Source of the DNA: Euglena gracilis
Taxonomy: Eukaryota
Reading direction: 5' to 3'
DNA length: 64,000 bases
Assembly: GCA_039621445.1 (NCBI GenBank)
Contig: CP154954.1
Location: 49,269,847 to 49,333,846 of the forward strand
Shown: positions 1 through 64,000 of the stretch, in pieces
How positions within the stretch are numbered: the stretch's first letter is position 1
How the letters are laid out: every line of letters begins with the position of its first letter
Program-made: the position numbers and the translations under genes
The notes under the pieces: model-generated
The model's database searches: none
The model's input: only the letters and a program-made list of their open reading frames with translations
What the model was told of the DNA's origin: nothing

Positions 1-974
1 GCCTACTCTGGCCCGACGGCCGATGGCCGTACATTGGCGCTCAGCATGAGGCATCTGGATCCAGCATTATCCGTGCTACCACAGGGAGTGCTGCAAACCA
101 CAGGGAGTGTTGCACACATTGATCTGTCTCTGGTCCAAATCCAGGTGCCTCATTGTCCCCGTGAGCCCCTGCGCTTTCGCCGAGGATCCCACTGCTCCCG
201 CCCGCCTGACGCTTTATGATAGTGGCACTCTTACCACACACACACCTTTCGCATGGATTGCACATGTGCACCAGAGACTTTTTTTTATAAGTGTGCTTAC
301 CCAGGGGGGAAGGGGAGGCTGGGTGGGTGGGTCCACCCCCCCCCCCCCCCAGGGGGTCGGGCCAAGCACGCCGCCCAAGGTGGGATTCCCTTCTATTTTT
401 GGCACGAAACAATTTCTTGGGACCTCAAAATTGACCCCAAAAGTTGGTTTCCCGAGCCCCCCCCCCCCAAGCCCCCCAGGGGTGGGTGGGCAGGTCTTGA
501 CTCCCCCCCCCCCAGGTCCTGGAAAAGCCTCTGAGGCACACACACACACAAAGCACACAAACTCCCAATCCATAGACATTTCCACCCACGCCCACACTTC
601 AAACACGGCCATCCTCACCTGTGCACAAAGTCAATGGCCCCCTCGGCAGACAGCCGAAAGGGGCCTCAGCTGCGCCGGCTGCCCAGCTGCGATTTCCCTC
701 TTGCTTTCTGCCAGGGATGGTTGCTGGAGGCCTGCTGTCCTTGCCGGTTCTTGTATCAAATATGTTTGTCTCACATTTCCTAATGGACCTTTGTCACTCA
801 GAGCAACATGTCTGGATTTTCCGCTGTTGGTTTTGTTGGTTGTGGAAGAAATCGTGCCTGTTTCGTTGCAGGCTGCAGGTAACCACTTTTTACAGTGAAA
901 GGGTTTTGTGTTGTGTGTTTTTGTCTGTCGGTCAAGGTGTGTGTAAGTGTGTGTGTGTGCGTGCGTGCGTGTGC

Positions 975-1013
<39 letters not shown>

Positions 1014-2089
1014 GGTATGCGTGTGGGAATTGTCCCGACCTGGAATTGCCCAATGCACCACTCCACGTGCGTGATTTTGGCGGAATATGCAAAACTGGCC
1101 TTTGCCTTTGCACTATTGCCAGCTGATGAAAAATGAATACTAGCAGCTCTCTGCGTGACACGTTGCACTCCGCCCTTCTGTTCTTTCACCATGGGGGTGC
1201 AGTGTCATTTTGCTAGTGGGGCGCAATGGGCAGAGCAGAAATAATGAGCAGAATGAGACATCATCTTCCCTCGCGTTATTTTTATCTCTCGCTTGCACTG
1301 CACTCTTCATTGCGAACCCGCAATGTCAACCCGTGGTTTACACAATTTACCCCCCCCCCCCGTAAAAGAAAGAACGCTCTTTTTTTTAAAAAAAATCTGT
1401 CGAGTCGGACTTCCAGGGGGGGTCTGACTTTTGGGCTTTGGAGGTCCGGCTGCCGGGGTCATCTGCCTCGCCAGATCTATTGCGGCCGGTCGTGTTTGAG
1501 GCCACATCCCAAGCCCCCCATCCCTGCGCCCCGGTCTGCGCCCTCACACCTCCTCCCCCCTCTTTGGTGACTTTGGGCCGTGGAGGCGCTGACCGCTGGC
1601 CAGGCGTCTTTCCCCCCCAACCCTGGCCGCCCAAAGGTATTTCCGATTTGTGAGCCACATGGGATTCTACCCCCCGTCTGTCTGTCGTCCTGCCAGCCGG
1701 CACCTTTTTGGCACCTTGCTCAGGGCTCAGAGCAGAGGACCATTATTCAGGTTGCCGGACCACCTTTTTGGTCGACTGAAATGAAACGTTGGGTATCGCT
1801 TTGTCCAGTGGGATCAGCCCATAAACTTTCAATTGCAAAGTGCAAAAAAAATTCTGGGAAATTTTGCAGAGTCTTCCTACGAACGCTCGAAATGGTTTCA
1901 AAATATGATTTGAGGCGGGTTGAAAGTGAGGTTTGCACCAGAATGATGTATCCCCCAGAGTATGCCCCCCAACCGTTTGGGTTTGGGAAAATAGGATGTG
2001 ACGGCCTTCTGGTCCCTGTTCCAGTGGGTTTTGGGAAGTCTGGCCACTGGGTTTCAAGGCCGCTGAACGCAGGGGGGGGGGCTTCAAAG

Positions 2090-5000
2090 CACGCCTGCGG
2101 CCGGCAGAGCCCGCACTGCCATCTCATTCTCTCGCCGTCGCCTTCCTCGGCCTCCCGAGCCAAGCACCCATGGAATGACTGAGCGCGACTGGCCGTGACT
2201 GGGCGTGACCAGGCGTGACCAGGCGTGAGCGGGTGTGACTGGGCGTGACCGGGCGTGACTGCGTCTGGGATTCTGGATGACCATGGGTGCTTGCCCCAGG
2301 CCTCCCCTCGCTCCGCCTTCCCTTCCCTTCCCTTCCGCCCGGATGGCCCCCCTTCCCCTGCCCAGGGCCAACCGGGAAGGCCAGCCCCAGCGGGCGTCGG
2401 CCCCCTTCCCGGTGTGCCCGAGCCGCCGTTCTTCAGGTTGAAGGTCCCTTCGGTGCTGAAGGAATTTTTCTTATGTTTAACTGTCTAATTACCCTGGCGG
2501 GTCCCCCCCCCCTGTGAACAGGGTTCGATGTAAAGAAGGGAAGGGGTAGAGAGGGGGCTCCTCTACCACCACCGCCAGCAGGAGCAGCCTTGCCAGAATT
2601 TCGAGGCAGTGCAGGGGGGATGTCTTTTTGTATTTTTTGCGCATTTTTTTGCGCAGTTTTTCCAAAAAAATGTGCATTTTTGTGCATTTTATCACATTTT
2701 TTTGCACATTTTTTTCCCAATACTTTTCCAGCGCATTTATTTCTTTCTGGCACATTTTTTTCGTCATTTACTTTTTTTTCACCACATTTATGTGAATTTT
2801 ATCATTTTTTGCGCATATTTTTCGAGCCGGGCTGGCACATCCCCCCCCCCCCCGGCCATTCTTCCCCTCTTCCCTCAATCAAATCCTGCTGAGGGGCTGC
2901 CTCCCCCCACCAGGCGTTCCCACACAGCCCTGCCCTTGCCCCCCGGCTTGGAGCCCCGGCAGCGGCCCTGGGCCCAAGCCACCGCTCCACAGCCAGCGCT
3001 GACCCCCTCCTCTGCCTCGACTCGCCGCACTCCTCCTCCCCCCCACGGTGGAGCGGGCCCCTTTCTCCCACCTATGCGGCTCCCACGGTTGCCCCCATTT
3101 GACTGGAACTAACAGTTGTATATTCGGCGGGGGCGGCGCCCCCGGCTCTTCCCGGCCTTCCCCAAGATGCGCAGGCCTCCCTCGGCTTTGGGTGGCGTCT
3201 CGATGAATGCGGTTTTCTGGCATTTGGTCCCATGATCGTCTGCGCTGCCATTTTGTTTTGTAGCTGGGGTTTCCAAATTTACACGATTGTGCCTGTGCAC
3301 ATCAACGCATGCGCATGTCTCAGGTGCAGGCACACAGCGTGATCTTTGCCCCTCCCCCCCCCCCATTCCCCAGTCATAAGTTCTCGGCTTTTTGGACTGG
3401 TTTGTATTTGACCAATGACCCCTGGGGGGGGTTGTCGTGTCCCCGAACCGAGCCACCGGCAGCGCTCCGCTGGGGCTTTCGGTGCTGTCGGCCCCAACCG
3501 CCAGCCATGGCCCGGCCTTTTCGATGTTCCGCTGCAGGCCCCCCGCACGACCCCGGCCGACCCTCTGCCGCCGCCCCTGCCCGCGCCCCGCTGCCCTGCT
3601 GGGCTGAGTGAAAATAGTACCACAGGGCATGCCCTTCCAAGATGATGGGGTCGGGCACTGCAAAGAGCTGATTAGCTTTCTTCAAATGGCCAGCTTGCAG
3701 GGGGCAAGGGGGATGCTCTCACACATCTCGGCACCGCGTGCACCACGTGGCGTACCGCATGCACTGTGTGAGAAAAATCATTTCCGATTGTGCAATTTTC
3801 ACATATTTTTTCATCAGCACCTCACTTTTAGTCAATTCCTTTTTTTTGTTGGGCTCCATTTTTTGGCCATCTTTGGACCACTTTTGGCCACTGTCAGCCA
3901 CTTTGGGCAGCATCTAGCAATTTAACCCACGTTTGGCCTGTTGCATGCAATTTTTTCATCAATTTCTGGCTTTTTTTTTCATTTTTTTGGGCCCATTTTT
4001 GGCCACTTTTGACCATTTTGTGCCCACTTGCACAGATGCAATGGCTGTTTGAACAGAATCATTGAGATGTGGTGGCAAAACCAGCCGAAATGTGGGCTGA
4101 AACCAGCTAAAAACAACCAATGTCACCCAAATTGATATGTTGTTCCAATTTTGGAATCGCTGGGAGTTTTTTGCAGGTGTTTCTCTCTCGAGGGTTTTCG
4201 GTTTGTACCTGATTCTTGTCACGTGGTGCCACGCGGTGCACCCGGTGCCACACGTGGTGCAGAACACACCGATCCACGCGGTGCGGGAGCATCCCCAAGG
4301 GTGAATGACTTTTAACTGGACCCACATGAATTTACTGTTTCTTCGGACCACCTCCTTTTTGTTGTTGTTTTTTTTTTTGCTTCGGTGTGGGGTGTGACAG
4401 CCTGCCTGGCTGGGGAGTGTCCCTGGGTGTGAAGCATCGAGATCCTTTCCCCACCGTAAAATGCATGGTATGGCCAGGGGATAGGGAGTTTGTTTAAATG
4501 AAAGGGAGGTCTTTTTTTCCCCGAGGACAGCAGCTTGAGGACCTCGAGGATGGGCGGTTTGGTCTTGAATGGGGTTGAAAATTAAAGGTAGGAAAATGCA
4601 CCTTGTGATGCGATTTGTGGATTGCTGATGGTCCACTAAAAATGTGGAACCACATTTCCACACAATTTGTCGCACCCACAAAAGTGACCAGTGGATGCCA
4701 CAAGTCACTTTCCCCCCACTTCCAACCCATTTTTCGCCCAGAAAGGTCGAATTCCGATTCAGGTTTTCCAACCTAATGGCCTCCGTGGGTCACCGGACGG
4801 CCACCCTCGACGAAAACGCAAGGTTGGCTGCCCCGGGAGGGCGTCCCCGCCCCCAGCGTCTCACTGGTCGCAAACCCTTCAGCTCCCCCCGCCAGGCTTC
4901 TCTTTAACTTGGAAGACCCCCCCGGGGGGGAGAGGGGGGCGTCCGGGTCCGGGTCCGGGTCCGGGTCCGGGTCTGGGCCCTGGGCCGGCAGCCCGGGTAT

Positions 5001-8000
5001 GAAAAAGAAGCCTGCCCCCCACTGCCCTGTCGTCCCTCCTTTGGCTTCCAGTGCCCTCCAGTGATGCTGCCTGCCCCCCAGCCCAGAGGCTGCCTGTGGG
5101 ATGGAGTGCTGGCTCGTGAAATCCTTCCGGAGGCGTCAAAACCGGTGGACAACAATTGCTCTTCAGGGAATTCTTTGAGCCAGACCCCACCCCTCCCCTC
5201 CAGGGGGGGTCCAGGTCGCCAGCACCTTTTCCAGCCACGAAAAAAAGATGCTGGCTTTTGTTCCAGCTGGCAAAATATGTTTAAGCTGGTGACCTGGGGG
5301 TGGGTCCAGCCAGACCCCCCCCCCCGGCAGTATATTTTGAACCCCCACAGATATATCAAACTAAGACTGCCCTAAAAGTTGACCAAAAATGTATATTTTT
5401 TGTCTATCTGTGTATATACATTTTTTTATGTTCAATGCAAGTTTGTGCACGAGCGTATATGGAATTGATTGCTGGGTGGAATGGATGGGTGTGCCGATGG
5501 ATAAATGGGTGGGTGGATATAAGTGTCGATGTATGGATGAACCAACATGCTCCCCCCCCCCCTGCCGTGGTGCTTGCCCCCGGCAGTTGCCCTCCACATT
5601 TACCAATTCGCCCAGCACTCTATGTTTAATTTGCAACCTTGTCACCACATTTTTGAGTTTCATTTGCCTTATTTTCCACATTAACACCGAAGTCGTACCA
5701 AGTGAATTGCCCCACCCCCAAAAGTTGGCACCCGCACTTTGTGTTTAACCATGGGGGGGGGGGGCTCCAGGGTCCCCACATGCACACTTGGCACATGGAG
5801 TCGGTGTGTGCAAAGGCGGGCTGTAAGCTTAATACCAGTGCGGCGGCCTCTGCCTTCTTCGTCGCTCTGCGCTTCAACGCTACCACTGGCGCCTGGAAGC
5901 TTTCCCCCCCACTCATCCTCAATGTCGCCGACCAGCCCACATTGACCCCTGACTCACTCTCACTTCTCTGCATTTACCACTCTGCCTCCCTCGCCAACCT
6001 CCGTCTGATTACCTTTTCAGCCCTCATCCACCTGTCCTCATTTGACCATTCCTCTGAGCACTGCCCCTGGGATTGATGCAGTGGGGAGATACTTAGGGAT
6101 ACCCAGGGTGGATGGGAATTTGAACAGGGGGAGATTCTGTGGATATTTTGTCACATTTTCTCCTTGATTGAACCAAATTCATTAAATGAATTCAAATAAA
6201 GAAAAAGAGAGTGTGGTGCATTTTTTTTGGGCTATGAAATGAAACCGCTGCATTGAAGGATCATCTGGAATTCCCCATCTTTTTTTAAGGCAGTCAGAGA
6301 AACAACAGGAAAACATCTTCGTAATCCCTCCGTTTAGTGCTCGCTTTTTGCAGATTTTGTTCGGAAAGAACAAAAACCATTTTGACACATTTTCCTTGCA
6401 TTTATTGCATTTTCCATGCATTTTCCTTGGCATGACACTGAATTTCTGCCTGTTTTCATTTCTGGCACATTTATTAGTGTCTGTTCTGCTGGCTTCAGGA
6501 TGAGTAATGATATTTGAAATTGAAGACGTAATTAAAATCGAGGCTAATTTGAGCCCACCCTGATAGATTTCTGAGAGGTGCTTTTTTGCATTCTGTGGGT
6601 GAAAAGCAGTGTGGGACGGCAAATTATCCGCCGAGCCAGATTTTTTTGTGGTGTGGTTTTTGACTTCCCCATGTGCACTACCTTGCATAGTGGCCTTTTC
6701 TTTTTTTCTTTTGCTTTGGATTTGTGTGCTTACCCCATGGCGCTCGCCACCTGAGGGAACCCCATCATCCCAGGTATGCGGGAAAACTTCCCTAATTCGG
6801 ATGATTAGCCATCGTCACAGCTTGAGAAACACACAAAACGAGATCCAAGAAAATTTTTTGTTGAAATTCCACGGAAAACAGGTCTCCGGTGTAGATTCGG
6901 TGCATTCCTCGTTGCATCACCTTTCAACGTTGCCGACAATGGATCGGGGGATGCCCTCGCGTGGAAATCGGTCCGCCACGCCTGCACCGTCGCTGCCCCT
7001 CGTTGTGTCCCGTGCTTCCCGGGGCTGCCCGGCTGGCCCTCTGAAAGTCGAACGGCGCAGTTGGTCAACAGTGGTCTGACCCCGTCCGTGCCCGAGGCCA
7101 TCCCTGTGGTCGGGCTGCCCAACAACCGCTCCGCAGGTCCCACGCCCCCCCATGCTTGCCGCGTCCCCGGCCCTCGCCCTCCTCCTCGCCCTGCTGTGCA
7201 GGGATGGATGGAAAGCCCTTCGCTATTGAGGTAGGTGGTAGGGGGGGATCGCTGAGCTCTTATCCCTTCAGGGTAAGAGCGAAGCTTACCCCTGGCGAAA
7301 CCCCCCCATCGCCTCCCCCCCCCCCCCAGGGTCGGGGCCACCTGGAGAACCGACGGATTATCACCATGATCCCGGCCCTGTTCCCGGAATTTTTTTTTCA
7401 ATCGCGAGCGACTGGATTTCTGGTTTCCGAATCACCTGGGTTTGACCCCCGACACACCGCCAGGCCCGAGTTATTCACGCGCGAAGGGGTCCAAACTGGG
7501 TAGGATCGGCGCCCCCCTTTTTAAGCCCCCCCCCCTTTGGACTCTGCCATTTCGGCCAAAAATGTCAATTTTCAAAATATCTCCAAAATGAAGCCAAATC
7601 AAACAAAATGTCCGGAGACCTAATTTGAAGCCCTTGGAACGCCCCATCTGCTGGTATTTTAATTTCCCCGCAACTCCCCGCCTAGCCCGAGATACGGCCG
7701 TTTTCGGCCCTGATGGCCGTTTTGTACACTTTTCCCACTGTCCGACTTGCCATTTTCGGCCAAAAAAAGTCAAAAAAAAAATCGAAATTTTTTTTTTGCC
7801 CGAAACGATGTTTTTTGGCCTCCCGGACCCGGAAAAACTGTTTTTCAGCCGAAAATGAGCGTTTTTCGACCCGCCAACGCCCCGTTTTGGGCCGCCAACC
7901 CATTGACTTTGGGTCAAAACCGGGTCAAAAAAGTCGAAAAAAGGTCGAAAAAATCGAATTTTTTTTGCTCGAAACGATGTTTTTTTGGCCTCCCGGACCC

Positions 8001-8943
8001 GGAAAAGGTGTTTTTTGAGCCAAAAATGAACGTTTTTCGACCCCTGGCGCCCCGTTTCGGACACAAAACCCTTGCATTTCAGTCAAAAGACCTCCATGGA
8101 GTGGGCCGGTGTATATGGGGGGTCAATGAAGGGGTGGGTGCTATCAAGAGCTCAGCACTATTCAAAACCTGGTCCCGACCCCCCCCCCCCCCCCGGGGGA
8201 GTAAGGTGGTAGGGGGGGGGGGCGGACCTCCCCCCCCCCTAGATGTTGGGAGGGGACCCCCCACCCCCCCTCCTTGACAGGTGCCAAAAATAGCAGAAAA
8301 TTTTTTTCCGGCGCTGTGCGCCGGAAAATGAGCAAAAACACCCCTTTGCTGACTTTTGGACATATTACCCATTTTTTGATGTGTTGGTGTTTTCCCCCAA
8401 ATAAACTTTCAAAAAAACTTCAAAAAAATGAGCTTTTTTGGATCGATTTTCAAAGAAAAATCAGGGATTCTTGACCGATTTCGACCCGATTTCCGGCCCT
8501 TTGCCCGTCCATGAAATCGAAAAAATTTCGCCCCCCCCCCCTCAGTTTCGAGGTAGGAGGGGGGGGTCCGACCCCCCCCCCCCCTGTGTGCACTGTGGCT
8601 GTTTTTTTGGTGCCTTTTATCCCTTCTTCTGGCCTGGCGCTGTTGTTCGCCTCTGGCACTTTTTGTCTGTGTGCGTGGAGGTGGCCGGAGCCTGGCGGGA
8701 CTTACCTTGTTTACGACGCCGGCCACCAAGCGCCCGCCAGGCACATACTCCATTTTAGTTAGGGGGGGTCTCCTTCGCCGTGACGACGCACCGGTTACTC
8801 TAGTCCACGACCCCAGCAGGTGTGGTTCCCAACTCAGTGCACAGGTCCACTCAATTAGGAACAAACTCGTGGGTAGGTCTGTTCCAGGCCCGGAGGCACC
8901 TCCCGGGGCAGCCCTGTCCCACAAGCACACCCACTTGGAACCC
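2090..8943 (+). CDS. Fragmentary multi-exon gene(s), Pro-rich hypothetical protein; may begin upstream of 2090
   Basis: GC-rich exon-like islands at ~2090, ~2880, ~3440, ~4776, ~5840 (AAASAFFVALRFNATTGAWKL) and ~6950-7136. In-frame GT-AG introns 7137-7201 and 7231-7329 give ...NNRSAG-MDGKPFAIE-GRGHLENRRIITMIP. Overall structure unresolved. Confidence 0.35.
2161..2293. mobile_element. Mini hAT-like MITE, CAAGCAC family
   Basis: Perfect 13-bp TIR CAAGCACCCATGG/CCATGGGTGCTTG; internal GGGCGTGAC(T/C) 10-mer array; degenerate TSD TCCCGAGC/CCCCAGGC. Confidence 0.8.
4893..5014. mobile_element. hAT-like MITE, possibly an intron
   Basis: TIR CAGGCTTCTCTTT/AAAAAGAAGCCTG; TSD CCCCCCGC/CCCCCCAC (7/8); internal (TCCGGG)n. 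Confidence 0.65.
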
Positions 8944-9092
8944 GGTCAGGCACCCCCCCTCCTGGGGGCAAAGGCGAACCTTATTTCAGCTGCCGGGTCC
9001 ACCCCCCTGGGTCTCCTTCCCCCCCCCCCCCCCCCCCCCCCCGTGTCGGGAGGGGGGTCCGACCCCCCCCCCTCAAGGTTTCCTATCCATCC

Positions 9093-10998
9093 CTGCTGCT
9101 GTGTGATCTGGCAGCGGCGCAGCCGAGCCCCACCCCGCGCTCCGACCAGGGTGTGCCTGACCCCCCCCCACGGTGCCGTGGGGTCACGGCACGGTACAGC
9201 GGCAGCATGGACAAAAGGTGAACACCGCCCCCGACTCAGCAACCGCTATGGCTTCGCCCCGCCCACCCGCCCACCTCGCATTGTGTCCTCTCACTCACAC
9301 CGACCATCAGTAATGGACAATGGCCGTGGGCCCTGCACACAATCCGGCCCACCGCCCCACGCCCCCCCCCTCCAAACCCAGGGCCGTACCTGCTGCAGTA
9401 CCTGAAGGGCACCTCCACCGCCTGCCTGGAGGCCCTGCCGAACCGCGTCAACGTCGCCCCGAAGTCCTGCAGCAAGACCGCCGCCCAGCAGTTCTATTAC
9501 TCTCCGACCCTCGGCGCGTTCAAGCCAGGCCGTATTTTACTCGGGTGCCGACCCCACCCCGGGGGGGGGGGTGCCTGTCTGGGCAGGCACTCATAGGCAC
9601 TCCGGAACCGCCCCCCCCCCCGGGGTGGTAAAAAACAGCCTGGTTCAAGCTGTTCCAGAAGTGCCTCGGCCTCCCCCCGGGCCCGGTGGGCGGCGGGCTG
9701 CAGCTGCTGACGTGCCCGGACCACGCCAACGAAAGTGTGGCGCACGCCCCCCCCCCCCCTGCCTGCACCGGCAGAAAAAAATGATGGAGGGTCTTTTGGG
9801 GGGGTTTTGAAAACTCGAACGTGCAGTTTTTTCCCGGATGGGAGGGGACAACACTCGATGTCGTTGAAGTTTCAAAAGTCCAGCACGAGGGAGACGAACG
9901 ATAGCTTTTTTGTGCATCTTCATGTCTTCCCCATTAATACAATGGGACCGAAAACTCAAACAGACCCCTCAAAGCTTCTGCTGATGTGGGGTATGTGCAT
10001 CTTCTATTTCATGCTTGGATGGTACCTTTGTGTCGTCTCTCATTTTCAAACCGTTTTTTGCTTGCCATATGTGGATTCCCCGGCCAGCAACGTCTGGAAG
10101 GCGCTCAGTCGCGCTGCCCCCCTCCAGATTTCAAGGCCACGTGGACGTGCCACCCGAAGCAGCGGGAGTGCTGTGTCGCGGCGAACAGCCACTACTGCGT
10201 CAAGATCAAGGACGGGACGTCGTGGCTGCCGGCGTGGCTGCCAGACGTGGACATGGGCAGCCCCAGTGTGTGCCGCCCTCCTGCCTGCACTTTCGTGCGA
10301 CGCCTCGTGTGGGCTTGGTCTTGTCCACGTTATGCTTCTGAGGCCAGACAAACGGGGGTCAAAGGAGCCTGTTTGCCAATAATGTGTGCCAATAATGCGG
10401 TCTTTTGCAGTGGTTGCAGTGGTGGGTATAAGTTTTTGAAAGCAACGTGGAATAAACAATTAAATGATAAATGATGAACTCAGGGTTTATTTTATGGCTT
10501 GAGGGCAGTCATTATTTGGTTATCAGCGTCAAACTCAAGATATTGGCCATAAAATCAGTTTGCCAGTCCCTGCAGGCATTTATTTTTGAACTATTTATAA
10601 AAATATAAATACATGTGCAATGTTAGTAAATTCAATAAATTGAATAAGGTCAACGATAAATAATATGCATATATTGTTTTTTATATTTATGCAATGGTTT
10701 TAGATATGTTTAAAATATTTGCAAAATGCATATATTTTTCCAATCTGTGCACAGAGCCAATTTTCTCGACATCAGTCCATTCTTCGGATGGACGGATGCG
10801 ATCACCTCTGCTATGCCATTTTCTCTGTGTGTGAGATTCTCTGCACTATTCTCTCCGCCTCGCACAGACGGCATCTGGCGGATGGTGGCCTACTTCATCC
10901 TCTTCACGCTCCTGCTGGACCTCGTGATGTGCGGCATCAAGCTGGCCATCAGTCTCCTCCGGTTCGTGTGGGGACTCCTGGAGAAGCAGGAGCCCGAG
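9093..10998 (+). CDS. Multi-exon Cys-rich ricin-B (beta-trefoil)-like protein with C-terminal TM segment; ends uncertain
   Basis: Exons ~9093-9150, 9382-9522, 9648-9734, 10128-~10255, ~10850-10998 give LLLCDLAAAQ...ACLEALPNRVNVAPKSCSKTAAQQFYY...KCLGLPPGPVGGGLQLLTCPD...ATWTC..., then MVAYFILFTLLLDLVMCGIKLAISLL. The CL-x-C-x-QxF/W pattern resembles ricin-B repeats. Confidence 0.55.
9526..9642. mobile_element. hAT-like MITE forming a non-conventional intron (9523-9647)
   Basis: TIR CAGGCCGTATTTTAC/GTAAAAAACAGCCTG; perfect 8-bp TSD GTTCAAGC (9518-9525, 9643-9650). Removing the element plus one TSD restores GAFKLFQKCL. Confidence 0.85.
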
Positions 10999-12597
10999 GT
11001 GTGTGGCCGGCAGGTCCGCCAATGCACGCCTCAGAAATGAAAGATGAATTTGTGTGCCCCCGTTGCCCAAGGACCACGCGCTGCCACTCTCCTCCTTGAC
11101 CTGCGTTCTTTTCCTCCTTGTCATGGCTGCTGCTTTGCTTGGGCCCTGAGGTGTAAACGAGGCCCCAAAGGTATCGGTTTGCTGAGGTCCCCCCAGACCC
11201 ACCCATGTGCACAAAAAAGATGGATGGAGATGGAAAGTCGAACACATGAAGTTCGAACATACAGGTTCGGTGGCCGGCCAGCTTTGCAGTGTGCTTCATG
11301 TCCTTGCTGGGTTTACCGTGCGAAGATGGTGACCGGGTTCCCCCAGTTGCATTTACACACTGGCAGGGGAGGGGAAAATTGCAGACTGCATAATCTCGCA
11401 TAATCCCGTATAATTTGCTTTTTTTTGTGAGAATGCAAAAAGAACAGGCCCTGAGAAGCAGCAGTTTTTTTCCAGAAAATAGGTTTTGTCATTCTTGAAT
11501 CATATTTTCCATTGTTTTATAACACTTATAATTGAGCATTATTCAGGTAGGAATATTTTGGCCCGCATTATCCCGCATAATCCTGCACAATTTTCAAGGT
11601 CAAAATTGACCCAAAAGCACGTCATTATGCAGGATTATGCGAAAAAAATTCGGGGTGTAAATGAAATGAAAAATTGGAAAATCCAGGGGGGGGTGACGAT
11701 CCTATTTTATTTGTTGTGACGATCCTATTTTTCGAGTCTGTTTGACCGACCTTTGACCCCAAGAGTTTTCAGGGTTCCCAAACGCCCAATTCCCCAATAC
11801 TTCATTAATTGTGAGATTGCTCTCCAACTAGACATTTCACATGACTCCTGGGCCTCAAAAATGCTAAAGTATCAGTCTCATCTTTGGATTTCAGTCGTTT
11901 TTACAGGTTGCGTGGGGTCAAATTTGGGGTGAGGCGAGTGATTCTTGGATTTTTGCATTTGTCGGGTTTTATTTGGGGGGGAATTATTTGGTCTGGGAAG
12001 GGGGGGGCTGGACTATAACAAAAATGGAAATTTGACTGGGATGTATGTCACTCTCCTGGGCTTTTGGAACTCGAACTAGCCTCCTTCCCCAAGGACGACG
12101 ATGTTGCAGTAACCCCCCTATCAAGCCACTGGGATATAATTGGAGCTGGGGGGGGTCCAACCCTCCTCAACCTCAAACTGACGATGGCTGAGAGAACCTT
12201 TCAAATGTGGATAAAATGCAGAATATAACAGTTTTGAAACGCCATAATTGCAGTTTTGAACTGTGTCCAAAAAATTCAGGACCAGAGGATTGTTTCGACA
12301 ACTTTTCACAGCATCTTCACCCTCAACCAACTCCCAAACCATACCCTCAGAACATAACAAGGTCAAAAATTTTGAATAAAAAAACGCACCCAAACAAATT
12401 TTGTTTTGTAAGCCTCCTTTGGTGATTTGACGGGCCCGGAGCGTAGTTTGGGCGTGACTGGGTGTGTCTCGCCGTGGCTGAATCTGGGATTCTGGCCATA
12501 GGTGCTTGGCTCCCACCGTCGCCCTCCCCTCTCTGCCTCAGCTCGAGGTGGAGCCGCAGCCGTGGGGGCAGGAGCGGCAGCCGCTGGCCCACTGACC

Positions 12598-22390
<9,793 letters not shown>

Positions 22391-24699
22391 TCCGGCGTTT
22401 TCCATGCGCAGCGGGGAAACTTCAGAAAAAAGATCAGTGCCAGCGTTGATTCCCCTGTTTTTGTTCTGGGGTCCTCCTTGTTTGTTCTTCAAATGCCCAC
22501 CTGGCATCCAGATGGACAAACCAATTGAAAGGCCCTGCCTTTCAATTTTTCGGAAAGTTTTTTTTTAAAACTTTTCCTCTCTTTGCCTGGATGATTTTCC
22601 GCCACAAATCGCTGCCATTGCGTTGTGCTTTGTATGGGCCTGACTGGGTCCCCCCCACACTATTTCACATAACAAAAATCATCTTCTTGGCCCAGGGCCA
22701 ATGCAATCCAAGTTGACATCAATCAGCCAATGGGGCCAAGGTATCAAGCGATTATTGGTTTTGTACATGGGGAAGGGGGGTTTGACCCCCCGCCCCCCCA
22801 GGGGGATGGGGGTCCGGACCAACCATCCCCCCCTCCAGGCCGAGGGGGGTCCAGGGACCCCTGGAACCAATAAAACTATTTTCTTCCCCGGCGCTTTGCA
22901 CCGGAAAGCTTAATTTGGTGGGAAAAAAAATCCCCCGAAAACGCACTTTTTAAAGCCCTCAACAGTTTTCCCTGGGGTGGGTCGACCCCCTACCCCCCCC
23001 CCCTCGCGGGAGGGGTTCTGGGATCACCCCCTCCCCCTCCCCCCCCCCCTCTGTTTGGGGGGCCCATCCCCCGACCAGGGGGTGACAAGTGCAGGTGTTT
23101 GGTGAATCTGACGACCACCACCACCACCACCTCACCCAACCCCCCTGGCGGATCCCACTGCTGAAGGGCAGCTGGGGTGTGGTCAGATTTGCGTGGCCAT
23201 CTTTCCGCTGGAAGCAGTTTTCGTTTTCTTTTCGTTGTGTCGGCTTTCTTGGCTTTGGCAATGGTGGAAATATGTTTTGTGTGCATCGCGTGCTTTTTCA
23301 TTTCATTTTTTTGTATGTATATTCCCCCCTTCTTTTTGAAGCTGAAACCTGGCGCTCATTAGTCGAATTTGGTCTGCACATACAATGGCAACAATTGCAC
23401 AGAAGGGTAGCCCCCCCCCCCAAACCCACCCATGCCCCATACCCACCCACACCTCACCCACACCCTATGCTTACAGCTGCCTGACCACCTGTCTCTGTGT
23501 AATTATGGCTCATTGGCCCCTATTCACCTCTCCACTAACCCAGCCCAACAGCGAGGTACACAACAATGTGTGCGCCCATCATATCTTGTGAACCCCCTTG
23601 CCCTGAACAGGAGTTGTCTGGATTGTCTTGTTTGTCACTTTTTTTTTTACAGCAATACCAATGCTTAGTGAACGTCCCCTGTCTGGGCTGCCTAGATTTC
23701 AGATTGACATTGGCACATGAGCACTGTTGTGGACGGCAACCTGAGACAATATTTTTTCCTTCCCTGAGGAGGTCATTTTCTGCTGTGCAAGCATTTTTGC
23801 AAAATTTCATTCCATTGTGCAAAATTGCGATATGTGATTGTCATTGTGTCCAAGAATTCTGGGAATTCCCCCCCCCTTTTACCCGGCGGCCTCAACCTCG
23901 CCACCCTGGGCTCGTCCCTCCACCTGCAACCTCGCACTCCGTCCCCTCTCCAACTTGCGCAGTCACCTCTTCCTTTCCTCCCTCTTCCTTCTTCCCTCCT
24001 CCGCTTTGGTATGCGGGCTGGGTAGTTCCCGCTTTGGTTGTGCGATCAATGGTGACGTGTCCTCGTGTTAGCTTGCGGTGACCTGCATGTATGCCCTGGA
24101 TTTGCTGCATCAGTGCGCCGGCCAGGCTCGAAGCTGAACATTTGGCCTTGGTGGGATGGCTTGTGGGGGATGAATCCAATCAGCCCCGCGATGCGCATCA
24201 ATATTTTATGCGGCACACCACACAAAAGTGCATGGAAAACGGGCGCCCGTAGTTCGGCACATATTTTTTTTACTGGATTATTGTCGGCCACCCCGACAAC
24301 AACACCGCAAACAACACAGGTTGGGTGTGAGGGATGCGCCCCCACGCCAGCACAGAGGCCGCTCTGTTTCCCCCAGGGAGACTGTGATGGGCTCCGCCGG
24401 ATGAATGCTGCCTCGGCCCCTTCGGCTGCTCCTCCAGCCCCGGGGACAAACCCCATCAAGAAGCCGCAGCGACCCTTGCCTCTGAGCAAGCCTGCCGGGC
24501 TGGTCCCTGGACTCCCCTGTTCGCGTTGGAGGGTGCGGGTGGGTGTCTGTGCACACGGGCGTGCACGCATGCACACCTGCGTCCCCACGCACATTTGTGT
24601 GCATTTTGAGTGCGGTTTCACACCCTCGCAGGGTCCAGCTGGAAGGAGCGAACCAGCCAGTACCTACCACTGACAGATCAACAACACAAGCTAGGACCA

Positions 24700-27600
24700 G
24701 TGGTTACACTCCGGAGCCCAGCCCCTGCGTCGCGGACGAGCTATGCCACCATTTGCCGCATGACACCTGCGGGCAGTTCCTGAAGAAGTACATCGAGTAC
24801 CTCATGATGCCAGAGAAGGGCCAGTCATCGGGCTGTCCCGTCTATGGTCCCCCCCAACTTTTCATTTTTCTGTCACACCACAAATCTCCAAATCCGGCTG
24901 GACCTGGGCCAGGATTTGGACACGTCCCTCGGCATACCTGAGTGGGGGGGTTTTTTAAGCCCTCCCCCCCACCCCCGACCAGACCAGTGTTGGGTGCCCC
25001 AGCCTGCCGCAGAGAGCCGGTGGGAGTCCCCCAGCACGCTGTACTTCCTGCTGTACTTCCTCGCCATCACGCTGACGATGTGCATGCAGCTCGGCCTGCT
25101 CGTCATCGTCTCCGTCGCCCTGCGCGACGCGGCGGTGGACAACGCCGGCGAGGTGGTGGTGGTGACCCGCCCCGGGCGTGTCCCCTTGCCAAGGGTGGGT
25201 CGGGCGGGCGTTCCGCTGTCCACATGAGCCGGGACTGTCTACCTCCCTGGCTTCCCATAGTCATTTTCCAACGCAACCACCTGTTTGTTCTTTTTTTTTT
25301 CAACAGCCTGTAGCCCCCTGGAACAGACTGAAATTTAAGGCGGTGCCGACCCCACCCTGGGGGGGGGGGGGCTGCCTGGGCAGGCACTCCAAGACACCCA
25401 GATCCAATCCCCCGGGGTTGGGCACATGTCCAAAAGTGCCTGGGCACTCGGCCAAGGCACTTCCGGCGCCGAAGTCGCCAGAAGCCCAGAAAAGCCCATT
25501 TCTGGGTACGTTTTGGCCCACAACCAGGCAGGCACCGACCCCCCCCCCCCGGGGGGGGTTATGCCTGCCTGCCTGCCCAGGCACTCCAGGGCACTCCGAG
25601 CCCCCCCCCCGGGTTGGTCAGGTTCAGCCAGCAAAAAAACTCTGATTCCCCCGTCCATTTTCTGCTTGTATTCCAGGCAGGTCGGTCCTGTAAGCAAATC
25701 TGTTTGATGTGAAAAGGTCCTGGTCGCCACCGACGCTTTTCGAACTCCTGACGTCATCGTCCCCAGCAACCAGGCTCCCTCCCCTGGCCCTGCCCGGCCG
25801 GAGGGTGGTGGTGCTCCTCGTGGTGTTCCTGCGGCTGCTCACGGGGGACATTGCCCACGCCTCCATCCTGTTCCGCGTCGTGGACGTCCTGCTGGCCTGC
25901 GGTGTGCGCAGCCCCGGCCCTGCATTGCGCCGGACTGTGTGCTGGGGCCAAACCCTCTCCCCCCCAACCTGCGGCCTCGGCTGGCGCCGGGGCGGACGGA
26001 GGAGAAGGGGTGGCGGGCGCGGTTCGTCGCGGCCTCGCCCCTGCTCATCACCACGTCCCTGGCCGCGTTCCAGTATGCCATGGGCCTAGGCCCAGGGGGG
26101 GGGGGGGGAGTCTCCGACCTTCCTGGAAAATGCCGCTTTGCGGGCGGGGCGAACGCGTGGGGGGTAGCTCTTGGCCCGGCCATGTGGCAGGGGACCCCAC
26201 CCTTCTTTGGCGCCGTGGCCAACGCCCCCGCCCCCCTGGCCGGGAGTGTTCTGGCTGTCGTATGTGCTAATCGGGTCGTCCCCGGACACGCTGTCCACCA
26301 TTTCCAACGCCCTGGTGGTCACGTTTGTGGAGGAGGTCAACGAGTACATGGTGCCCAGCCCTTTGTCCAGCCACACGGATTGGGGGGGATTCCTGAGACC
26401 CTTATGAACTTGGCGCGGGGTTCTTTCGTACACCAAGATTCCCTCTCAAAAGGCTGAAGCTGGTAGGAACCCCGGGGGAATCCTGCCAGCCAGCCAGAAG
26501 AATTTTTCCAGCCCTGTACCCCCCCCCCTCATCAAGGAGTTTTAATTTCTGTCCAACTGCCCTCTCTTGCAGCAGATTTTTCAGTTTTGAATGAGGCAAA
26601 AATGGCTGAAAACAGGCCGAAACAGGTGTTAAGTTGGGCAGCCTGGCTGTGTTTTTGGATCAAAATATTTAGCGCCGAAGGTTGTTTTTTTTACAGTTTA
26701 GGAACCCCAACAATCCCCCCATATGGTTTGCATTTGTCGTGGAGACCGGAGGGGCGGGGGTGCAGAGGACGAGGGCTGCCGCCAGACTTCCTCCGCTCCC
26801 AGGAGGCCCACCTCCGGCTGGCGGCCCTCGTGCCCGCCAACCGCATGCGCCGCGTGCTGGTGCTGACCGTGCTGGCGTACGCGCTCTTCGTCCTGCTCTT
26901 CCCCCTCCTCCTGTCCGTGCTGTTCATCACGTTGTGGACCCTCAGCATGGCCAGGCCGGGCCGCAGGATGGATATGCACCCAATCTTTGTTCCGACAGCT
27001 CGCGTCAAAGTTTGGACCCCGGAGTGGGGCTATTGGTGACCCCTCCCTCCTCAGGGGTGGTTAGGGCTGAGGAGGCACTCTCCTGGAGGCGCCATGCAGC
27101 GTGTACCGACCTCCATCCCATTTAGGCTGCGCATCTAAGCAATTCCTAAGCATTTAAGCTTTTTTCGCCGATTTGCGCATTTTTGAAAACTGCAGCTGTG
27201 CAGCCTGCAGCGACCTCATCCCGCCCCTCCCCTCCTTCCCTCAACCCGAGTGGCGCACCCTGCAGTCGCTGCTGCTTCTGCTGGGCATCATCGCCTCGCG
27301 GGAGACGAAGCGGAAGCTGCACTTCATCCTGGACTTCGTCGTGTTCTACTCGTGTCTGCCCACCCTTCTGCTCTGAGGCGTTTGGCGCCGCTTTCTGTCC
27401 GCCGGTTCTGAGAGGTGGGAAAACCGATAGCAACCTATGGCAGAGCGTAGCTTAAGAAAATTTGACCCCCCCCCCCGGGCCGGGGGGTCCAGCCAACCAG
27501 CAGTTTTTTTCCCAGCCCCGGACCCCCGTCCCCCGCCCTTTGGGCAATTTTCTGGACATTTTTGCGCTTTCGATTTTTCATCACCCAGATCGACCCCTGG

Positions 27601-28500
27601 GCCCTGGGGGGGGGGGGGCAGCCAGGAGCCTTTTTCCAGCCAGCCCAAATTTTCAAGCCACTGAGATGGACCCCCCGGGGGTTTAAAAATCGCCCTGGGG
27701 GGGCATCTGGGCCGCGTCCAGTTCCAGTCACCAGCAACCCACCCGGTCCTCCAGCAGCCCATCCCTAACACCGCACCAGCACGCCACACCACTTGGTCGA
27801 CGGACCCGAGGACCAAGGGCCTTGGCCACCGTTTGTCATCACGGCGTTCCTGCTGCCGGGGGTGACGGCCTCCGCCTGGGCCACCCTCGTCGCGGTGCTA
27901 CGCGGGGCAGCGCCTCTGCCTTGGGAGGCCGCTCCATCTGGAGCCGGAAAGGGGACACCAGCGGCCTCTCACATCCCACTTCAGGCTGTGTTGTGCAATT
28001 TCAGTGAGAGCAAACCTACACACGTATATGTGTGGGTTTGGTTGTCGTCCAGCCAGGGGCTTTGGCCCGGGGCCATTTGGTTTACGCCAATAGCACCAGA
28101 AATCCACGAATTCCTTCCATGGTGTCTTTGTAACCCCATACCTCTTCCCCACCCCCAAGCGAGTTGAAATGGCTGCCGAAGGCAACTTAGGTAATTTCTT
28201 TCTGCAATGCCAATTGTTTTTGTATTTTTTCTGCCCTTTCGATCCTGAGCTTCTGATGTCGAATGCAAGTTTCTGGAAACTCAAAACGGACGCCATCGGC
28301 CACCGTGCCCAGTTTCGCCGCCAGGGTGGTCCGGTTCCGGGACCCCACATCCGCCGGGGGGGGGGGGGACCAATGGTTCGGGAGGCGCCGCGCCGGCCCG
28401 GCGGTGCTGTTCCTCCACGGCCTGGGCATCATGCTGCCGGTGCTGCGCCACATGCCAGCCTCCGTCGTCCACGAGCACAAGGGCTGCCGGCTCTGCTGCT
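24700..28500 (+). CDS. Multi-exon multi-pass membrane protein, paralog B; ends uncertain
   Basis: Exons ~24705-24820, 25013-25165 (TLTMCMQLGLLVIV), 25795-25897 (GDIAHASILFRVVDVL), ~25998-26089, 26244-26350 (GVFWLSYVLIGSSPDTLSTISNALVVTFVEEVNEYM), 26770-26950, 27200-27372, 27820-27903, 28395-28490. Motif order is collinear with paralog A. Confidence 0.65.
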
Positions 28501-30647
28501 GACCCGCAGCAGTGGGGAGACCGTCCACCTCCCGTTGAGCAGACTGGGCAGATGGCCGGCAAACGTAATTGGGGAGCAGCCCACCTCCTTTCCGGTGCCT
28601 TCCTTCGACACCAGGTGGCCACTTTTGGGCATTGTTAGCCGACCGGGGGGGGGGGGTCTGGAGCAAAAAAAAACGAGTCAGTCAGTCCAAAAAAAAATCC
28701 GTCGGTCAGCCCGCCAGCCAGCAGCCGTTTTCCGGCTTCGGACCCCTCTCCCATCGACGAGTTTTGCAGCCGTTGGAAGGGCGGCTGGTCGATAGTGGAT
28801 CCTGCCTTTTTGCAGGGGTGCAAAGGTTGGCTGTGGGCACAAATTTTTGGTCAAAAAGGTAAAACGTTTTCCCCCCATAACCAGTTTTGGGTTTTTTGCA
28901 GTGTCGACTTTTGATTAATCGGGCTAGTTCCATTCCGGGGGGGGGGTCAGCCAACAGCCTTTTTCCAGCCAGCCCAAATTTTCCAGCCAGTGCCAGCTAT
29001 CCTGTCCTCGTGGGGACCTGTCTCCTTCCCCTGTCTCCTGGCTTTTTTTTGAGAATTTCTGCATTATTTTATTGAAAGGAATCCAAACCCTCTTTCCCAA
29101 GTCAAAAAAAATTGAAGGTGCTTTTTTCCCCAGCCACAAACACGCAAATAAATCAAAATTTTCTGATTTTTTTAGTTGGTGGGGAATATCCTCTAGTCCT
29201 GCACTCGCGGCCTGTCCTCATTGAAACTTGTTGAATACCTCTGCATTAGCCAACTTGGCTTGAGACAGTTTCCCGGGGCGGCATGCACCCCCCCCCTGGC
29301 TAGAGGACTTTTTTTTTGGTAACACAACCCTATGTCCAGAACAGATGTTGCCTGTCGTTCGACCGAGGGGGGAGGAGGGTAAGCAAGGAAGGTACGGGAT
29401 ACCTCCCCCGGAGCCCTGAGAAACTTCTGCTTCAAATTCCCCAAAAGTGAACTGGAAAAATTGTTTTGTTGTTTTTGTTTGTTTGTTGTTTTGGGGGGGC
29501 TTTCCTTCCTGGACGCCTGTTGAATGGCAGTGGACGTGACCGATCAACCAATGCTGGATCTCCCGCTCCGCAGGGAGGAGGAAGCTCATTATGCACCTGC
29601 TCAACCTTTCCATCGGGTTTTTTTTGGCCCTATCTTATTTTGCACTACTCCCTCTACTTACCAAGTGACCTGGTCAGCTTCTTGTCACATAATTGGATGA
29701 TGCATGGGGAAGGACTGGCATGGGACCAATGAGCTTCCATCACAACAGGTGCCGTACAGAAGTGTTTATTGTTGCTCTTCTTCAACCAACTATCCATGTC
29801 GTCGAATTCGGGTATGACGGATTTACAAGTGCTACAACAGGTGCAACATAAAATGTTATGTCATCAAAAAGACAAATTCCGCCAACCAGAAACAACAGGG
29901 TTGCAGTCAGTGAAATGGCCTTTTCCCCGGAGGGCCTGGGGTTTGGGGGTGGGTGAGTTCACCTTTGGCCTGGAGGGGTCCCCACCATTCCGCCGCCACG
30001 TCACGTCACCTTGACAGGAGGGCCATTTCCGCCTGGGCGATGCACAGCGGGAAAAAACAAAGCAAAGCTCCCTTTGCTTGGCCCCGCCGGCGTTTATGTT
30101 GGCCGGAGGCGTCAACTGTGAGACCCGGTTGGTGGGTCGGGACGTCTCCCCCTGGCTTTGTGTCGAACCAGCCCAGTTTAGGGAACGTTTTTTTTTGTTG
30201 GCATTTTCCCAATGCTTGGTGTGATAATTCCAGAGAGTGTCCCTCCCCCTCCAGTGTTGATTTGAGGTTCTGAGTGCCGTCTTGGGTATGCATCCGCGTC
30301 TTTCCCCACCGGCCCCCTCTGCCCTCCATACATGTGGTGTGTTGTTTGCATGGCACGCGATACTCACTCTGCACCCCATTCCATGTCCACTGCGAAATGC
30401 ATCAATCTCTGTGAACCTTCTCCAACTCCAGCCAAGGCTTTTCTGAAAGGGGCAGAGAGTCCCACCCGATGATCTGTCAACAAGCACTCTGACCCAAACT
30501 CGGGAATCCCATCTATCAAAGATTGTTTCTACAGAACTCAATCTGATTTGTTCATTTGTATATTTGGTGTAGGTCATCAATGCACTTTGTAGCACATACA
30601 GCACAAACCTGGGTAAGGGCGGTGCGGGTTTAGAGGATGGTTATGAC

Positions 30648-32367
30648 CAAGCACCTATAGCTAAAATGGCCTAAAATGGCCTAAAATGGCCTAAAATGGC
30701 CTAAAATGGCCTAAAATGACTTTTTGACCCCCTATAGATGGGGGTCCCTAAAATGGCCTAAAATGGCCTAAAATGGCCTAAAATGGCCTAAAATGGCCTA
30801 AAATGGCCTAAAATGGGAAAAATTCTGTTGCACAACAATTTTTTTGTGAACTACTGAAGCCATTCAGGCAATGACTTTCAATGTCCTTTGTTAATGCGGA
30901 CGGCAAACAGTGGATTTGGTGGAGGAGCACAGCCCCACAAGGCCCATGGTTTTATCCTAATAACACTCGTATCAGTCCCCAAATTCACAGCCCCAACCTT
31001 TTTTTGGTGGCTGAATTTTGAAGGTTTGGACAGATTATTTTTTCTTACTCCTATCTTGTTGGTTTGCACCGATGTTTGTTTCGCAAATAATGAAACGGAA
31101 GCATGGGGAAAAAGTCAAAACAAAGATGAAAGATGTTGGAAAAATCTCAATTGAAATATAAAATTCTAGCATCATATGAATATAACTTTTGTAAGTAAAT
31201 TTAATGTTTCAATTTTTATGAATAGACATAAAATTATTATGGATATTCTATGTATTTTATGTGGATATTTCGTGTGGGTATTTTATTATTATTAATTTTG
31301 TTGATATATTTTCCATATTTATAAAGATTTTATAGTCATCAATTTTTAATTGTAGAATTAAAAATATAACATTAACATTATATTTAATGCAGTTTTAGTA
31401 ATACAAATAACACATGTTTTCATACAATACAATCTTAGTAATAAAAGAGAAATAATTTGAAATTAATAAATATATGTACTAAGTAAAAATAATTTTTATT
31501 GATATAATGTGTAATTGTACAATAATTATTACTGCAATCATATTATCAATAAAATTGGAATAATTTTGGGATATATAATATGATAGCATATGATATATGT
31601 TATCCGTCAATAGGTACAGGATTAGGTTTATATATTTCACTTTTTGCCTGGTGAAATTCAATTTGACTTTGGCATTGTTTTAGGCATGTATATCATTCAT
31701 TTTATTATTATGATAAGTATTTAAAGAATAATTATTAAGATCTGTAATACAAATAAAAATTCATTGTATTTTTTGGAAATAATTTTTTGTTTGTATTATG
31801 GATCTTAATAATTATTCTTTAATATTTATCATAATAATAAAATGAATGATATACATGACTGAAACAATGCCAAAATCAAATTGAATTTCATTAGGCAGCA
31901 GCATTATCTTTCAGAAAAAATGACTTCTTATTGCGAAATTCCGCAAAATGGTGTAGAATTCACAAAAAAAAACGGGAGCCTTTTTGGTAGCACAAATTAA
32001 AAAAAATTATTTTTTGTCCAACGTTTTTTTTCTCTGAAAATTTTATCTACCGTAAATTCTTATTGTTCAGAATTCCTCTATGAATATGAATATAGACTTG
32101 CCGAGCTTCCCATTGTTTTGAATTTTGCATGCTTTTTTGGATGTACATTTGTTGTTACTGAACAAGAGAAGGTTTGCACACGTTATGATACTTTTTTCGG
32201 GACAAAAATGACGCAAAATTATGATTTTCAGAACCCCCACCTATACCTTAAAATGGCCTAAAATGGCCTTAAATGGCCTAAAATGGCCTAAAATGGCCTA
32301 AAATGGCCTAAAATGGCCTAAAATGGCCTAAAATGGGGAAATTTTTGGGCTTGACTATAGGTGCTTG
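30648..32367. mobile_element. Non-autonomous hAT-like element, CAAGCAC family (1.7 kb)
   Basis: Perfect TIR CAAGCACCTATAG/CTATAGGTGCTTG; perfect TSD GTTATGAC (30640-30647, 32368-32375); (TAAAATGGCC)n arrays near both ends; AT-rich core with no transposase ORF. Confidence 0.92.
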
Positions 32368-32528
32368 GTTATGACTGGGAGAATGGTCCCGGAGTGCGTG
32401 CAAGCCCCCTCTTTTCTAGCACCACCTTTATCTAAGCCCCCAGTTGAGCCCCATCTTTTATAAGGTTTTTTTTGTGTCTTTTTTAAGGAATATATCAGGA
32501 AATTTCTATGTTTATAATATATATATAT

Positions 32529-32641
32529 ATACATACATACATACATACATACATACATACATACATACATACATACATACATACATACATACATACATAC
32601 ATACATACATACACCTATATACATATGTATGTATGTATGTA

Positions 32642-32700
<59 letters not shown>

Positions 32701-32965
32701 ATGTGTGTGTGTATGTATGTATGTATGTATGTATGTATGTATGTATGTATGTATGTATGTATGTATGTATGTATGTATGTATGTATGTATGTATGTATGT
32801 ATGTATGTATGTATGTATGTATGTATGTATGTATGTATGTATGTATGTATGTATGTATGTATGTATGTATGTATGTATGTATGCATGCATGCATGCATGC
32901 ATGTATGTATGTATGTATGTATGTATGTATGTATGTCTGTCTGTCTGTCTGTCTGTATGTATGTA
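32529..32965. repeat. Compound (TACA)n / (TCTG)n / (TATG)n microsatellite
   Basis: Directly visible; source of the HTYI/MYVC pseudo-ORFs. Confidence 0.95.
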
Positions 32966-34225
32966 TCTCTGAATCCTGATTTGGTGAGATTTTGTTGATT
33001 TTTGCGCCAACATGTCTGTAAGTTTAGCAGTGGACCCCCCCAAATGGGAAATTTGTCTTTTTCAACGGCCCCCTTGTCGGTTTGTCTCAGCACCCCCTAT
33101 TTTGACAAATTCAGCACTACCACCCCAGTTCTTCCCCATCTTTTTTTAGTTCTTAGACAAGGGGGGAGGCATGTTGCCTTTGCAGCGACCCTTGAGGTGC
33201 AACATGTTCTTTGAAATGAACTCAGTGGCATGTTATTTTCCGAACCTATGCGTACAGAAGAGCCTGCTTCAAACCATGACTCACTCACCGTAGCGAACCG
33301 TCTTGACCCTTTTGACCCTTGTAACATAGACCAGAGATAGTTCCTCCCAGAGCTTTGGCTTTTTTGTATGATCCTTGTCGTTGTTTTGTGCATTTCTTTG
33401 CCTTAGCAGTTTTTATTTTTAACAAAACATATCTCACTGATGGGTTATGCATTTTGTTCGGATCAAAAATGGATTTGCTGTGAACATTGTTGGACCTTTT
33501 TTTTTCACACCATTGACTGGGTGGATTTCTTTGCCATCTGACTGAATCAGTGGCCGCTGGGGTTTCCTTGGCTGTTTTTCACACCGATATTCCATTTGCA
33601 AGTATAACATGCGTAAGCTTAGCCTTCATGAAAATTTGGCGCCTTTTTTGGAGTTTAAAAGCATAATTAATATCATTTACTTGAGAAATCAATCACCTCC
33701 AGGGGATGGGTAAGGATCATTTTTGAGAAGGATTTTATCCAATCCAAAGGTCATGTTTGGGAAAGGGCACCGATTCTTAGGTCGAACTTTTCTTTTGGTG
33801 CCTTCGGTGCCGAAGGATTTTTTCCTCGCGATGCTGCGATGGGTGGGGGGATCAATCCACCCCCACCAGGCCTTCCTGTACAGCCTCAGCAACAGACTTA
33901 AAACCAGGCAGTCACTCAGAAGTAACCAGTCAACCACTTCTCCCCCCTCCCCGGTAAAACTTGCGCAACTTCACAATGGACACGCTCAAAGGTCTCACAC
34001 ACAGGGCACGGTCGAAGGGCACGCTGAAAGGCACTCAAAGGGCCGTTCTCTCACTGCATCGCGAAATGTGTTTCAAGTAGTTATGTTCGGCATCTGCGTC
34101 ATAGCCACGCTGAATTAAAAGCGGTGGGGGGCACCCCCCCGGCCTACACCCTCCTTGTGCGGACCCTGCCCCTGCCCCCCTGCCCAGCCATCGCCCCGGC
34201 CGCCTGCGGGGTTGCATGACGTGAA

Positions 34226-37200
34226 ATGCCGTTCTACGTCAACATTCTGCTGGATCGCACCCTGGAGGACCTGGGCAAGATTCGGGCCAGGACGCCCCCA
34301 CGGGTGAAGGGGGGTCGGATTCTGTTCTGGGGGAAAGCGCCTCTGGGAAATAACTAGTCTTTGTCCTCCAAGCCCAGTTAACCAATTCACCACACCCGCC
34401 ACTGTTTTGAATTTTGAGAAGAGGATTCCGATATTTTTCACTGAACATGGAAGGCTTCCAATTTTCATTTTGATTATTGGTCTGCCTCGATCAGCATGTG
34501 TTGTTTGCCAGTGGGTTGGGAGGTTTGTTTGTGGGCTTTCCATGTGCCCGTTTGCGTTCATCAGTGGCCCAAAGGATAACCCCCGGACAGGTCCCAGTGG
34601 GGGTTGGCCTGCCACCATCCATGGTGGACGTCAGCCGTGCGGCGACGGCAGCGGCAAAGAACGTGAACCTCCTCCTCCAGACCCCTCCGGCCCCCTCAAG
34701 GCACTGGGTGGCCAGTGTTAGCCCGCCGTGCTGAGGGAAACCTGCCTACCTACCCCCCCCCCCCAGATCAATGTCCTCCCCGGGAAACTGTGGCACTCAG
34801 GAAACTGTTTTCAACCCTGTGAACCCACTGTCTCCTAATTATGTGCTCGCTTACATCTTGTTTAAGCCAGTGGCCCCTCATTGCACAGGCTTCAACTGAT
34901 TTTTTTGTGGTTTCCTGTGGACCCAAGTGCAAGGACAATGCAACAGGACACATCAGTCTCACATTTATTTTTTGCATTTAACCCCCCCAAATAGCATATC
35001 CTAAGTAATAACCTCACTTGGACTCGATCTCGGTTGCCCATTTAATATTCACCCACATCTTTATTAACCTCTACAGGAAAAAATTGAGTTGGAACATATT
35101 TTGTGCAAATTTTCCATGGTTTCTGCCATGTTCGGATTGAAAATGGAAAGGAAAATACTAAAATTAAATAAATAAATGAATAAAATTGGCAAAAATTGCA
35201 CCTACCATGGATTTTGATGATGCAGCAGATTTACAACATATGTCGCAGTCAAGAATTTACACCCATTTTTGGGGTTGGTGTTGTGAGTGAAGAATTATTT
35301 AATTTCATCAGGGGGAAAAACGCAAATCCATTTTTTGTGTGTTTTTTTTTGCCTTTTTCGATTTTAGCAAAATTTGCGGTTTTTTTGCTTTTTTTTGCAA
35401 TTATTTTTCCCGACGATTTTTGGATTTTTGTTAGAAGGTTAGTTTGAACATGAAACATTTTTTGTTTGACCCTGATTTTCCCCCCAGACCAAAATTTTTG
35501 TCAATTTTCTGTCATCTTTGTTTTCAATTTTCTGTCAATTCAAGTCTGAGCTATTTTGGGTGGTCATTCTGGTATTTTTTTTCCGAGGTGTCTGGCGTAA
35601 ATTTCACTAGGCAACTTCCGCCTAAGACCTTTGATGCATCTTTTGTGGCCCCCATTCTCACACCACCCACCTCGTGGTTTCGTGTTCTTCGTTGGAGCAC
35701 GGCCGGCAGGCCGGGGGGGGGGGGGGCTTTCCGATGGGGATCCTCTGCCAGGGGGCCGGCGCCCAGCTCCCTGGGGGCGGACTACCTGCTGAAGACGCTG
35801 GAGCGGGCAGTGCCCCTGCGGGCGAAGGAGGCCGGGATCCAGCTGCGGCTGGTGCGCCGGCCATGGCCTCCCTGGCCCTCTCCCGGATCACCCACCCCCC
35901 TCAGGTCTCCCCCCAGGGCTCCCCCAGGGTAATTTTTTTTTCGTTGTCTTGTTATGGCTTTTCCGTTGTTGTAATACTTTGTATTTGATTGTGGGAATGA
36001 GTGGTTGGGCATGCCATCTACAGGTGCATCATGGATGGGTTCAGCATAGGTGAAGTTTATTCGAAGGTTCTTGAATCGCCTTGCACGATTTCCCCGGTGT
36101 ATGGTTGACCGCTGACTGGTTCCTGCCTGTGGGGAAGGCGGGAATTAAGAGGTACACTGATACGATCCCGGGGTCCCACACCACCCTGGGTGGGTGGCCG
36201 CACCCACGGTCTCAAAAGGAAGCCTGCACCCCACATCAGACAATGGAGGTTTTGACTGAAGTTTCTGAAACCCGGGATTAGAACGCAGTAGACACGTAAA
36301 GAGGTTGCGGGAACGGAGTGTCCCCACAAGTCAACCCAGGGGACCATCGTGCTGCTGCCAGATGGACCGGCTGCTGGTGCCCCCCGCCTGGCCTAGTGCC
36401 AGTATCTAGCCTTCCTCGCCTCCCAGTGGGTAGCACACTTCAGTCAGTATACCGCAGAAAAGAGTCTTCTGTACACCGCCGCACCCCCGCCGCTGGGGGG
36501 GATCGAGTGAAATAAAGTTGGGTCCAGCCTGGCTGGAGGCTGGGCCAGCCAGCTGCAGGCTGGCCAGCCAACTGGGCTGCCCAGCTCACCAGCGGTCCCT
36601 CCATTTTTTTTCTCATCACAGCTTCCTCCATCACAGCCCCCCAGCCTTGATCTATCTCCATCCATCAAAATGTCGAGAAGGCAAAAATGTTTTAGAAAAT
36701 TTTGTTTTTCATCGACCCAGCCCAGCCCAGCCCCCTCCAGCCCCGGCCCCCCCCCTATCCCCTGGGGGGGGGGAGGTCCAGCCAGCAGCTCGTTTCCAGC
36801 CAGCAGCCTTCTTGCCAGCCGGAGGCTGGACCCCCCGGGGGGGGGGGGGTCCTTAAGAAATTCCCTGGCCATGGCAGCCTTGGTTGCTTGCTGCGTACAC
36901 TGCCGGGCGAATCATTTTGCCACCGCATTGAGCTGCCGGGTGGCGCACCGGTGGACAGCAACCGCCGATGGGGCGTTGGCGTTGGGCCCCGGGCCGGGCG
37001 GGGGCGGCGATGCTGGCCATCATCGACCGCGTCGACATGGACGCGATGGCGGCCTACGCCGAGGCTCGGGGGTCCTCGGCGGCGGGCTGCCTGGACTGCG
37101 TGGCGCGGGCGGGCCGGCTGTGCGGCTGCGACGGCTGTGACAACGGCGCCCGGGGCGATGCCCCTCACCGTCTGCCACAACGCTGCGGGGTCCTCGGTTA

Positions 37201-40035
37201 GAGATTCATTCAACTCAGAGGGGTCGAACCGTTTAACACCAGTTCAACCCCTCCCCCCCCCCCGGTGATTTTTGAGACTGGTGGGTAGGTTCAGCCGCTG
37301 GACCCCCCCCCCCACCTGTGAGTCAAGGGGAAAATTCAGGGCTGATTTTGGGTTGGTTTTGATGGGTTGGTGTTGGTGTTGGTCGACCCCCGGGGGAGGG
37401 GGTTCGTGTTTGACTGGGTTCTCAAACAAAATGGGTGGGTAAACCTGGGGAAAGGTGCCAGCCCCGGGGGCTCACCAAGAGTAAGTGAATCTGGGAGATC
37501 CACCCCTGTCGCCTTTTTTTTTGCCTGCCGGCCACCCCCTTTTCACCACCCACCGCCCATATCAAAGTATATTTTTTTCTTTGTTGTGCTTCCTGGTTGC
37601 CTGTGGCTGATTCCCAATGTTGGCTGCCGACAATTTCCAGGGCCACAGGCTCAAATAGTCTGGGGATCCTGACACCTTATCAGGCTCAAACCCAACACAA
37701 CCTGGGTTTGGCAATTTTCGGGGGGGGGGGATGTATTCGGCGAGGTGTCAATTGAGCTTTTTGGTTCTGCAAAAAAATGCTTGGCACACCTTTCTTTACC
37801 CCCCCCCGTCAGAAGGCGATTTTCTTGTGGTTTGGCCAGTCCGCAGAGTGTTTATTTAGGGCCGGAAAACCCTCCTGTGCTCATTTTTCATCATTCGTAT
37901 TCATACGCATAAATTCATTCACTTCTTTTTTTCATTTGAAACAAACGCTGGGGCTTTTCGGCGTCCTCGGGGCTCGGCTGGGTCGCCGGCAAGCACCTCT
38001 GATGATGCTGGGCGATGCTGGGCGATGCAGGGCGATGCTGGGCGATGCTGGGCGATGCTGGATTTTTGGAGACCAGAGGTGGGGTTCCGATGCTGGGCGA
38101 TGCTGGGCGATGCAGGGCGATGCTGGGCGATGCTGGGCGATGCTGGCATTTTTTTGTATATTTTGGAGAATTGAACCATTTTGGGGATAATTTTCCCACA
38201 AAGCTCCAGTTTTCCACCCATTTTGGCCATTATGGGTCAATTTTGGGCTAATTTGGGGGCTATTTGTCACTGATTTGGCCAATATTGGGCTCATTGGGGC
38301 CTTTTTGAGCAGATTTTATGGCATTTTGCTTCTTTTTGGTGATTTTGGGTCATTTTTCACAATCTTTTGTGGACATTGTTGGCATTTTTGGGCAATTTTT
38401 GGTTATTTTGGTTGCTTTTTGGGCTTTTTGTGGTCAATTTTGGGCTTTTTGTGGCCATTTTTTGGCTTTTGTGGTTATTTTGGCTTGGTCAGGAGCCAAC
38501 GGATGAATACTGGACAGATACTGGACAAGATGCAGATGCTGGACAAGATGAACTGGATGCAGGCAGTGGACAAGATGCAGATGTTGGACAAGAAGCCGAT
38601 GCTGGACAAGATGCAGATGTTGGACAAGATGCAAATACTGGACAAGATGCCGATTCTGGACAAGATGAACTGGCTGCAGACACTGGACAACATGCAGATG
38701 GTGGACAAGATGCAGTTGCTGGACAAGAAGTAGATGCTGGACAACGTGCAGATGCTGGACAAGATGCAGATACTGCACAGGATGCAGATGCCGGACAAGA
38801 AGCAGATGGTGGACAAGATGCAGATGCTGGACAAGGCAGTGGATGCAGGATGCAACGGATGCAGATACTGGACAAGATTGAGACGCAGCCGAAGCCACTC
38901 CCTGCAAAAGCCCGGCCTTGGAGCTCAATATATTGGACAACACAATCGACTGGTCGGATACGGCCACACTTTGCTGTGTCTTTCCTTTGCTGGTTTAACC
39001 TCTGCACCACATCCTGTGCCGGCAAAAGCAGCAGAAGTGGTCAAAAAGTGGTCAAAAAGCAGGCAAAAGTGGGGTAAAGTGGTCAGAAAGCAGCAAAAGT
39101 GGTAAAAAAAGGTGGGCAAAAGTGGGCAAAAGTGGTCAAAAAGCAGCAAAAGTGGGCAAAAAAGTGAAAGTGATCAAAAAGCAGCAACAATGGCCAAAAG
39201 TGGGCAAAAAGTAGCAGACATGGGCAAAAGTGGTCGAAAAGCAACAAAAGTTGTCAAAAGTGGTCCAAAAGCAGGCAAAAAGGGCCAAAAGTGGTCAAAA
39301 AGCAGCAAAAGTGATCAAAAAGCTGCAAACGTGGTTGGAAATGGGCAAAGGTGGGCAAAAAGCAGCAAAAGGTGGTCAAGAAGCAGTCAAAATTGGTCAA
39401 AAGGCAGCAAATGTGGGCAAAAGTGGTCAAAAAGCAGTCAAAAGTGGTCAAAGTGGGCAAAAAGCAGTCAAAAGTGGTCAAAGTGGTCAAAAAGCAACCA
39501 AAGGTGGCCAAAAGTAGCCAAAAGTGGGCTAGAGCGGCAAAAGTAGCAGGTATTATAGGTACACCTTCAAGGGCTCCAAAGGCGATGCTGGGCGATGCTG
39601 GGCGATGCTGAGCGATGCTGGGCGATGCTGGGCGATGCTGGGCCCAAGGGCATGGCTGACCAGAGGTGCTTGGTCGCCGGGGGCCGCCCTGCCGGCGGGA
39701 CCAGCGCCGTGGTGGAGCGGGTGCTGCAGAGCCAGATCAAGGAGAGCGTCGTGAAGGAGTGGCTGGGGCCAGGCCGGCGTCCCCTCTGACCTGGACCCTG
39801 GGATACTGTCATTATAGGGGCCTGCCACATACCTCTGTCAGGTCATCAAGCATCTAAGTGCCTGACAGGCGACAATTTCCTGGGGGGGATGCTCTCACAC
39901 TCATACACACACATGTCCAAACAAAAGGTTTCTTTTCTTAACGGCTGCCACTGCCCCTGCTCCCTGCTCCCCAGCTGCTATGAAGTCCAAATCTGCCGGC
40001 CCACTCCTCCAGCCGGTGGAGGACGAGTTACGAGG
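34226..40035 (+). CDS. Multi-exon hypothetical protein; 3' end uncertain
   Basis: Exons 34226-34284 + 34617-~34715 (MPFYVNILLDRTLEDLGKIR-SMVDVSRAATAAAKNVNLLLQ), ~35765-35860, ~37005-37143, ~37943-37986, 39678-39766, 39972-~40035. Introns 34285-34616 and 39767-39971 follow the CAG+4/CTG-8 rule and join in frame. Confidence 0.6.
37990..39672. mobile_element. Non-autonomous hAT-like element (CAAGCAC family) occupying a whole intron
   Basis: TIR CAAGCACCTCTG/CAGAGGTGCTTG; perfect TSD GTCGCCGG (37982-37989, 39673-39680); (GATGCTGGGC)n arrays at both ends; internal 18-bp minisatellite and degenerate GTGGTCAAAA repeats. Confidence 0.9.
38510..38878. repeat. 18-bp minisatellite (CTGGACAAGATGCAGATG)n inside the element
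   Basis: About 20 degenerate units visible; produces the LDKMQM / GQDADA pseudo-ORFs. Confidence 0.9.
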
Positions 40036-40803
40036 AGGCCGACACCGTTGTTGCACAGATCTTCGCCACACAAATGATAATATATTGCGGCCTCTTCCCA
40101 GTGACATCTGAAGTCCACCACGCGCAGGGGAATTAGCCAGTTTTGTGGGCGTTTTTATTTTCTCCACGGGAAATTTTGTGACCCTGAACTTCCAGAGACT
40201 GATGGCAACATCGGGCCCAAGTTTGCAACTCACCTCCGAAGAATGGGGCAGGCGGAAGGCAGATTGTTTTGGCGGGGACCTGAAGCGGCTTCTGACCGTC
40301 TTTGAAGCACAGCTTTTATCCATTTCTCCTGTATCATCACCTTTCCCCGTGTCCGCTTGTCGTTTCAATCGCACTTTCCCTCTCCCCGAGCTGCGAACCC
40401 CTGTAATTCTCAGACACGTCGTCGTCATTCGCTGCCAAATGTGTCGTACACCGTTCACCTTATGTCCAAAAAAAGCGCAAGTCATCTTTGCGCGTGGCAT
40501 ATTTCCGTCTCGTGTTTTTGGCGTTGTGGTCCGGGACTGTTATGTCTGGGTGCTATGAGTTTTTCTTTTGAAAAACCAGCACGTTCGTGGCCATGCAGCT
40601 GTGCCGGCGTTAACCAACTGGTCCCGGGCACACCCCCACTCAGCCATTTATCCGGGGCGAGCTCAACCAGAAATGTACCGTATCAACACGGCCACATGCT
40701 CACCCCAATGCCTGAAAAGTTCCTCCATCCCCCTCCCGCAGGCCTCCTCCCACCGGCGGGGTCTGCGGGACGCAGCGGCCGGACCTGCGGCGGCGGGCCG
40801 GGG

Positions 40804-43800
40804 ATGTGGGCCTGGTCGCCGCTCACGCCGCCGCCCTTCTCCCCCAGCGGGAGCGACACGCCCCCACACCCCCCGGAGTCCGCGTTCCACCGCCAGGTGA
40901 TGGACGAGCTGGACCAGGTGTGTGACCACTGCTGCGCAAGCATGTGCGTGGTGGGTTGTGTGCGTTGTGTGTGTGGTGTGCGGGCGTATCCCGTGTTCCT
41001 TTTGTAAGGTGGACAATTTGCCACCAAAATCAACAAGTAACTTGTGGCAGCCCTCCTGTGTTCTTTATCCAGCGGCCACCAGTTTTTCTGCAACCACAAA
41101 CAGGTCTCCAAAGAGGAGGTGAGTCTCTTGGGAGGCCACAGTTATCAGGACAGTATGTGTCACACAAATGTCATAACAAGTTGGGAGGAGAGTCTAAAGC
41201 TGAAACCCAAAATATAAGATACTGGTGACTTTCTTTGGGGGTTAATGCCACCTTGGGTACCACCGTGTGTTACCTGTTTGCCAAGATATCGTCCTGCAAG
41301 TATCATCTTGATGGAGGGCCTACCGCCCATTTCCTCTCAGGCCATCGCGAATGACATGGCACGCCGGGGCTACGGGATGGCCTCACAAGGACGCTTTGCA
41401 TACCTCGCACGGACTGCAGGTGAGGATCTGCAGCCCGCGTTGGTGTTTCAAGAAGACGGCAGCAACATTCTGCCACCCTTTCTTTCTGTTCAATGGAAAA
41501 TGGCCTGGAATTTCAAGTTTTTTTTTGCAGTGTTTCCCCAAAGTGTTTGTCCTCGCTTCATTTTTGGTTGCTCTTTTCTGGCTCCGAGCTCAGATTTTCT
41601 GGTGGAATGGTTGGCAGAAGGTCATCCACCACTTATCCTACGTTTTTTTTATTGAAAATATCAGTGTTTCTGTAGAGAGAGGTGGACTGCGGCACATTTA
41701 GTAAGAAAATATTTGATTGACTGAGGGTGTGGCCCTCCATCAGGCATTCTGGCAGAACATTGCCGTCAACTGCTCCAAGCGAACGGGGGATGAATGGAAT
41801 GTGTTTTGGTCCATTTATTTTTTTGTCAAATGCCCCGACCACCAAATCCAGTCGCCCAGCATAGCTTGGGCTTGGCCACTCACCTGTCCCATCTGCGTGT
41901 TGAAGCACGCAGATTCCTCCCCCGGTCTTTCTGCGGATCCCCACCAACGCGACATTTCGGCCCCCGCGTCCCCCGCCCCGGCCTCCCCCTCCCCTGCAGC
42001 CGAAGCCCCGACCCTGTCCTCTCTGCCGTCCACCGCCCGGTCGTCACTTCACCAGTCCCCACCCCGGGGGTTCTTTCTTCGCTGTGTTTGGGTCAGTGTG
42101 TCAGTCGGTGTGCACTGGTTTTTTTGAAAACCGGCGTGTGCATGCGCATGTTTGGGCGTGCATCAAGCGTGTTTGCACACTGTGTTACCTACCCCCCCCC
42201 CTGGGAAACTGTCATGCCCGAGAACCTGCCAGGGTGCTGCCCAGGAGACTGTCAGGGTCCCCGGTACCAGCCAACCTGTCAGGTGACAGTTTCCCGGGGG
42301 GGGGGGTAGGTATGCAGGTCCCCCCCAGACTCGTCCTGTGTTCCCCAGCACAGAAGTCAGAAGCACGTTTCCACCCAGAACGTCCATCACGCACCTGCGT
42401 TATGCTGACAAGCTGTTGCCGAACCGTTTTGGAAGCGAATTCCTTTTGCTGCTCAACTGTCCCAGGGCCCCCAAAATCCCCTGTGTCACTGAACCGTTTT
42501 GGAAGCGAATTCCTTTTGCTGCTCAACTGTCCCAGGGCCCCAAAATAACAAAATCCCCCGTGTTGCCGAACCGTTTTGGAAGCGAATTCCTATTGCTAAT
42601 TCCTATTGCTGCTCAACTGTCCCAGGGCCCCAAAATAACAAAATCCCCTGTGCTTGTATTTCCCATGGCAGCCAATCAGTCAAGGCACACAATGCAGCTC
42701 CCGTCGCAACAGAGGCCCCGTGGCCCACACCGGGGGCTGTCGGGGCTGGCGGTCTTCCCGGAGAAGGACCACGGCCGCCGCCCCATAGTGCGCACCGCCG
42801 GCAGGAGCTGCCTTTCCCTCCCGGTGGGAAGGGGTGTGAATGGTGAGGCAGGAATTTTTGAATGTACAAGGGAGTTGCAATGGGAACAGCAGTTCTGGTC
42901 TGCAATACTCAATCTCCAGTAAGGCAACGCGTTGATTCATTTTGAATTTTGAATTCGTCGGATCTATCCGGAGGCCTTCCCTGGCAGTCTCTTCATAGCA
43001 AGGCGCCGCCTCTCTCGGCGCACCGCCGGTGTATGTCTCTGAGCTGGAGTCGGCCCTCAACCCCCCACCCGGCCCCTCAAATGACACCCCCCAAGCCGTG
43101 GCTGCCCCACAAGAACCGCCTGGGCAGTCGCTTTGTTGAAGCATAACCGATGAATTATCTCCGATATGCCTGTTAATTTGTTGGGGGTTTTCGGGATTTC
43201 AAAGAATTATGAAGCAAATAATAACAACAATGCGATGATTTTCTTCTGAGAGAATGCAAAAGATAATTTGGCGAATGCATTATGGCATGGCACATAAAAT
43301 CTGTCTAGCGTAGTGTTATGGATTTTCAACGCCCTTTGTGGCTTTGTGGCTTTGTCTTTGTTTTGTTGGTTATATTCGGTCAGAAGAATCGAACCCGAAC
43401 ATCATATCATGCAATCCGCATACCCGCCCCCCCGGGCAATTGACGCCCCCGGGTAAATGACGCCCCCGGGCAATTGACGCCCCCGGGCAATTGTCACCCC
43501 TGGCTGTGCCGGCCAATTTGTCACCCCGGGAAATTGTCACCCCCCTCTGTGCTGCCCGATTTGTCACGCGACAATTGCCCGGGGGGGGGGGCGGGTATTT
43601 AAAATGTGAATAACTCCTGTAAATGGCATATGTCTGTGGATTGTGCAAAGGTTTAGAGCAGCCAACAAAAAAATGCACTTTTTACAATTTTTGCATCTGG
43701 CTGTGTCCACCGCCTCCAGACCGACCCTGCTGGCGGTAGCCCATGGGTATCAGCGCCCGGCACGCAGGACAGCGAGGCGGAGCGGAGGGTGCCGGTCGAG

Positions 43801-46800
43801 GCCCCAAGTGAGGCTTCGGACCTCCGGGTGGAGGACCTGACGGGGGACCCGGCCCCGGAGGACGCCCCCGCCGCAGCCAGCGACCCTCTGGCCACGGAGA
43901 GGGACTGGTCTCTGCCGTGTGCCCCCCCCACCCCCCCCACCACCGGCTGGTCGCTGCCGGCACCCGCCCCGGCGCCGCCCCCGGCCACGCAGTGCTCCCC
44001 CTCCCTCATCCCTCCCCCCGTGCCCGCCTTTCCCCTGCCCGCCACGGAACTCCGGGAACCGGACCCCCCCAGTCCCCTTCTCAGTCCCCTTCCCTTGGGG
44101 GTGTGCCATGCCCTGGACTTTCCTGAGGCGGATGCCACTCCTGACGGTTGTATTGCCGGGCGCCCTGGGGGACCGAGTTCCTGTCTCGGCAGCAGAGATT
44201 ATCCTTAAAGCTGGAAAGATGTCAAAAAAAAAACAGATCCGAAGGGAATTTTTAAGGGGTTTGAAGGTATATTCCCAAGGGCGGCCCCAGGGCGGGGTGG
44301 ATATCGAAAACGTAAAAAAGGGAAAAAGCTCACTCTTTTCAAGTGTTGGTTGATGGACAATGTTCAAAAGATGCCAAAAATCATTTTTCTTCCTGGGGTT
44401 GGCTTGTTTTTGTTTTGCTGGACTTTTGTCACTTCATCTTCATTGATCCGGAGAACATTCTTCCAGAATGTTCTTTTTAGAGGTTTTTGTAAGGCATTTT
44501 TAGTTTTGCAGGGTTTTTGAGGCATTTTAATGCACTTTAAGTCATTTTGGACAAAACGAAGGACATTTTTTAAAGGTCAAAATATGCCCGAAAGAAATAT
44601 CGCCTACTCAGCAGGCATTCAAGGAAACCCGACTTGGGCAGTCGGGATATGCCTTTTCGATTTTTTTATTATTATTATTTTGCAATCACGCTCTCAAACC
44701 TTTTATTATTCAACGTTCACCAACCGGCGCTCGGCAGATCACCAGACAACCGGGCCCCCCCCCCCCCCGACGAACTGTCACAGACTGGGGACTGGCGCCG
44801 CCCACCGCCCTGACCAGCCCGCCCGACCCGCCCGACCCGCCCGCCGGCCCTGCAGCCGAGGCCGCAGCCACCCCCCAGCCGGCGGCGCCCAGTGAGGAAC
44901 CCGAGCCACCCCCGCGGGCCCCGCTGCCGCCCGCCGCCGACGCACCGGTGGACGGTCCGCCACCGGAGGCGGCATCACTTCCCGCCCCGCCCCCGCCGGA
45001 GCCCCCCGCCGCCGTCCCGGTGGCCGCGGAGGCGGCCCCGCCCGCCGCCCCCGCCGCAGCCAACCCCGCCGCTCCCCCCAGCGTGCAGCGCAGCCCCAAG
45101 TGTGGATTTGGCGCCGCGCTGGCCACCCACTTCCCGGCGCGGCCCACCTCGTTTGGGGGGGTGGGGGTGGAGGCGGCTTGAGGGCCTTCCCCGAGAGTTT
45201 GGCCGGTCCGCCAGGCCAACCTGGCACAACAGGATGGGGCGTACAGCGAAGGTGGAGGGGGGCCGCCGCCCGCCGCTCTCCGACCAGCAGCTGCGGCGGG
45301 CGTTCTGCTTCTTCGACCCGGACCACGCCGGCGTGGTCAGCGAGCAGGACCTCCACGTCGTGCTGCAGGCCGCGGGCTGCCCCGTCCCCCGGCATTGGCT
45401 CGGCCCGTGGGGGAGGTTGGCTGGGCCGTGTGGCCCGGCCGTGCCAAAAGATCGCCGGTCCACCCGCGTCCTGATGGAGCTGTCATGGTTGGGCAAGGTT
45501 GGGGCCCCAGGCCATTCCCCTCCGGGCTCAGGGATTTTTTAGTCTTGGACTCGGGGGGGGGGGGTCTGGCCGAGACCCCCTCGGGGTCCCCGGGGGGATA
45601 TACATTTCGGCGCTGAAGGCGCTGAAATTTTCTGAAATTTTTAGCGTTTTTTGACCATTTTCGGGGAAAATCGAGTCCCCCCCCCCCGCGGTCTTAAAAA
45701 ACCCTTTCCGGGCTGCAACGCCGGCCAGCGCCGGCCAGCACCCCCGGCCCCGACCCCCGCCGCCAAGCTGTCGTTTCCCGCCTTCCGGCAGGCTGTCCTT
45801 CACCTGTGGGAGAAGGTGCCCAGGCTGGGGGGAACCCTCCCGCCTCCAACGAAAGGTGATGACGGAACAGGGGGGCGATCCCCCCCTGCTCCCAGGTGGG
45901 TGGCAGCTCTTTACGGTAAGCGCTCACCCCCAAGGATGCCGTGGAAACCTGTGAGAAGGGATATTGGGCTTTCGGGTGCTTTATAGCTTTGAAAGGTGTG
46001 AAAGCTGGAAAGCTGTACACAAAAGCAGTGAGCACCCCAGGCCTGCAGCTGCCCTACGGTGATCTGCCCGGGCGACTCATGGCATTTGTTGAAGGTGCAG
46101 CAGAACAGGTCCGTGCCTCGTCATTTGCTGACCGATTGCGAGTCGGATCCCAATTGCGTGCCTCTCCCACTCTTTGGCACGCTGTTTCCAGGATTGTTGG
46201 GCCGCCACAGAACCCAGCCACTCCACCTCTTTACCCTGACTCTCCTTGAGATCCTTGAGATCTTGCAGGAATGAGTCCAAATGGGCCAACCTTTCTTTGC
46301 TCCCATGCTTTTCTGGATGCCAATCGCAGGTTTTCCATGTTGCGGATGTACGCATTGTGCTTCTAGATGCGACTCTCGTTTATAGGATACCCTCAGTTTA
46401 AAATGGTGGCTTATTGCAATCCCTCTGGGGCAAACTTTTTTTGGTGAAGTGTGAGAAAAATATATTCACCCAAATCGCCCACCCACCCACCCACCCACCC
46501 ATCCACCCACCCACCCAGGAGGGAGGGAGTATGCCTGTCCAAACAGCACACAATGCCTGTCCAAAGAGCACAGGAGGGGTATTAGCAGGCCTATTTGTAT
46601 CCTCGCACCGGGTTCACGTCGGGCAGATGGCTGAGTTTGAGGTGAACTGCCTCGGACGGCGTGTATTCTTTCAATCCCTTCGGCTAGGAGTGCGACGCCC
46701 GCTATGCCGCCACGTCCAGCGAGCGCAACGACGTGCGGCGCCTCTTCGACCTTCTGGACCATCGTGGCGTGGGCGCCCTCTCCGGTGCGGTCATGGAGCG

Positions 46801-47860
46801 ACTGAGGCGGCCCCTCGCTTCCGAGTTCTAGTCCCTCAGGTCCCTCATTTTTTTGGAGTTCTTGTTCTTATTGCTCTCTTTTACGATCCGAATTTTTGGG
46901 TCCAGGTTTTGCACCCCCCCCACATGTCGGACGTCGGCTGGCCCAAGAAAGAAATTTGGTTGCCGGATTGTGACTGAAGGGTGACCTTGTGCCATCAGCA
47001 CAATGCCTGCCATCATCGCAAAGCTGCTGCATTTCGTGTGATGTGTGTGTGTGTGTGTGTGTGTCTGTGTGTGTGTGTGTGTGTGTGGGTGGGTGGGTGG
47101 GTGGGTGGGTGGGTGTGTTGGCGGACCTGTTCAGCAATGGCTCCTTCTCCTGTTGTTGGCAGTTTAGCCTGTTGGAAGCGGTGGGCCGCATCCGGCAACG
47201 CCCTGGGCGTCATTTTCCACTGGCGGCTATTTGTGGACCCAGAGCAAGATGCATTAGCCAGGGGGTTGGTTACCTTTTGGGGGGGGGGGTGATATGAAGG
47301 CAGCACGAGATGGGCTTGCCAACGTTTGAGGCAAAACGCCCATGCAGTGATGTTGCCCATGTGGTTCCTGACGGCAATGCTTTGCGGTGCTACGAGGGCC
47401 TTGTTGACCTGCCACGGGGAGCCAGGCGCTGGGGTGCCGGGCCCCTGACCCCAACCTTCGCGCAGTTCACGGCGATGCTGGAGCAGTACGGCCGGGCGTA
47501 CCCGCACTACGCCGTGGCGGAGAGTGCGGTGGCCCTCCTGGAGGTGGCGGAGACCCGCCTCATCCGCCGGGTGTGGGTGGCCCGCGTGCCCGCCGCAGAG
47601 CCCCCACTCTGCCAGCCCAGCCCACCCTTGAAGCCTCCTGGGCTCCTTTAACTTCCCCGAGCAGGAGCAGAGCCGCGCCAAAATTTGGCTGAAAAATGGC
47701 CGTGTAGCCCAAAGGGTTGGGGGAAAAGTAAAGCATGGTTGGATAGGGCATTCCAAGAGCTTCATTTTTACTCTCCAGACATTTTCTTTGATTTTGCTTC
47801 ATCGTCGAGATATTTTGGAAAAATCGATTTTTTTTGCTGCCGGCCAGCTCTGTCCCATAC

Positions 47861-47895
<35 letters not shown>

Positions 47896-49277
47896 CCGCG
47901 CGCGCGCGCGCGCACGCACAGACACACACACACAGTGTCTGCCTCCCCCCCCCCCCGACAGGTGGCCGTCACGGTGATGGGTGCGCGCGACATCCTCGAG
48001 AGCGATGTGTACGCAGAGGTGCTGGTGGACGGACGGCAAAAGTCCACGCTGACCAAGATCTGTACTAGCCGCCCCGAGTGGGATGAGCCCAGGCCGGACG
48101 ATTCAGCCACCTCCCCTCTGTGAAACATTTGCGGCACTGGCCTTGGTTTCCTGGTAATTCAGTTGCTGTTTCTTTAGCAGGGCGGGAACCAGGGATTTTT
48201 TTAAGTTTGGACCCCCGGGGGGAGGGAGGGGGGGGGGTAGGGTAGGTGGGTCCGCCGGACCCCCTCCCCCCCCCCCCCCGGGGGGGGGGGTCCCCCCCCG
48301 GAGGCCTGTGGGATATACTTTTCGGCGCCGCAGGCGCCGAAAAAATTCTATTTTTAGCACTTTTCGCGATTTTTCGGCCATTTTTTTGCGGGTCCCCCGG
48401 GACCCCCTCCCCCCCCCCCGGGGGGGGCGCCCCCACGGGGGAGGGGGGGTGGGGGGGGACCCCCCCCTCCCCCCCCCGGTCTTAAAAAAACCCCTGGCGG
48501 GAACACACACAGGTTTTTTTGCATGTTACAAAATTTGCGTTTTTCTCGTTTGTGTGTGTGTGTGTGTGTTTTCCCAGTGTTTTTTATTTTTGCTGGAGAA
48601 ATTTTTCGACAATGAAAAATTCTTGTTTTTGCCCCCAATCTTTCCCTGAGATGAAAAATTCTCTCAATTTTTTTTGTCATTTTTGAATTTTTTGGTCAAC
48701 AAATTGCATATGTTTGCCCGAAACCCAAGGGTCGGACCAACCTGTTTCCCACGGGGGAGGGGGTTGTGGCCCTTGACTACACAGCCAGGCAGCCTGGGTA
48801 TGGTGTGCGCTCCATCCGGGAGCATCCTCCTCATCCTCACTCTTTTGGGTCCTCGGTGGGTTTGACATCATTGGCGGTTCGCAACCTCCTTATTCGACCT
48901 GCCTGTTGCCAACGTTGGAGTTTGTCATACTCTCCAGTCAACCATCACCAAAGTCCGTAACGGTGGTGTTAAAGCACCGTGACAAGACAAGTGAGGTGTA
49001 CCCCACAGTGTCCAATGTGCATTCATACAGCATTCTGGATATGAGCCCGCAACCACGTCTGCAATCAACAAGGACACACACACACACACACAACACACAT
49101 ACACACACACACACATATGCCCGCACGCACACACACACATACACACGCACACGCACACACATACGCGCACATACACACACATACACACAAGCACACACGC
49201 ACACACACCCACACACCCACACACACGCACGCACACACACACACACAGACACACACATTCACACACACATACACATG

Positions 49278-49340
<63 letters not shown>

Positions 49341-49549
49341 CGGGTTAGCGCGCAACTGCACAATGACGACCCACACCGTCCACTGCGTTGCAGGACCGAA
49401 TCGTGGGGCAGGCCACAGTGGCCATCACCGCCCAGCGGGGCTCCCTCGTCAACGAGTACCGGCTCTGCCCGCCCCTCAGCAGCGCCTCCTCAGGCTTCGT
49501 GACCGTCGCCGTGCGGCTCTGCTTCCAGGACCCGGCGGTGCTCACCTGC
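40804..49549 (+). CDS. 5' part of a large multi-exon gene: Pro/Ala-rich region, EF-hand-like motifs, C2 domain
   Basis: Exons 40804-40917, 41341-~41460, further islands at 41720-43120, 43720-43986, 44783-45101, 45247-~45407 ([21 protein letters not shown]), ~45752-45815, 46688-46783 ([17 protein letters not shown]), 47457-47576, 47962-48086 ([24 protein letters not shown]...PEWDE), 48911-48995, 49394-49549 (DRIVGQATV). Joins from 43720 onward are in frame; linkage of the earlier exons is less sure. Confidence 0.7.
42188..42310. mobile_element. TA-flanked MITE
   Basis: Inverted ends CCTAC(n)TGGGAAACTGTCA / TGACAGTTTCCCG(n)TAGG; TA on both sides. Confidence 0.75.
42412..42650. repeat. ~70-80-bp tandem repeat, about 3 copies
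   Basis: Unit GAACCGTTTTGGAAGCGAATTCCTTTTGCTGCTCAACTGTCCCAGGGCCCC...AAAATCCCC recurs. Confidence 0.9.
43423..43595. mobile_element. TA-flanked MITE
   Basis: Inverted ends CCCGC(n)GGGCAATTG / CAATTGCCCG(n)CGGG; TA flanks; internal CAATTGACGCCCCCGGG repeats. Confidence 0.75.
45529..45706. mobile_element. hAT-like MITE nested in an intron
   Basis: TIR CAGGGATTTTTTA/TAAAAAACCCTT; perfect TSD TCCGGGCT (45521-45528, 45707-45714). Confidence 0.8.
48190..48496. mobile_element. hAT-like MITE nested in an intron
   Basis: TIR CAGGGATTTTTTTAAG/CTTAAAAAAACCCCTG; perfect TSD GCGGGAAC (48182-48189, 48497-48504). Confidence 0.88.
49074..49340. repeat. Degenerate (CA)n microsatellite
   Basis: Directly visible. 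Confidence 0.9.
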
Positions 49550-49913
49550 GTCGGGAAGCCGTACCACTAGGGCGGCCCCCCCCCCCCCCCCCCCGTCCTC
49601 GCCTGGCCCCGTAGGCGAGGGTCCGGACCAGCCGCCCCCAACGTTGGCCTCCCGTCAAACCCAGCTCTCCCCCTCCCCAGGCTTAATGGAAGTCTCCGAG
49701 ACGGGGGGGGGGGACCGAAGCCAGGCCGAAGCCAGGCCGAAGCCAGGCCGATGCCAGGCTAAAGCCAGGCCGAAGCCAGGCTAAAGCCAGGCCGAAGCCA
49801 GGCCTAAGCCGGGGGTCCGACTGATCGACTCCACTCCCCCTTGGCCTTCCCGTGCCACTCCCCCCCCCCCAACGGCCCGATGAGGCGCCGCCCTGCACCA
49901 CATCCCGCCTCAG

Positions 49914-50095
49914 GTGGGCACGCCGCGCCGCAGCCGCCGGGCGCTGGTGGTCGGCATCAACTACCTCACGTGCACCCTGGGCCGGCCAGGGGTTGTGGTT
50001 CTTGTGGTTCGTCTCCGCACACACCCACACATCCGCCTGCCCCCAAGCACGCGCGCCTGCACGCTGGCACACACACATACACGCACACACGCACG

Positions 50096-50126
<31 letters not shown>

Positions 50127-53100
50127 GCAGACACATACGCACGCACACACGCATGCACGCACGCAGACATGCGCGAGCGCGCACAAACACACACACCTAC
50201 ACACACGTGTAGGGGTTTGGCCGAGGGGAGAGGCGCCCCTGCCACCGGCTGTGGGGCTGCATCAATGATGCCCGCCACGTGGCTGACATGCTCTGCCAGC
50301 AGTACAACTTCTCCCCGGATGCCGTCCGGGTCCTGGCCGGGGCCCCTCGCTGATACACATCGTCCCACGCAGGCATTGGGTCTGGGGCTGTGCCTCTCTC
50401 CCGGTGGTTCACGCCCTGCCATGCTGCAGTCCGGGATGGTGTTGCGTCGCCTGGCAGGCCGGAGGGGGGCGAACATGACAGCAGCAACATGGGCCGCCCA
50501 ACATGTTGTAGGTCGACGCGGTTGATGTTGATGGTATAGATGCTGTAGAGGGTGGGGTGGGGAAGCCCACGCCTGCAATTTCAAGCATCACATGTCATGA
50601 CTGAAAAATTGCACAGAAATACCCCTCCCAAAAACGTGTCAGAAAAATTCGGAAGAGTTCAATAGAAGAGGGTGGGCAGGCACGACATTGGCTCAAATCA
50701 GTGAACGGTCGAAGCGTCGAACAGTGAAGCACCACACCATGTGCCCAGGGCACAATGTCACCCCCGCAAATGACACCCTCCACGCTGTCCCACGGGCCCC
50801 AGGCCGTCGAGGGTTCCGAACCGACGGACGATGCAGAGGAACGGGCGGTCCCCACCGCCGCCAACCTCCGCCTCGCGCTGCAGGCGCTGATGGCGGGCGT
50901 CGAGGCGGGCGACACGGTGGTGTTCCACTTCAGCGGGCACGGGTCACAGGTGTGTCACCCCCCAACGTGCCAGGTTGTGCCGAAGCGTCCTCCAGCAGGC
51001 CATGCCACTGGCTGACTGGGTAGCCTGTCACTCGTTGGCGGGATGTCGTTGTTGTTACTGTCACTCATTCGCTAAGCCAACGTTGCAACGTTTCTCATGT
51101 TGCATAATTCTGCAAAGGTTTTGTCTGGCTGAGGAATGCTATTTGTCTTCTTTTGGGAAGCCTTGCACCCGTCGGAGATGAATATTGGCTGCTATCATGC
51201 CCCCCCCCCCTAGTTGAGGACAAATATCATTATAAATTTGACTGGGGGTCGGCAGGATGCATTCCAAAGAACAAGTGAAGTTTTCAATGCCAGATTTGCA
51301 CATTCCAGACAAAGAAGTAACAAAAAAGAATTCTATTTTGGGCGTATATCACATCATACACCACGGTATTGTCTGTGATGGCATGTTTCCAAATGATGTG
51401 GATGTGACCCCGCCTCCAGTGTCCAAAACCTGACAAATTCCAACAACACACCCAAACCCCAGAATGTCTCCACGTGCTTCGCCGCAACCTCCCACTTGTG
51501 CACGTGACCTCTCATCCCCCCGCAGGTGATCCAGGCGGACGCCGCCACGCAGGAGGATTGCCTCCACGACTGCCTCTGTCCGGCGGACATGGACTGGGCC
51601 GGCAACGCCCTGACGGACGAGGAGCTCGACCGCGCCCTCGTGCACGACTGCCCCCCGGGGGTGCGGGTGACGTGCGTCCTAGACTGTGGCCACACCCCCA
51701 GCGGTTCCCCAGCTGCTGGTGTGCCAAGCAATGGGAAAGGGGATGGGCATCACCACCCGAGTCGCTGATTGGCATCTTCTGGCGGGTTTGGGGAGTCTGT
51801 GCCCATATTTTGAGGAAAAGGGGTTAGGATCGGCGCGCTGAAAATTGGCCAGTTTTGGGTCAACAGTTAGGCCAGAAGTATGGTCCCCGTTTCGGAAGAC
51901 TTTTTGTGAATCCCTTTTCCTAAGAATTGCTGTATATATGTATTGTATGTGTACATGTGTTATACATGTACTGTAAATGTATGTGTACATATGTATGTGT
52001 GTGTGTATATGTATGTGTGATAGGTGTGTGTGTGTGTGTGTGTGTGTATCATGAATATATGGGTCATGAGGGAGTGGCTTTCCTTCAGTATCCTGGGCCA
52101 TTGTGTCTACACCTAAAAATTGTTGGAGGATGCTCACGAATATCCACTGACGTTTTTTTTTTTAACCTTGCATGCAACAGAAAATTCAAAATCGGCAATT
52201 CAGAAAAACCCACGAGAGGTTCTCTTAAGCTGGATGGGGCGCAACCCCCAAGGGGGGGGGGGTCCAGCCAGCACCTCCCAGCCGGGTTTCGGACCCCCCC
52301 ACCGAGTGTTCTCTGGAAAAAAAAAGTTGGTAAATAAAGCTGGGTTCAGCCTGGCGAAGCTGGGTGGACCGAAAATTTTTTCGGGTGGGGGTCCAGCCAG
52401 CACCTTTTTCCAGCCGGCCCACGGGACCCCCTGGGGGTTTTTAAGAAATACCCTGCCCCCCCCCCCCACATACCATCAGATTGGGAGGCACTCCACACTC
52501 CAAACGCTCTCACTCGTCGCTCAGGTGTGGCACGGGCCGCTTGCCCGCTTAAGGAGTGCCACACCGCGGCCCGGTACCTGCCGCCTCCCCCCTCGATCCT
52601 GGATCGCCTGGCGACCGTCGCTCCGCAACAACCGCCGCGCCGGCGCTCCAAGCCAGACCGTAGTCAAGAGGCGAAGGTGGTCACGCTGTTGACGGGCTGT
52701 CAGGTGTGACCTGTGCCGCCGCCGGTGGCCGTCACGTCACGTCACGTCACGTCACGTCACGTCACGTCACGGCGTATTCGGTACGCGTTGTCCCACAGGA
52801 GCACCAGGCGGCTCAGGACACCGTCCTGGACGGGGCCAGCCAAGGAGCTTTGACGTGGGCGATGCTAAAGGTGTTGGTGAAGAGCCGTAGACGGCCCTCC
52901 TTGAGTCCTGTCATGACGCAGTGAAAACAGAAACGCCATCGCATGGATTGCTGCGGTTGCTGTACCAAACCACCTGCAGCTGACACGCCGAAGGTTTTGA
53001 TTCAGGGCTGGGAAGTGGAGTGTTGATGGCTGGCGAGGAAAGGAGCAAGCACCAATATTTATGGAATGGCTGTGAACTGGGCCTGACTTGGGCCTGACTT

Positions 53101-53418
53101 GGGCCTGACTTGGGCCTGACTTGGGCCTGACTTGGGCCTGACTTGGGCGTGACTCGACGTGACTGGGTCTGGGATGCTGGAATACTATGGGTGCTTGGAA
53201 AGAAGGCATGGCATGAGTGTGTTGGCCGCCCTGCAAAGGCCGCCCCGGAAACGGATCGGGTGGGGCCGTCGCCGCAGTACCGCGTCACCGCGGAGGGCCT
53301 CTGCCGCGCGGTGCGGGAGCTGCTCCGCCGGCAGCGGCTGGGCCAGGTCCCCGGCCTGCGGGCCTCCGGCCCCCAGTGCCTCACCGCCCCCTTCATCTCC
53401 GGCCCAGAGGGGCCGTGA
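49914..53418 (+). CDS. Metacaspase (peptidase C14) domain, 7 exons; probably the C-terminus of the EF-hand/C2 gene
   Basis: Exons 49914-49983, 50247-50335, 50803-50949, 51526-51703, 52525-52703, 52799-52886, 53276-53418 give RRALVVGINY...LWGCINDA...PTAANL...FHFSGHGSQ...CLCPADMD...LTDEEL...VLDCGH...RYLPPP...LLTGCQ...QGALTWAML...QVPGL..stop, the metacaspase motifs in canonical order. Confidence 0.9.
52731..52770. repeat. (GTCAC)8 microsatellite
   Basis: Directly visible inside intron 52704-52798. Confidence 0.9.
53046..53197. mobile_element. Mini hAT-like MITE, CAAGCAC family
   Basis: TIR CAAGCACC/GGTGCTTG; TSD GAAAGGAG/GAAAGAAG (7/8); (TTGGGCCTGAC)n array; right end similar to the 2161-2293 element. 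Confidence 0.8.
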
Positions 53419-53824
53419 CCCGTCCCAGCCACCTACCCCGTCCGCTCGCGCCCGTCTTGTCGTGTCGTGCCTCCTTCGCCCCCTGCGTCAGATCAACATT
53501 TACCCACTCCACCTCCCCACCCTTGTACACCTGTACATAAACCCTGTCCCTCCCCGTCGCCCCCAACCCGGGACACTGTTCAATAGGCCGTCCACCAACC
53601 TGCATGTCGCTCGCTTGCCTGCGCTGGGTTGGGATTCACACTTGTGTCCAAGGTTGCTTACTCCCTAGCCCCAAGGTCCGAAGATGGACCTGGAATTCAC
53701 TATTAATTTTTATTCAATTAAAATTGATTTTTCAGTTGATTTTGTTGGTTCAGTTTATGCTTTCGGTATCAGATAGCACGCAAACCCTAAATTTCGGTTT
53801 TGCACATCTGAGGCATGACGTATG

Positions 53825-54654
53825 CAAGCACCTCCAGCGAAAAATCCCGACAACTCCCTGCAAATTCCGACGAACCCTGACAAATCCTGACAAATCCAGA
53901 CAACACTTTTTTGGACCTCTGGAGGTGTTAGTTCCGACAAATCCCGACAAATTCCGACAACAGTGCAATTTTTTTTGGAAGAATAGATTGTTGACAAAAA
54001 GATGGACAAATTTGCCCAAAAGGAATATTATGATGATTGATTCTGGTGTCTGTGTTTATAAAAAAAGAGGTTTTTTTTGTGTCTCCAGAGGTTGTTCGAA
54101 AATGAGACTCCCTAAACAACAATCAAAAACAGCAAAACTCACCCAAAGTGGCCAGAAGTGATTTTGATGGTGACCGAAAGTGACAAAAATAGCCATAGCC
54201 GTGGCCAAAATTTTCAAATGTGGTCGAAAAGTGGGCGATTTTGGCCAAATGTGCTAAAAGCAGTCAAAGGCAGCAAAAAAGTGGTCAAAATTGGCCAAAA
54301 TGGTTTGAAGGTGGCAACCGTGGACAGAATGGGCCAAAACCAGCCAAAAATGGCTCACAGTGTGCAAAAGTGGAAAGAAAAGAGTGTTCCAAAGTCAGAA
54401 AAGTGGCCTAAAAAAAAAAAAAAAAAAGAAGGCCAAGCGTGGGCAAAAGTGCCCAAAAGTGGCCAAAAGCAGTCAAAAGCCTCCAACAGTGGCCAAAAGT
54501 GGCCTGACGTTGGCCAACAGTGGGCAAAAGTGGCAAACGTCGCCAAAAGTCGTCATTTCCTCAGATCAAATACTGCCATAAGCATGTGCCGGGACTCCGA
54601 CATTCAAAACCCGACAAATCCCAACGACATTATTAAAGTGCCTGGAAGTGCTTG
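53825..54654. mobile_element. Non-autonomous hAT-like element, CAAGCAC family
   Basis: TIR CAAGCACCTCCAG/CTGGAAGTGCTTG; TSD GACGTATG/GACATGTG (6/8); AAATCCCGAC-type arrays at both ends. Confidence 0.8.
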
Positions 54655-55699
54655 GACATGTGCAGGAGCCCAGCTGCTCTTCGAGGCTTCACATGATCCC
54701 CCCCAGTGCAGTTCCCACTCCCAAGGTTCGCATTCGCAAGCCCCCCCATTGCAGTTCTCATTTGCAAGTTGCAACAAAACCTTCGAAATTAAGGAGACCC
54801 TGAATGGTGGCGATTTTTTGAACGTGCTTGAAAAGTATTGGTTTTTTTGGATTGATGGATTGATGGATGAAGTCAAAGTGAATTGGATGTTGTGATGTTT
54901 ACTTACCAAAGCAACAGACATCAGACGGCCACTGTTCAAACAGACAGCAGAGCACATCAACGCAATTTGATGTGAATGCAATTTGAAATAGTTGACAATG
55001 AACAGATGAACAGAAAGGTGTTGAAATATGCGTGAACATGACCCCAAAAATGCATTAAAATTGTGGGAATGCACATTGGGAAGGGTGTAAAATGTGCAGA
55101 AGCTACGCCTCAATGTGCAAATTTGTTGCATGAATTCCAAACTGGAACAAAAGGAACAGCATTGCCAAAATATTACTCAATTCCTCGCAGCCCTCCTCAT
55201 GTCAGCCACAAACAGTCCGATGCTTGGCTCTGACAAAGACTCATTCTCTGTGGAGGTGGCGAAGGCCCAGCCTCACAACGCAGCACCCCTAGCCTCTGTC
55301 AGCACCGCCCCCAAAACGCCGAAAAAATTCATGCCCAGGTCTGCAGTTGCGGTCAGATTTCAAGCGAGAATCGCTGAAATGTGCACTTTTTTTCAGTAAT
55401 TATTTATATTTCACCTCTGAAAGACTTTACGCCAATGATTGTGCGATCATTACATGATTGTGCGATGCCCCGAAGCTCCTGTATCTACAAATCAATCCCT
55501 ATTTCCAACTTCCCCCCTCCTATCCCTTCCCACTCCCCCAAAATTTCTACTGGTGAGAATGATGAAGAAACAGAGGACAAAATGTGTCAGAAATCACGCA
55601 CAGTGCTGAGAAACCCCATGAGAGCATTATGGCCGCCAAAAGGAATCCACCAAAAGCCAGAATAAGTTTTGCACCCCACATCCCCCAGGCCTGCCAGCG

Positions 55700-63700
<8,001 letters not shown>

Positions 63701-64000
63701 CAACCAGCGGCCGAGTTGTGGCTTGGAATCTTTTATGTTAAATTTTTTTTTCGGCATGGGGATGAGGGATAATACGGGGGATTGGGGGGAGGGTTGGGCC
63801 TCGAGTTTGTGATTTTTTGAAGGAACAGGGTTGGGGTGCAGTTTTAGTCCAAACTTTACGGCTAATGTTGGCCCCCAAATGAACATCCCCCAAATACAAT
63901 CCCCTCCCCGCCAAACACATAAAAACCCCCCTGGGGGCTTTGTAAGCTAAAGTAACCCCCCCCCCTCTCCGGGGATGTGCCGAAAATCGTGCAGTTTTAG

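Follow-up and report, generated by a model that had tools for sequence, protein, structure and literature searches.

A 117-bp element with inverted-repeat ends interrupts a coding exon of Euglena gracilis, and RNA skips it together with exactly 8 further nucleotides, the length of one copy of the duplication that flanks it. We consider it highly probable that this is a transposon insertion which is spliced out as a Euglena-type intron plus one duplication. The window analysed here is a 64,000-nt stretch of the forward strand (assembly GCA_039621445.1, contig CP154954.1, positions 49,269,847-49,333,846), and its features are collected in Table 1. For RNA, we used two runs of raw reads chosen by species label (X21 and X24) and two sets of contigs (X15 and X18), from four studies in all. 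Most of the placed reads were only 95-99% identical to the window (280/363 in X21), indicating that strain, allele or paralogue differences are present.

Table 1. Elements, duplications, introns and exons of the window (strand as reported; "." for features given no orientation).
Feature	Position	Strand	Description
Nonconventional intron	1598-2102	+	N3-CAG (1601)...CTG (2097)-N5; flanks match 6/8
Nonconventional intron	2158-2298	+	N3-CAA...TTG-N5; cut unambiguous; flanks match 5/8
Element inside intron 2158-2298	2161-2293	.	family A; CAAGCACC ends, subterminal 10-nt repeats
Element, 122 bp	4893-5014	.	flanks match 7/8; 131 nt removed from RNA (4885-5015) = N3 + element + N6
Nonconventional intron	5081-5857	+	N3-CAG...CTG-N5; cut unambiguous; flanks match 3/8; exon starts T
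TIR element, 1,897 bp	7199-9095	.	family B; ends CAGGGATG...; exact duplication CTGCTGTG (7191-7198, 9096-9103)
Upstream host-gene coding exon (with as many as 8 nt of duplication)	9381-9517	+	RNA joints, frame
Target-site duplication, 8 bp, left copy	9518-9525	.	GTTCAAGC; last 3 nt = intron N3 spacer
Nonconventional intron, 125 nt, predicted N3/N5 register	9523-9647	+	RNA joint 9517->9643
Non-coding TIR element, 117 bp	9526-9642	.	family C; CAG...CTG ends, 69% G+C, internal G/C-run palindrome
Left terminal inverted repeat of 117-bp element	9526-9540	.	first 15 nt against reverse complement of last 15: 13/15 identical
Right terminal inverted repeat of 117-bp element	9628-9642	.	inverted-repeat comparison
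Target-site duplication, 8 bp, right copy	9643-9650	.	GTTCAAGC; first 5 nt = N5 spacer; A 9648 = exon-first purine
Downstream coding exon, then GT-AG intron	9651-9734	+	RNA joints, frame
Element, 312 bp	17973-18284	.	family C, relative of the 117-bp element; exact duplication GTGGGGGT
Element, 1,720 bp	30648-32367	.	family A; TIR 12/12; exact duplication GTTATGAC; no long ORF
Element, 1,683 bp	37990-39672	.	family A; TIR 12/12; exact duplication GTCGCCGG
Element, 307 bp	48190-48496	.	family B-like; exact duplication GCGGGAAC
Miniature element, 152 bp	53046-53197	.	family A; flanks match 7/8; sibling of 2161-2293 (85% over 59 nt)
Element with CATG/CATA ends, 278 bp	55720-55997	.	exact duplication TTGCTGAC
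Element, 1,253 bp	57541-58793	.	family A; exact duplication GTTCTGGC; holds partial family C copy ending 58132

The 117-bp element and its removal from RNA

The element is built like a miniature transposon: it is short, holds no ORF of its own, ends in terminal inverted repeats (TIRs) and lies between the two copies of an exact 8-bp duplication. Neither copy of GTTCAAGC can be extended, as the preceding bases (C versus G) and the following bases (C versus T) both differ, and the duplication is therefore exactly 8 bp long. The window also contains one complete relative of the element, at 17973-18284 with a different duplication, and three partial copies. In the predicted fold, the inverted repeats form a terminal stem that pairs both ends of the element (MFE -86.2 kcal/mol, z -6.07), an energy equalled by 0/200 shuffles.

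The joint 9517->9643 was found in 4/4 RNA runs (6 reads in X21, 2 reads in X24 and one contig each in X15 and X18). It skips 125 nt, i.e., the element plus 8, and 8 letters fit on both sides of it; the contigs of X15 (depth 38.3) and X18 (depth 15.8) also cross the neighbouring GT-AG joints. With the 125 nt removed, the flanks join into a single open frame, whereas retention brings in a stop inside the element (ORF 9222-9596). Joined together, the exons of the host gene form a single ORF that begins with an ATG near 7147 and closes with a stop in the last exon. Only the skipped form stays in frame across a hydrophobic, membrane-span-like stretch further downstream and on to that stop. A first-pass annotation, made from the letters of the window, had described a MITE-like CAG...CTG element with a perfect 8-bp duplication interrupting a reading frame, and had predicted that splicing takes out the element plus exactly one duplication and restores the original mRNA. 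The anatomy and the relatives elsewhere in the window agree with the description, and the RNA check that it proposed across the junction bears out the prediction, with the same 125-nt skip in four runs. At position 9540, within the element, 22/22 reads differ from the window; they may derive from other copies and so cannot yield a splicing efficiency.

The skip can be drawn in nine equivalent registers, from 9518-9642 to 9526-9650, between which RNA-seq is unable to choose. Their borders are GT..TG, TT..GG, TC..GT, CA..TT, AA..TC, AG..CA, GC..AA, CC..AG and CA..GC, and 0/9 give GT-AG, GC-AG or AT-AC. The statement in the first-pass annotation that the 5' junction lacks GT thus needs qualification: the leftmost register does start with GT, as the duplication itself does, but no register offers a GT-AG, GC-AG or AT-AC pair. 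We placed the intron at 9523-9647 by the N3/N5 rule of euglenid nonconventional introns. In this register (register 5), CAG stands at +4..+6, CTG at -8..-6, and the next exon begins with A (9648); we infer the cut points from this geometry.

The splice code and the neighbouring introns

Euglenid nonconventional introns follow the code N3-CDG...CH'G-N5-6 and then a purine, with a 3' spacer of 6 nt tolerated and one of 7 nt accepted poorly (Nomura et al. 2025; PMC12501133). Taken with N3 and N5, the code gives 3 + 5 = 8, arithmetically one duplication. Weak junction rules have also been published, by which each cut falls between a pyrimidine and a following purine, in mirrored fashion at both junctions. 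Additionally, exon position 2 is A in 43/55 introns and position 3 is C in 30/55 (PMC4770533), and C is reported at intron +3 (PMC11170887). Such introns are portable to a foreign exon, and knock-in cells whose protein regained its function have demonstrated their splicing (PMC12501133); they are removed independently of the spliceosome, with a full-length circular RNA as product (PMC11282704). They make up 71.8% of E. agilis introns, and their origin was called unclear in 2025 (PMC12501133).

The CAG +4..+6 / CTG -8..-6 geometry on which the first-pass annotation relied matches this code, and it is present both at 9523-9647 and in neighbours whose cut is unambiguous. More specifically, two introns with unambiguous cuts (2158-2298 and 5081-5857) show the 3 + 5 geometry and a third (1598-2102) fits it. 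Two of the nine non-GT-AG joints lack a paired triplet at N3/N5, one of them being 4885-5015, which has CAG...CTG in the N3/N6 register. In the five non-GT-AG joints whose flanks are neither exact nor near-exact repeats nor 6/8 matches, the flanks match at 5, 3, 3, 3 and 2 of 8 positions, no better than in GT-AG controls (5, 2, 3 and 5; n=4). A clear duplication is thus not seen in the older introns of the window.

Removal as element plus 8 was seen a second time in the same host gene, where the 1,897-bp element is spliced from the signal-peptide region. The joint 7190->9096 skips 1,905 nt (1,897 + 8) with 8 letters fitting both sides, and is supported by 2 reads in X21, 2 reads in X24 and contigs of X15 and X18. 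In the part of the window compared with RNA, three verified introns come from three different families: A at 2158-2298, B at 7196-9100 and C at 9523-9647. The further proposal of the first-pass annotation, that any such exonic insertion becomes a scarless intron at once, is too broad as worded, since the code wants a purine at exon base 1 and tolerates N6, and the intron at 4885-5015 is removed as element plus 9.

Elements with 8-bp duplications across the window

The window contains eight CA..TG-ended elements with perfect 8-bp duplications, in at least three families. To set this number against chance, 7,565 CA..TG pairs with at least 10/12 inverted-repeat matches were scanned for flank repeats: 8 had an exact repeat in the 8-bp register, for an expectation of about 0.12 (7,565 x 0.252^8), none had one in the other registers from 4 to 10, and one each was found at 11 and 12. 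Control start dinucleotides gave 0 for nine of the ten. A scan free of any assumption on the termini returned 11 matches at k=8, whereas five block shuffles gave between 0 and 3, and 8/11 start with CA[AGT]G; the matches 7328-8182, 31736-31807 and 38438-39290 were not counted as elements, being of homopolymer, A+T-rich or internal-repeat type. Among 168 CAG..CTG pairs (TIR at least 12/15), length 8 gave 3 exact flank repeats and 1 with one mismatch, and lengths 5-7 and 9-13 gave no exact repeat. The TIR pairing 2911-5014, whose inverted repeat agrees at 6/15, was put down to chance similarity within a C-run and dropped.

Element ends in the window read CAGGG, CAGGC, CAAGC and CATGG, and family A combines CAAGCACC ends with subterminal short tandem repeats. 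Frame continuity across the other seven elements is uninformative, as G+C-rich DNA gives long open frames in every frame. A search of the whole window against Rfam returned 0 matches, and in Pfam searches of 8 exon/ORF pieces a weak match to DUF1652 was the only one at E<=0.1. Of the 332 window ORFs of at least 100 aa, 150 were picked by composition and length, and these yielded neither a transposase nor any Pfam family at E<=0.001; long ORFs within the 1.2-1.9-kb elements are repeat-derived and none is transposase-like.

Proposed origin of the intron and alternative explanations

In the explanation that we favour, a non-autonomous cut-and-paste element of 117 bp would have landed in a coding exon of a small gene that encodes a secreted or membrane protein, presumably placed there by a transposase. 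The landing would have duplicated 8 bp of the target, the mark of a transposase that cuts with an 8-bp stagger, and the inserted element would have brought CAGG-starting inverted-repeat ends as a member of a multi-copy family. In the pre-mRNA, the element ends may pair as a long hairpin and so place the two copies of the duplication next to each other. The euglenid nonconventional system, probably the machinery that acts on the 125-nt intron, would then read N3-CAG...CTG-N5 plus a purine, cutting 3 nt before CAG and 5 nt after CTG. Element and 8 nt, i.e., one copy of the duplication, would be lost together, and the mRNA would be back to its pre-insertion sequence.

The agreement between 3 + 5 and 8 may not be causal. 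The machinery could measure from the stem, with 8-bp duplicators simply being the elements that are tolerated in exons, a selection filter and not co-evolution. We regard this account as rather unlikely, and it is hard to tell apart from the main reading. The latitude of the 3' spacer (PMC12501133) speaks for it, as do the use of N6 by one intron of the window (4885-5015) and the presence of like elements in apparently non-coding places, e.g., the A+T-rich 30648-32367. On the other hand, under the duplication model the published preferences (PMC4770533, PMC11170887), i.e., the mirrored junction rules, A at the second and C at the third exon base and C at intron +3, would fall on positions 5, 6, 7 and 8 of both copies, and A and C at duplication positions 7 and 8 would reflect the GT....AC target preference seen in the window.

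Two other accounts dispense with transposition or with splicing. A staggered double-strand break that was mended with filler DNA has been offered as the source of an E. agilis gapC intron with eight-nucleotide direct repeats (PMC4770533) and could in principle have produced the intron here; that the inserts belong to families with conserved inverted-repeat ends, that eight independent elements all show exactly 8 bp and that their targets have a palindromic preference in common makes such an origin very improbable. Reverse transcriptase jumps are known where a stable hairpin is flanked by direct repeats, and both a hairpin of -86 kcal/mol and flanking 8-nt direct repeats are present at the 125-nt skip. 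An artefact of this kind would have had to appear in four studies, in the assembled contigs of X15 and X18 as well as the raw reads of X21 and X24, and to leave the only form that keeps the frame to the stop. Neighbours without a direct repeat (2158-2298 and 5081-5857) are removed as well, and knock-in cells regained protein function by splicing introns of this class (PMC12501133); the chance that the skip is a jump is thus close to negligible.

Relation to known introns and significance

In borders, CAG/CTG, hairpin, purine and removal, the 125-nt intron is like the euglenid nonconventional introns described before (Milanowski et al. 2013/2016; Nomura et al. 2025), and none of these features differs in kind. 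The copy studied here differs in keeping an intact 8-bp duplication and recognisable family relatives, which the relevant passages of those reports do not show. The suggestion of a transposon origin, repeated in the first-pass annotation as an earlier idea, is indeed in print, as are repeats called "TSD-like" and, for one intron of recent gain, an 8-nt repeat. That intron is gapC intron 4 of E. agilis (strain ACOI 323), likewise nonconventional, whose eight-nucleotide direct repeats are taken as a sign of recent gain; its authors read it as double-strand-break repair, and the passages on it contain neither an element family nor the 3 + 5 link (PMC4770533). Our literature search, covering text outside figures and supplements, found no report that equates 3 + 5 with the 8-bp duplication and no element families shown to be nonconventional introns.

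Introners of Micromonas, dinoflagellates and others offer a parallel: there, too, a TIR element inserts into an exon with a duplication that helps define the segment, and is spliced at once (PMC11282704). In introners, the spliceosome recognises GT-AG-type signals supplied by element and duplication, whereas the window elements are read by a non-GT-AG system that measures 3 and 5 nt from paired ends.

A transposon source of these introns has been hypothesised since 2013 on inverted repeats alone. The window adds concrete cases, in that a single gene has two introns which are each an intact TIR-family member with a perfect 8-bp duplication and are both removed from RNA as element plus 8. This ties an odd class of introns directly to mobile DNA, makes a long-standing question of origin directly testable, and offers a simple account of why the code has its 3/5 asymmetry and why about 70% of these introns have ambiguous borders. 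It is possible, if on balance somewhat doubtful, that most euglenid nonconventional introns are insertions of 8-bp-duplicating cut-and-paste elements and that transposition has left the entire 'noncanonical splicing code' as its imprint. N3 + N5 would then be the 8-bp staggered cut, and the junction rules would be positions 5-8 of the copies of a palindromic GT....AC target. The excised RNA circle would hold the element ends parted by exactly one restored duplication, and the splicing system, whether it came from the host or from the elements, would be adapted to erasing one class of transposons from mRNA, which would explain why about 70% of introns in these genomes are nonconventional.

Candidate transposase superfamilies

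hAT elements often end in short inverted repeats with a CAG/TAG-type consensus motif, to which P-like ends are similar, and a hAT transposase combines a BED finger, a DDE core and a hAT dimerisation domain. A hAT-like enzyme, as named in the first-pass annotation, is our first choice for the mobilising transposase, held tentatively and just short of probable: the 8-bp duplication, the CAGG ends and the fit to a GT....AC target agree with it, but a P-like enzyme fits equally, Merlin is possible and no transposase turned up in the 150 window ORFs searched. For the hAT-type target nTnnnnAn / GTNCGNAC, 11 sites (22 half-sites) gave G at position 1 in 14/22 and T at position 2 in 11/22, and the P-element motif is of the same type. 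All eight exact duplications have the hAT-type length, with none in the other registers from 4 to 10. Maize Ac/Ds and hAT miniature elements (PMC3260210; for hobo, PMC3276498) have in common with the window elements the 8-bp duplication, short inverted repeats starting C/TAGGGATG..., subterminal repeats and what looks like a GT....AC-type target. The window elements differ in having no known transposase, and several of their ends, CAGGC, CAAGC and CATGG depart from the Ac motif.

The enzyme may instead have been P-like, Merlin-like or of an undescribed superfamily with 8-bp duplications, a serious possibility that we would nevertheless not call likely and that leaves the account of splicing the same. 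P-element and hobo, a hAT element, both make 8-bp duplications with a preference for GT....AC-type targets (PMC3276498), one window element ends in CATG/CATA, and our literature search returned no report of hAT in Euglena. Euglena gracilis does have two Merlin families, F1 and F2, which are likewise cut-and-paste elements with 8-bp duplications (PMC8101967). Measured against the Merlin hallmarks of 5'-GG ends and an 8-9-bp duplication, the window elements fit in length and differ at the terminus: the GG of Merlin is conserved (PMC8101967), whereas window ends are all CA with boundaries fixed by exact duplications, a comparison made at the level of termini. Also in favour of a hAT-like enzyme, the subterminal short tandem repeats of family A resemble those of Ac/Ds, and the start of the maize Ac/Ds repeat (PMC3260210) is identical to that of the 1,897-bp element over 8 nt and to that of the 307-bp element over 7 nt.

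A probable insertion removed from RNA with one copy of its target duplication

Two copies of the 8-mer GTTCAAGC (9518-9525 and 9643-9650) are separated by 117 bp that start with CAG and end with CTG and whose terminal 15 nt are inverted repeats of each other (13/15 matching). The bases bordering the two copies are not the same, which fixes the length of the duplication at exactly 8 bp. If the element is retained, a stop is met inside it (ORF 9222-9596); once 125 nt (element plus one duplication copy) are subtracted, the flanks form a single open frame. [quoted passage not shown] The stretch was folded as RNA into a single long hairpin with paired ends (-86.2 kcal/mol, z -6.07, 0/200 shuffles as good).

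RNA was compared over 1100-13000 using two raw-read runs (X21, X24) and two contig sets (X15, X18). The joint 9517->9643, a 125-nt skip with 8 letters fitting both sides, is supported by 6 reads in X21, 2 in X24 and a single contig each in X15 and X18. These contigs also bear neighbouring GT-AG joints and are therefore RNA-derived, the skipped form being the assembled one. All four datasets agree with the proposal that splicing takes out the element plus exactly one TSD and restores the mRNA. None of the nine equivalent registers of the skip (9518-9642 to 9526-9650) has GT/GC-AG or AT-AC ends; the suggested absence of GT at the 5' junction has to be amended in one respect, since the leftmost register begins GT, as does the duplication itself. 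At 9540, inside the element, all covering reads carry G, not C (X21 10/10, X24 12/12); they probably derive from other family copies or another strain, so that retention at this locus is not readable from them.

When the exons of the host gene are joined, a single frame runs from an ATG near 7147 to the stop codon of the last exon and encodes a signal-peptide-like start followed by a hydrophobic, membrane-span-like stretch. In X24, a stranded run, first mates of reads across the gene's joints are confined to the minus side, as expected for plus-strand RNA. A Pfam search of four exon pieces gave one weak match, in one piece (DUF1652, E 0.049, below cut-off). The gene has four GT-AG introns and two non-GT-AG ones. 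The other of these two contains a 1,897-bp element of the same kind as the 117-bp one and is excised as 1,905 nt in 4/4 RNA runs, with 8 letters fitting either side. Within this element, some reads jump backwards from 7942 to 7785-7793, a few extra letters lying in between (in X24, 4+16 and 5+12 reads), and depth over 7785-7942 far exceeds that of exons, with contig word depth up to 706. These reads could reflect a copy-variable tandem duplication, or else a highly repeated, transcribed module that yields back-spliced or circular RNA.

Related elements and chance controls

Eight elements within the 64-kb window have perfect 8-bp duplications, and others have near-matching flanks (table).

Elements, repeat modules and host-gene exons in the window
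Feature	Position	Strand	Length	Details
Element in host gene	7199-9095		1,897 bp	family B; inverted repeats 13/15; exact 8-bp duplication CTGCTGTG
Element in host gene	9526-9642		117 bp	family C; perfect 8-bp duplication
Element	17973-18284		312 bp	family C; perfect 8-bp duplication
Element	30648-32367			perfect 8-bp duplication
Element	37990-39672			perfect 8-bp duplication
Element	48190-48496			family B; perfect 8-bp duplication
Element	55720-55997			perfect 8-bp duplication
Element	57541-58793			family A; perfect 8-bp duplication
Element	4893-5014			7/8 flank match
Element	53046-53197			7/8 flank match
Element	53825-54654			6/8 flank match
G/C-run palindromic module	17984-18273; 25325-25630; 57920-58132; inside 9526-9642
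Host gene exons	..7190; 9096-9149; 9381-9517; 9643-9734; 10128-10265; 10868-10996; 12540-..	+		RNA joints

Three scans were each run over the whole window. Among 168 CAG..CTG pairs with inverted repeats of at least 12/15, flanks repeated at length 8 in three exact cases and one with a single mismatch, and no exact repeat occurred at lengths 5-7 or 9-13. Starting from exact direct repeats with no terminus assumed, 11 matches were found at k = 8 versus 0-3 in five block shuffles, and 8 of the 11 start CA[AGT]G; the other three were rejected as homopolymer, A+T-rich or internal-repeat matches. Finally, all CA..TG pairs with inverted repeats of at least 10/12 (7,565 pairs, many microsatellite-derived) gave 8 exact length-8 flank repeats against about 0.12 expected, none at other lengths in 4-10, and a single one at 11 as well as at 12. 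Of ten control start dinucleotides, nine had no exact repeats.

By their ends, the elements fall into families. Family A (ends CAAGCACC, then short subterminal tandem repeats) numbers five members, to which is added the RNA-verified intron 2158-2298 with its TRF array at 2176-2261. Family B has CAGGGAT ends and two members, and family C comprises the 117-bp and 312-bp elements with partial copies near 25325, 25525 and 58010-58132. No transposase-like ORF was found in the longer elements, and of the 332 window ORFs of at least 100 aa, the 150 scanned against Pfam gave no match. The family C piece within 57541-58793 has its 3' end at 58132; a matching 5' end was looked for and not found, which suggests a nested or truncated insertion. 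The palindromic module (C-run, G-run, short GCCTG...CAGGC palindrome) occurs at at least six places, within and outside elements. Separately, 30000-34000 is an A+T-rich block (36-39% G+C versus 50-63% elsewhere) in which a family A element is surrounded by long (CATA)n-type microsatellites; another microsatellite of this sort is present at 62400-63400, near the window end.

Splice geometry in neighbouring introns

The CAG/CTG positions of euglenid nonconventional introns are published (PMC11282704, PMC4770533), and the splice code defined by experiment is N3-CDG...CH'G-N5-6|R, with a strict 5' spacer (PMC12501133). Introns 2158-2298 (CAA...TTG) and 5081-5857 (CAG...CTG; next exon base T) are cut unambiguously in RNA, leaving 3 nt ahead of the first paired triplet and 5 nt behind the second (N3/N5), and this geometry occurs in one of the four registers of 1598-2102. 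Two further RNA-supported non-GT-AG introns deviate from the CAG/CTG rule: 3620-4852, with CAG at +4..+6 and no CTG partner, and 2371-2911, where GGG pairs with CCC. The missing partner in 3620-4852 and the T after 5081-5857 speak against an entirely uniform scheme, as does intron 4885-5015.

The 122-bp element in intron 4885-5015 is excised as 131 nt within a C-run, one base more than scarless, which fits N3/N6 with a purine at the exon start; the X18 contig lacks this joint. The extra base may reflect an allele with another C-run length, or genuine use of a 6-nt spacer to reach the purine. The generalization that any such exonic insertion would become a scarless intron is too broad: the 117-bp and 1,897-bp elements are each excised as element + 8, this one as element + 9. 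Flank identity in the 8-nt register was 8, 8, 6, 5, 3, 3, 3 and 2 of 8 for non-GT-AG joints, plus 7/8 for 4893-5014 (measured at element ends), and 5, 2, 3 and 5 of 8 for GT-AG introns, in a small sample of nine and four listed joints with 11 more outside it. Older non-GT-AG joints overlap the GT-AG values, so only young insertions are distinguishable in this sample.

Origin of the insertions

We consider it highly probable, and the most likely reading, that a non-autonomous cut-and-paste element would have inserted, duplicating 8 bp of target, and that the N3/N5 splicing system would then erase it from RNA. The machinery may be tuned to the 8-bp duplication, or may merely filter which elements survive in exons. 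That the 125-nt skip is a reverse-transcriptase jump is extremely unlikely given the agreement of four libraries, a frame kept in the skipped form only, the removal of adjacent introns without repeats, and the validation of nonconventional splicing by protein function in print (PMC12501133). Break repair with filler DNA, the published interpretation of one recently gained intron with eight-nucleotide direct repeats (PMC4770533), is very improbable here, as it leaves the element families, the uniform 8 bp and the target motif unexplained.

A MITE origin has been hypothesized for these introns (PMC3935182), "TSD-like" repeats have been reported at them (PMC11282704), their borders are ambiguous in 69-72% of cases (PMC12501133, PMC11170887), and they have been spliced out of a foreign exon (PMC12501133). 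The literature searched was found to contain neither the relation "3 + 5 = length of the duplication" nor a demonstration that element families with 8-bp duplications are nonconventional introns, a provisional result that covers the text of openly accessible papers.

Assignment to a superfamily is more tentative. A hAT-like origin has slightly less than an even chance: maize Ac/Ds makes 8-bp duplications and has ends starting C/TAGGGATG, and the first 8 nt of the 1,897-bp element are shared with the Ac/Ds end motif (PMC3260210). Duplications of 8 bp are made both by hobo, a hAT element, with GTNCGNAC, and by the P-element, with GTCCGGAC (PMC3276498); a P-like origin is unlikely. Merlin, with two families in E. 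gracilis and 8-bp duplications, is more doubtful still; the window elements lack the 5'-GG end reported as conserved in Merlin (PMC8101967). Other superfamilies take the remainder.

With both halves of the 11 targets pooled, position 1 is G in 14/22 and position 2 is T in 11/22, a GT....AC preference. The weak junction rules described for these introns comprise a pyrimidine preceding and a purine following the cut at either junction, A at exon position 2 and C at exon position 3 (PMC4770533), and C at intron +3 (PMC11170887). With a cut between positions 5 and 6, these would be the same positions of both duplicate copies, and A and C at duplication positions 7 and 8 would agree with the target preference in the window.

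Follow-up and report, generated by a model that had tools for sequence, protein, structure and literature searches.

Nonconventional introns of euglenids (Milanowski 2016, PMC4770533; Gao 2024, PMC11170887) have recently been described by a splicing code, 5'-N3CDG-/-CH'GN5-6|R, which covers 61% of nonconventional introns, with ~29% of introns unclassified (Nomura et al. 2025, PMC12501133). According to the same source, introns of the CGG-CTG class are spliced in knock-ins, C is disfavored as an exon start, and the knock-in variants include CAG-to-CAT, CCC/GGG, and CTG/CAG. Paired CAA/TTG ends are not among the knock-in variants in the greater part of its main text, in its SI text, or in the first part of its Dataset S9, and CAA-TTG is not a listed class in its Datasets S7/S8. 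Pairing at +4 to +6 is conserved more than sequence (Milanowski 2016, PMC4770533), and the appearance of a full-length circular RNA on excision is a feature of these introns (PMC11282704).

The origin of euglenid introns from MITEs is a published hypothesis (Milanowski 2014, PMC3935182; PMC11282704; discussion in PMC12501133). The available portions of this MITE-origin and introner literature (PMC3935182 and PMC11282704) name no hAT family, 8-bp rule, or CAA/TTG class, and a literature search, with most subscription papers outside its reach, found no hAT or CAA/TTG intron class. Definitions are available for non-autonomous hAT elements and MITEs (PMC3942097), as is the hAT target consensus, nTnnnnAn (PMC2803484).

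Here, we describe a transposon that lies inside an intron of Euglena gracilis, in a stretch of 64,000 nucleotides (the window; contig CP154954.1 of assembly GCA_039621445.1, positions 49,269,847 to 49,333,846). The introns in the window follow the euglenid nonconventional pattern. The intron that hosts the transposon matches the CGG-CTG class exactly; its stem is paired and the following exon begins with a purine, whereas the CAA and TTG ends of the transposon itself fall outside the published code (Table 1).

Table 1. Features of the transposon, its host intron, and the adjoining exons (positions within the window)
Feature	Positions	Strand	Remarks
True upstream exon	37009..37147	+	~204-aa protein; RNA joints
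Host nonconventional intron, 2,549 nt, N3-CGG...CTG-N5 then G	37148..39696	+	RNA joint 37143-39693, 5-base slide
Exon of the original prediction, intron sequence	37943..37986	+	Skipped by all listed spliced reads
Left 8-bp target-site duplication, GTCGCCGG	37982..37989	+	Single copy at the empty sites of L022 and L023
Non-autonomous hAT-like transposon, 1,683 bp	37990..39672	+	Passenger in the host intron
Left terminal inverted repeat, CAAGCACCTCTG	37990..38001	+	Perfect, 12 bp
Left subterminal 10-bp repeats, GATGCTGGGC units	38004..38148	+	Repeat family D4
Right subterminal 10-bp repeats, GATGCTGGGC unit, orientation as in the left set	39584..39644	+	Repeat family D4
Right terminal inverted repeat, matching CAAGCACCTCTG	39661..39672	-	Perfect, 12 bp
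Right 8-bp target-site duplication, GTCGCCGG	39673..39680	+	Perfect match to the left copy
3' pairing arm of the host intron	39681..39696	+	Undamaged by the insertion; duplex with the intron 5' end
True downstream exon	39697..39766	+	RNA joints
Junction of a ~400-bp deletion in the window copy	39783..39784	.	Comparison with sister copies; RNA

The element and its family

The 1.7-kb mobile element is real. Its terminal inverted repeats (TIRs) and, as predicted, its target-site duplication (TSD) are perfect. This arrangement is not due to chance: the window contains two pairs of perfect 12-bp TIRs with 8-bp TSDs, as against none in each of 10 shuffles, and the two sister copies of the gene, L022 and L023, have an empty site with a single GTCGCCGG. 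An assembly artefact was considered and rejected, as contigs from the runs X1 and X2 cross the left junction with 0 differences. Tandem repeats of 10, 18, and ~20 bp build up the interior, which shows no sign of a transposase. By analogy with hAT elements in general, the subterminal GATGCTGGGC repeats are likely transposase-binding sites.

A search of the genome (2.37 Gb in 46 contigs, with the window on contig C1) revealed at least 40 long copies, including that of the window, with identities of 83-100%; over 1,682 aligned bases, the window element and another genomic copy differ by 10 mismatches. Genome-wide, the 25 bases of the left end have 4,756 exact matches (control, 0), a count of family left ends that is inflated by a left end captured in a sibling family. 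Both ends, together with a duplication matching at 7-8 of 8 positions, were found in 51 of the 90 loci examined, which represent 35 distinct sites. At these 35 sites, the copies are 188-2,232 bp long, and the duplication has T at position 2 in 20 cases; in 19, position 7 is A.

The sibling family, represented by loci L036, L120, L122, and L150, has CAG/CTG ends and forms a composite repeat that includes the captured CAA-type left end (605 matches). This composite repeat also accounts for RNA reads that run through the left end of the element. Loose RNA ends at that position, examined as a possible trace of the transposase, were traced to the composite repeat instead.

The family shares with non-autonomous hAT elements and MITEs TIRs of 10-25 bp, TSDs of 8 bp, the nTnnnnAn bias, a large number of copies, a lack of coding capacity, and subterminal repeats; in contrast to typical MITEs, most of its copies are longer, 1.3-2 kb. 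The genome commonly encodes hAT dimerisation domains (150 scored matches to PF05699). None of the 20 fetched regions with such a domain is bounded by the family's ends, and no match to a hAT transposase was found in 116 family loci. With its 8-bp TSD, thousands of family ends, and no sign of a transposase inside, the 1,683-bp element supports the earlier proposal of a 1.7-kb non-autonomous hAT-like unit; it is a non-autonomous and likely hAT-type cut-and-paste transposon.

Several other elements are present in the window. Three of them have related ends (30648-32367, 53825-54654, and 57541-58793, with 8-bp duplications matching at 8/8, 6/8, and 8/8 positions, respectively) and look intronic or intergenic; the one at 57541-58793 combines a CAG left end with a CAA right end. 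Other elements, at 7199-9095, 9526-9642, 17973-18284, 48190-48496, and 55720-55997, have 8-bp duplications and ends of the CAG or CAT type. To the eye, the exon-like stretches in 45230-53420 resemble a putative EF-hand, C2, and metacaspase gene.

The element in its host intron

RNA joins position 37143 to 39693 (with a slide of 5 bases), and both flanks of the element are therefore intron. This joint is present in all 4 raw-read RNA runs, in a total of 44 reads (X21, 18; X24, 2; X22, 16; X23, 8), from runs chosen by species label of which ~5% each was read, and in all 3 RNA-like contig runs (X1, X2, and X4), with one contig each; none was listed in X20, a probable DNA run. The intron removed in this way, 37148-39696, has three features of a nonconventional intron, an RNA joint, the N3-CDG...CH'G-N5|R pattern, and paired ends. 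The 16 bases of its 3' arm (39681-39696) form a duplex of -30.5 kcal/mol with the first bases of the intron, equal to the value in the empty copy C. A Pfam search with the two exons that flank the intron, parts of the ~204-aa protein, assigned them to no family.

According to the original prediction, the transposon is apparently spliced as one intron, with ~37943-37986 as a short and less certain upstream exon; 39678-39696 would then be exonic as well. RNA instead removes the larger 37148-39696 that contains it, and by the joint 37143/39693 both segments are intron. The outcome is the alternative that the prediction itself had named, in which 37943-37986 is nonexonic and the element sits close to the 3' boundary of an intron larger than itself, here one of 2,549 nt. 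It is hardly credible that the element is a nonconventional intron between the 44-nt exon 37943-37986 and 39678, even though the flanks do join in frame as written once the element and one TSD are removed, its own ends pair well (the 12-bp end pairing being perfect), and relatives from its family are apparently spliced at two loci elsewhere. The RNA junction at 37986/39678 that this would produce was looked for and is absent from the complete 6-row table of joints (threshold, 3 reads from 2 starts) as well as from the joints listed in a wider read mapping, which shows all but 126 weaker ones, and the proposed exon is skipped in all listed spliced reads. Moreover, the sister copy L022 lacks 37938-37959, a segment that includes 17 of the 44 bases of this exon. 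In its own register, the element would read CAA...TTG, N5, and then C, a disfavored exon start, outside the N3-CDG...CH'G-N5-6 pattern followed by a purine; it was not found as an intron of its own, flanked by exons and missing from mature RNA.

It is by coincidence that an in-frame peptide precedes ...GTSAVVERV.... The region around the 3' arm of the host intron is GC-rich and, read in frame with the next exon, free of stops; this accounts for the false exon. Exon predictions call for caution where the 3' arm of a nonconventional intron is GC-rich, as such an arm can mimic an exon.

The same mature RNA would result from nested splicing, in which the element and one duplication are removed first and the restored ancestral intron of ~858 nt second. 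The family ends seem spliceable at other loci and, in the window, pair perfectly over 12 bp, yet we consider this order of events quite improbable. No intermediate joint is listed (at ~5% of each raw run read, a rare inner splice would escape detection), the acceptor would begin with C, and the outer stem forms without inner removal, so that nothing requires it. The element in the window is very probably a passenger in an ordinary CGG-CTG nonconventional intron.

The history of this passenger can be pictured as follows. A hAT transposase acting in trans would have inserted the element, as suggested by the 8-bp duplication and the nTnnnnAn target bias, 16 bases before the end of what is now a 2,549-nt host intron, in one of three copies of the gene. 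Directly downstream of the insertion point begins the 16-nt arm with which the intron 5' end pairs; being just outside this arm, the insertion would leave the stem unchanged and would for this reason be tolerated. The element and the host intron would then leave the RNA together, in one step.

Gene copies and the state of the window allele

The gene in the window has three copies, 93-95% identical, on one contig (G000:C1:47.9, 48.3, and 49.3 Mb), and three variants of its exons are found among the RNA reads. In the two empty sister copies, the host intron is 836 and 849 nt long. Many other genes are likewise present in two or three copies, with 93-98% identity, on one contig. From the assembly and the read variants, these multiple copies are probably haplotypes, placed in tandem in the case of the window gene; a literature search on Euglena ploidy found nothing.

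The window copy is damaged downstream of the host intron. A deletion of ~400 bp at 39783/39784 takes out a 73-nt coding exon that the two sister copies and the RNA retain, and the resulting frameshift predicts a product of 154 aa versus 204 aa. One contig of X4 reveals a cryptic CTG...CAG nonconventional intron, 39788-40017, that spans the deletion and would give 175 aa.

The letters of the window copy account for 10 of the 62 reads at position 37074, a diagnostic base (P = 0.002 versus one third), and the reads over the joint 37143/39693 derive mostly from the two empty copies. For the copy that bears the element, clean splicing is thus less well shown than the joint itself. The low read share could be explained either by decay due to the frameshift or by splicing impaired by the insertion. 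In the latter case, the insertion would hamper removal of the host intron and the window copy would be a weak or dead allele, with the junction reads coming mainly from the empty copies. We regard this as unlikely, because the exon-removing deletion, with its predicted frameshift (154 or 175 aa, not 204), could cause decay on its own, and because one X4 contig has the exon letters of the window copy on both sides of 37143/39693, with 0 differences, although phase in a contig is not the same as phase in a read.

Family copies in coding exons elsewhere

Exons elsewhere in the genome match E. gracilis transcript-derived proteins at ~100%. Among the 35 distinct sites, one is clearly coding, an exon of the gene for phosphonopyruvate decarboxylase (ppd). 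Here, the element lies within the coding exon in both assembled gene copies (L133:301-1915 and L155, at G000:C1:30.556 and 30.123 Mb; 1,615 and 1,291 bp, respectively), where a retained element would introduce stops in every frame. The protein from EG_transcript_15698 is continuous and lacks the element together with exactly one of the two duplications.

The source of this continuous transcript may be an unassembled empty allele. There is a third haplotype block that runs collinear to the ppd region and ends 1 kb before the gene, and the transcriptome may stem from a different strain. Both assembled copies carry the element, and the exact empty-site motif, which was searched for, is absent. 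In the aligned exons, EG_transcript_15698 agrees with copy B at both residues that differ between copies A and B. A comparison with 119 homologs does not polarise the informative residue, a Leu/Pro difference beside the ppd site, which so does not prove that the transcript stems from an element-bearing copy.

From 100 of the 145 matches of a biased pattern search, 20 regions (13 distinct sites) were picked by eye; two of them are coding-like and have both ends. One is in a RING/ZZ zinc-finger gene, both assembled copies of which carry an 83-bp family member within an exon (L210:3929-4011 and L211, at G000:C18:16.409 and 18.240 Mb); the protein from EG_transcript_9897 is continuous. The other, a sibling element of ~1 kb with CAA/TTG ends, occupies an exon-like stretch rich in proline (L201:3025-4011, L202, and L203, at G000:C6:10.96, 11.39, and 11.94 Mb) and is present in all three copies with lengths of 987, 1,113, and 1,080 bp; no transcript-derived protein for this site was found among 35 candidates, which is weak evidence. 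At all three coding-like sites, the sixth position of the duplication is G, as needed by the N5|R rule, an agreement that lends weak support, since a purine is found at this position in 26 of the 35 distinct sites anyway.

Taken with the continuous transcript-derived proteins, the genomic sequences suggest that the CAA...TTG members in the ppd (1.3 and 1.6 kb) and RING/ZZ (83 bp) genes are likely spliced out as introns. The broader proposal that kilobase-sized CAA/TTG hAT derivatives are tolerated as introns therefore fails at the window locus and gains indirect support from these two genes. Like introners and the elements of the MITE-origin model, the family combines inverted ends with flanking duplications in genes, and its copies outside the window seem to be spliced out along with exactly one duplication; the window copy, in contrast, is not an introner insertion.

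On balance, we favor the view that this hAT-like family with its CAA...TTG ends acts as an introner that the published Euglena code does not cover. Copies of 83 bp to 1.6 kb that landed in coding exons, and whose 8-bp duplication has a purine at position 6, would be removed without a scar, together with one duplication, by a machinery that reads the pairing of the ends at +6/-8 and not a G-C pair, and the window copy would be one of many passengers.

At the window locus itself, the consequences are small, a transposon within an intron. If CAA/TTG elements of up to 1.6 kb are indeed spliced, the 2025 code would be too narrow at its third position, and part of the ~29% of unclassified introns would be explained. 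The choice between a sequence signal and a transposon fingerprint (Milanowski, PMC4770533) would then become testable by a single knock-in, that of the 83-bp copy.

Follow-up and report, generated by a model that had tools for sequence, protein, structure and literature searches.

The window, a 64,000-nucleotide stretch of Euglena gracilis DNA, carries on its + strand one intron-rich nuclear gene that extends from 45234 to 53418 and consists of 16 exons (Table 1); no paralogues of the gene were found within the window. Once spliced, the model forms a single open frame through all joints, from the ATG at 45234 to the TGA at 53416-53418, and encodes 622 aa. The joints were read from RNA contigs of three runs (X1, X2, and X3) and from raw RNA-seq reads (X21); X1 to X19 are presumed to be RNA, and X21 to X24 are raw RNA runs assigned by species label. 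Twelve of the 15 introns were seen directly in RNA, and the other three are predicted, as is the 5' end of the model. A 1681-nt X3 contig covers ~46061 to 53470, crossing all joints, and the contigs reach back into exon 1 as far as 45289 in X2 and 45268 in X1.

An earlier note on this DNA had ended the feature at 53418, which is the true stop codon, and had counted a long Pro/Ala-rich tract (44750-45178) among the exons. We rejected the ORF that holds this tract (44531-45178) as part of the gene: it lies upstream of the ATG and in another frame, it ends in a TGA at 45179-45181, and the homologues start at the Met encoded at 45234. The 622-aa protein itself has only one Pro/Ala stretch, of 12 residues.

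Table 1. Exons of the gene and the stop-bearing intron within it (positions in the window)
Feature	Position	Strand	Content	Evidence for borders
Exon 1	45234..45383	+	Start codon; first EF-hand-like motif (loop aa 28-39)	ATG confirmed; 3' border predicted
Exon 2	45738..45815	+	Second helix-loop-helix of first EF pair	Both borders predicted, from the lengths that add up to the 913-nt X2 contig and from depth over ~77 nt of bin 45705-46045; alignment to EF-hand-metacaspase family gap-free at either joint
Exon 3	46049..46108	+		3' joint 46106>46686 in X1, X2, X3, and 4 raw reads; 5' border predicted from AG at 46047-46048 and 57-nt side in X2
Exon 4	46688..46804	+	Degenerate EF-hand loop (aa 120-131)	Joints 46106>46686 and 46804>47194; family alignment
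Exon 5	47194..47255	+		Joints 46804>47194 and 47255>47453, both non-GT-AG, in 11 and 7 raw reads
Exon 6	47453..47570	+	End of EF-hand region	5' joint seen; 3' border predicted (GT at 47571), consistent with X3 contig position 554 at 49392
Exon 7	47962..48086	+	First third of C2 domain	3' joint 48086>48911
Exon 8	48911..48993	+	Middle of C2 domain	Joints 48086>48911 and 48993>49392; custom C2 profile aligns through
Exon 9	49392..49562	+	End of C2 domain and linker	Joints 48993>49392 and 49562>49897
Nonconventional intron	49563..49896	+	In-frame TAG 49568-49570; removal fuses C2 to metacaspase domain	
Exon 10	49897..49981	+	First strand of C14 domain (aa 335-344 motif); no in-frame ATG	Joints seen
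Exon 11	50245..50334	+	GCINDA motif (S1-pocket Asp)	Joints 49981>50245 and 50334>50823
Exon 12	50823..50946	+	Catalytic His419 (codon 50938-50940)	
Exon 13	51523..51717	+	Active-site motif D-C476-G477-H478 (51682-51693)	
Exon 14	52524..52700	+	p20-p10 linker and start of p10	Joints seen; colinear with P0002
Exon 15	52796..52885	+	p10 core	Joints 52700>52796 and 52885>53275
Exon 16	53275..53418	+	C-terminal end; TGA 53416-53418	Joint seen; aligns to homologue C termini

The N-terminal region (about aa 15 to 190) consists of four EF-hand-like helix-loop-helix units. Pfam scans, which were run on single unjoined exon stretches and not on the spliced protein, matched EF-hand_6 to exon 1 (E 2.9e-4; 20.8 bits, under the 25-bit cutoff) and EF-hand_7 to exon 4 (E 0.099), in agreement with the EF-hand-like motifs that the earlier note had seen in + strand exons; eight of the 14 stretches (E values up to 1) and eight of the 10 exon pieces (E values up to 10) matched no family. 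The region also gave matches to P0035 (E 1.8e-11) and P0027 (E 2.2e-7); it is colinear with its relatives from the first Met and gap-free at every exon joint, and the EF-hands of these relatives score above the Pfam cutoff. Neither loop 1 nor loop 3 is a canonical 12-residue EF loop (acidic or polar at positions 1, 3, and 5 and Glu at 12). Loop 1 has Asp at positions 1 and 3, Ala at 5, and Asp for Glu at 12. In loop 3, position 3 is Arg and positions 5 and 12 are Val; the nine relatives aligned all have Asp or Asn at 3, a polar or acidic residue at 5, and Glu at 12.

A divergent C2 domain, spread over three exons, follows at about aa 196 to 310. The first of these exons alone matched Pfam C2 (PF00168) with E values of 0.028 and 0.16 (15.1 bits against a 22-bit cutoff), and a custom profile built from eight C2-metacaspases scored 10.4 bits for the full sequence and 9.7 bits for the best domain (aa 208-277; p 4e-5), above all 2000 shuffles and in an alignment that crosses two splice joints. 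Both results bear out the C2-like stretch of the earlier note; a protein search with the last C2 exon returned 70 candidates, none of them significant. The acidic pair that related C2 domains have in one loop is absent from the Euglena protein, which reads VLKHRDK at the consensus vfDeDk, and the acidic-pair columns of the profile are presumably C2 Ca2+ ligands.

The rest of the protein (about aa 334 to 620) is a type-I-like metacaspase (C14) domain that is 34 to 35% identical to P0035 (BLASTP E 1e-53 over about 290 aa) and P0002 (E 1e-50). In P0001, which matches exons 12 to 15 identically, Pfam Peptidase_C14 (PF00656) scored 48.5 bits against a cutoff of 21.4 bits, and exon 12 matched AtMC9, AtMC4, and Yca1 in the PDB (E 2.9e-5 and weaker). 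The alignment shows that the structural motifs of the C14 fold have been conserved. HFSGHG occupies aa 415 to 420, with His419 aligned to the His of AtMC9, AtMC4, and Yca1 and of 16 of 17 relatives. GCINDA (aa 354-359) and Asp475 are conserved among the relatives as well, and we take the GCINDA Asp and the Asp before the Cys to be the acidic S1-pocket residues for Arg/Lys. The full C14 metacaspase described in the earlier note is thus complete as a domain, but the catalytic Cys position is Gly. The motif around the nucleophile reads D-C-G-H-T-P instead of D-x-C-H-S-G, so that Gly477 stands in the place of the catalytic Cys and Cys476 directly precedes it. RNA contigs match exon 13 without mismatch. 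Sixteen of the 17 aligned relatives have Cys in this column (P0131 has Gly). Gly477 aligns with the mutated residue of the TbMCA2 C213G/A entries 4AF8, 4AFP, and 4AFR, and TbMCA2 entries with G or A at the nucleophile residue are the best PDB matches of exon 13. C213G/A TbMCA2 is described as inactive (PMC4357240). The allosteric Ca2+ site of TbMCA2 is formed by Asp173, 189, 190, and 220 (PMC4357240); with a chain numbering offset of 20, the Euglena equivalents are His, Asp, Glu, and, at the fourth position, no acidic residue, so that two of the four (Asp173 and Asp220) are lost.

The nucleophile Cys has given way to Gly, and several Ca2+ ligands have been substituted in the EF-hands, in the C2 domain, and at the metacaspase site; we therefore think it probable, judging from the sequence, that the three-module EF-hand/C2/metacaspase-like protein encoded by the gene is a pseudopeptidase and not a Ca2+-triggered protease. 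The earlier note had envisaged a Ca2+-sensing, membrane-recruited metacaspase-like protein of three modules. Its three-module architecture stands, as spliced RNA and the 622-aa frame show, but the residues do not support a Ca2+-activated, membrane-recruited protease: Gly occupies the nucleophile position, half of the allosteric Asp residues and several EF loop ligands are lost, and the C2 domain lacks its acidic pair. How metacaspases, as Ca2+-dependent proteases, are regulated and what roles they have besides death is still under debate. A pseudopeptidase of this kind could bind substrates or partners and regulate active metacaspases or their targets, possibly while tethered to a membrane.

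It is unlikely, in our judgment, that the protein is nonetheless an active, Ca2+-regulated, membrane-recruited metacaspase that uses Cys476 as its nucleophile and the EF-hands and C2 domain as Ca2+ sensors. The protein has kept His419 as well as the Asp of GCINDA and the Asp that precedes Cys476, and a fully relaxed pseudoenzyme would not be required to keep His419 and both S1 Asp residues. The first and third loop positions of EF-hand 1 are still Asp, some relatives have intact EF-hands together with DCCHSG, and a Cys immediately before the consensus position is the layout of rodent Plasmodium MC1 (PMC2075530). However, TbMCA4 is inactive despite its adjacent Cys218 (PMC3220528), PbMCA1 is tabulated without caspase-like activity (PMC3058108), and the substitutions in the allosteric site, in the EF loop at aa 120 to 131, and at the C2 acidic pair all speak against this reading.

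We consider it distinctly unlikely that the gene is expressed but decaying, its three modules losing functional residues and its product without function. Such decay would fit the key-position substitutions that each of the three modules shows, the fact that the sole database model is a fragment, and the sizeable retention of nonconventional introns (for the last intron in X1, a depth of 12.4 unspliced versus 39.7 spliced). But the 622-codon frame is intact across 16 exons, without a stop or frameshift, contig depth is 68 to 102 in X1 and X3, and the C14 fold has kept its structural motifs. The RNA contigs differ from the window at six synonymous and five nonsynonymous positions, a count that suggests some constraint on the gene.

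The EF-hand-like, C2-like, and metacaspase domains are fused in one mRNA. The earlier note had joined the C2 exon in frame to the metacaspase exon through a GT at 49550 and an AG at 49913; spliced RNA shows the in-frame fusion but places it at 49562>49897, with non-GT-AG borders. This joint keeps the frame and removes the in-frame TAG. It is present in one contig of each run, at depths of 82.5 (X1), 18.3 (X2), and 101.7 (X3), and in six raw RNA-seq reads with six different starts (X21). Its placement is ambiguous by five shared letters, up to 49567>49902; the intron borders are AC..GC, and no shift within those letters gives GT..AG. Downstream of the stop at 49881-49883, the first metacaspase exon contains no ATG in frame; the earlier note had likewise seen none in this exon. 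It is very improbable that the locus holds two genes, one for an EF-hand/C2 protein ending at the TAG (49570) and one for a trans-spliced metacaspase, with the joined contigs arising by read-through or as assembly artifacts: without splicing the TAG is read in frame, the end of one X2 contig falls exactly on 49567, Euglena uses spliced-leader trans-splicing, and a minor leader-capped form is possible (the loose ends listed are the best-supported ones), but the in-frame joint is precise in all three contig sets and in the six reads, its depth equals that of neighboring constitutive joints, no in-frame ATG lies ahead of the conserved first protease strand, and relatives fuse the same EF-hand region to C14. 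A retrocopy elsewhere in the genome is a possible source of the joined form.

Nonconventional introns of euglenids are described as having a secondary structure that brings both junctions together and as being removed later than conventional ones (PMC6221363). Intron 49563-49896 carries the 5-nt repeat ACCAC at each of its borders, contains a tandem repeat of 11 nt, and has a perfect 8-bp helix (49569-49576 / 49887-49894) in its centroid fold; its whole-fold z-score is -1.09 (14 of 100 shuffles as good), and 16 of 200 shuffles reach the observed helix in the end-duplex test. Only two of the 15 introns, 46805-47193 (0/200) and 52886-53274 (6/200), stand out against shuffles in that test. Later removal of nonconventional than of conventional introns is seen at two other introns of this gene: in the P0001 transcript, exons 12 to 15 are joined without their three GT-AG introns, and sequence of the nonconventional intron on either side is still present; X1 and X2 contigs retain intron 52886-53274. 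We offer only as speculation, and with little confidence, that a calpain-like module set has been placed on a caspase fold as a pseudopeptidase; that intron 49563-49896, if removed late, might act as a switch between a 323-aa EF-hand/C2 protein (unspliced) and the full fusion (spliced), with its timing setting the ratio of membrane adaptor to decoy protease; and that the EF-hand-metacaspase family might represent direct coupling of a Ca2+ sensor to a metacaspase in protists.

The sole database entry for the gene is EG_transcript_9548 (EukProt E. gracilis P009399, P0001), of 225 aa. Its identity is 100% over exon 13, and through exons 12 to 15 the only difference is one residue in retained intron sequence. 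The entry comes from a partly spliced transcript, with two nonconventional introns left in, and displays only PF00656, so that the EF-hand and C2 regions are hidden. The model is a fragment because late-removed nonconventional introns broke the frame, and transcript-based proteomes may for this reason under-call multidomain proteins of Euglena. We found no mention of EG_transcript_9548 in our literature search, which covered papers without their supplements; the only on-topic E. gracilis metacaspase paper found was that of Choi & Berges (2013), which mentions two ESTs, one of type I and the other of type III.

Among the 149 closest representatives, eight combine C2 with C14, 12 combine EF-hands with C14, and no protein combines all three modules, in EF-hand and C2 scans that were run partly at E values up to 1e-5 and at that limit would overlook EF-hands degenerated as far as those of Euglena. 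By sequence similarity, both the first 190 aa and the C14 domain have homologues in a protist EF-hand-metacaspase family (among others, P0002 from EukProt Dinoflagellata sp. TGD and the environmental P0035 and P0027), for which we found no description in the literature searched. These proteins have the same order and the same start Met, with a short acidic/Pro linker where the Euglena protein has its C2 domain and, unlike it, with DCCHSG and canonical EF loops. The Euglena protein probably descends from this family, with the C2 domain gained between the two modules. Such a natural family would offer a direct handle on the coupling of Ca2+ sensing to the metacaspase fold. Outside the Apicomplexa, eight C2-metacaspases (P0112 from EukProt Dracoamoeba jomungandri, P0140, P0113, P0128, P0040, P0047, P0062, and P0103) resemble the Euglena protein in having C2 immediately upstream of C14. 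They differ in having a canonical C2 (E 1e-11 to 1e-63), only weakly similar to that of Euglena (E 0.084), and an intact DCCHSG; an EF-hand was not found in these eight. The start of P0140 lies within its C2 domain, and the sequence may be truncated. P0131 shares DCGHTP with the Euglena protein, but at 29% identity (E 2e-29) a common origin of the Gly is unsupported.

Among known systems, calpains are active cysteine proteases that combine C2-like and EF-hand domains with a papain-like fold. They have the same three kinds of module as the Euglena protein, in reversed order and on a papain-like rather than a caspase fold, and the likeness is one of analogy only. The combination of C2 and metacaspase is not new, being known from Plasmodium MC1 (PfMCA1 / PbMC1), in which an N-terminal C2 precedes Peptidase_C14 (PMC2075530, PMC3058108). 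Rodent Plasmodium MC1 has Pro at the consensus Cys position and a Cys one residue upstream, which the authors call the predicted catalytic Cys (PMC2075530). The Euglena protein thus shares with Plasmodium MC1 the C2 and C14 domains, the replaced consensus Cys, and the Cys one residue upstream. The substitution, however, is Gly rather than Pro, the accounts of Plasmodium MC1 describe no EF-hand region, and the two proteins are not closely related by sequence, the best relatives of the Euglena protein being EF-hand-metacaspases and not apicomplexan ones.

The pseudopeptidase MCA4 of Trypanosoma brucei has Ser at the nucleophile position next to its upstream Cys218, is inactive in vitro, regains autoprocessing when the Ser is changed to Cys, and is membrane bound (PMC3220528). 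Like the Euglena protein, it is euglenozoan and has kept the His and the adjacent upstream Cys while its nucleophile is replaced; it differs in the replacing residue (Ser, not Gly), in reaching the membrane by myristoylation/palmitoylation and not by a C2 domain, and in having no EF-hand region. The Euglena protein, with its added C2 domain and with Gly in the place of the nucleophile, would be the second euglenozoan pseudo-metacaspase after TbMCA4, and its membrane reach, if any, would depend on a different device.

The part of the window that holds the gene is rich in GC and (CA)n tracts, and contains many short open frames. Searched as single stop-to-stop frames, these gave weak Pfam scores (EF-hand_6, E 0.0013; EF-hand_7, E 0.099; C2, E 0.028; Peptidase_C14, E 1.7e-4), as would be expected if introns cut the domains. 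Nineteen sequencing runs of one organism carried 17-25% of the sampled words, an exon-sized share, their status as RNA being a guess only; among further runs, one carried 76% of the sampled words and four were raw RNA-seq runs. We mapped the contigs of three runs (X1, X2 and X3) and the raw RNA reads of a fourth (X21) on positions 44000-54200 and found 12 intron-like joints among the matches listed, with 140 further joints besides. A single 1681-nt X3 contig spans ~46061 to 53470 through all of the joints, and the X2 contig behind the two predicted 5' introns (913 nt) extends to 45289. Joined by coordinate, the exons read as a single open frame that begins with the contig and closes with the TGA at 53416-53418, and the protein of the resulting 16-exon model has 622 amino acids. 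A tblastn search with this model detected no second gene copy within the window. RNA contigs of different runs differ from the window at five nonsynonymous positions (45306, 48029, 50857, 52596 and 52603) and six synonymous ones, which may reflect alleles, strains or close paralogues.

Features of the metacaspase-like fusion gene and the repeats in its introns
Feature	Position	Strand	Basis or remark
EF-hand-like motif	after ATG at 45234	+	short open frame
Second EF-like motif	46688-46804	+	short open frame
C2-like start	47962	+	short open frame
Metacaspase motifs	49897-53418	+	short open frames
GT..AG joint	46106>46686	+	mapped contigs/reads
GT..AG joint	48993>49392	+	mapped contigs/reads
GT..AG joint	50946>51523	+	mapped contigs/reads
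GT..AG joint	51717>52524	+	mapped contigs/reads
GT..AG joint	52700>52796	+	mapped contigs/reads
Non-GT-AG joint	46804>47194	+	mapped contigs/reads
Non-GT-AG joint	47255>47453	+	mapped contigs/reads
Non-GT-AG joint	48086>48911	+	mapped contigs/reads
Non-GT-AG joint	49562>49897	+	mapped contigs/reads
Non-GT-AG joint	49981>50245	+	mapped contigs/reads
Non-GT-AG joint	50334>50823	+	mapped contigs/reads
Non-GT-AG joint	52885>53275	+	mapped contigs/reads
Intron	45384-45737	+	inferred; matches X2 contig, bin depth, reading frame
Intron	45816-46048	+	inferred; matches X2 contig, bin depth, reading frame
Intron, GT..AG	47571-47961	+	predicted; consistent with 49392 at letter 554 of X3 contig
Intronic repeat element	45540-45720		bounded by long G and C homopolymers
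Intronic repeat element	48180-48500		bounded by long G and C homopolymers
Intronic repeat element	52200-52460		bounded by long G and C homopolymers
Long imperfect (CA)n/(TG)n tract, intronic	47040-47130
Long imperfect (CA)n/(TG)n tract, intronic	47850-47940
Long imperfect (CA)n/(TG)n tract, intronic	49020-49414
Long imperfect (CA)n/(TG)n tract, intronic	49974-50200

Two of the three intronic repeat elements share a GGTCTTAAAAAACCC end and a core resembling TTCGGCGC...GCGCCGAA. The elements show very high RNA depth (2571.9 in X1 in bin 48092-48432), and many chimeric joints link 48260-48460 with 49575-49600; they resemble a dispersed family of transcribed MITE-like repeats. The long CA/TG tracts are spread over four introns, and the TG tract at 47042-47130 matches the CA tracts in inverted orientation. 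Upstream of the gene, a Pro/Ala-rich open frame at 44750-45181 (in the frame of 44531-45178) ends in a TGA at 45179-45181, 52 bases before the gene's ATG. RNA depth in bin 44682-45022 is about that of the gene exons, and loose contig ends there lead into unlike Pro-rich sequence; the frame may belong to a gene further upstream, as its last exon, or to a repeated Pro-rich coding family.

For the joint between the C2 and metacaspase parts, 49562>49897, X1, X2 and X3 each supply one contig (depths of 82.5, 18.3 and 101.7, respectively) and X21 supplies six raw reads with six start places; the depth of this joint equals that of the neighbouring ones. Its placement is ambiguous by five letters, ACCAC, which match both sides. 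The joint excises the TAG at 49568-49570, and since codon base 1 meets codon bases 2 and 3 of the metacaspase frame, the frame is kept. An earlier note had proposed a C2-metacaspase fusion through a GT at 49550 (junction 49549/49914). That junction was misplaced, but the fusion itself was rightly called, as the joint seen in all four runs stays in frame. Overall, the note's observation is partly confirmed and its interpretation partly supported.

The intron thus removed, 49563-49896, has non-GT-AG borders with a 5-nt repeat at each, and its centroid fold contains a perfect 8-bp helix between 49569-49576 and 49887-49894. Because 16 of 200 shuffles paired their ends equally well, this structural hallmark of a nonconventional intron is weakly supported. 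Within the intron, an 11-nt unit (CCGAAGCCAGG-like) is repeated in tandem in 10 copies at 49693-49835.

One database protein, EukProt E. gracilis EG_transcript_9548 (P0001), matches exon 13 (51523-51717) with 100% identity; it has 225 amino acids and a Pfam match to PF00656 only. P0001 begins within the intron preceding exon 12 and stops inside the one following exon 15, and the three GT-AG introns between these exons are absent from it; it therefore represents a partly spliced form in which two nonconventional introns are kept. The second of these, 52886-53274, is also retained in contigs, at depths of 12.4 versus 39.7 spliced in X1 and 8.1 versus 19.7 in X2. Both observations agree with the later removal of nonconventional than of conventional introns reported in PMC6221363. 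Over 52857-53313, the X1 and X2 contigs that retain this last intron lack 53078-53110, 33 bases corresponding to three copies of a tandemly repeated 11-nt unit, which points to an allele or strain that has fewer of these copies. The last C2 exon found no match in the protein collection, from which the C2 and EF parts are therefore absent.

With P0001 as the query, HMMER returned 4822 matches at E <= 0.001 among 1.84 billion representatives. In a Pfam survey of 149 of these (those listed, query excluded), C2 accompanied C14 in 8 and EF-hands accompanied C14 in 12, or 13 with one sub-threshold case; none of the 149 combined all three, in a survey run partly at E <= 1e-5, at which EF-hands as degenerate as those of Euglena would escape. 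The spliced C14 domain most resembles those of the proteins with EF-hands (P0035, E 1e-53; P0002, a dinoflagellate protein from EukProt Dinoflagellata sp. TGD, E 1e-50). The N-terminal 330 amino acids of the model match the N termini of P0035 (E 1.8e-11) and P0027 (2.2e-7) and, more weakly, of P0036 (5.2e-4) and P0002 (8e-4). From the first Met on, this alignment is colinear and gap-free across the exon joints, which supports the start codon and the predicted 5' exons. The EF-hand-metacaspase family (P0035, P0027, P0036, P0048, P0042, P0029, P0076, P0054, P0033, P0123, P0162, P0028 and P0002) carries two to four EF-hands immediately before an intact metacaspase domain; its eukaryotic members have 448-893 amino acids (most 450-570), and it is frequent in environmental transcript data and also present in a dinoflagellate.

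The Euglena C2 stretch is divergent. A profile of the C2 parts of the eight C2-metacaspases aligned with amino acids 208-277 through two splice joints (p 4e-5), the score exceeding those of all 2000 shuffles. One C2-metacaspase, P0112, comes from the amoebozoan Dracoamoeba, and most other EF-hand- and C2-metacaspases come from environmental data. Where Euglena has three C2 exons the relatives have a short linker, suggesting that a C2 domain was inserted into an EF-hand-metacaspase.

The best PDB matches of exon 13 were the TbMCA2 structures 4AFP and 4AF8 (E 1.8e-4). The residue aligned to Euglena Gly477 is Gly in both and Ala in 4AFR, and all three are inactive C213G/A mutants (PMC4357240). 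This nucleophile column holds Cys in 16 of 17 aligned relatives. The remaining one, P0131, has Gly in the same DCGHTP motif, with the catalytic His replaced by Ser; it is an environmental ENA protein of 840 amino acids that shares 29% identity with the C14 domain of Euglena, and its 530-residue N-terminal region has no Pfam match. Over exon 13, the RNA contigs showed no mismatch to the window. His419, the GCINDA Asp and Asp475 are retained. The allosteric Ca2+ site of TbMCA2 has four Asp (PMC4357240); the aligned Euglena positions have His, Asp, Glu and, at the fourth, no acidic residue. In the EF loop at amino acids 28-39, position 5 is Ala and position 12 is Asp; in that at 120-131, positions 3, 5 and 12 are Arg, Val and Val, all aligned relatives having ligand residues there. 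The C2 domain is without the acidic pair. TbMCA4, which has Ser at the nucleophile position, is inactive despite retaining the adjacent Cys218, and a Ser-to-Cys change restores autoprocessing (PMC3220528). Given this precedent and its substitutions, the Euglena protein is probably a pseudopeptidase. Alternatively, Cys476 could in principle serve as the nucleophile in a shifted position, an arrangement proposed for rodent Plasmodium MC1 (PMC2075530), and so preserve activity.

Our search of one full-text literature collection found no paper on the Euglena fusion gene and no description of eukaryotic EF-hand-metacaspases; EF-hand motifs are mentioned beside caspase homologues in archaeal orthocaspases (PMC6426788). 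TbMCA4 is located on the flagellar membrane through acylation (PMC3220528). Like the Euglena protein, Plasmodium MC1 combines C2 with C14, as already described (PMC2075530, PMC3058108).
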